Origin: a virus
DNA: 64,000 bases
Direction: 5' to 3' (one strand)
Virus record (IMG/VR): IMGVR_UViG_3300027734_000055
Location: 10,776 to 74,775 of that record
Below are positions 1 through 64,000 of this stretch, one piece after another. Under the pieces are notes generated by a model, which worked only from the letters and a program-made list of their open reading frames with translations, had not been told where the DNA came from and did no database searches. The stretch's first letter is position 1; every line of letters begins with the position of its first letter. Both the position numbers and the translations under genes were made by a program.

Positions 1-27
1 TGTTTGTTCAGGTGCAGGACTAACATA

Positions 28-945
28 ATGTCTTTATTGCAAGCACTAATCGCATCTTCTCAAACAAGAATACCACTTTCTGTTACTTTAGCTTCTAATA
101 CAGCTAATTACTCATTAGATATATCTACTATATCCGGATATATTGCTACTATTTCAGATATTACTATTACTGTAAATAGCGGAGTGTACGTATATTCAAC
201 AACTACCGCTGGCTACGGTATGAATTTAACTGGCGGCACAGCAGGCGACACACTTACTATAGTAAATAACGGATTTATTATAGGCCAAGGCGGTCAAGGT
301 GCTAGTTATCCGGCTGCAACAGGAAATGGTAACCCTGGGGGACCTGCTCTTAATATACCCATAAGTGCTACAATTAATAATACTAATGGCGGGGCTTTCA
401 TAGCTGGTGGTGGAGGTGGTGGAGCTGCTTGGATATCATCTTCAGTAGTCAATGGTGGAGGTGGAGGCGGTGCTGGTGGAGGTGCTGGCGGAGATGGCAA
501 TAATCAGGCTGGAACGACAGTAACTGGAGGTGCTGGTGGTGGACTAGGTGCATCAGGCAGTGCTGGAGCTTCAGGTACAAGTGGCCAACCTGGTGGGGGT
601 GCTGGTGGTGGTGGTGGTAGAATATTACCTGGTACAGGAGGTTCTGGTGGAACATCTTCATCTATTCTTGCTCCTGGACAAGGTGGTGGTGCAGGTGGTG
701 GTGGTGAAGGTGGTGGCGGTAATACTGGTGGTGCTGGCGGATCAGCAAATGGTGCAGGAAATCCTCCATCTAATCCTTTCTACTCATCTGCTGGCGGAGG
801 CGGCTGGGGAGCTTCTGGCGGTTCTACTAGTGGCGCTGGTACAGGCGGTTCTGGTGGAAGCGGGGGTAAAGCCGTTAACCTTAATGGTAATTCAGTAACT
901 TGGGTATCAGGTGATACTTCTAGAATATATGGCGCAGTATCATAA
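28..945 (+). CDS. Glycine-rich tail fibre/adhesin-like protein (polyglycine-II-type)
   Basis: ORF 4..945, likely start ATG 28 (MSLLQAL). Long GGGGGG/GGAGG runs, ends W..GDTSRIYGAVS, and sits just upstream of the lysis genes. Confidence 0.65.
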   Translation: MSLLQALIASSQTRIPLSVTLASNTANYSLDISTISGYIATISDITITVNSGVYVYSTTTAGYGMNLTGGTAGDTLTIVNNGFIIGQGGQGASYPAATGNGNPGGPALNIPISATINNTNGGAFIAGGGGGGAAWISSSVVNGGGGGGAGGGAGGDGNNQAGTTVTGGAGGGLGASGSAGASGTSGQPGGGAGGGGGRILPGTGGSGGTSSSILAPGQGGGAGGGGEGGGGNTGGAGGSANGAGNPPSNPFYSSAGGGGWGASGGSTSGAGTGGSGGSGGKAVNLNGNSVTWVSGDTSRIYGAVS

Positions 946-1217
946 TGAATATGGAAAAAATTACAAGCATGTTGTTCCCAGTGATAGTCTCGGCTATTGC
1001 TTGGTTACTTACTTCAATGGCGTCTATACAAGCAGACCTCATCAGCATCAAATCTAAAATGCCTAACCTTATTACAGAACAAGGTGTGCCAACTGATAGT
1101 CCTATATCTGCTGAAGCTAGAGCTAAATTAAAAGAAGAATTAAAAGTGCAGATGGGCGAACTTAATGTACGTATTAGAATTTTAGAAGAACATGATATGC
1201 AAAGAAAGGGTAAATAA
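945..1217 (+). CDS. Small membrane-anchored coiled-coil protein of the lysis module (copy 1)
   Basis: N-terminal hydrophobic segment (LFPVIVSAIAWLL) then coiled coil. Diverged copy at 63180..63452. Confidence 0.55.
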   Translation: MNMEKITSMLFPVIVSAIAWLLTSMASIQADLISIKSKMPNLITEQGVPTDSPISAEARAKLKEELKVQMGELNVRIRILEEHDMQRKGK

Positions 1218-1702
1218 TGTTTAGTATATTAAGCTCCATATTAGGTTTTGCTACTGCAGGTTTACCTAGCATATTAGGATTCTTTCAACAAAAAGGAGAT
1301 CAAGCTCATGAACGTGAAATGGCAAGATTACAAAACGAGCAAGCTATGGCTATGGCTCAACAAGGTTTTCAATCACAAGAAAAAGTAGCAGCTATTGAAT
1401 TGGAGGGTACTTATGCAGAAACATTCGCACAAGAAAGACAAGCACTTTATGAACATGATGCTAAATTGGTTCACGATGCAGCCCCATGGGTTAGAACTCT
1501 TAATGCAGCTGTCCGTCCTATTGTTGCTTTCACTTTTGTAGGACTACTTATATTTGTAGATGTAGCAGGTTTTATTTGGGCTGTACAAACTGTAGGGTTT
1601 AGTCGAGAGTCTATGGATGTTATATTTTCATCAGATGAAATGGCTATTGTGGGTTCTATTATTGGCTTCTATTTTGGAGCTAGAACTTGGGAAAAGAAAT
1701 AA
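1217..1702 (+). CDS. Putative holin (3TM-holin-like)
   Basis: Hydrophobic segments, VRPIVAF and IIGFYFGAR motifs, directly upstream of the lysozyme. Confidence 0.65.
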   Translation: MFSILSSILGFATAGLPSILGFFQQKGDQAHEREMARLQNEQAMAMAQQGFQSQEKVAAIELEGTYAETFAQERQALYEHDAKLVHDAAPWVRTLNAAVRPIVAFTFVGLLIFVDVAGFIWAVQTVGFSRESMDVIFSSDEMAIVGSIIGFYFGARTWEKK

Positions 1703-2152
1703 GTGAATGTATCAAAAGCTGGCATCGCTCTTATTAAACATCACGAAGGCGTGCGTAGTCGTCCCTATCGTTGCCCTGCAAACTTGTGGACTGTTGGTGT
1801 GGGTCACCTTATCGGGAATGGCAAATTGTTGCCTGATTCTTATAACAGAACTTTTTCGGAAGAAGAAATAGATGGGCTTCTTAAATCAGACTTACGACGC
1901 TTCGAGCTTGGAATATCTAAGATGTTACCTAACGTGCCTCTTCGACAATGTGAATTTGATTGCCTTGTATCTTTTGCCTTTAATCTTGGCTTGGGTACAT
2001 TTCAACGATCAACACTCCGTCAAGCGCTTCTTCGTGGGGATAAGAAAAAAGCTATGGAATCATTAATAAAATATTGTCGTGCAAGCGGTAAAATACTGAA
2101 AGGTCTGCAAACTCGCAGATTGGATGAGAAAGCACTCTTTGAAGGTAAATAA
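1703..2152 (+). CDS. Endolysin, GH24 phage lysozyme
   Basis: HEG...YRCPANLWTVGVGH catalytic region, FDCLVSFAFNLG and GL..RR..E..LF motifs; GTG start. Confidence 0.92.
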   Translation: MNVSKAGIALIKHHEGVRSRPYRCPANLWTVGVGHLIGNGKLLPDSYNRTFSEEEIDGLLKSDLRRFELGISKMLPNVPLRQCEFDCLVSFAFNLGLGTFQRSTLRQALLRGDKKKAMESLIKYCRASGKILKGLQTRRLDEKALFEGK

Positions 2153-4152
2153 TGGCACTAAGTAAATTAGTATTTAAACCAGGAGTTAATCGAGATCAGA
2201 CTAATTACGCCTCTGAAGGTGGATGGTATGAAACTCAGCTTGTCCGATTTAGATCAGGGTTCCCAGAAAAGTTTGGCGGTTGGACTGTATCTAACATTAC
2301 ACCCTATACAGATTCTGCCCGTTCTATATTTAGTTGGTCTACAACTGATGGATCTAACTTAATAGGTATTGGTACTAACTCAAGAGTATATGTAGGTTCA
2401 GGTACAACACTTTATGATATTACTCCTATCTATGCAACTTATACGCATTCAACAACACCTAGTACAGATAATTGTATAGGTACAACTAATGCTTCTAAAA
2501 CTGTAACTGTTACTATTACAGGACATGGTGCTACAACAGGAACTTATGTAACATTTAGTGGTATTGTAGGTACAGGATCTCCACAAAAAATTGGTGGTAT
2601 TCCAATTACTGAAATGAATACAACAGTGCAAGTGACAGTTATAGATGCTAATGTATTTACATTTGAGGCGACTACTACTGCAACATCTACAACAACAGCA
2701 CAAGGTGGTACTGCAATCACTGCGGTTGTTTATATGCCAGCAGGATATCCTATTACTACAGCAGGTTATGGTTGGGGTACTTCTACATGGGGTCGTGATA
2801 CTTGGGGTTCTGGTTCTACACTTCCTGTATTCCAGCCAGCTAGACTTATTTTTATGGATAAGTTTAATAATGATTTACTATTTAATACTCAGTACGATAC
2901 TGTATCAGGTGCAGGTGGCGATATTTATTACTGGGCTTTCGACCCGTCATTTGGTACACGAGCTGTATTATTAAGTTCTGTATCTGGTGCTGTAGCCGTA
3001 CCTCAAAAAGTAGGTAAAATTTTATTTGCCCCACAAGGTTTCTTATTTGCATTAGGGTGCACTAATTATGATCCGATAGCTTCTCCACCTGATTATTTAG
3101 GTACTTATGATCCATTACTTATTCGTTGGTCTAACGTTGATCCTGATATTGGTCCTGAGCCTGAAAATTGGCAACCTACTTTAACTAATACTTCTGGGTT
3201 CTTACGACTACAGTCAGGCTCACGAATTGTTAGTGCAATTAATACCAGACAAGAAACACTAGTATTTACTAATACATCACTTACTTCTATTCAATATTTA
3301 GGTACGGCAGAAGTATTTGGATTGCAAGAGTTATCTCATAACATATCTATCATTGGAGCTAACGCCGTTGTAGGTTCTAATAATATTACTTATTGGATGG
3401 GCCGAGATAGATTCTATACTTATTCTGGTCGTGTAGATACATTACCTTGCACATTAAGACAATATATATTTACTGATATTAACTATACACAAAGTGCGCT
3501 TATATTTGCAGGAGTTAACAATAAGTTTACAGAGATTATTTGGTTCTATCCTTCAGCTGGCTCAGATGAGATTGATCGTTATGTTGTATTTAATTATCTT
3601 GAGAACATTTGGTATTATGGCAATTTAGAAAGAACTGCATGGATTGATTCTGGCGTATTTAATAACCCTATTGGATTAGCTAGTGATATTAATGGTGATG
3701 GCTGGGTATATCAACAGGAAAATGGTACAGATGATGGTCAACCTTTAGGCGCTCCTCCACTTCCTATTACTGCGTTTATTCAGTCAGCGGATATAGATAT
3801 TAGTGACGGTGATAAATACATGTTAATTCGTCGTGTAATTCCAGATATCAACTTCAGAGGGTCTGAAACTACTAATCCAGTAACAGGTGCTACTATAGTT
3901 CCCGAAGCTGATATTACTGTAGGTGTGCGTAATTTCCCCGGTGCTGCAAATTCTACAACAAATGCTGAAGGTCAAACAACAGATGCTACCATTGTAACTG
4001 CTACTGCTACAATAGATCAATATACGAATCAAGTATTTATTAGAGCCCGTGGCCGTCAAATGAATTTTAGTATTAGTTCAGATACAGTAGGTACACAATG
4101 GCAACTAGGCCTACCTAGAGTTGATGGACGCCCAGACGGAACGAGAAACTAA
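2152..4152 (+). CDS. Tail hub/DNA stabilisation protein (P22 gp10/tail tubular B-like)
   Basis: 666 aa, beta-rich with IRWS motif; lies before ejection-type genes in P22-like order. Confidence 0.65.
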   Translation: MALSKLVFKPGVNRDQTNYASEGGWYETQLVRFRSGFPEKFGGWTVSNITPYTDSARSIFSWSTTDGSNLIGIGTNSRVYVGSGTTLYDITPIYATYTHSTTPSTDNCIGTTNASKTVTVTITGHGATTGTYVTFSGIVGTGSPQKIGGIPITEMNTTVQVTVIDANVFTFEATTTATSTTTAQGGTAITAVVYMPAGYPITTAGYGWGTSTWGRDTWGSGSTLPVFQPARLIFMDKFNNDLLFNTQYDTVSGAGGDIYYWAFDPSFGTRAVLLSSVSGAVAVPQKVGKILFAPQGFLFALGCTNYDPIASPPDYLGTYDPLLIRWSNVDPDIGPEPENWQPTLTNTSGFLRLQSGSRIVSAINTRQETLVFTNTSLTSIQYLGTAEVFGLQELSHNISIIGANAVVGSNNITYWMGRDRFYTYSGRVDTLPCTLRQYIFTDINYTQSALIFAGVNNKFTEIIWFYPSAGSDEIDRYVVFNYLENIWYYGNLERTAWIDSGVFNNPIGLASDINGDGWVYQQENGTDDGQPLGAPPLPITAFIQSADIDISDGDKYMLIRRVIPDINFRGSETTNPVTGATIVPEADITVGVRNFPGAANSTTNAEGQTTDATIVTATATIDQYTNQVFIRARGRQMNFSISSDTVGTQWQLGLPRVDGRPDGTRN

Positions 4153-4448
4153 TGGCTAACATAATAAAAACAAAAGCGCCTAACTTACCTATACCTACAA
4201 TTGCGTATAGCCAAACATATCAAGAATCATTTAGTAATGCACAACGTCTTTATTTTAATACGCTTGATGCAGCTAACGGGCAAACAATTGACGCAGTAAA
4301 TACTTTATCAACACCCAGTGCAGGGATTACAGCAGCTCGTCCAAGTACAGGTTTACAAGTAGGACAGTTTTATTTTGATACTACTATAAATAGACCCATT
4401 TGGTGGACTGGAAGTAATTGGATAAATGCTGCAGGAACCGTAGTATAA
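4152..4448 (+). CDS. Small tail protein (needle/plug-like position) with a fibre-adaptor repeat
   Basis: N-terminal PNLP...Y; C-terminal TAARP..G..YFDTT....WW.G..W motif shared with the tail-fibre proteins. Confidence 0.5.
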   Translation: MANIIKTKAPNLPIPTIAYSQTYQESFSNAQRLYFNTLDAANGQTIDAVNTLSTPSAGITAARPSTGLQVGQFYFDTTINRPIWWTGSNWINAAGTVV

Positions 4449-4495
4449 GGCTTAGAAACATGATATTATTAGCACATATTTAAGGACTTTCAATT

Positions 4496-6676
4496 ATGAC
4501 AACATCCCACACAGCTCAAGGTTTAGCTTCTCTAGGTCGTAACGGCGACTCAATGCTCGTTCATATGAGTCCTCACGAGGTTGCAGGACTTAATTATCTT
4601 GCAAAAAAACAAGGCACTAAACTTACTGTTAACCCAGATACAGGCCTTCCAGAAGCGTTTAGTCTAGGCGGGTTCTTTAGTTCATTATTACCTACTTTAG
4701 TAGGTGGCGCTTTTGGATTTGGTGCAGCCCCTTTATGGGCAGGTATAGCAGCGGGAGCGGCAACAGGAGCTGTAACTAATAAAAAGAACCCATTGATGGG
4801 GGCTTTAATGGGGGGACTAGGCGGTTATGGAGGTATGGGTATCGGTGACGCCCTATCTAAAACTATGGCTATTACTAGCCCTGCTTCAATAGCTTCTCCT
4901 GCAGCACAATCAGCTGTATCGGGTATAGGACCAGGTGCAATAGGCACTACAGGAGAAATAGGTGGTGCTAATTTAATTGGTAGTGGTATTGCTGGGGGTA
5001 CAGCAGGAACTAATGCTGCTGCGTCAAATATTTTTGGGGCGATGAAGAATTCAGGTGTTAATATAGCTGATCCTATAGCACAAGACGCTGCTAAAAATGC
5101 GCTACAATCAATTCCTAAAACATCAAACTTTTCTGGTATAAATATGGATCCTACTTCTAAGTTCTTGGAGCCAACAGTATTCGACCAAGGTTATGGCGCT
5201 TCTATAGCCCAGCCTAGTGGTACTGCGGGCGGATCTACATTAATAGGTGAAGCTAGAAATTTAGGTAATAGTGCATTATCAAACCAAAGCCCTCTTATTG
5301 CAGGAGCGATGTCAAGTTCACCTACTCCAGGATTTGGAGAAACATTCATAGATCAATTAGGTGGTAATAGTGCTGCCATGAAAAAATTAGGTCTTCCATT
5401 AGGTGGGGCTGTATTAGGCGGACTAGAACCTTCTGATATTTATGGTAATCCTATTAAGCCAAAAGAAGATAAATACGATCCATACGCTACATTAAATTTA
5501 AGTAATGATACAGGTCTTCGGTTAGTTGCTAAAGGTGGCTATATTGATGGATATGCAGTAGGTGGAGTAGTATCTAATCCTTCAGTAGGTGGAGGTATTT
5601 CCGATTTATATAACAGACCTGAAGGTCAAGCCACTGAAACAATTTCAGAAGACGGTTATGGTATTGGTAGATTAAATACTTTAGCTGGGCAAGAGGCATT
5701 AAATAATGCTAAGACTTTAGGCTATGCAATGGGCGGTCCGGTAAGTTTTGCTGATGGTGGTGACGCTATGAAATTACAAGATGAAATTACACCTATTGAT
5801 CAAAGTATGGGATTAGGTAATCTAAGTGCTACTGTGCCTCCTCCTGCAGGACAAGCAATGCAAGCTAACCAAGTTCAAAATACAGCGTCAGCGTTATCAG
5901 ATACAGCAAGTTCAGAAGGTAGTATTGTTGCCCAAGTAGCAAACAATTTAAGAAACGATCCTAACTACCAACCAAAGAATCCTATTGAAGCTGCTATCGT
6001 AAAACAAATGAAAGGTACTGAGCCTACAGACCAAGGAAAACAAGCACAAGGTTTGGGTTCGATTGCGCCTAGCCAACCTATGGCACCAAGTTATAATCCG
6101 TCAGTTGCTATGGGCCCAACATATTATGCTGGCATGAATGCACCTCGTGGATTTGCTGATGGTGGCGATGTAGCTAGTGGCGATTTATCTGCAGAAAGCG
6201 CGGCTGACTTAGTAGCATTCCAAATGGCTCAAGCTAATAATCCTTCAGGTTTATATGGCGCTAATAGTCAAGGTTATGGTATTACTGCACCAACAAGAAA
6301 TCCTACTGTTCCTTCATATAGTGTTTCTCCAGAAATGCAAAGATCCATGGCGATGAGAGATTTAGAGAGACAAAGATTAGAAGCTCTTGTTGCACCCTCA
6401 TATAGACCAAGAGGTTATGCGCATGGCGGTTACTTAGATGGCGCTGGTGATGGTATGTCTGACTCAATACCTGCTACAATAGAAGGTAAACAGCCAGCAC
6501 GTTTAGCAGACGGTGAATTCGTAGTACCAGCAGATGTTGTAAGTCATTTAGGTAATGGTTCATCTAAGGCAGGGTCAAAGAGACTTTATGCTATGTTAGA
6601 CAAAGTAAGAAAAGCTAGAACAGGTCATACTAAACAAGGTAAAGAAATTAATCCTAGTAAATACATGCCTGCATGA
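4496..6676 (+). CDS. Putative internal virion/ejection protein with repeated xxGG motifs
   Basis: 726 aa, Gly/Ala-rich. N-terminal GRNGDSMLVHMSPHEV...NPDTGLPEAF, C-terminal GDGMSDSIPA...LADGEFVVPADVV, several (F/Y)AxGG motifs. Confidence 0.6.
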   Translation: MTTSHTAQGLASLGRNGDSMLVHMSPHEVAGLNYLAKKQGTKLTVNPDTGLPEAFSLGGFFSSLLPTLVGGAFGFGAAPLWAGIAAGAATGAVTNKKNPLMGALMGGLGGYGGMGIGDALSKTMAITSPASIASPAAQSAVSGIGPGAIGTTGEIGGANLIGSGIAGGTAGTNAAASNIFGAMKNSGVNIADPIAQDAAKNALQSIPKTSNFSGINMDPTSKFLEPTVFDQGYGASIAQPSGTAGGSTLIGEARNLGNSALSNQSPLIAGAMSSSPTPGFGETFIDQLGGNSAAMKKLGLPLGGAVLGGLEPSDIYGNPIKPKEDKYDPYATLNLSNDTGLRLVAKGGYIDGYAVGGVVSNPSVGGGISDLYNRPEGQATETISEDGYGIGRLNTLAGQEALNNAKTLGYAMGGPVSFADGGDAMKLQDEITPIDQSMGLGNLSATVPPPAGQAMQANQVQNTASALSDTASSEGSIVAQVANNLRNDPNYQPKNPIEAAIVKQMKGTEPTDQGKQAQGLGSIAPSQPMAPSYNPSVAMGPTYYAGMNAPRGFADGGDVASGDLSAESAADLVAFQMAQANNPSGLYGANSQGYGITAPTRNPTVPSYSVSPEMQRSMAMRDLERQRLEALVAPSYRPRGYAHGGYLDGAGDGMSDSIPATIEGKQPARLADGEFVVPADVVSHLGNGSSKAGSKRLYAMLDKVRKARTGHTKQGKEINPSKYMPA

Positions 6677-7086
6677 ACATCGTACAAATCGTAGCGCCCA
6701 ATAACATATATAATGTTTGGGAAGATGTAAAAGAATATTTAAATGCTTCTATTAATGTAAGCGGCGGGGATTTTACTTTAGACCAATTAAAATTAATATT
6801 GGCTAGAGGTGAACAAACATTATTAGTATCTGTTGATGAAAAAGGCATACTTAATGGCGCGATGACTGTAGAGTTTTCTAATCGTCCTAATAACCGAGTG
6901 ATGTTTATTACAGCATTAGGTGGAAATGGTATAGTAAATAAAGACACATTCGACCAAGTAGAATCATGGGCTAGAATGCAAGGTGCAACAAAAGTAAGTG
7001 CATGGGCACAAGAAGCGCAAGCAAGGTTGTACAAAATCAAATCAAATTTTAATACTGTAAGATACGTTGTGGAGAAAGATTTATGA
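6673..7086 (+). CDS. GNAT-fold-like virion-module protein (P22 gp14-like position)
   Basis: 137 aa with ITALGG...WARMQGATKV pattern typical of these phage acetyltransferase-like proteins; supported by synteny. Confidence 0.5.
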   Translation: MNIVQIVAPNNIYNVWEDVKEYLNASINVSGGDFTLDQLKLILARGEQTLLVSVDEKGILNGAMTVEFSNRPNNRVMFITALGGNGIVNKDTFDQVESWARMQGATKVSAWAQEAQARLYKIKSNFNTVRYVVEKDL

Positions 7087-8186
7087 AATTATTTAATTTG
7101 TTTAACTGGGTTACTAATCTAGTAGAAGCATTTACATTTTATGGCGGTGGTGACTCTGGTGGTGGAGGCTCTCAAACTTCTACTTCTTATTCTACTAACT
7201 TACCTGAATATGCAAAGCCCTACTATGAAGAGCTTTTAAAACAAACAGGTAAAAATGTTTATACGACTGATGCCTCAGGTACTGTTACAGGCGTTAAAGG
7301 TATGCCTACTTATACTGGGGAAAGAATTGCAGGATTTACTCCAGAACAATTAAAAGTTCAATCTGATGTAGCAGGTATGACGAGACCTGGTGGTTTTGGT
7401 GCAGCTACTACAGGACTTGGTGTAGGACAAACTATGGGTTTCGGTGCTGCGGGTACTGGACTTTCTCAAGCATTTGGTTATACACCCACAACAACTTATG
7501 GGGGTACATTTACACCAGGCGCAGCTGCTGCTTATATGTCGCCTTATGCTTCTAATGTAACTGACATTGCTGTAGCCGAAGCGCGTAAACAAGCAGATTT
7601 AGATAGGTCTGCAGGTGCACTAGGTGCTATTGGTCGAGGTACATTTGGTGGCGCACGTCAAGCTTTATTACAAGCTGAACAAGGTAAAGGTGCTGCACAA
7701 AATATTGCTAATATTAGAGCTCGTGGTCAACAAGAAGCATATACAAATGCTCAACAACAATTCCAAGCTGACCAAGCTAGACGCTTACAAGCTGAACAAC
7801 TTAATCAACAAGCACAACAATATCAAGCAGGACTTGGTAAAGACATCGGTCTTGCGGGTCTTACAACTGGTATTGAAGCTTCTGGTAAACAAGCAGCAGC
7901 AGCCGCAGCACAACAAACTGCTGATCTAGAAAGATTAAAAGCACAAGCAGCTACGGGTGCTGAACAACAAGCTTACCAACAAAAAATTGACGATATTAAA
8001 TATCAACAGTTCCAAGAACAAAATAATTACCAAAAACAACAACTTGAATATCTCAGTAATATTCTTCGTGGTAATGCAGCGGCTCTTGGGTCAACTCAAG
8101 TTCAATATACACCACCACCTTCTACTGTATCTCAAATTGGTGGTTTAGGTTTAGCTGGACTTGGTTTAATGAAAGCTTTAGGTTAA
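7083..8186 (+). CDS. DNA ejection (pilot) protein, P22 gp7-like position
   Basis: Short leader then GGGDSGGGG, Gln/Ala-rich coiled coil with GTFGGARQAL, and a hydrophobic Gly-rich C-terminus. Confidence 0.6.
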   Translation: MKLFNLFNWVTNLVEAFTFYGGGDSGGGGSQTSTSYSTNLPEYAKPYYEELLKQTGKNVYTTDASGTVTGVKGMPTYTGERIAGFTPEQLKVQSDVAGMTRPGGFGAATTGLGVGQTMGFGAAGTGLSQAFGYTPTTTYGGTFTPGAAAAYMSPYASNVTDIAVAEARKQADLDRSAGALGAIGRGTFGGARQALLQAEQGKGAAQNIANIRARGQQEAYTNAQQQFQADQARRLQAEQLNQQAQQYQAGLGKDIGLAGLTTGIEASGKQAAAAAAQQTADLERLKAQAATGAEQQAYQQKIDDIKYQQFQEQNNYQKQQLEYLSNILRGNAAALGSTQVQYTPPPSTVSQIGGLGLAGLGLMKALG

Positions 8187-8195
8187 GGATAAACT

Positions 8196-9713
8196 ATGAA
8201 CATTATTAAATTACAAAATGAATTAAAAGGTGTGCCTGATGACGCACTTATTGGTTATGTTCAAAATCCTACAGGCACTGTACCTAGTTATTTAGCATTA
8301 TCAGAATTACAACGCAGAAAAGAAATGCGTGAAAAATATCAAGCCGCTCAACCAGAAAAGACAACTGTAGCTGAAGATTTAGCAGCACCACAACCACAAG
8401 GTATTGCGGCAATCCAACAACCTGCACAAGCTCCTGTAGCAGAACCAGGTGTAGCAGGTCTTCCTGTACCTGATCAAATGTTCAGTGGCCAAGGTATGGC
8501 AGCTGGTGGTATCGTAGCGTTTGATGATGGTGGCTATGTTAATCCTGGTTTAGTAGGAGGCCCTGTACAAGAATCATTACCTTGGTATTCAGGTATTAAT
8601 GATTTTTTAAATAGAAATTTTGATTGGTCAGCTACAAATAGAGCAGCAAGAGAAAAAGGTATTGGAAATGAAGTAACTAATCCGTTTATTTCTGGTATGC
8701 CTAGAACTGATATTGCAGATGAATACTTAATGCTTCGTCAAAAAGTTAATACAGGTAAAGGTACTTATCAAGATATTGATCGTATGAAACAAATTGAAGG
8801 TCAAGGTACTCCTGCAGCACAAGTTCCTACTGGTGGCGGTTATATACCTGGTCAAAAAACTCAAGCTGATATTCAATCTGATATTGATAAACAAAGGCAA
8901 TTAGCTAAAGATAAAGAAGCTGCTATTAAAAATGTATATGCACCTAAAGGTGGTGCAGCAAAAGAAAGTATTAAGAGCCTAGCTGATTATGCTAAAGAAT
9001 TTAGAGATGTTGTAGGCGAAGATCCTATGCAAAAAGCTTTAATGAAAAGAATGGAATCTATGGATACAGCTGCAGCTAAACAAGCAGAACAAGCACCATG
9101 GATGGCATTAGCACAAGCTGGCTTCTCTATGGCCGGTGGTAAGTCTCCATATGCATTACAAAATATTGCAGCCGGTGCATTAGAAGGCGTTAAAACTTAT
9201 GGTGACGCTAAAGATAAAATGGCTGCATTAGAAGATAAACGATTCAGTCTTATGGCTGATATGGCTAAATCTCAACGCGCTGAACAACTTGCTATTGCAT
9301 CTAAAGGTGCTGATAGTCGTGATGCTGCGTTAGCTCGCGAACAACAAGATAGACTTAATAAAGAGAAGATGGCTAATGATATGCAAATCCATTTACTCGA
9401 CAATACGTTTGACTTACGTGGTAAAGAAATTGCTGCGGCTCAAAAAGATCAACCTGATGCTACAGCAAGAGCTACTAAGATTTGGCCTTTAGTTCCTGAA
9501 CAACAAGAATACAAAGATAAAATGAAGCAACTTATTAATACATTAGGTGATGAAGCTCCAACACCAGGTACTAGAAATCATAATAAATATCTTGAAGGTA
9601 GAAGAGCTATTGAAAACGAAGTCTATAATAATTTAATTAGAAAACCTGGTATGGGCACAACTGGCGCACGATATACATTTGATGCGACTAGTGGAAAGAT
9701 AATGCCACTCTAA
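8196..9713 (+). CDS. Putative DNA ejection protein (gp20-like position)
   Basis: 505 aa, helical and Ala-rich, contains MAAGG/FDDGG motifs; supported by synteny. Confidence 0.55.
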   Translation: MNIIKLQNELKGVPDDALIGYVQNPTGTVPSYLALSELQRRKEMREKYQAAQPEKTTVAEDLAAPQPQGIAAIQQPAQAPVAEPGVAGLPVPDQMFSGQGMAAGGIVAFDDGGYVNPGLVGGPVQESLPWYSGINDFLNRNFDWSATNRAAREKGIGNEVTNPFISGMPRTDIADEYLMLRQKVNTGKGTYQDIDRMKQIEGQGTPAAQVPTGGGYIPGQKTQADIQSDIDKQRQLAKDKEAAIKNVYAPKGGAAKESIKSLADYAKEFRDVVGEDPMQKALMKRMESMDTAAAKQAEQAPWMALAQAGFSMAGGKSPYALQNIAAGALEGVKTYGDAKDKMAALEDKRFSLMADMAKSQRAEQLAIASKGADSRDAALAREQQDRLNKEKMANDMQIHLLDNTFDLRGKEIAAAQKDQPDATARATKIWPLVPEQQEYKDKMKQLINTLGDEAPTPGTRNHNKYLEGRRAIENEVYNNLIRKPGMGTTGARYTFDATSGKIMPL

Positions 9714-9714
9714 A

Positions 9715-12700
9715 ATGCCAAGCGTAAACGTACCAGGATTTGGAGTCATTGACTTTCCGGAAGATATGTCTCCGGATCAAATTAGCGAAGCAATCAAAAC
9801 ACAAGTTCCTGCTTTTAGACAAAAAAGAGATGAAGAACTTAGACCTGATTTATCATTAGGTGAAGCTGCTAGACGTGCAGTGATTCGTGGCGGTAAACAA
9901 GTAAGTTCTGCATTCGGTGATATTATCCCAGCAATTGGTGCAAGCGCATTAGGTTTTGATGACTATGCTAAACGCCAAATGGAAGAAGCTGCGGCAACCC
10001 AAGAAGAAATTCAAAATAGATTTGCTCCTGAAGTTCGATCCTATAAAGAAGTAACTGGCCCAATGTCTGCACTTAAGTATGGTGTAGAAACCGTTGGTGA
10101 ACAAATTCCTAATTTAGCAACAGCGTTAATACCAGGTGGTGTAGGCGCTATGCTAGGTAGACGTGCTGCGATGGGTGCGGCTGAAGCTGCTGGACTCGGT
10201 ACAAAAGAAGCTACCGAATTATTAGCAAGTCGTCAAGCACTCGGTCAAAACTTAGGTGTCTATCTAGGTTCATATGCTCAAAACGCTCCTGAAGTATTTC
10301 AAAATATATACGACACCTCTGGTCAATTAGAACCAAGTGCAGCTTTGTTATTTAGCTCAGTCGGCGCTGCGTTAGATTCTGCGTTCCCTGCGGCAATTAT
10401 GAATAAACTAACTAAGCCTGCTAAGATGGGCTTGATAGAAAAGGTATTAGAAAAGTCTGGCATGGAGCCAAGTTTACTTCGTAAGATTACAGCAAGTGTG
10501 CCGGAGTCTATAGCACTAGAAGGTTTAACTGAGGGTGCACAAGAAGCTATTAGTTTAAAAGCAGAAAACTTTGTTAATAAGAATGCTGGACTATTTAATT
10601 CTGAAGGCTGGAATCGCATACTAGAATCTACTATACGTGGTGGTATTGCCGGTGGTGCATTTGGTACTGCTGCAGCTATCCCTGAAAGATTAAGTGAAAG
10701 AGCTCAAGCTCAACCTACGCCAACAACTGAACAACCTACACCTGAATCTGATATAGTAGGAATTAAAAAAGAACCTGCTGTGCAGGAGATGAGGACACAA
10801 GATGGACTTCCAATCACCGGAACTAGAGAAGTTAACACCGCAGGAATTGGAGAAACTCTTCAAGTACCTGGACGACCCAATGAGCCAGGACTTCCCACAG
10901 GAACTACAGAAGATCTCGGAGCTGGAGCTCCTGGGGTTACAACTAATGTTGAACCAACTGATGGACGAGAAGCGCAACAGCCCTCTACACTAACTCAAGA
11001 CGCTCAAGATTTAATACGTTCAGTCGAGGCTGGTGGTGTACCAGCTATGATGACTAATAATCTTCGACGTATTGCAAAAGAAAACGGAATTGAGCTTACT
11101 CCACAAACAACACCTAATGACATTATTGCAGCACTTCAAACTAAATTAACTGAAGCCAAGCCATTAGACATAACAGATACAGCACCTATTAGAGATGCAG
11201 CTGAAGTTCCTACTGACGTTAAAGATTCTGAAATCACTCCTCAAGAAATAGTTAAAGCTCAACCTAGCCCAGAAACAGTTACATTACCTGATACAAAAGA
11301 AACAGCTCAATCTATTATTGATCATCTTGTTAATGAATTTGGTAATAATATTAGAACTGCTCAAAATAGAGGCACTATAAAAGTTGTAAATAATGCTGAA
11401 GAGCTTTCTAAATTAGGAGTAGATGTAGCGCCTAATGCTATTGGGGCATACTCAAAAGGTACGTCTTATATTATAGCTAACCGTTTAACTAAAGATAACT
11501 CAAGACGTGCTTTGTTACATGAAGTAGGAGAGCACCACGGGTTAGAAGGCATGCTTGGTAAAAATATTTATAAACAAGTCTTACGCCAAGTTAAACAACT
11601 TAATACTATGGATAAGGTTGTTACCGAAGCTCATGACCATGTTACTCAACAATACCCAGAATTACAAATAGGTTCAGATGCACATACACGAGAAGTGCTT
11701 GCACGGATAGGCGAAGTAGCTCCAGAAAATACATTGTGGAGAAAAGTTGTTGGTGCGGTTAAAAACTTTTTAACTAAAGCTGGATTATATAATCCTAACA
11801 AAATGACTACAGCAGATCTTCATGATTTGATTCTGCACTCTACCAGAACTGTATTAAAACGTGGTACGCCTCAACAAATAACTACCAAGCCAGAAGTTCA
11901 AATGGCTAAAGCAGGTCCTACTAATACAGTAGATCCACAAAATTCTAAAGGTGTTATGGACTCCGTAGGTGATACTATTAAAGCTACACCTATATATAAC
12001 TCTAGATTAGCACAAGATGTAAGAAATGTTTATTCTACAATCCCAGATAGACTTAGAGCTATTGGTCTTTCATTCTTATCATTACCTCAACAAGCAGATT
12101 TATTTGGTAAAGAACTTCCGGCGCTTAATGATCTATTAGATATTATTAATAAACGTGCTGGTGCATTACAACAATATCGACAACAAGTTGATGACAAAGT
12201 ATTTAGGGGTTTTGAATTACTTAAAAATTATCCTAAACCAGTTGTAGATAAATTTAACGATGTTGCACATAAATTAACAGCGCTTCGTATTGATCCTAGA
12301 AGAGGCAAAGATGAACAAGAAAATTGGAATGACCAATTAATAGCTGCATGGAATAATATAGATAAACCTTTACGCGATCTAGCATATGAATACTCAGATG
12401 CTTTTGGCAAATCTAGAGAGACTATGATTAAACAAGTAGAACTCTTTGCTGGTAAATCTATTGCGGATCAATTAAGAAATAGGTTTGAAAAAGAAAAGAT
12501 TTCATTCTACTTACCATTAAGACGTAAAGGTAATTACAGATTAGCTTACTTTGATAAAGATGGTGAGCGTGTTGTAATTCATAAAGAAACTCCTGCTGAA
12601 CTAGCTATTGCAGTTAAAGAAGCGCAGAAAGCTAATGGCCAAGACATAACAACTAGTTTACTCACAAGAGAATTAAACTATAAAGATACGCCTCCTTTAG

Positions 12701-14619
12701 GATTTGCAAAAAGTATTATTGATTTACTAGATGAAAATATTGACGCAGATATTAATGATCCGGATTCTATCTTAGCTAAAGAGAATTTAATTAATGAAGT
12801 CTATAAAACTTATCTAGACACATTCCCTGATGAATCCTTACGTCAACAAATGCGTACTCGTGAAGGTATCGAGGGATATATTAAAGATGTTGTAGGTGGA
12901 TATGCAGATGTAGGATCTAAACTAGCACATCAAGTTTCTAATCTTGAATATAAACCATTACTTGATAAAGCTATGGCAGATGTTAAAAAGAACGAAGCTG
13001 ATTATAGATTATCTCATCCAGACTTAAAAGATAATGTGCCTGTAACCCAAGTCGTTCAAAACTTAATTGATCAAAGAAAATTTCTTGACAACCCTGTAGC
13101 TGACAGTATCTCTTCAAGAGCCAGCTGGTTTAGTTATATGTGGCATATTGCAGGTAATGTATCTTCTGCTGTAGTCAACTTAACTCAAGTTCCTATGGTA
13201 GTACTTCCTATGCTTGGCGGTAAATATGGCTGGTCACAAGCAAGTGCTATGTTAAAAGAAGCATACTCTCAATATACTAAAGGCGGCTTAGATGTCAATC
13301 GTAAGTTCTTACCTGATTTTACTTTTGGCGCTAATCTAAAACCCGGCGATAAATATTATAACTTGTACCACAATGCAGTAAGTCGTTCTGCTATTCGACG
13401 CAGTGTAGGATATGAACTTACAGAAATGAGACGTAGAACTACTGAAGAATTTACAGGTAGAAGAGCTAAGATTGAAACTGGTCTAGGTTGGATATTCCAA
13501 AACTCTGAAAGAATGAATAGAGAAGTGACATTAATCGCTGCGTTCAATTTAGCTAGACAAAGTGGTTTATCTGAACAAGCTGCAATTGATGAAGCTATTG
13601 ATATGACAACTCGTACTCATTCCCATGCTTTATCTGAAGCGGGTCCTCGTATGTTCCAAAACGGTATTGGTAAGATTGCATTCACATTTAAATCTTTTGC
13701 TCAAGCTCAGATATATAACATGGCTCGCTTATTCTATTTAGCATTTAAAGGCGCTAGCGTAGAAGACAGGAGACTTGCACAAAAACAATTGACTGGTATT
13801 CTAGGTATGACCTATGCATTCTCTGGACTCCAAGGCTTACCAACTTATGGCGCGGCTAACATGTTTGCGTCTGCGGTTGCAGCTATGTTTGGTGATGACG
13901 ATGAACCATTTGATTTTGATGAATCAGTTCGATCAGCAATCGGTGACATTGGCTACAAAGGCCCACTCAATGCGTTAACGAATATCGATATAGCATCGAG
14001 AACAGGTTTCAATGGTATGGTGTGGCACGATGACCCAAGACGTTTAGCAGAGGTTGGATTTGCTCCGTACTTTATGGAACATTTCTTTGGCCCTTCCTAT
14101 CAAGCTTTATTTGTGAACCCAGGCCGGGCAATTAAACTTATGAATGAAGGCCAAGTATATAGAGGCCTTGAAACTGTTACACCATCGTTTGTGCGTAATC
14201 CTATGAAAGCATTCCGCTTTGCAACTGAAGGCGCTAAGACAACTAACGGCGCACCTATTGTTGATGACGTAAGTGCATATAGTGCATTCATGCAAATCTT
14301 TGGATTTAATAATGCCGAGTTATCAGAAGCTTATGCACGAGCTGGATCTATGAAAAAGGCAGAACAAGCTATTATGGCAAGACGCACAGCGTTATTAGAT
14401 TTACACTTCTTAGCTAAGTCTAATGGTGATGACGATATGTTAGCTGAAATTAAAGATAAGATTGCAGGATATAATGAGTCATATCCAAGTAATAAGATTT
14501 CTGCTGATACATTAGCTAGATCCTATCGCGGTCATACAGAAAGAATTAAAAACTCTGTTGACGGTGTTTATCTTAATAAGAAACTTAAGAATCAAATCAT
14601 CGAAGAATACGGCGACTAA
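9715..14619 (+). CDS. Large ejection/polyvalent protein with zincin-like HExxH and PLxRFG-like motif
   Basis: 1634 aa; LLHEVGEHHGL and YLPLRRKGNY motifs; last gene of the plus-strand arm. Confidence 0.6.
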   Translation: MPSVNVPGFGVIDFPEDMSPDQISEAIKTQVPAFRQKRDEELRPDLSLGEAARRAVIRGGKQVSSAFGDIIPAIGASALGFDDYAKRQMEEAAATQEEIQNRFAPEVRSYKEVTGPMSALKYGVETVGEQIPNLATALIPGGVGAMLGRRAAMGAAEAAGLGTKEATELLASRQALGQNLGVYLGSYAQNAPEVFQNIYDTSGQLEPSAALLFSSVGAALDSAFPAAIMNKLTKPAKMGLIEKVLEKSGMEPSLLRKITASVPESIALEGLTEGAQEAISLKAENFVNKNAGLFNSEGWNRILESTIRGGIAGGAFGTAAAIPERLSERAQAQPTPTTEQPTPESDIVGIKKEPAVQEMRTQDGLPITGTREVNTAGIGETLQVPGRPNEPGLPTGTTEDLGAGAPGVTTNVEPTDGREAQQPSTLTQDAQDLIRSVEAGGVPAMMTNNLRRIAKENGIELTPQTTPNDIIAALQTKLTEAKPLDITDTAPIRDAAEVPTDVKDSEITPQEIVKAQPSPETVTLPDTKETAQSIIDHLVNEFGNNIRTAQNRGTIKVVNNAEELSKLGVDVAPNAIGAYSKGTSYIIANRLTKDNSRRALLHEVGEHHGLEGMLGKNIYKQVLRQVKQLNTMDKVVTEAHDHVTQQYPELQIGSDAHTREVLARIGEVAPENTLWRKVVGAVKNFLTKAGLYNPNKMTTADLHDLILHSTRTVLKRGTPQQITTKPEVQMAKAGPTNTVDPQNSKGVMDSVGDTIKATPIYNSRLAQDVRNVYSTIPDRLRAIGLSFLSLPQQADLFGKELPALNDLLDIINKRAGALQQYRQQVDDKVFRGFELLKNYPKPVVDKFNDVAHKLTALRIDPRRGKDEQENWNDQLIAAWNNIDKPLRDLAYEYSDAFGKSRETMIKQVELFAGKSIADQLRNRFEKEKISFYLPLRRKGNYRLAYFDKDGERVVIHKETPAELAIAVKEAQKANGQDITTSLLTRELNYKDTPPLGFAKSIIDLLDENIDADINDPDSILAKENLINEVYKTYLDTFPDESLRQQMRTREGIEGYIKDVVGGYADVGSKLAHQVSNLEYKPLLDKAMADVKKNEADYRLSHPDLKDNVPVTQVVQNLIDQRKFLDNPVADSISSRASWFSYMWHIAGNVSSAVVNLTQVPMVVLPMLGGKYGWSQASAMLKEAYSQYTKGGLDVNRKFLPDFTFGANLKPGDKYYNLYHNAVSRSAIRRSVGYELTEMRRRTTEEFTGRRAKIETGLGWIFQNSERMNREVTLIAAFNLARQSGLSEQAAIDEAIDMTTRTHSHALSEAGPRMFQNGIGKIAFTFKSFAQAQIYNMARLFYLAFKGASVEDRRLAQKQLTGILGMTYAFSGLQGLPTYGAANMFASAVAAMFGDDDEPFDFDESVRSAIGDIGYKGPLNALTNIDIASRTGFNGMVWHDDPRRLAEVGFAPYFMEHFFGPSYQALFVNPGRAIKLMNEGQVYRGLETVTPSFVRNPMKAFRFATEGAKTTNGAPIVDDVSAYSAFMQIFGFNNAELSEAYARAGSMKKAEQAIMARRTALLDLHFLAKSNGDDDMLAEIKDKIAGYNESYPSNKISADTLARSYRGHTERIKNSVDGVYLNKKLKNQIIEEYGD

Positions 14620-14820
14620 CTATTTAATTCGCCAAGCTCTAACACCTAAACATCCATCCTTTTCTGTAACATAAGCTTTAACAACTACCTTTGCACGTTT
14701 AGCACCTGTTTCTATTGCGTAAATAATAGGCGAAGGCTTTAAGGTGGGGACAAAGAAACTATCCCCAACACTCATTGCTTCAAACGGAAATATCCATTCA
14801 GGTTCTTTAGTGAGACTCAC
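14620..14820 (-). CDS. Small phage protein, possibly DNA-binding
   Basis: FPFEAMSVGDSFFVP...GVRAWR pattern of a common small phage family. Confidence 0.5.
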   Translation of the reverse strand: MSLTKEPEWIFPFEAMSVGDSFFVPTLKPSPIIYAIETGAKRAKVVVKAYVTEKDGCLGVRAWRIK

Positions 14821-17659
14821 TGTCTAATCCTTTTAATAAGGCTTCAGGAAGAGTAGCTAAATTTATCTTATAAACACTGGTAGCTGATTTACCAAAATCT
14901 TTCCATCCTGCATTCATACGTTTCTTAACATTAGATCCCGCATCTACTTCAATACCTGATTCTTTCATTTGGAATAAGAATTCCTTACGACTGACTGACA
15001 TTTCACTTAAGTATTTATCAAACTCAGTTTTAGAAATCCACATCGTATGCTCGTCATTTTCTACGCGGATTACAAAAGCAGTACGTGGTTCCATCGTAAT
15101 CTTATTGTCTTTGAATGCTAGAATGCCAGTTTGATTTTTATTAATATAATCTGAAAGCACTGATTCATAATCAATACTATTAACCTTAACTACATTGTCT
15201 TTAATAGTAATCATTTCAGTTACAATCTTTTTATATATTCTATCAAGATCAAACTGTGTAATACCTGACGCATTAGTAATTTCACCTGATGTCATAGCAG
15301 CTGCAACTAAGTTTTGATAAAAGCGATATGATGTATCATCGCCAAAGTCTTTAGAAAACTTAGCGCACCACTTATCAATCATCTTACCAATTTCTAATTC
15401 ACCTGTTTTGTATACAGCTTTGATAAACTCTGGTCCTGCCCATCCATGATTAAATCTAAATGAATCAAATATCTCACGACCAAGTGTTGCGTCGTCTCTA
15501 AATACATCAGGCTTTCTTACTGATAGTTCAATAAGTCTTGCTACCTCACCATTAGGATCTTTTTTCAACGTAGTTAATTTATCGTATAAAGAATGATTTG
15601 ATGTAAAGATTGCAATCAACGATGCTGACATCTCGTGTTCACGTTCTGCATTTACTGAAGCTTGCATTCTGATCTTAGATTTACCTTGTGAAATCTTATG
15701 GATCAATTGTGATAATGTCTTAGGTAATATATTACCCACCTCATCGAGGCCAAATGGAATATTATGTAGACCTAAGTATCGGCCTGTCATACCATTTTCT
15801 GTTGCATCTAACACAGATAGATCCTTTGGATTACCCCATACACTTAGTGCTGAATATAAAGCACCTGTCTTAGCTGCACCTGATTCACCTGTTAAACAGA
15901 TTGTCACACCTGATGTAGATGTATAGTCCATGAGTGCTGAACCAAATCCTGCTAACATTGTAAACGCATGTAGTTCTAAACTTGGTTTATTAAGTTTATT
16001 AGCTGCTTCTTTCCATTCTTCGTACTTACCTGCTGGGGCTAAGTGTTTAGCAATACCTCGACATAATGGTGAAGTCGGAGATGATACATCTTTAAAATCT
16101 CTTGTGTATTCAAGCGCACCAATGACAAACGATTCTCTGTTTGGTGTCCATCCCATTTGCATCCGCATAACATCTGCAGCTGACTTGTTCATTAAGTATT
16201 GTCCCCATTTAATTATGTAGTTCATAAGATATCCTACCTCCTTGTTTCCGGGATTAAATAAAACGCCATTACTTGCAATAGCTTCTTTAAACTTCTCAAT
16301 GGCATATACATGCTTGATAGGTAATAAGAATTCTCTTTCGGGGTCGTTTGGTAACATGGCCTTCATGAGCAGACATTCTCCATCTGCAACACTAAAGATT
16401 CGTTTCGTTGGGTAGATATCATAAAGTGAAACTATGATAGGATCTTTGGGGATCGGTACTCCATTTTCATCGTATTCATGCGGTGGTAAGTAATATATAC
16501 CTCCGTTTTTACCGTAGACAAAAGGTTGTAATTCTTGTGGTAACCCATTGAGCTTGGTTGTAATTTTTGTAGTTTGGTTAACTACTTCTGTTTTAGTTTC
16601 TAGTACCGTCTCGCTGACAGGTTGTGACATCTGTAGTTCTTTACCTATGGCTAACGGATTTGTAATCTTGCCTCTAAACGGACACCCTTCGCAACCGCCC
16701 GGATTAACGTTGTTAAAAGTATCGCAAGAGTGTGGTTTATCTTGTGTAGCTTGGGCCTTTCTATTAGTAGCTTCTCGGTCATAGCCTGGATGCTCTTCTG
16801 ACATCATATGGATCGCTGTGTCACGATCAGAACAATGTTGTGCTATGGATAACCCAGAATACCAAATAGGTTCTTGTAAAGTCTTTGCATTTTCTAAGAT
16901 AAACTTAATCTGATTACATCCCTTACCTTCTAAAGACTTAACTGCGATATCGGAAAACTTAGTTTGGAAATTATCCAACTTCATCATCTTACGTTGATCT
17001 TCACTTAGTCCTGTCTTAGGTAACGCTGCAATTAAATCGTCATGCGTTTGTGCAACAGCGCCTAAGAAAGTTTTAAACTCGTCAAATGAGTACATTGGGA
17101 TATCTGTGCCCAATACTTTAGTAGGACTTGGGGGATCTGTTTTTTGATTAAACGTATTTGGACAACGTAAAATCCTAGCTAAATCTGCTGTGACCACAGG
17201 ATCTATGTTAAGACCGTGTGTTAGGCAAAAGTTTTTAAACTTCTCAGCGTAGGGTTTCCATTCTGCTGCAGGTACGTCTTGGTCAAATAACCAGTATGCG
17301 TGAACCCCACCGCCTGAATCTATTCTCACTGGAGGTGGCAATTCATTATCTAAAACAAATTTATCGATAGCATCAAGGGCGTCTTCTTTAGACTCATATC
17401 CTTTGCCTTCGCCGACATCTAAATCTACAAAGAAAGATTTAACTGCTTTAGCTTCCTCTGCCTTACGACTATAACCATTGAATGAACTAAGTGCTACAAA
17501 GATATTAGTCTTCGTATTTTTCTTAGATTCAACAAATGATTCTAACTCATCTATGTTTTCTACGAATTTGTGCTTAGTGATCTTAGCTATCGGATCGATA
17601 GTAGCTACACAATATACGCCTGTAGATGGCAATGCTTTCTTATAAAATTCTTTAATCAT
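14807..17659 (-). CDS. Primase-helicase (AEP/RepB-like primase, Cys cluster, DUF927-like domain, P-loop NTPase)
   Basis: FFVDLD and SGGGVHAYW primase motifs, C...CEGCP cluster, GESGAAKT Walker A, LDE Walker B. Confidence 0.8.
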   Translation of the reverse strand: MIKEFYKKALPSTGVYCVATIDPIAKITKHKFVENIDELESFVESKKNTKTNIFVALSSFNGYSRKAEEAKAVKSFFVDLDVGEGKGYESKEDALDAIDKFVLDNELPPPVRIDSGGGVHAYWLFDQDVPAAEWKPYAEKFKNFCLTHGLNIDPVVTADLARILRCPNTFNQKTDPPSPTKVLGTDIPMYSFDEFKTFLGAVAQTHDDLIAALPKTGLSEDQRKMMKLDNFQTKFSDIAVKSLEGKGCNQIKFILENAKTLQEPIWYSGLSIAQHCSDRDTAIHMMSEEHPGYDREATNRKAQATQDKPHSCDTFNNVNPGGCEGCPFRGKITNPLAIGKELQMSQPVSETVLETKTEVVNQTTKITTKLNGLPQELQPFVYGKNGGIYYLPPHEYDENGVPIPKDPIIVSLYDIYPTKRIFSVADGECLLMKAMLPNDPEREFLLPIKHVYAIEKFKEAIASNGVLFNPGNKEVGYLMNYIIKWGQYLMNKSAADVMRMQMGWTPNRESFVIGALEYTRDFKDVSSPTSPLCRGIAKHLAPAGKYEEWKEAANKLNKPSLELHAFTMLAGFGSALMDYTSTSGVTICLTGESGAAKTGALYSALSVWGNPKDLSVLDATENGMTGRYLGLHNIPFGLDEVGNILPKTLSQLIHKISQGKSKIRMQASVNAEREHEMSASLIAIFTSNHSLYDKLTTLKKDPNGEVARLIELSVRKPDVFRDDATLGREIFDSFRFNHGWAGPEFIKAVYKTGELEIGKMIDKWCAKFSKDFGDDTSYRFYQNLVAAAMTSGEITNASGITQFDLDRIYKKIVTEMITIKDNVVKVNSIDYESVLSDYINKNQTGILAFKDNKITMEPRTAFVIRVENDEHTMWISKTEFDKYLSEMSVSRKEFLFQMKESGIEVDAGSNVKKRMNAGWKDFGKSATSVYKINLATLPEALLKGLDSESH

Positions 17660-17755
17660 ATGCAGTGACTTTCTATTTTTTTAGTCAACAGTACTCCTCC
17701 GCAATAAATTGCGTTTTTTCAAATACCACGGAGGAATCTCTATTCTACTACGTTT

Positions 17756-18067
17756 TTATATCTTATCGATAACTTTAGAACTAATAAAATCTTTAGCATC
17801 GGTCGACGTTACAGCAGGCAACATACCCTTGTCAAGACCTTTGTTTACTAACTCTATAAATTTAGTTATCCTTTCATAATTTTTTTCTCTTACATATTGA
17901 CCCCTGAACCAACTATGTATAGACATTCTTGATACATTGAAGGCCTCAGCTACATAGGTGGTAGGTAGATTTGCTTTTACACAAACCTTACCTAGTTGTA
18001 CTCCTATTCTTGTTGGGTCAGCTTTCTGTAAGGTAATTAAAAATTGTTCACTATAAGGACGTGCCAT
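17756..18067 (-). CDS. HTH DNA-binding protein
   Basis: VAEAFNVSRMSIHSWFRG helix-turn-helix. Confidence 0.7.
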   Translation of the reverse strand: MARPYSEQFLITLQKADPTRIGVQLGKVCVKANLPTTYVAEAFNVSRMSIHSWFRGQYVREKNYERITKFIELVNKGLDKGMLPAVTSTDAKDFISSKVIDKI

Positions 18068-18076
18068 GTTATCTCC

Positions 18077-18958
18077 TTATGATTTAGCAGACCATTTGTT
18101 GATGATACTACTTACATCAGCTTTAGGTGCCTGCGGTTGTTGAACAGATGATTCTCTTAATACAGGTTCTGATACATCAGCTTGTGGCGCAGCCTGTGTA
18201 GGTGCCGGTTGTGCTGGCGCTACATTAGGAACTACTGGTGTAGCTAACATATCTTCTTCTTCCTTCTCTTGATAGATAGAAAGTTTGACATAGTTCTGAG
18301 CTTCTTCTGAATTAGCTAATTCGTTTAATGCAGGAATTACTTCAAGAGGCACAGGTGCGCTTGGTGCAAATAATAACTTCTGATACGTTGCCGCAGGATC
18401 AAAATACATCTTAGTCACAGCAGCGTTGTTATTAATACCACTTGCAGCTAGGTATCTAATATACGTTTGGAACGGACGACCACCATTAACTTCGTCACCA
18501 AAACATGACTTAGGTGAAAGAATTAACTGGATCAATTCCTTAGGTTTAGCAGGAGTTACTACAGCAGTTCTCCATGTAAGCTTACATTGTTGTGCAGCAC
18601 CTTTGATACTATGCGGACATTGATTACATGCCGGAGCTTGTTTATTCTTAACATCAGCATCAGGTGTTCTAGCATCACTTGCCCAGCAAATAATCTTAGC
18701 TTTTTTACCAGGAGTATAAGTACTATCATATAAAGTTCTGCATGGTGTATGCGCCATCTTTACAAAGATAATATCCATTTCCCCGTTTACAGGTGATGAT
18801 GCTACCTCGTTGCCATTCACAAGCATCGTGAACTTACGACCTTCTGTTGAAATCTTTCTACTATTAGCACGACCCGCAACTGCCAATGTATCTTGATTAA
18901 GACCATTAGGTGATGCTAATGAATTTTGTTGCAACTGACTAATTAAATCCATACTCAT
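18077..18958 (-). CDS. Putative ssDNA-binding/annealing replication protein
   Basis: CWASD..P...C..CP..IKG motif, low-complexity C-terminal tail ending in W; located in the replication module. Confidence 0.5.
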   Translation of the reverse strand: MSMDLISQLQQNSLASPNGLNQDTLAVAGRANSRKISTEGRKFTMLVNGNEVASSPVNGEMDIIFVKMAHTPCRTLYDSTYTPGKKAKIICWASDARTPDADVKNKQAPACNQCPHSIKGAAQQCKLTWRTAVVTPAKPKELIQLILSPKSCFGDEVNGGRPFQTYIRYLAASGINNNAAVTKMYFDPAATYQKLLFAPSAPVPLEVIPALNELANSEEAQNYVKLSIYQEKEEEDMLATPVVPNVAPAQPAPTQAAPQADVSEPVLRESSVQQPQAPKADVSSIINKWSAKS

Positions 18959-18968
18959 ATACTTCTCC

Positions 18969-19400
18969 TTATTTACTTGTTGGTTTTCTTACAACTACAC
19001 TAAACTCTCTTACTGAATTAATACCTGGTGGTAAACCTTCACCTTCATGGTTTGCCATATGCTCTGCAAAATTAGTATTGTGAATACGTTGTTGCAGTAA
19101 CTCTAAAGCACCGTGCTCTAAAATATAAGTTTTAAACTCATCCCAATTAATACATGAGAATTGTTCTTTGACTGTTCTAGTAATCGTGCCATTATTAGTA
19201 CGAACACTTTCTACATTCATTGCATTGCATTCTGCTAACATGGCTTGTTCTAACTGTGTTAATTCATCTGATAGCTCGCCATCTTTTGTTTTGTATTGCC
19301 TATACAAGTTTTCTCTAGCTGTTCTAATGGCAATATATGCTTTAACCATTTCGTCTAGCTTTGGACTTTCATGTACCGGTTGTTCTAATTCTTCAGTCAT
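18969..19400 (-). CDS. Conserved replication-module coiled-coil protein
   Basis: Coiled coil, SVRTNNGT, LLQQRI and PPG motifs typical of genes next to SNF2 helicases in such phages. Confidence 0.5.
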   Translation of the reverse strand: MTEELEQPVHESPKLDEMVKAYIAIRTARENLYRQYKTKDGELSDELTQLEQAMLAECNAMNVESVRTNNGTITRTVKEQFSCINWDEFKTYILEHGALELLQQRIHNTNFAEHMANHEGEGLPPGINSVREFSVVVRKPTSK

Positions 19401-19674
19401 TTGTTAAAATCTCCTCTAAATGGTCGTTAAGATACTTATTAATAAACTTCTTTCCTGCATCTGTAATTCTCCAATAAACGCCTGACGGTCGAGTATTAGC
19501 TTCTAAATATCTATTTGGTTTTTTCCTAATTACCGCTGAAAATATTCGTACGTACCCGTGACCCCAAGACTCACAGAATTCATGCACTGTTTCATGGTGT
19601 ACTTTTCTATCTTTAAAATTTGTCCACCAATTTAACATCCAGACATATTCTCTAGCTTCTTTATTTAATCTCAT
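19393..19674 (-). CDS. Hypothetical protein
   Basis: 93-aa ORF overlapping both neighbours in the operon. Confidence 0.5.
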   Translation of the reverse strand: MRLNKEAREYVWMLNWWTNFKDRKVHHETVHEFCESWGHGYVRIFSAVIRKKPNRYLEANTRPSGVYWRITDAGKKFINKYLNDHLEEILTND

Positions 19675-21236
19675 GTTCCTAATTCCTCTCTATAAAGATC
19701 AACTAATTTTGTATGTAAATCTACTTTGCCTTGTAACATGGCATACATCTTTCGCTCTACTTCTGAACCTTGTAAATGTACTACGGTCATTTTGTTTACT
19801 TGTCCTACGCGATCCATACGAGCAATACATTGTAAATACGTTTCAACTGACATCACTGGAGACCAAAATACGACTGTGTTAGCTGCAGTTAAAGTTACAC
19901 CATGAGATGCAGATTGTGGCTGAATCACTAATACTCTTGGCTCTTCCATTGTTTGAAATTGGTTTATTATGGTAGCACGTTGTGTAGCTGATACGTCGCC
20001 TTGAATAATCTTATTAGTAATGCCTTTGTCTTCTAGATGCCTAGCCACTAATTCAATGGTGTGTCGATAAGGAACGAAGATAATAACTTTATGTTCTGTC
20101 TCGTCTATAACTTCCATTAACGCATTAAGACGTGGTTGAACATCGAACTCTAATACTTCTTTAGTATCTGTATATACAGCACCACCTGATATTTGTAATA
20201 GTTTATTTAAACCCGCCGCAGCATTAACTGCACTAATCTGTGCGCCGGCAGCTTCAATCATCATTTGTTCTTTAAGCATTTTGTAATACTTCTGAACTTG
20301 TGGTGTGAGCGGAATCTCACGTGTTGTATAAAGTACGTCAGGTAAATCTAAACAATCTGCCTTAGCAAAACGAATAGCAGGTTGTAACGCTTTGAATACT
20401 TCGTTCTTAGCATTAGGTTTAGGAACCCATTTAAATCGTGTAACTTGATACATAACTTTATCGCGCCATGCCATAGAGAATTTAGGTACGTTCTGTGGAC
20501 AAACAAGTCTTGCTAATCCATACGCATCAACAGGCGATTGAGACGCAGGTGTACCTGTCATCATCCATAGTCTTGTCTCAGGTTTAAGTAATTTAGCTAG
20601 GGTCTTCCAACGCGTAGTAGACGGACTCTTATATGCATTAGCTTCGTCGATAACAATTAAATCAAATCCACCTTTTATAATATCGTCTTTAACAATTGCC
20701 ACACCGTCGTAATTAATAATTACAAATTCGTATGGGCCTTCTATAACTTTAGTTCTTTTAGCTGCGGGGCCATGAGCCACTGCAACGGATCTATGCATAG
20801 CCGTATTTAAAATATCAGCTTGCCAAGCAGAATACATAATCGATAAAGGGCATATTACTAAAACTCTTTTAATAATCTTTTGGGTCATCAAATAATCTGC
20901 AGCCCAGATGACAGAAGAAGTTTTACCTGTACCTGCTTCGTTAAAACAGAATGCACGATGATTAATACTTAAGAATTCAGAAGTTACACGTTGATGATCA
21001 AAAGGTTTATAAAGACCTGGATAGTTATAATCACGTTTGATTGGTGAAGGTAAATTGTTTCGGAAAGAAACAATCTGGTTGAGTCTAGTCATCTCTGGAA
21101 CATCCCAGAATATAACCATCTCAGCTAAGTTACCATTGCGCTCTACAACCTCAGACTTAGCAATGTTATCTGTAATATGCGGAACGATGTGTTCCGGTAC
21201 TGTAATTTTTAATGCGGTGTTTTGTATGATTTCCAT
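19671..21236 (-). CDS. SNF2-family (SF2) helicase
   Basis: EAGTGKT, IDEA, MTGTP, HGVTLTAA and ARMDRVGQ motifs. Likely start is ATG 21236 (MEIIQ) rather than 21254. Confidence 0.9.
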   Translation of the reverse strand: MEIIQNTALKITVPEHIVPHITDNIAKSEVVERNGNLAEMVIFWDVPEMTRLNQIVSFRNNLPSPIKRDYNYPGLYKPFDHQRVTSEFLSINHRAFCFNEAGTGKTSSVIWAADYLMTQKIIKRVLVICPLSIMYSAWQADILNTAMHRSVAVAHGPAAKRTKVIEGPYEFVIINYDGVAIVKDDIIKGGFDLIVIDEANAYKSPSTTRWKTLAKLLKPETRLWMMTGTPASQSPVDAYGLARLVCPQNVPKFSMAWRDKVMYQVTRFKWVPKPNAKNEVFKALQPAIRFAKADCLDLPDVLYTTREIPLTPQVQKYYKMLKEQMMIEAAGAQISAVNAAAGLNKLLQISGGAVYTDTKEVLEFDVQPRLNALMEVIDETEHKVIIFVPYRHTIELVARHLEDKGITNKIIQGDVSATQRATIINQFQTMEEPRVLVIQPQSASHGVTLTAANTVVFWSPVMSVETYLQCIARMDRVGQVNKMTVVHLQGSEVERKMYAMLQGKVDLHTKLVDLYREELGT

Positions 21237-21242
21237 TCTAGT

Positions 21243-21270
21243 ATAGTAACACAACTAGATATCATGTCAA
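21243..21270 (-). promoter_or_regulatory. Sigma70-type promoter TTGACA-N16-TACTAT
   Basis: tgtcaa at 21265-21270 and atagta at 21243-21248 on the plus strand. Confidence 0.55.
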
Positions 21271-21284
21271 GTATTAATTTACTA

Positions 21285-21872
21285 TTATTTAATTATAAAA
21301 TTAAATCCAATACTTATTCTATCTTCTTCTGAATTATTATTATCTACTCCATGAGGTATCCAAGCAGGGAACAATATTATTTTATTTGCTTTAGGTTTAT
21401 ATCTTATGTTTTGGTACGTATTTCTATTATTGTTATCTAAGAACATACCATACAGCGCCTCTAATTTAGCGTCGTTATAAAATATAATATCCCCACTATG
21501 TTCATTAACATTAACATAATATACTCCAGATAATACTGCTTGGGGGTGTGTATGAGTTTGGTTGGAACTGTTTTTAGGGTTTATGTTTATCCATGCATTT
21601 GCTAATTTTAAGTTTTGAATTACACCAAAATCTTCTACTACCATAGAAACTACCGACTTTATTTCTTTTAATAAATTAGATATATAGGGTCTTTTTTTAT
21701 CTATAAATATATCGTCACTTTGCCATCCATTTATATTAGATTTTATGCATCCTTCGCTATTTAATTGTTCTTTATAGCATTCTTCTTTTATTAAATTTGG
21801 GTTGATTTGTGTTTCAGGAAAATCAAAAAACCAAATAGGCGTGGCCCACCAATCTTCTCTTTTAATTTGCAT
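21285..21872 (-). CDS. 2OG-Fe(II) oxygenase (TIGR02466-like)
   Basis: WININ...HTHP..LSGVYY...FPAWIPHGV...RISIGFN. Confidence 0.85.
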   Translation of the reverse strand: MQIKREDWWATPIWFFDFPETQINPNLIKEECYKEQLNSEGCIKSNINGWQSDDIFIDKKRPYISNLLKEIKSVVSMVVEDFGVIQNLKLANAWININPKNSSNQTHTHPQAVLSGVYYVNVNEHSGDIIFYNDAKLEALYGMFLDNNNRNTYQNIRYKPKANKIILFPAWIPHGVDNNNSEEDRISIGFNFIIK

Positions 21873-22177
21873 TACTTTTTCTTGCGTTCTCTTTTACTTG
21901 CTTCGGACACTAAATTGTGTTTGGAATCTCTTTTAAATGATCGGTTCTTTTTAGCATCTTGGACGAAATATCCATCCTTGTTTGAACCACCCTTGTCAAG
22001 AGCTTTTTTGTGGGATACATCTTTACCTTCTCTAATTTCTGCTGTATGGTCTTTGTCTTTAGGACTATCAAAATATTTCTTATCGATTGCACGACGTGCA
22101 CGTTGACGCTCCATCCGTTTTTTATGTTCTAACGGGGAGTCTTTATAGATAGGTCTTGGTTTATTAACGAAAGGCAT
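21872..22177 (-). CDS. Small basic HNH-like protein
   Basis: GKDVSHKKALDKGGSN....N motif. Confidence 0.6.
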   Translation of the reverse strand: MPFVNKPRPIYKDSPLEHKKRMERQRARRAIDKKYFDSPKDKDHTAEIREGKDVSHKKALDKGGSNKDGYFVQDAKKNRSFKRDSKHNLVSEASKRERKKK

Positions 22178-22189
22178 AGCGCTATTATA

Positions 22190-22846
22190 TCATCCTTGGT
22201 TAAAGTCACAAGACTTAACAGGGCAGAACCTGCATAAAGGCGTATAGTTAGGCGGCCAACTGTTTGTTTCGTATGAATTATTTAATCTTTCTAGTGGACC
22301 CTTAAACTTTTCCCAAGATTTGTCAATATCTTTTCTATCATATTCTTCTGTAATAAATGAATTGTGCATCACAAATAATAAACCTGCTTTAATTTTATTT
22401 ACTTGTGGGAAGTGGGCAAATGTCATAAGAGACATCAGTCTTAATTGTTTAGGATCGGGATACTTATTACTACCAGTTTTATAATCGACAATAAAAGCAT
22501 AGTCTCCATCCACAATAAGCAAGTCAACAATACCGCGTACCCAACGCTTTGGATCTCCAAAATCACATACGGTTTTATCTTCGTATAGCGCCATTTCATA
22601 CTCTGCATACTTTGTGCCAGGGATTGCAATAAGGCTATCAGCTGCAGCTTTAAATCTAAGGTAATTGGTTGCAAGTTCTTTACCATCTTTAACGTAGTCT
22701 TCCAAAGCTTTATGAACTTCTGTTCCATATTTCATTTGCTCCGAAGGAATGATTTCATAATTCTGTACAACTTTAATTTCATAATATTGCTTAGGACAAT
22801 TTTGATATTGTTTAAGCGACGAGAAAGACCATGTAAAGTCAGCCAT
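22190..22846 (-). CDS. PD-(D/E)xK exonuclease (phage Cas4-like/RecB-type)
   Basis: WSFSSL...CP, GIVDLL...VDYKTG and C-terminal LCRFCPVKSC. Confidence 0.85.
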   Translation of the reverse strand: MADFTWSFSSLKQYQNCPKQYYEIKVVQNYEIIPSEQMKYGTEVHKALEDYVKDGKELATNYLRFKAAADSLIAIPGTKYAEYEMALYEDKTVCDFGDPKRWVRGIVDLLIVDGDYAFIVDYKTGSNKYPDPKQLRLMSLMTFAHFPQVNKIKAGLLFVMHNSFITEEYDRKDIDKSWEKFKGPLERLNNSYETNSWPPNYTPLCRFCPVKSCDFNQG

Positions 22847-23013
22847 TAGTCTTCTTTCTTTTGAACTTCGCCAGTTGATTTATTTAATTCATATTCAGTT
22901 TCTTCGGGTTTCTTTTTACGGAAAATCAAATCAAAGTTTTTTTCAAACATTTCATTGTTTGGTTTACTATGCAACCAATCCCCTGTTGATTCATTTCTTG
23001 CTGTCTTTTTCAT
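22846..23013 (-). CDS. Small hypothetical protein (55 aa, not in ORF track)
   Basis: Hand-translated MKKTARNESTGDWLHSKPNNEMFEKNFDLIFRKKK...; GGAGG Shine-Dalgarno upstream; stop overlaps the next start. Confidence 0.6.
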   Translation of the reverse strand: MKKTARNESTGDWLHSKPNNEMFEKNFDLIFRKKKPEETEYELNKSTGEVQKKED

Positions 23014-23416
23014 ATATACCTCCGTATGTTTTTAATATCCAATTTGCAAATTTAATAAGTTCTTCTGGTGATGCATTACCTTTCATTGTATTAGCTTGAT
23101 GACTAATAACTTGAATATTTCCTTTTGTGTACCCTTTAGTATTGTCTATCCTATCTATGGAAGGAGAATTATTATGTGGTCCTGATCGTACATCTACGCA
23201 CTTATGTCTAATAATCTCTATATCTAATATAGGACACGTAGTAGGGATCTCAACATCTATAGCTTCTATATTAAATTCTAACCCCCGTTTAATTGCTCTT
23301 TGTCTAGCGCCATTCATCAATACTCTATGAGGGTACTTTAGCCTCCATGCTTTAACTCTTGCATAGATTTTGTCTTTATTCTTTTCTCTATATAGCTTTT
23401 TACTAGGGTGCTCCAT
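22991..23416 (-). CDS. HNH-type endonuclease
   Basis: CPIL...SPSIDRIDNTKGYTKGNIQVIS..AN..K. Confidence 0.8.
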   Translation of the reverse strand: MEHPSKKLYREKNKDKIYARVKAWRLKYPHRVLMNGARQRAIKRGLEFNIEAIDVEIPTTCPILDIEIIRHKCVDVRSGPHNNSPSIDRIDNTKGYTKGNIQVISHQANTMKGNASPEELIKFANWILKTYGGIYEKDSKK

Positions 23417-23418
23417 AA

Positions 23419-24042
23419 TTATCCAAAGAACCTTTCTATTACTACATTACTTTTCCGTAGATTCCAATTTGCAGGAACTACTTGTATATTATTAGGTACA
23501 TGTAATCCTGAAATAATTGTACCTCTTAATGGGATAATATGATCTACATGCCAATCAAATCCAAACATATTACTCCTAATATGAGCTAACTCGTATGCAT
23601 TTTCTAGTATCCATAGATCATCTTTAGATAACCATTTAGGTGTTCGATTACATTTATCTGCCCTACGTTTACCCCAACGAGCCCTAAATTTTTCTTTATT
23701 TTCTTTTCTATATTCTTTATCACGCGCTAATTTTTTATCTTTATGTTTTATATACTGCTCTTTGCTTCTGGCTAATATTTTTTCTTTATTTTCTTTGTAT
23801 TGTTTTTTCCTTCTAGCTAATATTTTTTCTTTATTTTCGTCATACCATTCTTTATTTTTCCGGCAAAGTTCTTCTCTATTATTTTGATAAAGCACTTTGT
23901 TTTTTGCTGATATTATTTCTTTATACTTTTCATTATACTTTTCTCTATACGCTTTTATTTTTTCAGGATTATTTATACGCCATTTTTTCTTATACCCTTT
24001 TATTTTTTCCTTTTTACTAGCACTCTCCATAACTCGCTCCAT
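23419..24042 (-). CDS. HNH endonuclease with basic repeats
   Basis: Lys/Glu repeats (ENKEKILAR) and WHVDHIIPLRG..SGLHVPNN....N..KSN. Confidence 0.8.
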   Translation of the reverse strand: MERVMESASKKEKIKGYKKKWRINNPEKIKAYREKYNEKYKEIISAKNKVLYQNNREELCRKNKEWYDENKEKILARRKKQYKENKEKILARSKEQYIKHKDKKLARDKEYRKENKEKFRARWGKRRADKCNRTPKWLSKDDLWILENAYELAHIRSNMFGFDWHVDHIIPLRGTIISGLHVPNNIQVVPANWNLRKSNVVIERFFG

Positions 24043-25882
24043 GATTAGCTTCGCACGCTACGGGTAGCCCTGTTGCCCAACTAGGAGGTGTAGACATAGT
24101 GGACGTTATGAAGGAGAGGGCTTCTTCCACTTCTGTCTCAGGAACAACATTGACTACCGCATCGTGAACAGTAAGCACAGGTCGATACTTCTTATTAATT
24201 TCTATCATCTGTTCTCCTACAATAATACGAGCTAGCGCTTGTACCACATTCTCAACTACAGATCCACCCCAAATTGATATCATGCCCCGTCTTGACTTAT
24301 ATACAAATTTAGACTTAGCTTCTGATACATCCCATGTAAGGCCAGGATAGTATATGTACAATCCGTTTGGTAATCTTATGCCTTTTGGTGTTACGAGTAA
24401 AGCATTATGTGCATCCAAATAATAAGGCTTTTTATCTTTAGGCCACGCAGCCATAGTCTGCAATGCTTCATCGCAAGTTTTCCATAAGTCAATCACCTTG
24501 TTATTAACTTCCCGATAAACCCCTACAAGGCGCTTACATTCTTGCTCATCCATAACAACACCGGCTGATATCTTTAATGTCTGTTGTAATTTGGCTGCCC
24601 CTGTACCGTAGCCTAGGCCTAGAATACAAGTCTTACCTACTGCACGTTCAGTCTTATTCTCTTTTGTAATTTGTTTGTTGTAAACTTTAGAAGCAAACTC
24701 ACTATAAACATCTCGGCCTTCTTCATACCATTTAACAATATCGTTCTGCCCAGCTAACCAAACTAAGACTCTAGCCTCGATCTGAGAGGAGTCACAGTTA
24801 ATGACTTGATGTCCTTCAGGGGCTACGATTGCATTCTTTAATGCTTTCTTTTTCTTGTCTCGTGCAGGTAAGTTTTGGAAGTTAACTTTATCTGATCCTG
24901 CCCATCGCCCTGTATGAGCGCCATAGTATTTCAATGGGATAGGTAGTTTGCCTTTGTTACGAGCACCAATACCTAAGAATCTTTCAATACGGGATTCTTC
25001 TATAGTTGATTTAGTACCCAACCTAACTCGGCAAAGTTCTTGAATATAGGGATCTTCGTGTTCACATAAATCTAAAAAGCCTTGGTCCCCTTTAGCTAAA
25101 GCAAACGTATCCTTGCCTGTCGCAGGACTTACCTTAAGTGGCACAGTAACACCTAGTTCTTGAAGGATCTCGGCAAACTGTTTATTACTAGCGAGCTTGC
25201 CTCTCACACATTCTTCTGTATCACATTCTAATCTTGTCATCAGGCCTTTTAATAGTTCTGACTTTTCTGCCTGTACTTCTTCTAACCTAGCTTGTAATAA
25301 GGCGTCGTCGACTTCTAGGACTGGCTCTGTATACATGCGTAATGTTAAATCAATTAACTTAATTTCATTCTCTGGAAACTCAGGGGCTAAGATTTGAAAT
25401 AGCTTATACGTAAGTTCTACGTCGTTCTTACAGTATTCGCCATACTGGGAAAGGTCTTGGATAGAAAAGTTTTCTAGTCGTTTACCCTTGGCATCAATAA
25501 CTTCTGTACCCTTACGGCCTAGATTGTATTTCTCCACAAGAAAAGCGAGACTTCCGCCCACGTCCACGCCATGCACAGCTCGTGCCATAGATAGCGTATC
25601 CAAATAGATAGCAGGAATGATATTAAAAATGAATGAAAGAATACCTCCGTCGAACTGCGTGTTGTGGCATAAGAGGACAGACTCTTTCCAATTGATTTGA
25701 TCAAGTTCTTGTTTGATTGCATTGTGAGTTCCTGTAATCCATCGTGACTCCCCATCATCAATCTTAATACCTACGCCGATGACTTGGAATCTTGGATCTC
25801 TAATATATTCTTCCGTGGTTAAACCTGAAAGAGAAAAACCTACATCGTAGTAGGTCTCAAAATCTAGTGTAATTAATTGCAT
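24017..25882 (-). CDS. polA: DNA polymerase family A with 3'-5' exonuclease
   Basis: LDFETYY (ExoI), DSSQIEARV (motif A), RAVGKTCILGLGYG (motif B), TVHDAV (motif C). Confidence 0.93.
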   Translation of the reverse strand: MQLITLDFETYYDVGFSLSGLTTEEYIRDPRFQVIGVGIKIDDGESRWITGTHNAIKQELDQINWKESVLLCHNTQFDGGILSFIFNIIPAIYLDTLSMARAVHGVDVGGSLAFLVEKYNLGRKGTEVIDAKGKRLENFSIQDLSQYGEYCKNDVELTYKLFQILAPEFPENEIKLIDLTLRMYTEPVLEVDDALLQARLEEVQAEKSELLKGLMTRLECDTEECVRGKLASNKQFAEILQELGVTVPLKVSPATGKDTFALAKGDQGFLDLCEHEDPYIQELCRVRLGTKSTIEESRIERFLGIGARNKGKLPIPLKYYGAHTGRWAGSDKVNFQNLPARDKKKKALKNAIVAPEGHQVINCDSSQIEARVLVWLAGQNDIVKWYEEGRDVYSEFASKVYNKQITKENKTERAVGKTCILGLGYGTGAAKLQQTLKISAGVVMDEQECKRLVGVYREVNNKVIDLWKTCDEALQTMAAWPKDKKPYYLDAHNALLVTPKGIRLPNGLYIYYPGLTWDVSEAKSKFVYKSRRGMISIWGGSVVENVVQALARIIVGEQMIEINKKYRPVLTVHDAVVNVVPETEVEEALSFITSTMSTPPSWATGLPVACEANHGASYGEC

Positions 25883-26502
25883 TTAAAGTGGTAATTTCCT
25901 GAAACTGATATTCTGTATTTGTCTGAGGTATAAAATGGATAAACTGTATGATTCATTGCGGCAGGAAATACTAATACTTTATTTCTATAGGTTTTATCCG
26001 CGGGTATTTGTTCACCTATTATTTTTCCCATAGAATTAATATATGTAAATGCAAAATGTCCGGGGACTGGGCTAACGGCATTAATAACAGCTTCTCTAGC
26101 CATTTCATCTTCCATGGAGTATGGAATTTCTAACCAAATGACAAAACTATATATCCCTGTATGTGAATGCATCGGATTAAACTCATACTTTTTTTGAAAG
26201 TTTATCCACACTTTATCTAGTCCGATAGGTACATCCTTAGATAGCATTTCAAAACTGTTTGTATAATTAAAATAAGAATCGTATTGAGTAATTAACGGCG
26301 CTATTAAATTATGCACGTGGTCTACAGATTTTTCTAATAAATATTCTTTTTCTATATTTCCTACTAAGTATTTATTATGAGGTTTTGCTTTACTAAAATT
26401 AGACATAATCTCATCAGCTTCATCTCGAACAGGTTTTAATTCTTCGTCAGTAAATTGAGATGTTAAATACCCAATATTATTAAATGTCATTAATGTGGTC
26501 AT
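25873..26502 (-). CDS. 2OG-Fe(II) oxygenase
   Basis: WINFQ..EFNPMHSH.G.YSFVIW...FPAAMNHTVYPF...RISVSGN. Confidence 0.8.
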   Translation of the reverse strand: MTTLMTFNNIGYLTSQFTDEELKPVRDEADEIMSNFSKAKPHNKYLVGNIEKEYLLEKSVDHVHNLIAPLITQYDSYFNYTNSFEMLSKDVPIGLDKVWINFQKKYEFNPMHSHTGIYSFVIWLEIPYSMEDEMAREAVINAVSPVPGHFAFTYINSMGKIIGEQIPADKTYRNKVLVFPAAMNHTVYPFYTSDKYRISVSGNYHFKCN

Positions 26503-26510
26503 ATAATTGG

Positions 26511-26584
26511 TGGGCTACTTGCGGTTTATAATAGCAAAAATACCGTCTAAGAACTTTAACATATATAAAAAGTGCGTTCGCCCA
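26511..26584 (-). ncRNA. Candidate structured RNA with loop-E (GAA/AGUA) module
   Basis: Minus strand UGGGC-GAA...AGUA-GCCCA closes two inner hairpins (ACUUU/AAAGU and CGGU/ACCG); intergenic. Confidence 0.4.
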
Positions 26585-26590
26585 GTAACT

Positions 26591-26884
26591 TTATAGTATC
26601 GACAACACTACCACGAACACGAAGAATAATCCAAGCATAATTCTGTTGGTCAGCTTCTCATCTTTTTCTATTTGGTCTTCGCTTTGATATATCCCGCCCC
26701 ATGCTTCTCGTGCTGAACGAGGTGTAGGTTTACTTACTGTATCGGGTCTAAAAAAGTGAATTCCTTTTCTAGCGTTCTTGCGAAATACTTTTAGCTGTTC
26801 ATGGTTAAACACTTCATAGTCTGCTGTTACCATAACTTTCCTCCTATTATGTTTAATTTTACTTCTTGTATCTTTGGTATTCAT
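26591..26884 (-). CDS. Hypothetical protein with C-terminal transmembrane helix
   Basis: TPRSAREAW motif and hydrophobic C-terminus. Confidence 0.5.
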   Translation of the reverse strand: MNTKDTRSKIKHNRRKVMVTADYEVFNHEQLKVFRKNARKGIHFFRPDTVSKPTPRSAREAWGGIYQSEDQIEKDEKLTNRIMLGLFFVFVVVLSIL

Positions 26885-27080
26885 CTCTACACTCTATTGA
26901 GCACCAACGCTTTTGATCTTTAACTTTATCACCACACCATATACATTGTCCAGTACTATTTACAATCTTATGGGCTTCGGCTGACGCATTGTGGATTGCC
27001 ACGTCTGTCGCGTGTTGCATACAGTCATTGGCGCGGTCTATGTCATCGTCCATGGTAATACTCTTTATTTCTCTCGCCAC
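26859..27080 (-). CDS. TraR/DksA-like C4 zinc-finger protein
   Basis: DDIDRA (DxxDxA) tip motif and CIWC...WCSIECRD. Confidence 0.7.
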   Translation of the reverse strand: MAREIKSITMDDDIDRANDCMQHATDVAIHNASAEAHKIVNSTGQCIWCGDKVKDQKRWCSIECRDEYQRYKK

Positions 27081-27261
27081 GTGGGGTAGGTGGCGGTAAG
27101 GTTATAAGCCCCTGTAACTCTAAATACTTTAGTCTATGGGGGTTTGTTATGCAACCCTGTATAATAAGTTTTCTTGTTGCATTCGGATTGGCTTTGATGT
27201 ATGCATTTATCTTTTTGGCCTGTCTCGCATCGTCTAACTTGGTATACATTAAAATAAACAC
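27043..27261 (-). CDS. Hypothetical protein
   Basis: 72-aa ORF in the operon. Confidence 0.45.
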   Translation of the reverse strand: MFILMYTKLDDARQAKKINAYIKANPNATRKLIIQGCITNPHRLKYLELQGLITLPPPTPRGERNKEYYHGR

Positions 27262-27434
27262 TCACCTACTAATGCCATCAAGTCTTCCTTAACTTCAATT
27301 GGTTTATCTAGTTTGACTACGTTCTTACCTTGATCTTTGTGCCACTTAGCTTCGCGAACAGACCAACGATATTGGCGTATAACTTCGCCATCACTATCTA
27401 CTACTGCGTAACTAAAAGGAATCATGCGTCCCAC
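27249..27434 (-). CDS. Hypothetical protein
   Basis: 61-aa ORF in the operon. Confidence 0.45.
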   Translation of the reverse strand: MGRMIPFSYAVVDSDGEVIRQYRWSVREAKWHKDQGKNVVKLDKPIEVKEDLMALVGECLF

Positions 27435-27698
27435 CTTGTTTTAAAATGCCACCACATTTTTCTAAACTTTGTCATTTCATTATCGAATCGTTTTCGTTTA
27501 TCAGAGCCTCTCATTTTAAACCACCGTCTTAATAATAACTTACCACCTACTCTTTTAGCGCCGAATACAATCATTTCTTTTCTACTTGTTGCGTTTGTTC
27601 TTTAGGTTGTTCTTTATTAAAATCAGGTGCATATGTTGCTACCCAACACGCGACCCATATAGCAGTTAACCATCCGATTACGTCCATCACCTATCTCC

Positions 27699-28190
27699 TT
27701 AAAAGTAGTTTATGTTTATATTTACTCTTGTTTTTTTGTCTGTGCAATAATAAGAATTATGCATTTTATGTGATTCAAATAATAATATTCTATTTTCTAC
27801 CGACTCTATCTCTGTACCGTCATCAAGAGTGGTAGGTCCGTTATTTGTATTAATATAATATATGGCACCTTTATGTTCGTAAGGATAATCCGTGTGCTCA
27901 ATATCTTGTATATGATGTCCTATGTTTGGATATAAGTTGCTTTTTATTTTTATCAAAGCCTTTATATCTAATTTTGAAATTAATGGATCTAATACCGATA
28001 AAAATGCGCTATTAGGGGCGTTGTTTTTATAAAATATGTGACAAAAATAGAATACTTTTTCTAACTCTACATTTAGATAAGTAACATCAGGGTGATAAAA
28101 CCATGGAAAATCTTTATTGTGCATTAACATGTCTCTGATGGATTCAAAATCCTTCTTCGGTAAAAAATTATCTATTACTTTATATTTCAT
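27699..28190 (-). CDS. 2OG-Fe(II) oxygenase (prolyl-hydroxylase-like)
   Basis: VIDNFL, HTD, AIYYINTNNG.T, NRILLF...H, RVNININYF. Confidence 0.8.
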   Translation of the reverse strand: MKYKVIDNFLPKKDFESIRDMLMHNKDFPWFYHPDVTYLNVELEKVFYFCHIFYKNNAPNSAFLSVLDPLISKLDIKALIKIKSNLYPNIGHHIQDIEHTDYPYEHKGAIYYINTNNGPTTLDDGTEIESVENRILLFESHKMHNSYYCTDKKTRVNININYF

Positions 28191-28199
28191 ACATATCCT

Positions 28200-28409
28200 T
28201 TAAAAACTTCTTTGTTCAAAACATTCTAGGTGTGACTTAACATAGAAGTTAGGTCTAATCTCTTCGTAGAGTTCCCCTTCCACGCATTTGAGATTCATGC
28301 TGTATTTCTTTTGAGTGTGTGCGTATTGCATCACTGCCCATGTTAAACAACATCCAATAATAAATCCTACGACTGCAAACCCTGTGCCTTCATATTTATT
28401 AGAGTCCAT
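28200..28409 (-). CDS. Small membrane protein
   Basis: N-terminal transmembrane segment. Confidence 0.5.
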   Translation of the reverse strand: MDSNKYEGTGFAVVGFIIGCCLTWAVMQYAHTQKKYSMNLKCVEGELYEEIRPNFYVKSHLECFEQRSF

Positions 28410-28650
28410 TGTATGCCTCCATCATTTTTTGTGTTGATTCTTTATAACTCTTAACGCCTGTAATCTTCTCTGCTTTCGATTCATCTTTGTAGAGAGGGGT
28501 TAGAACGATGTTATGTTTCTTGGTTGGCAAATCGCGAATCCAAGATAACTCTGTCGGCCTAAATTGTGAGATCGATGACCATACTAAGTCACCGTCATTA
28601 TTAAATTCTTCTATCGACCATGCGTATGGTTGTTTAAGGGTTTCTTGCAT
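28399..28650 (-). CDS. Hypothetical protein
   Basis: 83-aa ORF with PYAW...PLY pattern. Confidence 0.5.
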   Translation of the reverse strand: MQETLKQPYAWSIEEFNNDGDLVWSSISQFRPTELSWIRDLPTKKHNIVLTPLYKDESKAEKITGVKSYKESTQKMMEAYNGL

Positions 28651-29020
28651 ATTTACCTTCCCCCTGCTTATAAAATATTAAGTGTGACCACTTAACTACT
28701 GGTTTTAAATTGTACCACGACTTTGGTTTTCGTATAGTGGTATCATGAAAATGTGTTGCTCCGTAACTATAATCTACTTCTAATCTATGTAATACTCTGT
28801 ATGCTATGTTTTTATATTCTTGTCGGATCACCGAAGGTGGCTTGGTTAAACCATACCAACTAAACTGTGCTGGACGTTTCATTTCATAACATACGTTCTT
28901 GTGTTCAAACTCAGCTCTACGCATCAAAACGTAACCTACTGCGATTTGAGCTTCACGTGGTTCATGCGCCGACTCCATGTAAATGGTTGTGGCGAGGCAT
29001 AACAATGCTTGATCTAGCAT
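28634..29020 (-). CDS. Cell wall hydrolase, SleB/Hydrolase_2 family
   Basis: CLATTIYMES..EP..AQIAVG.V..R, QFSW, GATHFH and HLIFY motifs. Confidence 0.85.
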   Translation of the reverse strand: MLDQALLCLATTIYMESAHEPREAQIAVGYVLMRRAEFEHKNVCYEMKRPAQFSWYGLTKPPSVIRQEYKNIAYRVLHRLEVDYSYGATHFHDTTIRKPKSWYNLKPVVKWSHLIFYKQGEGKYARNP

Positions 29021-29048
29021 ATGTACTCCTTTTCTTTAAGAACAGGTA

Positions 29049-29399
29049 TCAGTTCTTTCTTTTGGATTGTTCTTCGATATCGTCAGAAATAAGTTTGGTG
29101 TACCCAATAATATCTAGCCAATGATCAGGCTCATTTGGGTTACCGTGTAAGATACGACCAACTTTGGTCATGATCATATCAAGCGATTCTTGTTGGGCAA
29201 AAGATAAATCCCTCCACCTTTCAGTGCCACGCATGATATTCTTTAATACTTGAATGGTTGTTGCTTTAGGTGCAAATGCCCCATGTGTTGCTTCTCTTTG
29301 TTTTAAAACGTCTACGATAGATATAGGATTACCCGCGCCCTCGTTTAAAACTGTTTTACTTCCTGTATAACTATTAAGAATTTTCTTCATTCTAGTCAT
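29049..29399 (-). CDS. DUF6378-like phage protein
   Basis: R...HG.F and K..RIL.GNP..PDHWLDIIGY motifs. Confidence 0.6.
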   Translation of the reverse strand: MTRMKKILNSYTGSKTVLNEGAGNPISIVDVLKQREATHGAFAPKATTIQVLKNIMRGTERWRDLSFAQQESLDMIMTKVGRILHGNPNEPDHWLDIIGYTKLISDDIEEQSKRKN

Positions 29400-29698
29400 T
29401 CTAACTCCTTTAGCATAGCTAATAGTTCCTGTATATTACCCTCATTTACCACGATTGCCAAGCCTTTCTGGGCAATGATCTGCTTGATGTTGTGTTTTTG
29501 CAACAACGTAGGTTCATTGTTTCCGGCCTTACATTCGATGCCAATGAAGCGTCCTTTGTAACACGCGATGATGTCAGGCACACCACTCCTACCAAATCCC
29601 GCAGTCATAGGGGAAAAGTGGTATGCACCTAGATCATCTAATATTTTCTTGACATGCTTCTTTACTTTACCTTCCGGTGTCATTTCAATATACCCCAA
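29396..29698 (-). CDS. VRR-NUC domain nuclease
   Basis: TPEGKVK, GVPDII, GIECKAG and PTLLQ motifs. Confidence 0.85.
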   Translation of the reverse strand: MGYIEMTPEGKVKKHVKKILDDLGAYHFSPMTAGFGRSGVPDIIACYKGRFIGIECKAGNNEPTLLQKHNIKQIIAQKGLAIVVNEGNIQELLAMLKELE

Positions 29699-32600
29699 CA
29701 GATTTGTAATTTATTCCAAAAAGATAATTTCTTTGTGTTTGCTACCATATAATCTGATAATGCTTTTTGAATACCCGCTTGCAATATAACTTCTCTACCC
29801 GCTTGGTTCATGTCTAATGTTAATTTGCAATCGCCTTCGTTTGTATCTTTAATGCTCACTACTTTTATGTAAGGCTTAGCCATTTGTTTCTCCTAGATTG
29901 TAGGTATCACGTTGATTTCAGATTGGCTTGATGTCCATACGCTACCCGCTTCATTACCCTCGTCATCAGACATCGCAATGATCCAATGGCCATCAGTAAA
30001 CTCAATGACAAGACCTGACTTAATCCAACCGATGTCTTCTGTTTCTCTATCGTTTAAATATCTGACACGTCGTATGGTTTTACCTACCAAGAAATTACTT
30101 GCAAGGTTTCCCCAATGTTCTCTTAGTTCTGCATTAGTATGTTCAATCACGCTTATCTGTTCCATCTTGTTTCTCCTTTAGTTTAAATCGTTCTGATCCT
30201 TTGTTTATCAAACGTGCGTATGCACTTGCGTCTTCTAACGCGCTGTCTTCGAACAGTGATTGCTCTTGTATTACGTCTTCTAATGTTCTATCCATATTAA
30301 TCCTCACATACTCCACCTACGCAGGCACGAGCGATGATCTCATTTTCTAAATCATTGTATGCGTCTGCTTGGATTAAGTGATCTCTATATTTAACGAGAC
30401 GTTCATAGAGTGTGTGGTCAGACTCTAGTACCGATGCCTTGACAACTAGACCCTTCTCGCGTGCGGTCTCGGATAATATGGTAGCTACATGGTCACTTGG
30501 TTCTACGCCCCATGTCTCTACTTGGTTTAAATATGTATCGTCCATGGATACTTCTACTACTACGCTAAACTTGGCCATGCTTTTCTCCTAATGAATTGTT
30601 TGTTCTTCTTCGTCACGCTTTTTCATTTCTTGTGCATCGATCCACGCGATTGCTTCTGTCTTACATTGTTCTATTTCGTCATCACTAAGTCGCTCTGATA
30701 TCTCTTGTGCAATTAGTACTACTTTGTTATGTGCCTCGTCTGTAGGGGCAGTGATCGCCAAGATCAGTGCGTGGGTTAGTGCTTCTCTGTCATTGTTAAT
30801 GATAGCCATGATTTACCTCATCTCAACAAAGTAATAAGCAAAAGAAATACACTGATACCCCAACCTACTATCTCACTTACAATCAATCGTCTGTATCTAG
30901 ATTTTGGTATCGTCACATATTCACTCATATATATTTCCCTTTCATAGTTTCTATAACTTGCTGATGGCGGTGTTTTAAATATCGGTTTTGTTTTCATTCT
31001 TCTTCTCCTCAAAGTTTTTTAATGATTGCATATACTGATTTGTTGCAAAGTTAATACCTCTTATTACACCGAGTCGCATAGCATCGTAGAACATCTTTGC
31101 ATCTTTTTCTTTTCGTTCTCTTTTGTGTTCGTCAGCATATGCGTAATACTCGGCCACTGCTACCTCGATAATATCCTCTTCAAACTTGCGTTTCTTTTCT
31201 TCGTTGACTTGATGTTGTGTCATCATGCCCCCCAATACTTACTATTAATTTCAGTAAACATATCTTGAATCGTTTCATCATCGAACACTTCGTTGTCAAA
31301 GTGTGACTTCGGATATCTACTCTTTAAATACTCATCTATACAAGTTCTCATCTCGTTAATACTTGGTACTCTCATATCAATACTCATTGAAAAATCCTCC
31401 TTATACCATCAAAAATACCTAGTAAATCATTAGGTTTTAAATCGTTCTTGTTAAATGAAAATGGCGTCTTCCTACCATTACCATGCACCACATACCCTGT
31501 CACTACTACTTGCTCTACTATGTATTGCTTTTCTTTTTTAGTAGTCATAACTCTTGTGTTCCTCTTCTCTTTCTTTGTTTAATAAGTATTGCTCTGTGTC
31601 ACTCATAGGTGGGTCATATACTTTACCTGAACCCCTTACCATTTGTCTATCAATTTCGTCTAGTTCTTTTTCTCTATCCATGAGGTCTTGCCCTGTTAAG
31701 AAATGGTTCTCATGGCAACAACTTAACTTGTCATTCTGTTCTGCGTAGCAATAAACACAGTAATAAACATCTTTTTCAAAGTCATCACTCATCGTCGTCC
31801 TCCTCGTATAAAGTTTTTAAGATAAACTTTGCCCATGATTCTGCTTTTTCCCCATCAATCAAGGATACAATGTCTATCCCCATATCATCGGCAACCTCGT
31901 TAGCCTCTTGTAAGTCTTTGCACTTACCTACACAATACATATCGCCCTCGTTGCTTATTCCATACCATTTACTCATCTTGTCCTCCTAGTTTAGATTTAA
32001 TTCTTTTCTTACTTCTAATTCTTTTTCCCACTTTTCTTCTTGGTGTCTTTCTTCCTCAAGTTCTGTTAAGTAGTCATCTACATATTGTGCTAGGTGTTCG
32101 GGGAAATTTATCTCTTCTTTTTTACCATCTTCCCATTCGATATCCATAACTAACTTCCATGATGTTATTCTTTTTATATCACTCATACATTTACCTCCAT
32201 GTTGTCAGCACAATTATTAAATCGTTTTGTTGCCTCGTGTCTTATGTCGTCCATGAGTTTAAGATATTCTTGTGGGTCTTCTACTCCCTCAATCTCATCG
32301 GCGTCTTGCATTGCGTTTAAGACATTCTTATATATCTCGTTGGCTCTACTCATCATCAATCACCTCGTCTATGTCATCTACCTCAAAATTAGCCGAGTCA
32401 ATTACATCTTCCTCATTAGCCGTTTCAACAAAGGTGTTGTATGCCTCGTCCTCGTTCTCTGCCTCTACTATCTTTTCATAGAATATTGTTTCTGTTGCCG
32501 TCACTAGATATTTCTTTTTCATGTTCCCTCCCTTTCAAAGTAATTCATACATTGTTCATAGATACCATTGAATAAGTCTTGTCCTAACTCTGTGTTGCAT

Positions 32601-34244
32601 GAGTTTCCGTCTTCGTCCTCTGTAATACATTTGCCTTCCAAGTCCAACAAAAATACTACATCATCATAGATTGCCTCTGCCAACTCCCCTGCTTTTTCAT
32701 TTGGTGAATTGTCTATTACTTCTGTGCCGTCAATGAGTTTCATGTTATGCCTCGTATGCTCTTAAATAATCGTCAACTGCGTCTTCTACCTTTTCACCTA
32801 TATATGAACCTTTGATGAGTTCGATGCAATCCTCGTCTGAAAATGTATAACCTCGCTTTAATGCCTCTACTTTGATTTCATCATGGGTCATATCGCTCTT
32901 ACCTAGTTTGCTTCTGTATATCTCGTTTGTGACTCGTTCTATTTCGTTAAATAGGTTCATGCTTGTGCCTCCAATGGTTTAACTTCTTCTGCCTCTGTTC
33001 CATAAATTTCCATGGTTTCGTAGTCTTCTTGGTTCTCAAACTCACCTATCTCGTTTGATTCGTGGACTTGGTTAATCGCTTCGTCCTCGGACTCGGCTTC
33101 TACATAGAACACTTCGCACTCGGTAAACGAAACTCTTCTTGGTATGCTGACTTTAAATGTTTTCATAGTGTTTCCTCCTTAAAAGATACATCACAAGTTA
33201 ACTTCCAATTATCAAAATACCCTTTTCTTTCTATACCAAACTCCATCAACTTATCTTCAAACATCTTTAGTATTTCCTCATACATATCCTCACTGATGTC
33301 CGATAGGTCTGCTTGTAGTCCGTTGTTCTCTACGAATACTTCTGCCTTTGCTTGCATTACTTCGTCTTCGATGTTGATAGTCATACTATCCTCCCTATTG
33401 ACTCCATGAATAACTCTCTTAACTGAATGTCTATGTTCTCACCTCGTCGGTGTTTCTCGTATAGCGTGGTAAAAGGTAGCCTTTCCATGACAACATAGTC
33501 CCTTTCTCGTGCTTCCTCTGCTATGTCTTCGTCATCAACTAAACCTAGATCGATTGACATATACTCGGTGTTAATTTCACCCTCGTTGCGTTTGATATCT
33601 ACTATCATAGTATTTTCCCTTTTAATAAGTCGTTAATTAAAGCTATATAGCTACTTGCCATGACTGATTTAAACTTTGGGTCAGTAAGCCCTCCTAAAAA
33701 TTGCTCGGCATCACTCGGTGTTAAAAATGCCTTTGTTAATTGTTTATTAGTATAAGAATTGTATCCACTTGCTAAAAAGACCTTAACCATGTTATTCCCC
33801 TAGTTTGCGTTGTTGAAGTTTGATGATGTGATACCCTGTGACACTTTCATATCCGAGTGTTTCTAATACTTCGTGAGGGTTTGGGTAATACCCTTCCTCT
33901 TCTTCAAACTTTTTAGCTTCTTCGTCATACTCGGTTTCCAAATCTTTATGATCTCTAAAATCTATGCTCTCGTTTACATCTGATGCGTCATAGGTGCAAC
34001 TATCCCCTACAATTACATACAACAAGTCCTCGTCTTCTTTAGGGTTCATAGAAAAACTAGCGATATCTACCCATTTAAAGTCTTCATGTTGTTGAAGGGG
34101 AACGAGGGTATAGTCCCCTATTATCTGAATATCTGCCCACTTCTGTTCACCGAATGCAAAGACTCGCTTTCCGTCTTTTTCCCATATCTCACAATCCCAC
34201 GATGACCATTTATAAGGTCTTAACATTTTTCTCTGCTTTTCCAT
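29680..34244 (-). other. Cluster of about 20 short, mostly acidic, co-oriented early hypothetical genes
   Basis: Tightly packed 60-150-aa ORFs (e.g. 29893..30165, 30297..30578, 30588..30809, 30975..31235, 31538..31792, 31785..31976, 31986..32186, 32519..32743, 32745..32960, 32957..33166, 33163..33384, 33381..33608, 33605..33790, 33792..34244), most with GGAG/GAGG Shine-Dalgarno sites. Confidence 0.7.
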
Positions 34245-34282
34245 ATTGCCTCCTAGTTAATAAAATATACTGCCTGTCACTA

Positions 34283-34310
34283 ATCATACCTATCCTATAC
34301 TATATGTCAA
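34283..34310 (-). promoter_or_regulatory. Early sigma70 promoter TTGACA-N16-TATGAT
   Basis: tgtcaa 34305-34310 and atcata 34283-34288, upstream of the early cluster. Confidence 0.65.
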
Positions 34311-34447
34311 GTAGTATTTACTAATTATATTTATAGGGGTTTTGTAGGTCGGCTTGTTTAATACTTGAGTGATCTACTAGGGTTTTACTGCCTATATACT
34401 TGACTCTTTTACTAGGTTATCTCTGCCAAAACTATGTTTACCTTTTA

Positions 34448-34931
34448 AAACAATGACTTACCTAGTTTTACTTGGTTTTGAGTCCCTCGTAAGTGCTTGA
34501 TTATAAACATGTTCTCAATGTTCTACTTTGTTAACTTTACGAATAGCTACATGGAACATGGAAATAGAGAGGAAATGAAAATGGTAAGTCCTTGTTATAT
34601 ATAAATAAATATTTTTATTATTATTATTATAATGCTTATTTTTTGTGCAATGTTCCATGTTCTTGCTCTTCGACGATAGTGATAGGGGTTTTGCTTTTCA
34701 CTGCGCAAAGAGCCTTCTTTGTCACCAAGTCTTTCCAAGTTTTACCCTCCGTCCCCTATGTTAACCGAGTAGGAACATGGGAACAAACCTTGTAAATCAA
34801 AGACTTACCTAAAAAAAGTAGGAACACAGAGTGGAACAAAGTAGGAACAAAGTGGAACATGGCTTTTCCGAGGTTAAACTTGGTCATGACTAGGGAATTC
34901 CCCGTGAGCAATTGGCTTTGATACCTGTTCC
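34448..34931. repeat. Origin-like non-coding region: GGAACA repeats, four IHF-consensus-like sites and an AT-rich tract
   Basis: GGAACA at 34553, 34772, 34780, 34821, 34833, 34844, 34854 (inverted at 34711, 34926). WATCAANNNNTTR-like sites at 34448, 34490, 34585, 34795. Confidence 0.55.
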
Positions 34932-34990
34932 CTCCCCCGTCTCGTACGATCCCCCCTAAATTAAATACTTGAGTAAAACAGTCAACTACT

Positions 34991-35023
34991 AAAAAAGAAA
35001 AAGCCCTACTTTGAATAGGGCTT
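34991..35023 (-). terminator. Rho-independent terminator (minus strand)
   Basis: AAGCCCTA/TAGGGCTT stem with an A-run on its left on the plus strand. Confidence 0.65.
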
Positions 35024-35152
35024 AGTCTCACTGAGTTAACTAGGTTTAACTCAGTTATCACGCGGGTTGACCTTGCTGACAGCGTTCACTTTGTTTAACT
35101 TGGTTAAACCGCATGAGCTGATATGTGGCCTTGAATATTAAGTAATGCATGG

Positions 35153-35320
35153 TTATGCCTCGGGGTGATTGTGTGTGAATGCTTCTTGGCCTAGTCTAAT
35201 TAGTTTAACGGCCTCCATGATAGTTAACCCGTGATGCTCGGCATACTTTTCATAGGTTAAGTAATTATTACGCCAGTCTAAATAGATATTGATTAACGTG
35301 GTTCTGTTTTCTGTAAACAT
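35153..35320 (-). CDS. Small early protein
   Basis: Likely start ATG 35320 (MFTENR) after a GGGGG Shine-Dalgarno; YLDWRNNYLT..KYAEHHG motif. Confidence 0.55.
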   Translation of the reverse strand: MFTENRTTLINIYLDWRNNYLTYEKYAEHHGLTIMEAVKLIRLGQEAFTHNHPEA

Positions 35321-35330
35321 GGTGACCCCC

Positions 35331-35651
35331 TTAGAATTGCTGAAATATAAAATGGTTAACGCCGTCAACCTCATGAGAACCTAGCAACCAAGTGTTATCT
35401 TGTAAAAAGTCCTCGACCTCCTCGCTATCTCCGACCATATCGCCGTAAGTATCTCTGACTTCTTTTTCTGATAGCTCACTAAAGCCACAGCATAGGGCGA
35501 TAACATCAAGTTCCATATCTTCACCCGCGTCAACCTCGTACTGTTCAAGGGCATTGAATAGAATCTCTAAGCCCTCATAGCTAAACTGCTCACCTCTTCC
35601 CATATCTTTAAATGCTTTTCTAAAATCATAATCGTTGATTGTCTGATACAT
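35331..35651 (-). CDS. Early hypothetical protein
   Basis: 106 aa, FSYEGL..LF..LE...ELDVIALCC; first gene after a promoter. Confidence 0.6.
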   Translation of the reverse strand: MYQTINDYDFRKAFKDMGRGEQFSYEGLEILFNALEQYEVDAGEDMELDVIALCCGFSELSEKEVRDTYGDMVGDSEEVEDFLQDNTWLLGSHEVDGVNHFIFQQF

Positions 35652-35690
35652 AATTAAACTCCCTAGTTATTAATTAAATACTACGATTCA

Positions 35691-35718
35691 AGGATACATT
35701 AATTAAAATAAATGTCAA
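35691..35718 (-). promoter_or_regulatory. Sigma70 promoter TTGACA-N16-TATCCT
   Basis: tgtcaa 35713-35718 and aggata 35691-35696. Confidence 0.5.
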
Positions 35719-35754
35719 CTAATATTTTACAATTATAAGCAAATAGATAAAAGG

Positions 35755-35790
35755 CCCCCACCTCGGACCCCTACCCACCCCCCACCCCCC
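35755..35790 (-). other. C-run/G-run tract (potential G-quadruplex on the minus strand)
   Basis: Five C runs of 5, 4, 3, 6 and 6 nt within 36 nt of an otherwise AT-rich region. Confidence 0.5.
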
Positions 35791-36069
35791 AAAAATTTTA
35801 AAAGGAATTATTTTTTATCTTCTACACTTAGACTTACACGAACGATGTAATAAAAAGTGAAATACCCCCATACCAAATAAAAAGGGTAAACAAAAAAATA
35901 TTTTGCAAAAAAAGTTGAAAGTTTAGTTAGTAAAGTTTCATTCAAAAGAAAGGAAAAGGTAAAACGAATGAAAACAAAAGGAGGGCGCAGATTTAATAGT
36001 TAGTGCATACTAAGTAGAAAGCCAAAAAATACTTAGCTTACTATGTCCTCTGATGTTGGCTTGACCGCC

Positions 36070-36411
36070 CTAGATTGCTTTTGGATCGAGGTTATAAAGC
36101 TCGCAGTAGGTATTAGACAAAGCCTTAAAAGATCTACCATGTTTATCCCAGGCCGGGTCTTTAGAAACATAGAGGGCAAGATGTGCCATCTCGTGAAGCA
36201 AAGTTGATTGAATAGTATAGAAGTGACCACATACTTCGGAGCTTATTTCGATAGCCATGTCAACTTCGTCAAAACAACCGTATATATCTATACTTTTAAT
36301 AACACGGAATTTAAGTTTACTTGCGGGAGGGAGTTTAAATTTATCGAATGGAGGCAGCTTAGCAAACGCCGTGTACAAAATAGCTAGGTATTGTGGCTTT
36401 AAAACTGTCAA
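36070..36411 (-). CDS. SprT-like zinc metalloprotease
   Basis: TLLHEMAH...H...F motif. Likely TTG start at 36411 overlapping the upstream stop. Confidence 0.7.
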   Translation of the reverse strand: MTVLKPQYLAILYTAFAKLPPFDKFKLPPASKLKFRVIKSIDIYGCFDEVDMAIEISSEVCGHFYTIQSTLLHEMAHLALYVSKDPAWDKHGRSFKALSNTYCELYNLDPKAI

Positions 36412-36530
36412 AATGAAAAAACCTGAAAGAAATACCAAGCAGTATTACCAGTAAAAACAAGTTCAGCCTCAGCGGTATGAATCCACCAAAGCAAAATCCC
36501 TGCAATAGTAATTAGAATTAAGTCTTTCAT
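36408..36530 (-). CDS. Small hydrophobic protein (40 aa, not in ORF track)
   Basis: Hand-translated MKDLILITIAGILLWWIHTAEAELVFTGNTAWYFFQVFSF. Confidence 0.4.
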   Translation of the reverse strand: MKDLILITIAGILLWWIHTAEAELVFTGNTAWYFFQVFSF

Positions 36531-36562
36531 AAGAGTATTTTACCTCTTTTTAATATAAACTA

Positions 36563-36571
36563 TGTTACAAT
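36563..36571 (+). promoter_or_regulatory. Extended -10 promoter (TGnTACAAT) for the packaging/structural arm
   Basis: TGTTACAAT about 47 nt upstream of the terS start. Confidence 0.4.
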
Positions 36572-36617
36572 CGGCAATAAAGCTGCAAATAATTTCACAA
36601 GGTGTAATCAGCGACAC

Positions 36618-37271
36618 ATGACAGACCCGAATACTCAACAAAATCAACAAGATAAACCCAATAACGACGTGGTTATTGTGCCTTTTATCGAAGAAAATAT
36701 ACCTATACCCAAGAATGCTAGGGATGCCCTACCAAGTATGACGTCGGAAGACGAAGTTATGCTCAGGGCGCAAACTATTAAAGAAGTAAGTGACATTATG
36801 GGTGAAGAAATTGTGCCAAATGCAAAAAATATTAAAGAAGCTGAAGATTTAGCACGCAAAATGGTAGAAAACCCAGGCCTAAAACAAGAATACGGTATAT
36901 ATGCTAACGAAACTGTGGCTTACTTAGGTGGGTTAGTAGGAACTTACAACCACATGATCGTAAAAGACCTAGCAGATTTGAAGTTATTCGTAGTAAATAA
37001 GTTGGTCGAAATTGTGCATCACCAAGATAGTAATATAAAAGAACAAATTACAGCATTAAGATCTATTGGTGAGGTCGATGGCATAGATGCATTTAAGAAG
37101 AAGACAGAAGTCATCCACAAAATGGAGACAATGGAAGAAGTTGAAACTGAGTTACTATCCATGTTGAAAGAATTAAAAGCGAAAGCATTATTAAAGCCTA
37201 AATCAGAAACGATAGACGCAGAAATTGTAGAAGATGACAGAGACGACACCGAAACCAAAACTGACAAGTGA
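36618..37271 (+). CDS. terS: Terminase small subunit (putative)
   Basis: Immediately upstream of and overlapping terL; ITALRSIGEVDGIDAF motif. Confidence 0.6.
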   Translation: MTDPNTQQNQQDKPNNDVVIVPFIEENIPIPKNARDALPSMTSEDEVMLRAQTIKEVSDIMGEEIVPNAKNIKEAEDLARKMVENPGLKQEYGIYANETVAYLGGLVGTYNHMIVKDLADLKLFVVNKLVEIVHHQDSNIKEQITALRSIGEVDGIDAFKKKTEVIHKMETMEEVETELLSMLKELKAKALLKPKSETIDAEIVEDDRDDTETKTDK

Positions 37272-38781
37272 GAATATTGAGGAACTAGAGTCCCTATTCC
37301 AAGTAGCAGACCCAGCGGACAAAGTTAAACTTCAAAAACTTCTTAAAACTTATAAGAGCAAGGTTGTCGAAAAATCGGGTAAAGATAATTTTTTAGATTT
37401 TATACAACATGTATACCCAGGTTACATTATAGGAGAGCACCATAGAAAACTTGCGCAAATATTTGAAGACATTGCCAATGGAATCAAGAGAAGAGTTATT
37501 GTTAATATTGCGCCACGACATGGGAAGTCTGAGCTTATCTCATATCTTGCGCCTGCTTGGTTTCTTGGAAAGTATCCTCATAAGAAAGTTATTATGGCGT
37601 CTCATACCGCTGATCTTGCTGTTAACTTTGGTCGTCGCGTTAGAAACTTGGTGGGTGCTGATGCATACAAAGATATTTTTCCACAGGTAGAACTACAAGC
37701 TGACAGTAAATCGGCATCACGATGGGGGACAAACTTTAATGGAGAATATTTTGCAATTGGTGTGGGTGGTGCCCTCGCTGGTCGCGGGGCTGATTTGTTT
37801 ATCATTGATGACCCACACTCTGAACAGGATGCTAAGCTTGGACGAGCTGATGTATTTAAGCCTGCTTGGGAGTGGTTTCAGTCTGGCCCTCTTCAACGTC
37901 TTATGCCGGGTGGCGCGATTATTGTAGTAATGACTCGGTGGTCTAAGTTAGACTTGACTGGTGAGATTGTGAACCAGATGGTGAAGCAAGAAGGTGTAGA
38001 CGAGTGGGAAGTAGTAGAGTTCCCGGCTATTATTGAGAATAAACAAGGTGAAGAAGAATCACTCTGGCCTGAATTCTGGCCACTCAAAGAACTCTTAGCA
38101 AAGAAGGCAGCGCTAGATGTTCGGTACTGGAATGCTCAGTATTTACAAAACCCGGTATCAGAAGAAGGTGCGCTAATTAAAAGAGAGTGGTGGAAGATAT
38201 GGGAAGGTGAAGATCCGCCTCAATGTGAATTCACCATTATGTCACTGGATGCCGCACAGGAAGCGACAAACAGGGCAGACTATAATGCATTAACAACTTG
38301 GGGTGTCTTTTTTAACGAAGAAACCAATAATTATAATATAATACTATTAAATAGTATTAAACAACGACTAGAGTTTCCTGAGCTTAAAGAGCTTTGTATA
38401 CAAGAGTATAAGGAATGGGAACCTGATGCGTTTTTAGTTGAAAAGAAATCTAACGGCGCTGCACTCTATCAAGAGTTTAGACGGATGGGTATTCCTGTCG
38501 GTGAATTTACACCTGGTAAAGGTCAAGATAAAATCAGTCGAGTAAATGCCGTGTCAGATCTATTTAGAAGTGGTATAGTGTGGGCTCCAGATAGACGATG
38601 GGCACATGAGGTTATAGAAGAGTGTAATGATTTCCCAAGTGGTGCTAATGACGACCTTGTAGATAGTACAACACTTGCATTAATGAGATTTAGACAAGGC
38701 GGATTTATTAGATTACCAAGTGATGAACCCGATGAAGTTTATGGATTCAGAAGCAACAGTAAAAAATTATATGCATTATAA
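37234..38781 (+). CDS. terL: Terminase large subunit
   Basis: APRHGKS Walker A, IIDDPH Walker B, MTRW, and nuclease motifs SLDAA and NDDLVDS. Confidence 0.95.
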   Translation: MTETTPKPKLTSENIEELESLFQVADPADKVKLQKLLKTYKSKVVEKSGKDNFLDFIQHVYPGYIIGEHHRKLAQIFEDIANGIKRRVIVNIAPRHGKSELISYLAPAWFLGKYPHKKVIMASHTADLAVNFGRRVRNLVGADAYKDIFPQVELQADSKSASRWGTNFNGEYFAIGVGGALAGRGADLFIIDDPHSEQDAKLGRADVFKPAWEWFQSGPLQRLMPGGAIIVVMTRWSKLDLTGEIVNQMVKQEGVDEWEVVEFPAIIENKQGEEESLWPEFWPLKELLAKKAALDVRYWNAQYLQNPVSEEGALIKREWWKIWEGEDPPQCEFTIMSLDAAQEATNRADYNALTTWGVFFNEETNNYNIILLNSIKQRLEFPELKELCIQEYKEWEPDAFLVEKKSNGAALYQEFRRMGIPVGEFTPGKGQDKISRVNAVSDLFRSGIVWAPDRRWAHEVIEECNDFPSGANDDLVDSTTLALMRFRQGGFIRLPSDEPDEVYGFRSNSKKLYAL

Positions 38782-38790
38782 GGATTAATT

Positions 38791-41295
38791 ATGGCAGACA
38801 TAGATAAAAGTTTAGCACAAGCACCTCAAGGCCTAGAAGAATTAGCAGCGGCACAACCTTCATTAGAAATTGATATCGAGAATCCAGAATCAGTCACACT
38901 TGATGACGGTAGTATGGAAGTTACAATCATTCCAGGTAAAGACGTTGCTGGCGATGAATTCAATGCTAACTTAGCTGACGATTTAGATGAAGGACAACTT
39001 ACAGAATTATCAGGTGATCTTATTGGTGAATACGATGCCGATATTTCGTCTCGCAAAGATTGGCTAACTACTTACGTAGATGGCTTAGAGTTACTAGGTC
39101 TTAAAGTAGAAGACCGTACAGAACCATGGCCTGGGGCATGCAATGTGTACCACCCCTTGATGACAGAAGCGCTTGTTAAATTCCAAGCTGAAACTATGAT
39201 GGAGACATTTCCAGCATCGGGCCCAGTAAAAACACAAATCGTTGGTAAGATCACACCGGAAAAAGAACACGCTGCAGAACGCGTTCAAGAAGACATGAAC
39301 TATCAGCTCATGGATAAAATGCCTGAGTATAGACCTGAACATGAACGCATGTTATGGGGACTAGGTTTAGCTGGTAACGCATTTAAAAAAGTTTACTATG
39401 ATCCAAACTTAGAACGCCAAGTTTCTATGTATGTTCCTGCGGAAGATATTGTTGTTCCATACGGCGCATCTAATTTAGAAACATGTGAACGTGTGACACA
39501 CGTCATGAGAAAAACTAAGAATGAATTACGTAAACTACAAGTAGCAGGATTTTATCGCGATGTAGATTTAGGTGAACCGTTCTTAGATATTGATGAAGCA
39601 GAGAAAAAAATTGCAGAGAAGTTAGGATTTAATCCTACAGAGGATGACAGATATAAGATCCTCGAAATGCATGTCAATTTAGATTTAGAAAACGGTGATA
39701 GTGAAGATGGTATTGGTGTACCTTATGTAGTTACAATTGAAAAAGGCACAGGCACTATTTTAGCCATACGTCGTAACTGGAACCCAGACGACAAATTAAA
39801 ATTAAAACGTCAACACTTCGTTCATTACGGTTACATACCAGGCTTTGGTTTCTATTGCTTTGGTTTAATTCATTTGATAGGTGCTTTCGCCAAATCAGGT
39901 ACTATGATCTTACGTCAACTTGTTGACGCAGGTACTCTATCAAACCTTCCAGGTGGACTAAAATCACGCGGTCTACGTATTAAAGGCGATGACACACCGA
40001 TTGCTCCAGGTGAATGGCGTGATGTAGATGTACCTAGTGGTGCAGTGCGTGACAACATCTTACCGCTTCCATACAAAGAGCCTTCACAAGTATTAAACCA
40101 ATTGATGAATCAAATCATCGAAGAAGGTCGTGCGTTTGCTAATGCTGATGGATTAAAAGTTTCAGATATGTCTGCCAATGCTCCAGTCGGTACTACATTA
40201 GCTATTCTTGAAAGAACATTGAAAGTAATGAGTGCTGTACAAGCGCGTATTTACTATGCAATGAAACAAGAGTTTAAACTTCTTAAAGTTATCATTCGTG
40301 ATTACACCCCACAAGAATATTCATACGAGCCTGAAGTAGGTGATAGAAGAGCTAAACAAGCTGACTATGATAATGTTGATGTGATTCCAGTATCAGATCC
40401 AAATGCTGCAACGATGTCACAAAAAGTTGTGCAGTATCAAGCTGTTATGCAAATGGCTCAACAATATCCACAGATCTATGACTTACCAGAACTTAATAAA
40501 CAAATGCTTGAAGTATTAGGCATTAAAAATATTGCCAAGCTTATTCCTAGTACAGAACAAATCACAGCAAAAGATCCTGTGACAGAAAATATGGCGATCA
40601 TTAATGGTAAACCAGTTAAAGCGTTTATCTACCAAGATCATCAAGCACATATTCAAGTACATATGGCGGCTATGCAAGATCCTAAGATTCAGGAAATGGT
40701 TGGACAAAATCCGATGGCACAAACGATTCAAGCTGCAGCTATGGCACATATTAATGAACACGTTGCATTCGAGTATAGAAAACAACTTGAAGAACAATTA
40801 GGTGTACCGTTACCAGCTCCAGATGAAGTATTACCAGAAGATGTTGAATATGAAATTTCTAAACTTATGGCTCAAGCAGCAGGTAAATTATTAGCTAAAG
40901 ATCAAGCAGAAGTTCAACAACAACAAGCTCAACAACAGCAACAAGATCCAATCATTCAAATGCAACAACAAGAGTTGGCTCTCAAAGCACAAGACTTACA
41001 ACTTAAGGCACAAAAAACTCAAGCAGATATTGAGATTGAACATATGAGAGTTGGCATTGAGAAGATGCGTGTTGAGTCACAAGAAAGAATTGCTGGAGCT
41101 ACCTTAGGTGCACAATCAGTTAAATCAGAAAAAGATTCAGAGATTAAACAATTTGTAGAAGGCACCAAAATAGGTATTCAAGCAGTTAAAGATAATGCTG
41201 AACAAGAACTTCGCAGAGAACAAGCTCAACTACAACACCACGCTCAAATGGAACAAGTTAAAGTACAGCAAAGGAATCAACAACCTAAGGAGTAA
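38791..41295 (+). CDS. Portal protein with long C-terminal Gln-rich barrel
   Basis: 834 aa after terL; PWPGAC..HP and AFKKVYYD motifs, Gln-rich tail. Confidence 0.85.
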   Translation: MADIDKSLAQAPQGLEELAAAQPSLEIDIENPESVTLDDGSMEVTIIPGKDVAGDEFNANLADDLDEGQLTELSGDLIGEYDADISSRKDWLTTYVDGLELLGLKVEDRTEPWPGACNVYHPLMTEALVKFQAETMMETFPASGPVKTQIVGKITPEKEHAAERVQEDMNYQLMDKMPEYRPEHERMLWGLGLAGNAFKKVYYDPNLERQVSMYVPAEDIVVPYGASNLETCERVTHVMRKTKNELRKLQVAGFYRDVDLGEPFLDIDEAEKKIAEKLGFNPTEDDRYKILEMHVNLDLENGDSEDGIGVPYVVTIEKGTGTILAIRRNWNPDDKLKLKRQHFVHYGYIPGFGFYCFGLIHLIGAFAKSGTMILRQLVDAGTLSNLPGGLKSRGLRIKGDDTPIAPGEWRDVDVPSGAVRDNILPLPYKEPSQVLNQLMNQIIEEGRAFANADGLKVSDMSANAPVGTTLAILERTLKVMSAVQARIYYAMKQEFKLLKVIIRDYTPQEYSYEPEVGDRRAKQADYDNVDVIPVSDPNAATMSQKVVQYQAVMQMAQQYPQIYDLPELNKQMLEVLGIKNIAKLIPSTEQITAKDPVTENMAIINGKPVKAFIYQDHQAHIQVHMAAMQDPKIQEMVGQNPMAQTIQAAAMAHINEHVAFEYRKQLEEQLGVPLPAPDEVLPEDVEYEISKLMAQAAGKLLAKDQAEVQQQQAQQQQQDPIIQMQQQELALKAQDLQLKAQKTQADIEIEHMRVGIEKMRVESQERIAGATLGAQSVKSEKDSEIKQFVEGTKIGIQAVKDNAEQELRREQAQLQHHAQMEQVKVQQRNQQPKE

Positions 41296-41299
41296 CTAA

Positions 41300-41494
41300 A
41301 TGGACCAAACGCTAGAGCTATTATTGTCTCGAATAGATGATCAGCGCAAAACAGTTTTAAATAATTTAGGAGACGGAGCAGCAAAAGATTTTGCTTCGTA
41401 CCAAAATATGGCAGGATATATACGAGGTCTATCCGTCGCAGAAAGTATGATTAAAGACCTTGCACAAAGAATGGAGACATTTGAAGATGAGTGA
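41300..41494 (+). CDS. Small head-module protein
   Basis: 64 aa, Y...GYIRGL motif, between portal and GroES. Confidence 0.6.
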   Translation: MDQTLELLLSRIDDQRKTVLNNLGDGAAKDFASYQNMAGYIRGLSVAESMIKDLAQRMETFEDE

Positions 41495-41939
41495 TAACGG
41501 GCAAATACTCACGATGAATAAAAATCTATTAGACGCAAGTGGTCGACCGATTGTTATTCCATCGTTAGATGCAGTAGATGCAGAAGACATACCGATTGAA
41601 GAACGTGGTTTACAGTTACCTGAACCTAAAGGATACAAGATACTTTGTGCAATTCCTGACGCTTCAGAAACATACAAAGGTGGTATTGTAAAAGCAGATT
41701 CAACTAGAACTGTAGAAGAACATTCAACTGTAGTTTTATTTGTAGTAAAAGTAGGTGACCTAGCTTATAAAGATGAGACTAGATTTCCTACAGGTCCATG
41801 GTGTAAAGAGGGTGATTTTGTTTTGACACGTGCATACGCAGGTACAAGATTTAAAATCCACGGAAGAGAATTCCGCATTATTAACGACGATACAGTTGAG
41901 GGGGTTGTTCAAGATCCTCGCGGCTATACTCGCGCATAA
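41460..41939 (+). CDS. groES: Co-chaperonin GroES-like protein
   Basis: P.GYKIL...GGIV...VVKVG...PWCKEGDFV...YAGT......FRIINDDTV; true start probably ATG 41487. Confidence 0.85.
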   Translation: MHKEWRHLKMSDNGQILTMNKNLLDASGRPIVIPSLDAVDAEDIPIEERGLQLPEPKGYKILCAIPDASETYKGGIVKADSTRTVEEHSTVVLFVVKVGDLAYKDETRFPTGPWCKEGDFVLTRAYAGTRFKIHGREFRIINDDTVEGVVQDPRGYTRA

Positions 41940-41949
41940 GGAGAGCTAA

Positions 41950-43005
41950 ATGGCTACCGAAACAAAAGATGGTATTGTATATGAATACCCAGATGATATG
42001 GATATACCAGGTACGACAGGTAATAAAGTAAGTGACGAAACAGAAGTTGATCTAAGTCCCAAAGAAGCTGAACCTAAAGCAGAAAAAAAGGTTGAGGCTA
42101 AACAAGAGGATTTTGATCTTGAGATAGAAGATGATACTCCGCCACAAGATAAAGGTCGTGAACCTTTACCAAAAGATGTGGTAGAAGAATTAGAAAAAGA
42201 TACGCTTGATGATTACTCTGAACGAGTTAAACAACGTATGGCGCAGCTTAAAAAAGTTTGGCATGACGAAAGACGTGCTAAAGAATCAGCTGACCGAGAA
42301 AGACAAGAAGCTATTAAATTTGCTCAACAAATTGCGGATGAGAATAAAAAGTTAAAGTCAACTTTAAGTTCTGGCGAAGCAACTTATATTGAGACATTAA
42401 AAAATTCTTTAGACTCACAGTTACATTTAGCCAAGCGAGACTATCGTGAAGCTTATGATTCTGGTGATACTGAGAAAATTATTGATGCTCAACAACGCAT
42501 GAATGATGCACAACTTAGGTTGTCTCAAGCTAATAGTTATATATCCCAATATCAAAGACCTTTACAAGAGGACAAAAATGAGGTATATATACCACAATTA
42601 CAACAACAGCCTCAAACACAGGCATTTAAACCTGATTCTAAAGCACTTGCTTGGCAGGATAAAAATGATTGGTTTGGATCTGATGAAGAAATGACAAGCC
42701 TTGCATTAGGCTTACATGAAAAATTAGTTAGGAGTGGCATAGATCCCACCTCTGACGAATATTATCGTCGTATCGATGGTACGATGCAGAAACGATTCCC
42801 AGAATACTTTGGGGATGCAACGCTAGACGAGGAAACACCCGCCCAGCGCACAAAACCTTCGAATGTAGTTGCCCCGGCAACGCGTAGCACCGCGCCTAAA
42901 AAAGTGCGTCTGACGAAGACACAAGTAGCGTTAGCCAAGAAATTTGGTCTAACACCGGAGCAATATGCAAGAGAAACTTTAAAATTGGAGAACGCAAATG
43001 GATAA
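41950..43005 (+). CDS. Capsid scaffolding protein (putative)
   Basis: Acidic N-terminus, coiled coil, W..KN.WFG and C-terminal LT..Q...AKKFGLT.EQYA. Confidence 0.7.
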   Translation: MATETKDGIVYEYPDDMDIPGTTGNKVSDETEVDLSPKEAEPKAEKKVEAKQEDFDLEIEDDTPPQDKGREPLPKDVVEELEKDTLDDYSERVKQRMAQLKKVWHDERRAKESADRERQEAIKFAQQIADENKKLKSTLSSGEATYIETLKNSLDSQLHLAKRDYREAYDSGDTEKIIDAQQRMNDAQLRLSQANSYISQYQRPLQEDKNEVYIPQLQQQPQTQAFKPDSKALAWQDKNDWFGSDEEMTSLALGLHEKLVRSGIDPTSDEYYRRIDGTMQKRFPEYFGDATLDEETPAQRTKPSNVVAPATRSTAPKKVRLTKTQVALAKKFGLTPEQYARETLKLENANG

Positions 43006-43447
43006 CAACAGACAAGATCGTGAATTACAAACAAGAGAAGAATTTCAAAGACCTGATAGCTGGAAACCTGCATCATTACTACCTGAGTTTAAAAAGGTAC
43101 CTGGTTGGGCTTACAGATGGATTCGTACAAGTGTCATGAACGAGGCTGATAATCTAAATGTTTCTTCAAAAATGCGTGAAGGATGGGAGCCCGTTAAATT
43201 AGCGGACCACCCTGAAATGAAGTTAATGGTTGACCAAAACTCTCGCTTCAAAGAAGGCGTTGAAATTGGTGGATTATTACTTTGCAAGATCCCAGAGGAG
43301 TTTGTTGCACAACGTAAGGCTCATTATGCTAATCAAGCAAAACAACAAGCCGATGCAGTTGACAACAGCTTCTTAAAACAAAGTGATGCTCGTATGCCTC
43401 TGTTCGCAGAGTCAAAATCTACGACATCCTTTGGTAAAGGTAAATAA
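42998..43447 (+). CDS. Conserved head-module protein
   Basis: YRWIR..., REGWEPV and GGLLLCKIP motifs. Confidence 0.6.
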   Translation: MDNNRQDRELQTREEFQRPDSWKPASLLPEFKKVPGWAYRWIRTSVMNEADNLNVSSKMREGWEPVKLADHPEMKLMVDQNSRFKEGVEIGGLLLCKIPEEFVAQRKAHYANQAKQQADAVDNSFLKQSDARMPLFAESKSTTSFGKGK

Positions 43448-43468
43448 TATAAATATAAGGAGATTACT

Positions 43469-44068
43469 ATGTCATATCCAACAGTAACCGCTCCATACGG
43501 ATTAAGACCTATTAATCGTTTTGACGGCATGCCATATGCTGGTGCTACTAATCAGTACCCAGTAACAAGTGGTCAAGCAGTTTATAACGGTCAAGTGGTT
43601 GCATTCGTAAATGGCGGTACAGTATCACCAGTAGCATCCCACACAGCTAGTACTTACGCTGTAGGTGTTGTAATGGGTGTTCAATACACAAACTCAACAG
43701 GTCAAACAGTGCAAGCTCAATATGCACCAGCATCTGGCGTAACTAACGTTATTGCTTATGTTGTAAATGATCCAGCTGCAGAGTTTAAAGTAGCAGTTAC
43801 AGGTAATAATCAAACGATTACTCCAGTAGCAGGCACTGTTTTAAACACAAACGTTTTATTAGTAGTAGGTACAGGAGATACAGCAACAGGTAATATTAAT
43901 TCATCTATTGATGGTTCTTCTGCTAACAGTACTGCTACATCACTATTTAGAGTTACTGCTCTTATTCCAGAAACTATCGATCCAACAACTGGTTACTATT
44001 CAGAAGTTGTCGTTAAGTTCAACGGAACATGGCATCAACAATTATCAACAACCGGTACTACAACTTAA
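43469..44068 (+). CDS. Capsid decoration/minor capsid protein (putative)
   Basis: APYGLRP start, beta-rich, directly upstream of the major capsid gene. Confidence 0.55.
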   Translation: MSYPTVTAPYGLRPINRFDGMPYAGATNQYPVTSGQAVYNGQVVAFVNGGTVSPVASHTASTYAVGVVMGVQYTNSTGQTVQAQYAPASGVTNVIAYVVNDPAAEFKVAVTGNNQTITPVAGTVLNTNVLLVVGTGDTATGNINSSIDGSSANSTATSLFRVTALIPETIDPTTGYYSEVVVKFNGTWHQQLSTTGTTT

Positions 44069-44080
44069 GGAGAATAAAAC

Positions 44081-44995
44081 ATGGCTATTTCACGCGCACA
44101 GCTCCTTAAGGAGCTCTTACCAGGACTAAATGCACTATTTGGTCTAGAATACAAACGTTACGGTGAAGAATCTAAAGAAATTTACGAAACTGAAACATCA
44201 GAACGTTCATTCGAAGAAGAAACAAAACTTTCAGGTTTCTCAGCAGCACCAGTCAAAAACGAAGGCACTGCAATCGCTTATGACAATGCTCAAGAAGCTT
44301 GGACAGCTCGATACAATCATCAAACTATCGCTCTTGGCTTTTCTTTAACAGAAGAAGCTGTAGAAGATAACTTGTATGATACATTATCAGCACGTTACAC
44401 AAAGGCTTTAGCTCGCGCTATGGCTTACACAAAACAAGTTAAGGCTGCTTCAGTTCTTAATAATGGTTTCAATAACTCCGGCTCTTATGACGGTGGTGAC
44501 GGCGTATCATTATTTAACACAGCTCATCCTCTTGTTTCAGGTGGCACAAACAGCAACACTCAATCAACTCCTACAGACTTGAACGAAACAGCATTGGAAA
44601 ATGCAGTTATTCAAATCGCTGCTTGGACTGATGAACGTGGTCTTTTGATCGCTGCTCAACCACGTAAGTTAGTAGTTCCACCAGGTAATCAATTCGTTGC
44701 AACTCGTTTGCTCGAAACTGAACTTCGTGTTTCTACAGCTGACAATGACATCAATGCTATTAAGAATAATGGTTCAATTCCAGAAGGTTACACAATTAAC
44801 CACTTCTTAACAGATCCTGATGCTTACTTCTTAACAACTGATGTACCTAACGGCATGAAACACTTTGTGCGTACTCCGTTATCTACTTCAATGGATGGCG
44901 ATTTTGACACAGGCAATGTTAGATACAAAGCTCGTGAGCGTTATTCATTCGGTTGGTCAGATCCTCTCGGTATGTGGGGTTCACCAGGCGCTTAA
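44081..44995 (+). CDS. Major capsid protein
   Basis: MAISRAQLLKELLPGLNALFG...DFDTGNVRYKARERYSFGWSDP, strong Shine-Dalgarno, highly biased codons, terminator downstream. Confidence 0.9.
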   Translation: MAISRAQLLKELLPGLNALFGLEYKRYGEESKEIYETETSERSFEEETKLSGFSAAPVKNEGTAIAYDNAQEAWTARYNHQTIALGFSLTEEAVEDNLYDTLSARYTKALARAMAYTKQVKAASVLNNGFNNSGSYDGGDGVSLFNTAHPLVSGGTNSNTQSTPTDLNETALENAVIQIAAWTDERGLLIAAQPRKLVVPPGNQFVATRLLETELRVSTADNDINAIKNNGSIPEGYTINHFLTDPDAYFLTTDVPNGMKHFVRTPLSTSMDGDFDTGNVRYKARERYSFGWSDPLGMWGSPGA

Positions 44996-45020
44996 TAGCA
45001 ACTGGCTACGTACTACTAAA

Positions 45021-45051
45021 AGGGCTCACTTAAAATGTGGGCTCTTTTTTT
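45021..45051 (+). terminator. Rho-independent terminator after the major capsid gene
   Basis: AGGGCTCAC-loop-GTGGGCTCT followed by a T-run. Confidence 0.8.
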
Positions 45052-45146
45052 ACCTGTAATTCATGGTTTTCTTGATGTTTGTTTTCATTCAATTTGAAAT
45101 AATGCAGTTGTAGAGTGAAAACTTTATATAACTTTAGGAGATTATT

Positions 45147-45224
45147 ATGAAAACATGGACTAAACCAGCAGCAACTGAAATGAGATTTGGCTTTGAAGTA
45201 ACTATGTACGTAATGAATAAGTAA
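45147..45224 (+). CDS. pqqA: Coenzyme PQQ precursor peptide PqqA (25 aa; not in ORF track)
   Basis: Hand-translated MKTWTKPAATEMRFGFEVTMYVMNK. It has the W.KP......GFEVT.Y PqqA signature with the ExxxY core, and an AGGAG Shine-Dalgarno at 45136-45140. Confidence 0.93.
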   Translation: MKTWTKPAATEMRFGFEVTMYVMNK

Positions 45225-45243
45225 TAGTTCTTTGCTTTAAATT

Positions 45244-45265
45244 AAGGGGCTTCGGCCCCTTTTTT
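45244..45265 (+). terminator. Rho-independent terminator after pqqA
   Basis: AAGGGGC-TTCG-GCCCCTT followed by a T-run. Confidence 0.85.
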
Positions 45266-45303
45266 ACTTGCTTTATATATAAAATGTAGTATTATTCTCC
45301 TAT

Positions 45304-45375
45304 CCGGGTATATCCGGTTTATTAGACTGTCCCGGCAGACGCATATAAGACTAATAGACTTAACTCTATATGGAG
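45304..45375 (+). ncRNA. Candidate pseudoknotted cis-regulatory RNA in the 5' UTR of 45384..45809
   Basis: GGTTTATTAG/CTAATAGACT stem encloses a CTG-TCCCGG-CAG hairpin whose loop is complementary to upstream CCGGG. Confidence 0.4.
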
Positions 45376-45383
45376 AAAATCAA

Positions 45384-45809
45384 ATGGCTTATACAACCTT
45401 TAGCGGCCCAGTCCGTTCATTAGCAGGCTTTGCAGAACCAGTAACATACATCAAAGCTACAGACGTAGTAGCAGGTGAAGTTATTATTGAAGCAGGCGCT
45501 AACGTAGTTATTCTTTCACCAGCAGATGGTGGTCCAGCAACTGAAGCTGCTTTAGTACTTCCAGAAGTAGTTAGTGGTGCATTTACTTTAGCTGATCAAC
45601 CAGCAGATGCTCAATACAATGGTATTAAAGGCTCAGTATTGAACTACGGTGCAGTTGCTCACGTATTAAAAGGCTACGGCACACAAAAAGTTAACGGTTC
45701 AACAACAGGCGTTGTTATTCCAGCTGGCTATGTTACTCAATGGGGTGGCAACGGTAACCAAGCTGCGCCTTGGGCTGCTGCTAACTCAGTTCTTTCAACA
45801 GCTAAATAA
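45384..45809 (+). CDS. Virion structural protein (capsid-associated, putative)
   Basis: MAYTTFSGPVRS start typical of post-capsid genes in these phages; biased codons. Confidence 0.55.
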   Translation: MAYTTFSGPVRSLAGFAEPVTYIKATDVVAGEVIIEAGANVVILSPADGGPATEAALVLPEVVSGAFTLADQPADAQYNGIKGSVLNYGAVAHVLKGYGTQKVNGSTTGVVIPAGYVTQWGGNGNQAAPWAAANSVLSTAK

Positions 45810-45818
45810 TTAAACTCT

Positions 45819-45841
45819 GGGGGCGCTTAGCCCCCTTAATT
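45819..45841 (+). terminator. GC hairpin, weak terminator or stabiliser
   Basis: GGGGGC-GCTTA-GCCCCC then TTAATT. Confidence 0.45.
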
Positions 45842-45860
45842 AAACTTAAGGAGATTAATT

Positions 45861-46373
45861 ATGAGTATGCAATATGATGTAAAACAAGCACACTTAAATT
45901 CTAGTGGGTATTTTGTAAAATTTGCTACACGCGTTAAAGGGCTATCATTTGCAGGTACTGCTTCTGCCGGGACTATAGTTTTATTTGATACCGCAGCAAC
46001 CCCTGTATCAGCAGGCGTAACTTATGCACAAGCAGCTAATACTGTAACAGTAACCAAAACAAACCATGGATTAAATACAGGCGATGTTATTGGTATTCAC
46101 TTTTTATCAAATGCCGGTGTTTCAGCTACTGATGGTACATATGCTATTACTAAAACAGGCGCAGATACTTTTACAGTTACAGATATTAATTCACGTACAA
46201 TAACAAGCACTGCTGCTGTATATACTGTTGGTAAATGGCTTATGACTTATGAAGTTACTGCCGCAGATACCTATACTAACGTGCCTTTTATTCCAGGTGA
46301 AGGTATAAGAGCAAATACAGGTATATATGCGTATATGACTAACTTAGAATCAGCACAAATAATTTATGGCTAA
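45861..46373 (+). CDS. Virion structural protein with inserted beta domain (HGL.TGD...T.TF)
   Basis: HGLNTGDVI...YAITKTGADTFTV insert and C-terminal IPGEGI....IY. Confidence 0.55.
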   Translation: MSMQYDVKQAHLNSSGYFVKFATRVKGLSFAGTASAGTIVLFDTAATPVSAGVTYAQAANTVTVTKTNHGLNTGDVIGIHFLSNAGVSATDGTYAITKTGADTFTVTDINSRTITSTAAVYTVGKWLMTYEVTAADTYTNVPFIPGEGIRANTGIYAYMTNLESAQIIYG

Positions 46374-46626
46374 GAAACAAGGTCCTTCTCTAGCAGTTGG
46401 ACGTGGTGAGAAACTTCCTGTATCAAAAGGTGCAGGGCTCACGGCTAAGGGTCGTGCAAAATATAATGCAGCTACTGGGTCTAACCTAAAGGCTCCTCAA
46501 CCACAAGGTGGACCTCGTAAGAAGTCATTTTGTGCTAGGATGTCAGGCATGCCTGGTCCGATGAAAGACGAAAAAGGTAGACCTACTAGGAAAGCCGCGT
46601 CACTTAAAAGGTGGAATTGTAAATGA
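46366..46626 (+). CDS. Small basic phage protein
   Basis: GLTAKGRAKYN...NLKAP...RKKSFCARM...SLKRWNC conserved-family pattern. Confidence 0.6.
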   Translation: MAKKQGPSLAVGRGEKLPVSKGAGLTAKGRAKYNAATGSNLKAPQPQGGPRKKSFCARMSGMPGPMKDEKGRPTRKAASLKRWNCK

Positions 46627-46844
46627 GTGCAGAACGCGAAGTTATAGAACACGGTGTTGAAATTAAACATATTCAATCAGATGTGGATAGTATTATGGAA
46701 GACATGGAACAATTAAAAGCTCGTCTTGATAGTATTGAAAAGACATTAGAAGAAATCAAAGGCGGTTGGAAAGTTTTTATTGCTATTGCTACTATTATTT
46801 CAGGAGTTATAAGCTGGATGGTAACGCATTGGTTAGGTAAGTAA
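46623..46844 (+). CDS. Coiled-coil protein with C-terminal transmembrane helix (XhlA/holin-like)
   Basis: Heptad coiled coil, then GGWKVFIAIATIISGVISW. Confidence 0.55.
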   Translation: MSAEREVIEHGVEIKHIQSDVDSIMEDMEQLKARLDSIEKTLEEIKGGWKVFIAIATIISGVISWMVTHWLGK

Positions 46845-46847
46845 AGT

Positions 46848-47021
46848 ATGTTAAGTAAAATTTTAAATATTTTTAATAAGGAAAAAACTATGGAAGACTC
46901 AAAAGTAGATCAAGCCACTGAAGCTGCAGTAGAAGCTATTGTAGAAGAAGTAAAAAAAGAAGTTAAAAAAGAAGTTAAAAATCAAGGTGTTTCTTGGTTC
47001 ACTAATACAGATGCCAAGTAA
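46848..47021 (+). CDS. Small hypothetical protein (57 aa, not in ORF track)
   Basis: Hand-translated MLSKILNIFNKEKTMEDSKVDQATEAAVEAIVEEVKKEVKKEVKNQGVSWFTNTDAK; fills the gap between genes. Confidence 0.5.
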   Translation: MLSKILNIFNKEKTMEDSKVDQATEAAVEAIVEEVKKEVKKEVKNQGVSWFTNTDAK

Positions 47022-47541
47022 ATCTAAAGCACAAAGAAATCTTATGGCTGCCGCAGCTCACAATCCTGCGTTTGCTAAAAAGGTAGGGATTCCTGTATCA
47101 GTAGCTCAGGAATTTAACAAAGCTGACAAAGGTAAAAAATTTAAGGAGGGTGGTATGATGGATAAGAAAGATTTAATGCAGGATAAAATGCTTATTAAAA
47201 AAGCAATGAAACAACATGACGCACAAGAACATAAGGGTGGCAAAGGTACTAAGCTAGCTCTTAAAAAAGGTGGCGTTGCTAAAACTGTTACTAAGGAGAT
47301 GGAATATGATTATAAAACAGGTAAAAAATCTTTTACTGGTACAACTGCCCAAAAAGATGCTCACGCTGAAAAAGAAGGTAAAATCGTTGCTAAACATTTA
47401 GCTTATGATAAAGATATGGACAAAATGTGTGGTGGTGGTATGGCTAAATCTAAAAAATATGCTAGCGGCGGTAAAGTATCTCAACTAGCTAAAGCTAATG
47501 GTATTGCTGTTAAAGGCAAATCAAGAGGCACACTTATTTAA
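47011..47541 (+). CDS. Basic protein with multiple xxGG motifs and a C-terminal basic motif
   Basis: Likely start ATG 47011 (MPSKSKAQ); FKEGG, LKKGG, MCGGG, YASGG; ends ANGIAVKGKSRGTLI. Confidence 0.65.
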   Translation: MPSKSKAQRNLMAAAAHNPAFAKKVGIPVSVAQEFNKADKGKKFKEGGMMDKKDLMQDKMLIKKAMKQHDAQEHKGGKGTKLALKKGGVAKTVTKEMEYDYKTGKKSFTGTTAQKDAHAEKEGKIVAKHLAYDKDMDKMCGGGMAKSKKYASGGKVSQLAKANGIAVKGKSRGTLI

Positions 47542-47550
47542 GGATATATC

Positions 47551-47967
47551 ATGGCAGAAAAAAGAAAAATGATGGACGAGTTTAAAGCAATAAAAGATGC
47601 TCAAGTTTTAAGAGAAATGTCTGATGATCCAATAGCAGCACAACGCGCATTAAATGCAACAGCACAAACTGCTAAAGCTTTAAGAGGTATGCAAATGGGT
47701 AAAATAGAAGCCCCTATGAGCGACGATATGGGTCCATCTTCTAAAGTACCTCCTGTTAAAATGCCTGACTTAAAAACTAAAGATACAGGCGATAAAAATG
47801 AATTTGATGTTAAAGGTGAAAAAATGCCTGGATATGAAAATTCAAAACCTATGAAAAAAGGTGGCAAAGTAAAAGCTAAATGTATGGCTTCAGGTGGCAA
47901 AGTGTCCCAATTAGCAAAAGCTAATGGTATCGCTGTTCGCGGCAAGTCTAGAGGACGTATTATTTAA
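47551..47967 (+). CDS. Basic protein sharing its C-terminus with the upstream gene
   Basis: MKKGG, MASGGKVSQLAKANGIAVRGKSRGRII. Confidence 0.65.
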   Translation: MAEKRKMMDEFKAIKDAQVLREMSDDPIAAQRALNATAQTAKALRGMQMGKIEAPMSDDMGPSSKVPPVKMPDLKTKDTGDKNEFDVKGEKMPGYENSKPMKKGGKVKAKCMASGGKVSQLAKANGIAVRGKSRGRII

Positions 47968-47976
47968 GGAGCCCAT

Positions 47977-49056
47977 ATGGGTGGTGTAGTTAGTGCTATA
48001 GGAAATGCGGTAGGCAGTGTAGGTAATATAGCTTCTGGCGTTGCTGGGGCTATTCCAGGCATTGGTCCAATTGCGGGTCCAATTGTAGGGGGTCTTACAG
48101 GCGGTCCTATAGGATTTGCTTCGTCTCTTGCAAGTCAAGCGCTACAAGGTAATTATGGTGGTGGCGGAGGCGGCGGTGGAGGTTCTAGTGGTGGGATTCC
48201 TACTTATGGAACTACTGATGCCGCGGGGAATTTAGTTGCACCCCCTCCTGGTTTTAACTATGGTGCTAACACCTATACTTACGGCGATAAACCGTATGAT
48301 GCTTCTAAGTACTTTGTATCAGGTAATAAAGGGGTATACAATATTCTTCCCGAGTTAGGTAATATGTATAGCCCAGAAGCTCAAGGTGCTCAAGGGACAT
48401 CAAGTTTCAATGCATATCAAAATATATACGGCAAAATGGCGGGTGATGAATTAGCTCAAGCTAACTTACAAAAATCATTTAATCCTGGCATGTTATCAGT
48501 AGCACCAGTTAATAATACTTATACACCTATTAGCGATTTTAACCCAGCTACTACTCCATACGCAGGAGCTCAGGCAAATTTACCTGATTATTTAAAACAA
48601 GATATTCAATCTGCATATAGCGAATATCAACCACAAGCGCAAACAAGTGGATCAAGCTACTTACCTATTCAGTATGCGGACTTTGGTTTTGGTAGTGGGG
48701 ACCAAGCTTATAAATTAGCTCAATACGCAGCTCAAAATAAGAACCCTTTCTTCCAAGCTTATGCAGAGCCAACAAATACAGCAGCACCGCAGATGGCTAA
48801 CCCATTTGCTTTTGCTAGACCGCCAGAGGCACCCGCGCCTGCACCAAGTCCTTACCAACCTGTAGAAGGTGGAGCACGAAGAGGACCTGCTGAACGAGGT
48901 ATGGTACCAGCAACCACTGCATCTATGGGAACATTTAGACCTGTAGAAGCAAGTACAGCAACACCAACATCAACAGCTACAATGGGTAGACCTGAAGATT
49001 ATAAACCTGTTAATATTAGAACTGGCGGATTAGCTAGTTTAAGGAGAAAAGCATGA
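47977..49056 (+). CDS. Putative internal virion protein with Gly-rich hydrophobic N-terminus
   Basis: Starts MGGVVSAIGNAVGSVG...; ends IRTGGLASLRRKA. Confidence 0.55.
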   Translation: MGGVVSAIGNAVGSVGNIASGVAGAIPGIGPIAGPIVGGLTGGPIGFASSLASQALQGNYGGGGGGGGGSSGGIPTYGTTDAAGNLVAPPPGFNYGANTYTYGDKPYDASKYFVSGNKGVYNILPELGNMYSPEAQGAQGTSSFNAYQNIYGKMAGDELAQANLQKSFNPGMLSVAPVNNTYTPISDFNPATTPYAGAQANLPDYLKQDIQSAYSEYQPQAQTSGSSYLPIQYADFGFGSGDQAYKLAQYAAQNKNPFFQAYAEPTNTAAPQMANPFAFARPPEAPAPAPSPYQPVEGGARRGPAERGMVPATTASMGTFRPVEASTATPTSTATMGRPEDYKPVNIRTGGLASLRRKA

Positions 49057-49313
49057 GACCTTCAAGAGGCATGGGCGCTATAAAGAAAACTAAATTACCT
49101 AGTGCTGTAGAAAATAAAATGCCTAAAGGCGTAGTTAAAGCTAGACGAGATAACACAGACTTTACTCAGTTTAAAGAAGGCGGTCCTATAGGACTTTATG
49201 CAAACATGAATGCTAGAAAGAAAAAAGGTATTTCAAGACCTAAATCAAAATCTACAATTGCACCTAAAGCTTATGCAAACATGAAAGCGGGATTTCCTAA
49301 AGGGAAAAAATAA
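49053..49313 (+). CDS. Small basic protein
   Basis: RGMGAI, FKEGG and GLYANMNARKKKG motifs. Confidence 0.6.
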   Translation: MRPSRGMGAIKKTKLPSAVENKMPKGVVKARRDNTDFTQFKEGGPIGLYANMNARKKKGISRPKSKSTIAPKAYANMKAGFPKGKK

Positions 49314-50257
49314 TGGCAGACTTAACCACAGGACAGACAAGTTTTAATTTAGATTTAAATAATCTTGTTGAAGATGCATTTGAACGTTGCGGACAAGAGT
49401 TACGTACTGGATACGATTTAAGAACTGCAAGACGTTCACTAAATATTATGACAGCTGAATGGGCAAATCGTGGTCTTAATTTATGGACCATAGAACCTGG
49501 TCAAATTACAATGAATCAAAATCAAATTATGTATGCATTACCAGTAGATACAGTTGACTTGCTTGACATGGTGACACGTACTGGAACAGGACAGAACCAA
49601 CAAGACATTAATATTAACCGTATTTCTGAATCAACATATATTACAATACCTACTAAGAATGCAACGGGTAGACCTATTCAGGTTTGGATTAATAGACAAA
49701 GTGGTCAAATAAATCCTACTACAATACTTTTGGATGAAACATTAACTGCTACAGCTTCTACTGCAGCAAACCCACAAACTATTACTTTAACTTCAACTGT
49801 AGGTTTAGCACAGTTTGGTTTTGTAAATATTGGTAATGAAACTATTCAATATGGTGGTATAGACGGTAATGATATAACAGGTTGTATAAGAGCTGTTAAT
49901 AATTCTACATTAGAACCTCATGCTATTGGTGCTAAGATTTATGTAAATAATTTACCTACTGTTAATGTATGGCCCACACCTGAGCAAAGTAATTTTTACC
50001 AATTTGTATATTATAGATTAAGACGCATTCAAGACGCAGGTAACGGTGTTAACGTAGAAGATATTCCGTTTAGATTTATTCCTGCTATGGTTGCAGGAGT
50101 AGCATATTATATGAGTATGAAATTACCGGGTGTTGACCCTACTAGAATTCAAATGTTAAAAGCTGATTATGAACAACAGTTTCAATTAGCAGCTGACGAG
50201 GATAGAGAAAAGGCAAGCGTTAGGTTTGTACCTCGTGAAATGTTTTACCACGGGTAA
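49313..50257 (+). CDS. Head-tail adaptor/tail tubular A-like protein
   Basis: EDAFERCG..LRTGYDLRTARRSLN...EWANRG, WPTP and DIPFRFIPAMVAG. Confidence 0.65.
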   Translation: MADLTTGQTSFNLDLNNLVEDAFERCGQELRTGYDLRTARRSLNIMTAEWANRGLNLWTIEPGQITMNQNQIMYALPVDTVDLLDMVTRTGTGQNQQDININRISESTYITIPTKNATGRPIQVWINRQSGQINPTTILLDETLTATASTAANPQTITLTSTVGLAQFGFVNIGNETIQYGGIDGNDITGCIRAVNNSTLEPHAIGAKIYVNNLPTVNVWPTPEQSNFYQFVYYRLRRIQDAGNGVNVEDIPFRFIPAMVAGVAYYMSMKLPGVDPTRIQMLKADYEQQFQLAADEDREKASVRFVPREMFYHG

Positions 50258-50261
50258 TTAA

Positions 50262-50690
50262 ATGCCAAGTAAATACGCAAGCGCCAAGAATTCCATTGCC
50301 CAGTGTGATCGCTGTGGTTTTAGATATAAGTTAAAACAACTTAAAAGATTGGTTATAAAGACCAAAAATGTTAATATACTGGTATGTCCTGAATGTTGGG
50401 AGCCGGATCAGCCACAATTAAGTTTAGGCTTATATCCAGTTAACGATCCGCAGGCGGTTAGAAATCCAAGACCCGACTTAGGATATTACCAATCTGGTCT
50501 AAATGGATTGCAAACTATTGCTCAAACAGGTCCGTTACAAAGAGAAACAGGTGTGCCTTTATTAGGTAGCCGAGTTATTCAATGGGGATGGAATCCTGTG
50601 GGGGGTTCAAGATTAAACGATGCTGGATTAACGCCTAATGATCTAGTAGGAATAGGTAATGTAGGCACAGTAACAGTATCAACAACATAA
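50262..50690 (+). CDS. Zn-ribbon virion-module protein
   Basis: CDRCGF...VCPECWEPDQPQ. Confidence 0.6.
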   Translation: MPSKYASAKNSIAQCDRCGFRYKLKQLKRLVIKTKNVNILVCPECWEPDQPQLSLGLYPVNDPQAVRNPRPDLGYYQSGLNGLQTIAQTGPLQRETGVPLLGSRVIQWGWNPVGGSRLNDAGLTPNDLVGIGNVGTVTVSTT

Positions 50691-50700
50691 GGAGAAGTAT

Positions 50701-50895
50701 ATGGGATTCAGATCAGCAGCAGATGGTATTACTAAACAAGGTAAAACTAAAGGTCGTAACTTAGGTGACGACGGCGCTAAAGTAGCTATTCAAAATGGTC
50801 CAAAAGAATCAGGTAGCAAAGGTGGTAAAACTAATGCTGACATGAAAAAAATGGGTCGTGGTATGGCTAAAGTTGCAGCACAAAAAAAGGGGTAA
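50701..50895 (+). CDS. Small basic protein
   Basis: ADGITKQGKTKGRNL and GRGMAKVAAQKKG. Confidence 0.6.
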   Translation: MGFRSAADGITKQGKTKGRNLGDDGAKVAIQNGPKESGSKGGKTNADMKKMGRGMAKVAAQKKG

Positions 50896-50899
50896 TAAA

Positions 50900-51244
50900 A
50901 TGGCTAAAAATGACTTTCCAAAACCAACACCAGCGGAATCATTTCCACTAGGTCACGCTAAAGAAAACAAAGATGCAAGTGCCTATACAGGATTTAAATA
51001 TCCATCAGGCGGTACTGGCAGCGATATTGGCATATATAAACAACCAATGCCTAACCCAAATAGTACTGATATACATTTCAGTCAAGATCCTAATAAATTA
51101 AGATCACAGCAAATTAGTAAGCAAACAGGCGTCCAACGTGTAAGCGTGGGTGATCCTACTCGCCCTGCTAAGACTGAAGGTATTACTATTCGTGGTTGCG
51201 GCGCAGCTACTAAAGGTACTAAAGCTAGAGGTCCGATGGCGTAA
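50900..51244 (+). CDS. Small basic protein
   Basis: Likely start ATG 50900 (MAKNDF); ends RGCGAATKGTKARGPMA. Confidence 0.6.
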   Translation: MAKNDFPKPTPAESFPLGHAKENKDASAYTGFKYPSGGTGSDIGIYKQPMPNPNSTDIHFSQDPNKLRSQQISKQTGVQRVSVGDPTRPAKTEGITIRGCGAATKGTKARGPMA

Positions 51245-51879
51245 TGAACTACACGCAGCTAGTTGATGAAATACAAAGTTATGTAGAAAATACGTTTCAG
51301 ACAACGGATATAGACACGTTTATAACCCAAGCCGAACAACGTATTTATAACTCAGTGCAACTTCCTGCGCTTAGAAAGAACGTAACAGGCTCTCTTACTA
51401 CAGGTAATAAATATTTAGCTATGCCTAGTGATTGGCTTGCTACATTTAGTTTGGCAGTGATTAATGCAAATAATGAATACTTATATCTTTTAAACAAAGA
51501 TGTAAACTTTATTAGGCAGTCTTACCCAGATACAGATTCTGATTATTATGGTGAACCTGCATATTATGCGGTATTTGATAGTACTACATTTATTGTAGGA
51601 CCTACTCCAGATGCTTCGTATGCTGCGGAACTTCATTATTTTTATTATCCAGAGTCCATTACTACTGCTGGAACCTCTTGGTTAGGCGATAACTTTAGTT
51701 CTACATTGTTATATGGCTCATTATTAGAAGCTTATACCTACATGAAGGGCGAACAAGACATTATTAATCAATACCAAAAACGATATGATGAAGCTATGAT
51801 TCTATTGAAACAATTAGCTGATGGCAAAGATAGACAAGATGCTTATCGTTCAGGTCAAGTAAGGTACCCAGTTAGATGA
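51244..51879 (+). CDS. Head-tail adaptor/tail tubular protein
   Basis: FI..AEQRI, GPTPD..Y..ELHY and LLYGSL.EAY.YMKG motifs. Confidence 0.7.
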   Translation: MNYTQLVDEIQSYVENTFQTTDIDTFITQAEQRIYNSVQLPALRKNVTGSLTTGNKYLAMPSDWLATFSLAVINANNEYLYLLNKDVNFIRQSYPDTDSDYYGEPAYYAVFDSTTFIVGPTPDASYAAELHYFYYPESITTAGTSWLGDNFSSTLLYGSLLEAYTYMKGEQDIINQYQKRYDEAMILLKQLADGKDRQDAYRSGQVRYPVR

Positions 51880-52301
51880 TCTTAGGACAAGCACTGACCA
51901 CAACCTTTAAGGTAAACTTATTAAAAGGTTTAGAGAATTTTTACACGGGGTCACCTTATACATATAAAATAGCCTTGTATAATGCGGTAGCTACTTTAAA
52001 TAGCGAAACAACTGCATATACAACGCAAGACGAAATTACAGGTACTGGCTATATAGCGGGGGGTAAAGTTTTAGCTCCTACCGTAGGTAGTGATCCTAGT
52101 AATAACACGGCTTATGTTACGTTTGCTAATGTAACTTGGAGCCCTGCAAGCTTTACGACTGCTGGCGCTTTAATATATAATAGCACTACAAATGCATCAG
52201 TCGCAGTACTAAATTTTGGTGGTCAAAAAACAGCCACTACAACATTTACAATAGAATTCCCTTCAGCAACTTCAACCACTGCTGTAATACGAATTAACTA
52301 A
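51876..52301 (+). CDS. Small beta-rich virion/fibre subunit
   Basis: YKIALY...EITGTGY.AGG..L...VTF.NVTW...GALIYN...F.IEFP. Confidence 0.55.
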   Translation: MILGQALTTTFKVNLLKGLENFYTGSPYTYKIALYNAVATLNSETTAYTTQDEITGTGYIAGGKVLAPTVGSDPSNNTAYVTFANVTWSPASFTTAGALIYNSTTNASVAVLNFGGQKTATTTFTIEFPSATSTTAVIRIN

Positions 52302-52311
52302 AGGAGTAATT

Positions 52312-52908
52312 ATGAGCAACATAGACAAATTTGGAATGGGCGACTCAGTTGATGCGTCTGTGACAAGAAATGCTGGATCAAATGATGAGTTTGGTCTAAA
52401 CGGCGTCTATACATTTACATGCTACGATCAAGACGGCAATGTTAAATGGGAAGACGCATTTGAAAATTTAACAACAAACGTAGGTCGTCAAAGCTTACTA
52501 AATTCTTATTTTGCTAACACAGGTGGCGGCGCAGTTGTTATGGGTCTTATGACTAATAATGCTGTACCAGCATCTATTCCAGCTTATACAGATACACAAG
52601 CATCTCATGCTGGTTGGTTTGAAGCAGGTTCTGCAAATGCACCTACATATTCTGGTACAAGAAAAACACCAGCATTTAGTACTGCAACAAATGCTAACCC
52701 ATCAGTACTTTCTACATCAGCAGCGGTAGTATTCTCAATGACTGGTTCTGGTACTGTAACAGGTGCATTTATTAATATTGGTGGTACATCAGCGATTGAT
52801 AATACGACAGGTACATTGTTCTCTGCAGGTAACTTTACAGCAGGTTCTAAAACTGTAACATCAGGCGACACAATTAACGTAACATATACTTTATCAGCTT
52901 CGGGCTAA
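52312..52908 (+). CDS. Beta-rich virion/fibre subunit
   Basis: KWED..ENL.TNVG...GTLFSAG.F....V.SGDTINVTYT. Confidence 0.55.
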   Translation: MSNIDKFGMGDSVDASVTRNAGSNDEFGLNGVYTFTCYDQDGNVKWEDAFENLTTNVGRQSLLNSYFANTGGGAVVMGLMTNNAVPASIPAYTDTQASHAGWFEAGSANAPTYSGTRKTPAFSTATNANPSVLSTSAAVVFSMTGSGTVTGAFINIGGTSAIDNTTGTLFSAGNFTAGSKTVTSGDTINVTYTLSASG

Positions 52909-52918
52909 GGAGTCTTAA

Positions 52919-54760
52919 ATGGCTCTAGTGGTCTATGATCGAGTCCAGGAAACGACGACTACATCAGGTACGGGTTCTGTAACCTTACTTGGTGCAGTCA
53001 GCGGATTCCAATCGTTTGCTGTTGTTGGAAATAGCAATACTACCTATTACACTATTACAGATGGTGCTCAATGGGAAGTAGGTATTGGTACATATTCTAC
53101 ATCGGGTCCTACGTTAGCACGTACTACAGTATTATCTAATTCAAATGGTAATACATCGCCTATTACTTTATCAGGCGGAACAGCTCAAGTCTTTGTTACT
53201 TATACTGCTGAAAAATCAGTCAATCTAGATGCTTCTGGTAATGTTACTCCTTTAGGTACCATTGCGTCTGGCACTTGGCAAGGAACTACGGTTGGAGTTT
53301 CTTACGGCGGTACGGGTGTAACAGCTTCTTCTGGTGTTAATAGTGTCATGCTACGCGATAGCAACGCTAATACACAAATTAATAATATTATACAAGGTTG
53401 GAGCTCTACTGTTTCTGCAGGCGGAACTACAACATTAACTGTAGCTTCATCGTATTGGCAAAGACTTACAGGATCTACAACTCAAACATTTCAACTACCT
53501 GATGCTACTACATTAGTTGCGGGCACATCTTATTTATTTGATAATGACTCTAGTGGTACTTTAACCATCACTAATAATGGTGGATCAACTGTTGATGTTG
53601 TAGCTGCTGGCGGATATGCCACTGTATTCCTAGAATCTAATAGTACTTCTAATGGTACATGGGGTAGATTTGGTATGCTACCTACTGAAGTTAACTGGGG
53701 TACTTTATCAGCTGATTTAGGCGGGTCTACAATATCAAATGCGGTATGGCAAGGTACAACAATCGGTACAGGTTATGGTGGTACAGGTTTAACTAGCTAC
53801 ACTTCTGGCGGTGCTTTATATGCAACGTCAACTTCATCTTTAACTAGCGGTACTTTACCTGTTACAGCAGGTGGTACAGCAGCTACTACGTTTACAGCGA
53901 ATGGTATTTTATATGGTAATGGCACATCTGCATTAGGTGTAACAGGAGCGGGCACTACAGGACAAGTTCTTTTAGCTAATACAAGTGGCGCTCCAACATG
54001 GGGTTCAGTACCTTCTTCAGGTGCAGTTACAACATTCCAAACTTCACTTAACGGATTAACACCAAGTACAGCTACAGCGGGCGCTGTAACATTAGCAGGA
54101 ACTTTAGGTCCCGTATCAGGCGGTACAGGATTATCTGCTTATACTACAGGTGATATTATTTATGCTTCAGCTACAAACACACTATCTGCATTAGCAGATG
54201 TAGCAACAGGTAATGCTTTAATTTCAGGTGGTGTTACTACAGCTCCTTCATGGGGTAAAATTGGTTTAACTACACATGTATCAGGTACACTTCCAGTAGC
54301 TAATGGCGGTACGGGTCAAACTACATATACAGATGGTCAGCTTTTAATTGGTAACTCAACAGGTAATACATTAACTAAAGCTTCATTAACAGCGGGCACA
54401 GGTATATCAATTACTCCTGGTTCTGGCTCAATATCTATTGCGTCTACTGTAACTTCTGGCTTAACCATTACTAATGATACAACTACAGCTACAGCGTTAT
54501 ACCCAACATTTACAAGTGCTACATCAGGTTCTATATCTGGCGCTAGTGTTACAAGTACCAAACTTACGTTTGTTCCAACTACTGGTTCTTTAACAGCGCC
54601 ACAAACTGTGGCATCAAATGGTCTAGTTGTAAATAGTAATACAGTAAGCGCAAGTTATAGTATTCCAAGTGGATCAAGCGCTACAAGTACAGGTCCTATG
54701 ACTATAAGTAGTGGAGTTGCTGTGACTGTACCTACTGGATCTAGGTGGGTAGTGTTATAA
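52919..54760 (+). CDS. Tail fibre protein (GGTG repeats)
   Basis: DRVQETTTT.GTG N-terminus, repeated (L/V)..GGTG motifs, C-terminal GP.TI..G..VTVP...RWV(V/I)L. Confidence 0.75.
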   Translation: MALVVYDRVQETTTTSGTGSVTLLGAVSGFQSFAVVGNSNTTYYTITDGAQWEVGIGTYSTSGPTLARTTVLSNSNGNTSPITLSGGTAQVFVTYTAEKSVNLDASGNVTPLGTIASGTWQGTTVGVSYGGTGVTASSGVNSVMLRDSNANTQINNIIQGWSSTVSAGGTTTLTVASSYWQRLTGSTTQTFQLPDATTLVAGTSYLFDNDSSGTLTITNNGGSTVDVVAAGGYATVFLESNSTSNGTWGRFGMLPTEVNWGTLSADLGGSTISNAVWQGTTIGTGYGGTGLTSYTSGGALYATSTSSLTSGTLPVTAGGTAATTFTANGILYGNGTSALGVTGAGTTGQVLLANTSGAPTWGSVPSSGAVTTFQTSLNGLTPSTATAGAVTLAGTLGPVSGGTGLSAYTTGDIIYASATNTLSALADVATGNALISGGVTTAPSWGKIGLTTHVSGTLPVANGGTGQTTYTDGQLLIGNSTGNTLTKASLTAGTGISITPGSGSISIASTVTSGLTITNDTTTATALYPTFTSATSGSISGASVTSTKLTFVPTTGSLTAPQTVASNGLVVNSNTVSASYSIPSGSSATSTGPMTISSGVAVTVPTGSRWVVL

Positions 54761-54761
54761 C

Positions 54762-55700
54762 ATGTTTGGGCTATCGACCTTTGCCCAAGCTCCGTTTGCT
54801 TCATTAGGTGGTACAAAATATGATGTAGCTACGGATGAGAGCTTTAGTTTAAGTGACGTTTATGCTATATCAAAAGTAGATTATGCAGGATTAGTTAGTG
54901 ATTCTATAGCTTTAACAGATGATGTACCAAATCAGTTTAATTATTTTTTAACTAATGCTGAAACATTTAATTTAGATGCAGAAGGTACAGCTACCTGGAA
55001 TACCTACGCTGCTAACGATGAAAGTTTAGCTCTTACTACAGAAGAATATGGTGCATGGGGTACGAGTTCATCACTCGCTGAAACATTTAGTATAAGTGAA
55101 GCAGTATCTTCTATAGTTACATATTTAGCAGACAGCGCAGAAACTGCTACGTTAACTACGACTGAAAGTGCTGGCGCTACATTTGTAGGAACAGAAGCAG
55201 AAGCAATTACGTTAACTACAACACAAGCTGGACAAGCTGACTTTGTAGGAGTAGAAGCTGAAACAATAACGTTTACTGATACCGCCGCTGCACAAGGTGA
55301 CTTAGTAGGTGCAGTAGCTGAAAGTACTACGTTAACTGACGAAGAGTTAGGTAATGCAGATTACTTTGATTCAATCACTGAAGCATTTGCTTTATCTGAT
55401 GAATATACAGGCGGATTTACTTTCTTTACTGCAGTAGATGAAACAACAACATTTAGTGATGCTTATAGCGGTATCCGCATGGTTTATGCAACAGTAACTG
55501 ATACAACAGGATTTACAGATACATATGTAGCGGTAGGTAATTTTAACCCAACAGTAGCTGAGCTAATAACTATCATGGATATGGTTTGCGTTGCAGGCTG
55601 GTTCATAATAGATGATTCTCAAACAGCTAGCTGGGTTGATGTTAATACTGCTCAAACCGCAAATTGGGGCTCAATACCTACTACGGTACCATGTAGTTAA
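54762..55700 (+). CDS. Acidic 20-aa-repeat virion protein
   Basis: MFG...FAQAPFASL start and about 13 repeats of xxE(S/T)xx(L/F)(T/S)D; 60-nt period visible in the DNA. Confidence 0.65.
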   Translation: MFGLSTFAQAPFASLGGTKYDVATDESFSLSDVYAISKVDYAGLVSDSIALTDDVPNQFNYFLTNAETFNLDAEGTATWNTYAANDESLALTTEEYGAWGTSSSLAETFSISEAVSSIVTYLADSAETATLTTTESAGATFVGTEAEAITLTTTQAGQADFVGVEAETITFTDTAAAQGDLVGAVAESTTLTDEELGNADYFDSITEAFALSDEYTGGFTFFTAVDETTTFSDAYSGIRMVYATVTDTTGFTDTYVAVGNFNPTVAELITIMDMVCVAGWFIIDDSQTASWVDVNTAQTANWGSIPTTVPCS

Positions 55701-55732
55701 TGTATAATACAGAAATATAAAAGGACGATTTT

Positions 55733-56680
55733 ATGGCAAGTACCTATAGTGATTTAAAAATAGAACTTATCGGGACTGGTGAGCAATCAGGTACCTGGGG
55801 CACCACTACGAATACCAATTTAAGTACGGCATTAAGTGAAGCTATTACAGGCTCTGCTGATGTTGCCTTCTCAAGTGCAGACGTTACTTTAACCCTAACT
55901 AATACCAATGGAGCTCAAACTGCTCGTAATTTAAGACTTAATCTCACAGGTACTTCAGGCGGCGCTCGTAACTTAATCTTAGGTTCAGGCTGTCAAATTG
56001 AGAAATTCTATCTTATTAACAATGGCTTAGCAGACGCTGTTACAGTAAAAAATACATCAGGTACAGGTACTGCAGTTCCTGCTGGTACGGCGATGTTAGT
56101 CTTTAATAATGGCACTAACGTTGTTAATCCTCTTACTTATGTTACAGGTACTATTGTTACAAGCTCAGCTACAATCACAGGCGGTACGATTAATAATACA
56201 GCCATCGGTGGAAGTACTGCAGCAGCAGGCGCGTTTACTACATTAGCAGCTTCAGGTAATACAACTTTAACAGGTGACTTAGCCGTTAATGGAAACACTA
56301 CACTTGGTAATGCTTCATCTGATACAATAACACTTAATGCTAACACAGCAAACGTACCTAACAATTTAAACTTTAATGGTACAGGTAGCATTACGTTACC
56401 TAATGGTACAACAGGAGAAAGACCAACCCCAGTTACAGGTATGGTTCGTTATAATAGTACTGAAGGTACTTTTGAAGGATACTCAAATGGTGCTTGGGGT
56501 GCAATTGGTGGTGGTGCTACAGGTGGTGGCGGCGATCAAGTATTCTACGAAAACGAATTAACAGTAACAGCAGATTACACTTTAACAACAGCAAGAAACG
56601 CAATGTCTACAGGACCAATAACTATTGATTCAGGTATTACCGTGACAGTTCCAACAGATCAACGTTGGGTCATATTATAG
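55733..56680 (+). CDS. Tail fibre/adaptor protein
   Basis: MASTYS.LKIEL...GEQSGTWG..TN N-terminus, GTT.ERP...RYN....FEGY repeat, C-terminus paralogous to 52919..54760. Confidence 0.7.
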   Translation: MASTYSDLKIELIGTGEQSGTWGTTTNTNLSTALSEAITGSADVAFSSADVTLTLTNTNGAQTARNLRLNLTGTSGGARNLILGSGCQIEKFYLINNGLADAVTVKNTSGTGTAVPAGTAMLVFNNGTNVVNPLTYVTGTIVTSSATITGGTINNTAIGGSTAAAGAFTTLAASGNTTLTGDLAVNGNTTLGNASSDTITLNANTANVPNNLNFNGTGSITLPNGTTGERPTPVTGMVRYNSTEGTFEGYSNGAWGAIGGGATGGGGDQVFYENELTVTADYTLTTARNAMSTGPITIDSGITVTVPTDQRWVIL

Positions 56681-56689
56681 GAGAAGTAA

Positions 56690-57778
56690 ATGGCACAAAT
56701 TATTCTAGATTCTAACAATAACTTAATACAAGGTGACTTTGATAACGCCACGTTAAACAATCGTACTAAGTTACAAACCACAACAACTAACGCCACGACT
56801 AACGTCTACGTAGCTCCTAACGGTTCATCTACATCTGCAGGGGTCTCAGTCGCTAATAACTCAAGTCTTACAAATGCATCTAAGATTGTCATGGCTACAA
56901 ACGGCACAACAGATACACAAATTATTTCCGGTGTAAATGGTTCTGGTACTTATTTACCTTTGAGCTTTTATACGAATAATGCTTTAGCGATGCAAATTGA
57001 TACATCACAGAATGTAGGGATTGGTACTACGAGTCCTACTGGTAAACTACACACAGTTACCGCTGATGGAAATAATATTGGCGCATTTTTCTCATCTACA
57101 AACGGTGCATTAAAAATAAGACCTTATTTAGATGCAACAACTGGTGCTGAAATTACTGGAAATAATCCTGCTATATCAGCATTTATACCGCTAACATTAA
57201 ATGGTTCTGTTTTAAGATTTGCTAATAGTGGTACAGAAGCTATGCGTATAGACTCTAATGGTACTGTATGTATAAATTCAACATCTCCACCAGTTTCTGA
57301 TAATAGATTGACTATTACTTACGCTTCAGCAACTCAATCTGCTGCGAGTATTAAAAATACAAGTACAACATTTGGTGGAAACCTGTTTACTTTTTATAAT
57401 GCTAGTACTGCTCAATGTGGAGCTATTACTCAAACAGCTACAACTACTACTGCATATACTACATCATCTGATTATAGATTAAAAGAAAATATTGTTCCTA
57501 TGACAGGAGCTTTAGATAAAGTGTTACAACTTAAACCTGTAACATATACATGGAAAGAAGATGGTTCAAATGGTCAAGGTTTTATTGCTCACGAACTAAA
57601 AGAAGTAGTACCAGATGCAGTTGTTGGTGAGAAAGATGCAGTAAATGAAGATGGTTCTATTAAACCACAATCAATTGACACATCATTCCTAGTAGCTACT
57701 CTAACAGCAGCAATCCAAGAACAACAAACTATCATCAACGAATTAAAATCAAGAATAGAAGCTTTGGAGAGTAAATAA
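56690..57778 (+). CDS. Tail fibre/spike with C-terminal intramolecular chaperone (peptidase S74)
   Basis: NVGIGTTSP repeats, SDYRLKENI, GFIAHEL and C-terminal coiled coil. Confidence 0.85.
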   Translation: MAQIILDSNNNLIQGDFDNATLNNRTKLQTTTTNATTNVYVAPNGSSTSAGVSVANNSSLTNASKIVMATNGTTDTQIISGVNGSGTYLPLSFYTNNALAMQIDTSQNVGIGTTSPTGKLHTVTADGNNIGAFFSSTNGALKIRPYLDATTGAEITGNNPAISAFIPLTLNGSVLRFANSGTEAMRIDSNGTVCINSTSPPVSDNRLTITYASATQSAASIKNTSTTFGGNLFTFYNASTAQCGAITQTATTTTAYTTSSDYRLKENIVPMTGALDKVLQLKPVTYTWKEDGSNGQGFIAHELKEVVPDAVVGEKDAVNEDGSIKPQSIDTSFLVATLTAAIQEQQTIINELKSRIEALESK

Positions 57779-59073
57779 TGTCCTCACTCATTTTAGGCGG
57801 AGATACCTCAGGAACCATAACGTTAACAGTGCCAACCACGGCTGGAACGAATACAATCACTTTGCCCGCTTCGACCGGTACTGCGATCACTACAGCGTCT
57901 ACATCAGGTATACCTAATACAATCAACTGGACAACAGTGCAGACATCAAGTGTGAGCCCAGCGGTAGCAGGTACAGGCTACCCAATGAACACAACAAGCG
58001 GCGCTCTAACCGTGACATTACCAGCAAGCCCAACAGCAGGTAACTTAATTTCTATTGTGGACTACGCAGGTACAGCCGCTACAAATAATATTACGATAGA
58101 TCCAAACGGCGGAAAATTACAAGGCTCAACATCAAACGGAAAAATAAGTACAAATCGTGAGGCTGTTAATTTAGTTTATGTAGATAGTACTCAAGGATGG
58201 TTAGCTTACGCTGATGTTTATTCTACTGGAAACCCTCTCCCTGTTTCTTATACTGCTACTTATTTAGTTCTTGCTGGCGGTGGCGCTGGCGGTGGTAACT
58301 CTTCTGGTGGTGGCGGTTCAGGCGGCGGCGGTGCTGGAGGATTAGTTACAGGAACATTTACGGCTACCCAAGGATCAGGTACAGTTTATACTGCTGTAGT
58401 AGGTGGTGGTGGCGCAGGCGTAGCTCCAGGTTTAGGGGGTAACGGAACTGCATCATCATTTACTGGCGTAACTTCTGCTGTAGGTGGAGGCGGAGGCGGT
58501 GGATCACAAACTGGTAATGCTGGGTCTTCAGGAGGATCAGGTGGTGGAGGCGGTGGTGGACCAAGTTCAGGACCAGGCGGAGCAGCAACACCAGGACAAG
58601 GTAATACAGGCGGAAATGGTACAGCGGGACCAGGACAAAACTCTGGCGGCGGTGGCGGTGGATCAGGTGGTGTAGGAGCTACAGGAGTTCAAAATACTAA
58701 TTCAGGTGCTGGTGGTGCTGCAACGGCAAATTCAATTACAGGTACCCCTGCTTTTTATGGAGGCGGTGGAGGCGGTGGATCTCAAGGCGGTGGAAATCCT
58801 GCGGGTCTTGGTGGTCCTGGTACTCCAGGAACTTCTGGTGGTAATGGCGGAACCGCTGTTGCGGGCGGTGCTGGCGTAGTTAACACAGGTGGTGGCGGTG
58901 GTGGTACAGGTGGTAACCCATCTGCTGGTGGTGCGGGTGGTTCAGGTGTAATCATACTTTCTGTTCCCACAGCTAATTACTCTGGTACGACAACAGGTTC
59001 ACCTACTATTACAACCTCTGGTGCTAATACAATTATTAAATATACATCTGGTTCAGGAACTTACACAGCATAA
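57778..59073 (+). CDS. Glycine-rich tail fibre/adhesin-like protein A1
   Basis: GDTSGTITL..P..AGTNTITLP N-terminus, TVTLPASP..G...QGW domain, Gly-rich domain. Confidence 0.7.
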   Translation: MSSLILGGDTSGTITLTVPTTAGTNTITLPASTGTAITTASTSGIPNTINWTTVQTSSVSPAVAGTGYPMNTTSGALTVTLPASPTAGNLISIVDYAGTAATNNITIDPNGGKLQGSTSNGKISTNREAVNLVYVDSTQGWLAYADVYSTGNPLPVSYTATYLVLAGGGAGGGNSSGGGGSGGGGAGGLVTGTFTATQGSGTVYTAVVGGGGAGVAPGLGGNGTASSFTGVTSAVGGGGGGGSQTGNAGSSGGSGGGGGGGPSSGPGGAATPGQGNTGGNGTAGPGQNSGGGGGGSGGVGATGVQNTNSGAGGAATANSITGTPAFYGGGGGGGSQGGGNPAGLGGPGTPGTSGGNGGTAVAGGAGVVNTGGGGGGTGGNPSAGGAGGSGVIILSVPTANYSGTTTGSPTITTSGANTIIKYTSGSGTYTA

Positions 59074-60341
59074 TGGCTTCTTTCATTGTCTACGGTGACG
59101 CGTCAGGTCAGGTTACAGTTAAAGCTCCTGCTGTTGCAGGGACAAACACAATTACGTTCCCAGCTGAGACAGGTACACTTTATACATCAGCGTCAACATC
59201 GTACCTAAATGGTCAAATCGCATGGGACACAACAGTTAAGACTTCAGGGTTCACAGCGGTAGCGTATGGTGGTTATTTTTGTAATACGACAAGTGCAGCG
59301 TTTACAGTCACATTACCAAGCTCACCTACTCGTGGTCAGTTTGTAGTTATTGTTGACTATGCAGGAACAAGTGCAACTAATAATATAACTGTGGCTGGTA
59401 ACGGTGCAAAGATAAATGGAAATAGTAGTAACAAACTACTTCAAACTAATAGACAAGGTATTACATTTACTTACATAGATTCAACTCAAGGTTGGCTAGC
59501 TACAAGCAACGTCTATGGAGGTTCAACACCTTTTATTAATGCGCCTTATACAGCTTCGTATTTAGTTGTAGCTGGTGGCGCTGCAGGGGGATGGAATAAC
59601 GGCGGCGGAGGCGGTGCTGGTGGATATTTAACTGGAACAGCTACTTTTAATGTAGGAACTACATATACCGTGACTGTAGGTGGCGGAGGAACTGCTGTAA
59701 CAACTTATGGTTCACGAGGGGGTAATGGTTCTGACTCAATTATTTCAGGATCAGGATTATCTACAATTACTTCTACAGGTGGTGGAGGTGGAGGAAGTTA
59801 TTTAGCTCCATCAGGGGGTTCAGGCGGTTCAGGCGGTGGAGGATGTCCTGCTGATAGTGCTAGTTCTCCTGGTTCTGGTACGCCAGGTCAAGGTAATGGT
59901 GGAGGACCAGCAGGAAGTCCAAACACTCACGGTTCTGGAGGTGGAGGCGCTGGCGCTGTTGGAGGTTTACCAAATGGTGGTGATGGATCTGCTTCAAGTA
60001 TAACAGGAACTCCAGCTACAACAGCTGGTGGTGGTGGTGGCGGTGCTGGTAACCAAGCGGCTGGCTCTGGTGGTGCTGGTGGTGGAGGTGCTGGTGGTGT
60101 TACAGGAGGTCCAGCTCGTCAAGGAACTGCGGGAACTACAAATACTGGTTCTGGTGGTGGAGGTACTGGTGGTGGCGGTGGATTAGGTTCTACTCCAAGT
60201 GGTGCTGGAGGTTCAGGTGTTGTATTTATTTCTGTACCTACTGCGTCATACTCAGGTACTACCACAGGATCTCCAACTATAACAACAAACGGATCAAACA
60301 CTATAATACAATATACAGCTTCAGGAACTTACGTAGGATAA
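59073..60341 (+). CDS. Glycine-rich tail fibre/adhesin-like protein A2
   Basis: Paralog of 57778..59073 over its full architecture. Confidence 0.7.
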   Translation: MASFIVYGDASGQVTVKAPAVAGTNTITFPAETGTLYTSASTSYLNGQIAWDTTVKTSGFTAVAYGGYFCNTTSAAFTVTLPSSPTRGQFVVIVDYAGTSATNNITVAGNGAKINGNSSNKLLQTNRQGITFTYIDSTQGWLATSNVYGGSTPFINAPYTASYLVVAGGAAGGWNNGGGGGAGGYLTGTATFNVGTTYTVTVGGGGTAVTTYGSRGGNGSDSIISGSGLSTITSTGGGGGGSYLAPSGGSGGSGGGGCPADSASSPGSGTPGQGNGGGPAGSPNTHGSGGGGAGAVGGLPNGGDGSASSITGTPATTAGGGGGGAGNQAAGSGGAGGGGAGGVTGGPARQGTAGTTNTGSGGGGTGGGGGLGSTPSGAGGSGVVFISVPTASYSGTTTGSPTITTNGSNTIIQYTASGTYVG

Positions 60342-60349
60342 TATATAAT

Positions 60350-60640
60350 ATGGCTAAGATGACTATAGAAGAACTTATAAAAGAATTTAGTAACGAACAA
60401 GGTTTTCAATTTGGTATTGACATTGTGATGAAGTCATTACGACCAGGTGCACTTTACGGCTTATCAGCCTCTGGAGGTACTTTTGAAATCGTATCGTGGG
60501 ATGAGTCAAACGAATTACCCGCACCGTCATCACAAGAAATACGAGATGAATATATTCGTCACCAAACCATTAAAGAATTTATAGATATTTTAGAACAAGC
60601 AAAACTAAACAAGAAATCTAGAGTTAGGAAAACTGCTTAA
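60350..60640 (+). CDS. Tail fibre assembly/accessory protein (XkdW-like)
   Basis: SLRPGA...W......PS..EI pattern, located between fibre genes. Confidence 0.45.
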   Translation: MAKMTIEELIKEFSNEQGFQFGIDIVMKSLRPGALYGLSASGGTFEIVSWDESNELPAPSSQEIRDEYIRHQTIKEFIDILEQAKLNKKSRVRKTA

Positions 60641-61737
60641 TGGCTATTGTATTAGATTCAGTTAACGGTATTACCCAAGCCTCATGGACTACAGCAGGTC
60701 GCCCTGCTACACCTAGTGCAGGACAAGTTGGCTTTAATACATCGTTAAATGCGCTAGAACAATACACAGGAGCTGCATGGGAAACGATACCTACATGGTC
60801 AACAGCGAATAGACCAAGTTCTCCAGTAGCTGGCTACCAAGGATACAATACATCATTACTCGCTTTTGAGTTTTATAACGGTACAACATGGGTTGGGTTT
60901 AATTCTAACATCTTGACGTACTCTGCGAGTTACTTAGTTGTAGCGGGCGGTGGCGGAGGAGCAGGAGATTTAGGTGGTGGTGGTGGAGCTGGTGGGTATG
61001 TTACAGGTACAACATCTTTAACAACAGGTACAGTATATACTGCTGTTGTAGGCGGAGGTGGTGCTGGATCTGTTGCACCTGCAATTGGCACTGCTGGAAC
61101 AAGTTCAACTTTTACTGGAGCAACAACAGCTGTTGGCGGAGGTGGTGGTGGTTGCACTACACCAGGAAGCGCACAAAATGGTGGCTCTGGAGGTGGCGCA
61201 AGGGGAACTTCCGCTGCAGGAACAGGAACACCTGGTCAAGGAAATAATGGAGCAAATGCACCAAGTGGAATTGCCTCTGGCGGTGGTGGTGGCGGTTCTT
61301 CATCTGTTGGAGTTACAGGAACATTAAGTATTGCAGGCAATGGTGGTAATGGAACAGCAAATTCAATTACAGGATCTTCAGTAACCTATACTGGTGGTGG
61401 CGGTGGAGGCGGAGGTTATCCAGGAGCTCCCTCTGGACCAGCTGGTATTGGAGGTCCAGGTACTCCTGGAGTTAGTGGGGGTAATGGAGGAACTGGTCCT
61501 GCTGGCGGACCAGCAACGAGTGGAACTGCAGGCGTAGTTAATACAGGTGGTGGCGGTGGCGGTGGCGGAGTACAAAGTCCTTCTGGACCGGGCGGAGCTG
61601 GAGGCTCAGGCGTAGTTATATTAAGCGTACCTACTTCATATTACACAGGTACAGTAACAGGAACATATACAACAGGAACTTCAGGATCTAATACTTGGAT
61701 TAAATGGACTACAGGGTCTGGAACATACACAGCTTAA
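60640..61737 (+). CDS. Glycine-rich tail fibre/adhesin-like protein B1
   Basis: Two W.TA.RP..P..G..G(F/Y)NT.L repeats, then a Gly-rich domain. Confidence 0.7.
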   Translation: MAIVLDSVNGITQASWTTAGRPATPSAGQVGFNTSLNALEQYTGAAWETIPTWSTANRPSSPVAGYQGYNTSLLAFEFYNGTTWVGFNSNILTYSASYLVVAGGGGGAGDLGGGGGAGGYVTGTTSLTTGTVYTAVVGGGGAGSVAPAIGTAGTSSTFTGATTAVGGGGGGCTTPGSAQNGGSGGGARGTSAAGTGTPGQGNNGANAPSGIASGGGGGGSSSVGVTGTLSIAGNGGNGTANSITGSSVTYTGGGGGGGGYPGAPSGPAGIGGPGTPGVSGGNGGTGPAGGPATSGTAGVVNTGGGGGGGGVQSPSGPGGAGGSGVVILSVPTSYYTGTVTGTYTTGTSGSNTWIKWTTGSGTYTA

Positions 61738-61756
61738 AAGAATTTAGGAGAATCAT

Positions 61757-62809
61757 ATGGCATTAGTACTTAACGGAACAACAGGGATTAACAACGTAAC
61801 TTGGTCAACGGCAGGGCGTCCAGCGTCGCCTGCTACAGGTCAAACAGGTTATAACACAACCCTAAATGCCTACGAAACATACAACGGTACTGGCTGGACT
61901 GTGACAGCTTCATGGACAACGGCTAATCGCCCTGTAACTCCCGCTGCAGGATACTCAGGCTATAACACAACACTCCTAGCATTTGAATTTTATAACGGCA
62001 CTTCTTGGGTTTCTATTAACTCTAACTACCTTACTTATACAGTTTCATATTTATTATTAGCTGGTGGTGGTAGTGGAAATAGTGATTTAGGAGGAGGTGG
62101 TGGAGCAGGTGGATACTTAACTGGCACTACATCTTTAACATCTGGTACAGTTTATACTGCTGTAGTGGGTGCAGGAGGTTCAAGTAATGCAGCTGGATCT
62201 AATTCAACATTTACGGGTTTAACAACTGCAGTAGGTGGCGGTAATGGGGGCGCTGCACCTGGGGGATCTGGTGGTGGAGTTAGAGGAAACGGTCCTGCTG
62301 GCACAGGAACTCCAGGTCAAGGAAATAATGGAGCTAATGCTCCTAGTAATGATAACTCTGGTGGTGGTGGTGGAGGATCTGGAAGTGCAGGTACTATATC
62401 TAGAGTTTCTCCAGCTTCAGCAGGTAATGGTGGTAATGGCACAGCTAATACAATTACAGGTTCATCAGTCACTTATGGCGGTGGCGGTGGTGGCGGTGGT
62501 AGCTATCCTCTTGCTCCTTCTGGTCCAGCTGGATTAGGTGGTCCAGGCACTCCAGGCGTTTCTGGTGGTAATGGTGGATCTGGAAGCCCAGGTTCAGTAG
62601 GAACAGCTGGAGTTGTTAATACAGGTGGTGGCGGTGGAGGTGGAGGAGTTGGTGTTGCTGGAGGTGCTGGTGGTTCTGGTGTAGTTATTATTTCTGTTCC
62701 CACAGCTAATTATACTGGTACAACTACTGGAAGTCCAACAGTGACAACATCAGGAAGTAATACAATCATCAAGTGGACTACTGCTGGGTCTGGTACTTAT
62801 ACAGCTTAA
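61757..62809 (+). CDS. Glycine-rich tail fibre/adhesin-like protein B2
   Basis: Close paralog of 60640..61737. Confidence 0.7.
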   Translation: MALVLNGTTGINNVTWSTAGRPASPATGQTGYNTTLNAYETYNGTGWTVTASWTTANRPVTPAAGYSGYNTTLLAFEFYNGTSWVSINSNYLTYTVSYLLLAGGGSGNSDLGGGGGAGGYLTGTTSLTSGTVYTAVVGAGGSSNAAGSNSTFTGLTTAVGGGNGGAAPGGSGGGVRGNGPAGTGTPGQGNNGANAPSNDNSGGGGGGSGSAGTISRVSPASAGNGGNGTANTITGSSVTYGGGGGGGGSYPLAPSGPAGLGGPGTPGVSGGNGGSGSPGSVGTAGVVNTGGGGGGGGVGVAGGAGGSGVVIISVPTANYTGTTTGSPTVTTSGSNTIIKWTTAGSGTYTA

Positions 62810-62833
62810 CAATTTTTAAACAAGGAGAAACAA

Positions 62834-63166
62834 ATGTCACATTTTGCAAAAGTAACAGACGGTAAGGTAACGCAAGTTATCGTTGCTGAAAAAGAATTCT
62901 TTGATACCTACGTAGATTCTACACCAGGTGAATGGATTCAAACATCATATAATACTCGTGGTGGTAAACACTACAATCCTGAAACAGGTGAGTTATCTGC
63001 AGATCAATCTAAAGCATTACGTGGTAACTACGCTGGTATTGGTTATACTTATGATCGTGAAAACGATGTATTCTATGCTCCACAACCAGGTGCTGACTGG
63101 GTATTAAATAAAACTACATGGACATGGGAAAACCCTAACCCTGTAGAACCAACTCCAGCAGTATAA
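62834..63166 (+). CDS. Accessory protein of glycine-rich fibres
   Basis: MSHFAKV...WIQTSYN...RGNYAGIGYTYD...FYAPQP...W pattern that typically follows Gly-rich fibre genes. Confidence 0.6.
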   Translation: MSHFAKVTDGKVTQVIVAEKEFFDTYVDSTPGEWIQTSYNTRGGKHYNPETGELSADQSKALRGNYAGIGYTYDRENDVFYAPQPGADWVLNKTTWTWENPNPVEPTPAV

Positions 63167-63179
63167 TTAGGGGTATACC

Positions 63180-63452
63180 ATGAATATGGAAAAAATAACG
63201 AGTATGTTATTCCCAGTGATAGTCTCGGCTATTGCTTGGTTACTTACTTCAATGTCTGCTATTCAGGCTGACTTAATTAGCATTAAATCTAAAATGCCTA
63301 ACCTTATTACAGAACAAGGTGTACCTACTGATAGCCCAATCTCAGCAGAAGCAAGAGCTAGATTGAAAGAAGAACTAAGAGCTCAAATGGGTGAACTTAA
63401 TGTGCGTATTAGAATTTTAGAAGAACATGAAAAATCAAAAGGATTTAAATAA
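63180..63452 (+). CDS. Membrane coiled-coil protein (copy 2)
   Basis: Diverged copy of 945..1217. Confidence 0.55.
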   Translation: MNMEKITSMLFPVIVSAIAWLLTSMSAIQADLISIKSKMPNLITEQGVPTDSPISAEARARLKEELRAQMGELNVRIRILEEHEKSKGFK

Positions 63453-63937
63453 TGTTTAGCATCCTCTCATCCATACTAGGTTTTGCTACTGCAGGTTTAC
63501 CTAGCATACTAGGGTTCTTTCAACAAAAAGGAGACCAATCACATGAACGTGAAATGGCTAAGTTGCAAAATGAACAAGCTCTACTTATGGCTCAAAAAGG
63601 TTTTCAATCTCAAGAAAAAATAGCAGCTATTGAATTGGAGGGTACTTATGCAGAAACATTCGCACAAGAACGTCAAGCACTATATGAACACGATGCAAAA
63701 CTGGTTCACGATGCAGCACCCTGGGTTAGAACTCTTAACGCAAGTGTCCGCCCTATTGTTGCTTTCACTTTTGTAGCATTACTTTTATTTGTAGATATTG
63801 GTGGCTTTATTTGGGCTATTAAATCTGCAGGCTTTAGTCGTGAGTCTATGGACATTATATTTTCTGATGATGAGATGGCTATTGTAGGTTCTATTATTGG
63901 TTTCTACTTTGGTGCTAGGACTTGGGAAAAGAAATAA
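63452..63937 (+). CDS. Putative holin (copy 2)
   Basis: Diverged copy of 1217..1702. Confidence 0.65.
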   Translation: MFSILSSILGFATAGLPSILGFFQQKGDQSHEREMAKLQNEQALLMAQKGFQSQEKIAAIELEGTYAETFAQERQALYEHDAKLVHDAAPWVRTLNASVRPIVAFTFVALLLFVDIGGFIWAIKSAGFSRESMDIIFSDDEMAIVGSIIGFYFGARTWEKK

Positions 63938-64000
63938 GTGAATGTATCAAAAGCTGGCATCGCTCTTATCAAACATCACGAGGGTGTGCGTAGTCGTCCC
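63938..64000 (+). CDS. Endolysin copy 2, 5' fragment (runs off the window)
   Basis: Same first 21 codons as the 1703 gene, with synonymous changes. Confidence 0.8.
   Translation, partial: MNVSKAGIALIKHHEGVRSRP

Follow-up and report, generated by a model that had tools for sequence, protein, structure and literature searches.

Behind its major capsid gene, the phage genome analysed here carries a 25-codon gene that is confirmed as a genuine member of the PqqA family. We put at roughly three in four the probability that this pqqA is a functional, host-derived auxiliary gene, carried as a stand-alone cassette and supplying the consumed precursor of the cofactor PQQ; its expression, its processing and its benefit to the phage we infer.

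In the PQQ pathway, PqqD binds the peptide PqqA and PqqE makes a bond between its Glu and Tyr, after which a protease, PqqB and PqqC finish PQQ. PqqA is the sole pathway component that is consumed, one peptide per PQQ, and PQQ is the cofactor of the periplasmic methanol dehydrogenases XoxF and MxaF. The pathway steps are reportedly those described in Barr 2016 and Zhu & Klinman 2020. Methylotrophs of the OM43 and Ca. Methylopumilus type, abundant in coastal seas and lakes, have PQQ-dependent methanol oxidation at the core of their energy metabolism. Should replenishment of the consumed PQQ ingredient by phages be routine, methanol oxidation in infected cells may differ from that in uninfected cells.

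Identity of the peptide and its genomic setting

The window, that is, the whole stretch of 64,000 nucleotides analysed here, comprises bases 10776-74775 of an IMG/VR virus record of 74,775 bp (CheckV completeness 100%). A preliminary description of this DNA had reported a small ORF with its Shine-Dalgarno sequence behind the major capsid gene and had taken the product for PqqA. The coordinates and the ribosome-binding site agree with our reading, as does the 25-aa translation, letter for letter, and the upstream gene is indeed a major head protein (Table 1). The profile search that it had proposed as a check settles the family: the peptide scores 42.1 bits against PF08042 (E=8e-11, cut-off 21.1) and 40 bits against the equivalog model TIGR02107 (E=2.3e-10, cut-off 20). 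Since both models score about twice their curated cut-off, the ORF is not a chance one. The Glu-x-x-x-Tyr pair is present as E-V-T-M-Y at residues 17-21, the stop falls four codons past the Tyr, and the length fits a short, independently translated PqqA (about 20-30 aa). Residues 3-25 equal one of the two commonest Methylophilaceae PqqA peptides among the matches listed, from which the window peptide differs by a two-residue N-terminal extension. On the strength of this identity to host peptides, it is likely to be bound by PqqD, cross-linked by PqqE and made into PQQ.

Table 1 Features of the pqqA locus and of the record ends (window coordinates unless stated otherwise)
Feature	Position	Strand	Remarks
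Major capsid protein gene	44081-44995	+	phrog_371 major head protein, E=5e-21
Capsid-gene intrinsic terminator	45018-45051	+	12-bp stem, 7-nt loop, T-run; ViennaRNA -18.3 kcal/mol
Putative pqqA promoter region	45060-45103	+	motif, half-site and -10-like box
TTCATGGTTTT motif	45060-45070	+	upstream of pqqA
Second half-site TTCATTC	45084-45090	+	related to the TTCATGGTTTT motif
-10-like AATAAT	45098-45103	+	upstream of the pqqA Shine-Dalgarno sequence
Shine-Dalgarno AGGAG	45136-45140	+	6 nt before the pqqA ATG, read directly
pqqA	45147-45224	+	25 codons + TAA, ATG start; cross-link residues Glu17 and Tyr21
pqqA intrinsic terminator	45244-45266	+	GGGGCTTCGGCCCC stem and T-run, terminator scan
Pseudoknotted RNA leader	45300-45383	+	separate from pqqA; belongs to the next gene, 45384-45809 (141 aa)
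End copies	record 1-12540 and 61370-74775; window 945-1765 and 63180-64000		

With the capsid gene on one side and further virion genes downstream, pqqA is located within a bona fide virus genome. The record encodes a large terminase, a portal, a GroES-like protein, the capsid, an SU10-type adaptor, tail-fibre paralogues, a family-A DNA polymerase, a primase/helicase, a helicase and a 1634-aa DarB-like virion protein, and has no integrase. Its capsid is 64% identical in amino acids to that of pelagiphage HTVC027P, with which the head module from the GroES-like protein to the capsid is syntenic. The first ~12.5 kb of the record recurs in divergent form as its last ~13.4 kb (67-88% identity, offset ~61-62 kb), which points to a true genome of ~62 kb; the record, at about 1.2 genome lengths, probably joins two strain variants of it, and the pqqA region is present once. 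The phage is a lytic, tailed one of ~62 kb, of the HTVC023P/HTVC027P-like lineage.

Neither the family profiles of PqqB, PqqC, PqqD and PqqE nor tblastn with the PqqB-E proteins of two Methylophilaceae genomes gave a match anywhere in the 74,775-bp record, which bears out the earlier statement that the genome has no pqqBCDE; a PQQ-dependent dehydrogenase family match was likewise absent from the whole record. The enzymes would therefore have to come from the host. The record accordingly holds pqqA unlinked to pqqBCDE, which does not exclude membership of the PqqA family, as Methylophilaceae themselves keep orphan copies.

A cassette in a variable slot of the phage lineage

Among IMG/VR contigs that carry pqqA and whose capsids are 76-96% identical to that of the window, the gene lies 3' of the capsid gene in 22/22, usually 130-200 nt past the capsid stop. 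The hairpin and T-run of the capsid terminator occur at the same place in relatives with differing stem sequences, and the pqqA terminator is also found 3' of pqqA in most relatives of the lineage. When relatives were sampled through the capsid alone, with at least 1.5 kb of downstream sequence, only five of 46 carried pqqA, and the gene was absent throughout four complete relatives with 85-88% identical capsids. We consequently rejected the view that pqqA is fixed in this phage lineage. It is accessory there and dispensable for this virion type, although the phages without it may infect other hosts.

In the relatives without pqqA, a conserved RNA leader directly follows the capsid terminator, whereas in the window this leader follows the pqqA terminator and delimits the insertion slot on its downstream side. 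The cassette is thus a clean insertion in a variable slot. Carriers and non-carriers also differ in composition, with a median locus GC of 0.40 versus 0.49 (Mann-Whitney p=1.5e-6) and a capsid GC3 of 0.28 versus 0.57, in neither case controlled for phylogeny. The low GC of the carriers accords with pqqA being host-specific cargo of phages that infect low-GC pelagic Methylophilaceae, and the low-GC Methylophilaceae-type host proposed in the preliminary description is reasonable on this evidence.

Three relatives with capsids 76-81% identical to that of the window (L024, L030 and L108) encode other PqqA types, for instance with a T-Y-E-K-I-R-L leader, or with an E-Y-T-E-M-R-F leader and an I-A-N-K tail. 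Their peptides suggest that phages of other PQQ-making hosts may have swapped in the matching peptide. Separately, a locus from a bacterial metagenome-assembled genome (MAG), L230, shares with this lineage the surroundings of the capsid terminator, the motif and the RNA leader, with 93.6% identity over 78 nt to window positions 45301-45378; most probably a contig from a phage of the lineage ended up in the MAG bin.

Occurrence in other viruses

A tblastn search of GenBank phages returned ten full-length matches. Nine are records of Methylophilales/Methylophilaceae phages of five genome types, namely the myovirus Melnitz (four records), Venkman, P19250A, MEP301 and MEP401/402, and the tenth is an uncultured spring virus with 100% identity over 22 residues. 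The peptides of the cultured methylophages are 77-96% identical over 22 residues, and every GenBank phage pqqA that we read is a complete ORF with its own Shine-Dalgarno sequence. MEP431-434 and HIM624-A, which are listed in the taxonomy, fall outside the set read, so that pqqA cannot be claimed for all cultured methylophages.

That annotation misses genes of this size, as had been anticipated, is borne out in the cultured methylophage records examined. Those of Venkman, P19250A, MEP301 and MEP401/402 have no feature at pqqA, and in two cases a hypothetical protein is called on the opposite strand over the real gene (Melnitz_152, L006 2961-3056; UOF77531.1, L001 2067-2195).

In IMG/VR, two degenerate DNA patterns (at least 120 matches each) together yielded at least 154 distinct contigs with an intact PqqA. 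Nearly all viral copies among the matches listed have AAGGA or AGGAG upstream at a similar distance. A PqqB-E homologue was found neither in the sequence retrieved around pqqA from the 120 contigs listed in the first scan nor at six GenBank phage loci. Viral copies of pqqA are thus common and usually unannotated; as the gene is below the size limits of most gene-callers, surveys of auxiliary metabolic genes (AMGs) undercount it. The peptide type also offers a cheap marker for host prediction.

Hosts and their pqqA copies

To identify hosts, we scanned with a degenerate DNA pattern for the exact core E-M-R-F-G-F-E-V-T-M-Y, which gave at least 120 loci. Among the first 80 titles, almost all are Methylophilaceae (Methylotenera, Methylophilus, Methylobacillus, Methylovorus, Ca. 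Methylopumilus) or closely binned MAGs, and, among the matches listed, the two peptides most frequent in viruses are also the two most frequent in hosts. That the peptide has a Methylophilaceae-type form, as the preliminary description had stated, is borne out by this distribution, and the host is most likely a methanol-eating member of the family. As the peptide variant is common to several genera, the host can be called at family level only; a genus-level call was rejected, the window having no tRNA genes to help.

Candidate hosts have pqqBCDE together with several dispersed orphan pqqA genes. The 1.3-Mb chromosome of Ca. Methylopumilus universalis has three pqqA, none adjoining its pqqBCDE, isolate KH-45 has four, one of them in a canonical pqqABCDE operon, and Methylobacillus flagellatus has seven. 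A PqqB-E homologue is present at 27/120 host pqqA loci among the matches listed. These counts agree with published ones of 3-12 pqqA copies and a single pqqBCDE in Methylophilaceae genomes (Beck et al. 2014, PMC4109929). Many copies of pqqA beside one pqqBCDE suggest that precursor dosage matters in these bacteria.

Selection on the peptide and alternative explanations

The first pattern fixed G-F-E-V-T-M-Y, which makes invariance within it circular, and we therefore rescanned with a pattern anchored on the leader half that left the C-terminal half free. In this rescan, E-x-x-x-Y is kept and the stop falls four codons after the Tyr in 120/120 viral copies among the matches listed. Over 116 unique viral sequences from the matches listed, pN/pS is 0.21 (pS 0.59, pN 0.12), compared with 0.14 for the host copies listed. 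The W, P, R and N outside the first pattern are near-invariant. Among the matches listed, the window gene agrees with its nearest host copy at 61/69 nt and with its nearest viral copy at 65/69 nt. This pattern indicates purifying selection on the peptide and not on nucleotide identity to host DNA. In this respect the gene fits a viral auxiliary metabolic gene, being derived from a host metabolic pathway and kept under purifying selection.

The explanation that survives best beside a functional auxiliary gene is that pqqA is a neutral passenger, a host fragment of 72-78 nt, tiny and abundant in hosts, that was picked up repeatedly without benefit to the phage. The accessory distribution described above, with four complete relatives lacking the gene, is what such a passenger would show, and the many dispersed host copies offer ample material for capture. 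However, a neutral fragment would decay, and the viral copies examined, from siphoviruses, podoviruses and myoviruses, are all intact, keep the conserved residues and nearly always have a good Shine-Dalgarno sequence, despite a saturated pS of ~0.59. The selection on the peptide, with differences that are mostly synonymous, argues against a decaying passenger in the same way, and streamlined phage genomes seldom keep useless DNA. We consider this explanation improbable.

Less probable still, and quite unlikely in our view, is that the peptide serves as a decoy or inhibitor that ties up host PqqD/PqqE, so that less PQQ is made or the enzymes are redirected, an alternative that the preliminary description had raised. 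Competition with host PqqA is conceivable in principle for a leader peptide that binds PqqD. Viral peptides are, however, often identical to those of the host and should for that reason be ordinary substrates of the host enzymes, and a dead-end decoy would be free to lose the cross-link residues, which all the copies of the leader-anchored rescan keep, with neither residue required by that scan. Nor is there an obvious benefit in cutting the energy supply of the host during virion production.

A role in DNA exchange, as an attP core or a patch of homology for integration into host pqqA, was rejected as highly implausible. The copies in Venkman and MW202481 lie antisense to, or between, early/recombination genes, and some methylophages are of temperate types; but all copies are whole ORFs with their own Shine-Dalgarno sequence and none is a 3' fragment, the nearest host copy differs at synonymous positions, the record has no integrase, the locus lies inside a structural module, and the lytic myovirus Melnitz carries pqqA as well. 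Selection on the peptide, together with mostly synonymous differences, rules such a role out. Finally, misjoining of host DNA into a viral contig is the least likely explanation: the record is odd in its length and divergent ends, but the cassette recurs 3' of the capsid in the 22 independently assembled contigs, pqqA is present in isolate genomes, the pqqA region is single in the record, and similarity to bacteria stops at the ORF, the sole 'host' match outside it being L230, which looks like a binned phage contig.

Proposed function and relation to known systems

A functional auxiliary gene would act as follows. During infection, phage PqqA would be synthesised in the host cytoplasm and taken over by proteins of the host: PqqD would bind it, PqqE would join its Glu to its Tyr, and a protease together with PqqB and PqqC would carry the product through to PQQ. 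The phage gene would in this way keep PQQ synthesis, hence methanol-derived energy, going once host transcription declines. Since PqqA alone is consumed stoichiometrically and hosts amplify pqqA, supply of the precursor by the phage is the most economical explanation. Against it, PQQ is a stable and recycled cofactor, so that a supply limit within one infection is not obvious. We found neither a transcriptome nor a PQQ measurement for infection by a phage with pqqA in the literature searched.

Phage pqqA has its nearest analogue in cyanophage psbA (D1), a phage copy of a host component of fast turnover that presumably keeps up the energy supply when expression of host genes falls. The comparison is the closest we have and is an analogy only: in both cases the phage carries the component that is turned over or consumed fastest, but psbA codes for a structural photosystem II subunit and is supported by experiment, whereas pqqA encodes a sacrificial RiPP substrate with a putative role in phages.

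The preliminary description had left open whether a phage pqqA was already reported. It was, in 2020: a viral PqqA was described in the viral population VP_266, a T4-like methylophage from Lake Baikal, and proposed as an AMG that boosts methanol oxidation (Coutinho et al. 2020, Microbiome 8:163, PMC7678222). The idea is for this reason not conceptually new. VP_266 likewise has a phage PqqA precursor in a virus predicted to infect Methylophilaceae; it also encodes a methanol dehydrogenase (PMC7678222), whereas the window phage has neither a PQQ-dependent dehydrogenase nor another pqq gene, belongs to the ~62-kb HTVC023P/HTVC027P-like lineage and carries its pqqA downstream of the capsid gene in a cassette bounded by terminators. 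In a 2026 survey, viral pqqA is listed with the AMGs of phosphorus cycling, and the Melnitz paper mentions PQQ as a medium supplement only and does not mention pqqA. What is new here is the phage lineage, the cassette anatomy and the contrast between carriers and non-carriers, and the value of the present analysis lies in its breadth and context as well as in that anatomy.

The cultured methylophages (Venkman, P19250A, MEP301, MEP401/402 and Melnitz) resemble the window phage in having an intact pqqA with a Shine-Dalgarno sequence and the same peptide type. They differ in being of unrelated genome types, with pqqA in the early/recombination region, at the genome end or between tRNA genes. The orphan chromosomal pqqA genes of Methylophilaceae, too, stand alone, away from pqqBCDE, and encode the same peptide minus the two-residue extension; some have a TTCATG-type motif upstream.

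A motif upstream of pqqA

A scan found no canonical sigma-70 promoter upstream of pqqA, the best hexamer pair matching at 8/12 positions, and transcription may rely on read-through or on the candidate motif in the putative promoter region (Table 1). The conserved TTCATGGTTTTCT was considered as a repeated phage promoter and rejected as such: it occurs once in the window and is associated with pqqA instead. The motif is present in 3/5 pqqA-positive capsid relatives versus 2/68. Among the matches listed, it lies upstream of pqqA at 38/103 unrelated viral loci, compared with a background of 7/515, and upstream of 10/119 host copies, compared with 3/595. In the motif-anchored set of 53 unique sequences, A.AAT is found at +39 to +43. 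By virtue of this enrichment at unrelated viral and host pqqA loci, with A.AAT downstream, the gene seems to move together with a regulatory element, and we propose from these positions that the motif could act as a promoter element of pqqA.

The motif lies 60-100 nt upstream in phage cassettes versus ~123 nt in the chromosomal orphan copies of hosts, where a second TTCATGA repeat is clearer; the phage cassettes are thus compacted. Since the motif, as TTMATGRTTTT, is common to unrelated methylophages and some host orphan pqqA loci, we tentatively raise the possibility, which we hold for now to be rather less than an even chance, that the moving unit is a compact regulatory cassette of TTMATGRTTTT motif with second half-site, -10 box, Shine-Dalgarno sequence, pqqA and terminator, by which phages would plug a copy into the methanol/PQQ regulatory circuit of the host. 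If this were true, and if within one phage lineage the presence of pqqA also follows host group, the cassette would serve as a sequence marker for the infection of methylotrophs and would reflect a psbA-like dependency on a consumed precursor.

The RNA leader downstream and other observations

The RNA leader downstream of the pqqA terminator has an invariant core, AGACNG-(N)CCCGG-CNGAC, and its helices show compensatory changes among 31 relatives. Helix P1 pairs CCGGG (45304-45308) with the loop CCCGG (45331-45335) and varies as CTGGG/CCCAG, CAGGA/TCCTG and CTAGG/CCTAG. Helix P2 (45316-45325 with 45351-45359) has 10-13 double-sided compensatory changes per pair, and helix P3 (45342-45347 with 45367-45372), which abuts the Shine-Dalgarno sequence, occurs in 31/31 relatives, formed by about eight different complementary pairs. 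An Rfam scan of 44950-45450 gave noise only. The leader is a candidate riboswitch or translational operator.

Elsewhere in the window, four paralogous tail-fibre-like genes (57778-62809; 431, 422, 365 and 350 aa) share repeat segments that are 62-78% identical, and this array has a GC content of 0.47-0.48 versus 0.39 overall. A direct repeat of 111 nt with 71% identity (47434-47544 and 47860-47970) lies where two neighbouring genes of the virion module end, at their 3' ends, and indicates that the 184-aa and 138-aa products have paralogous C-termini.
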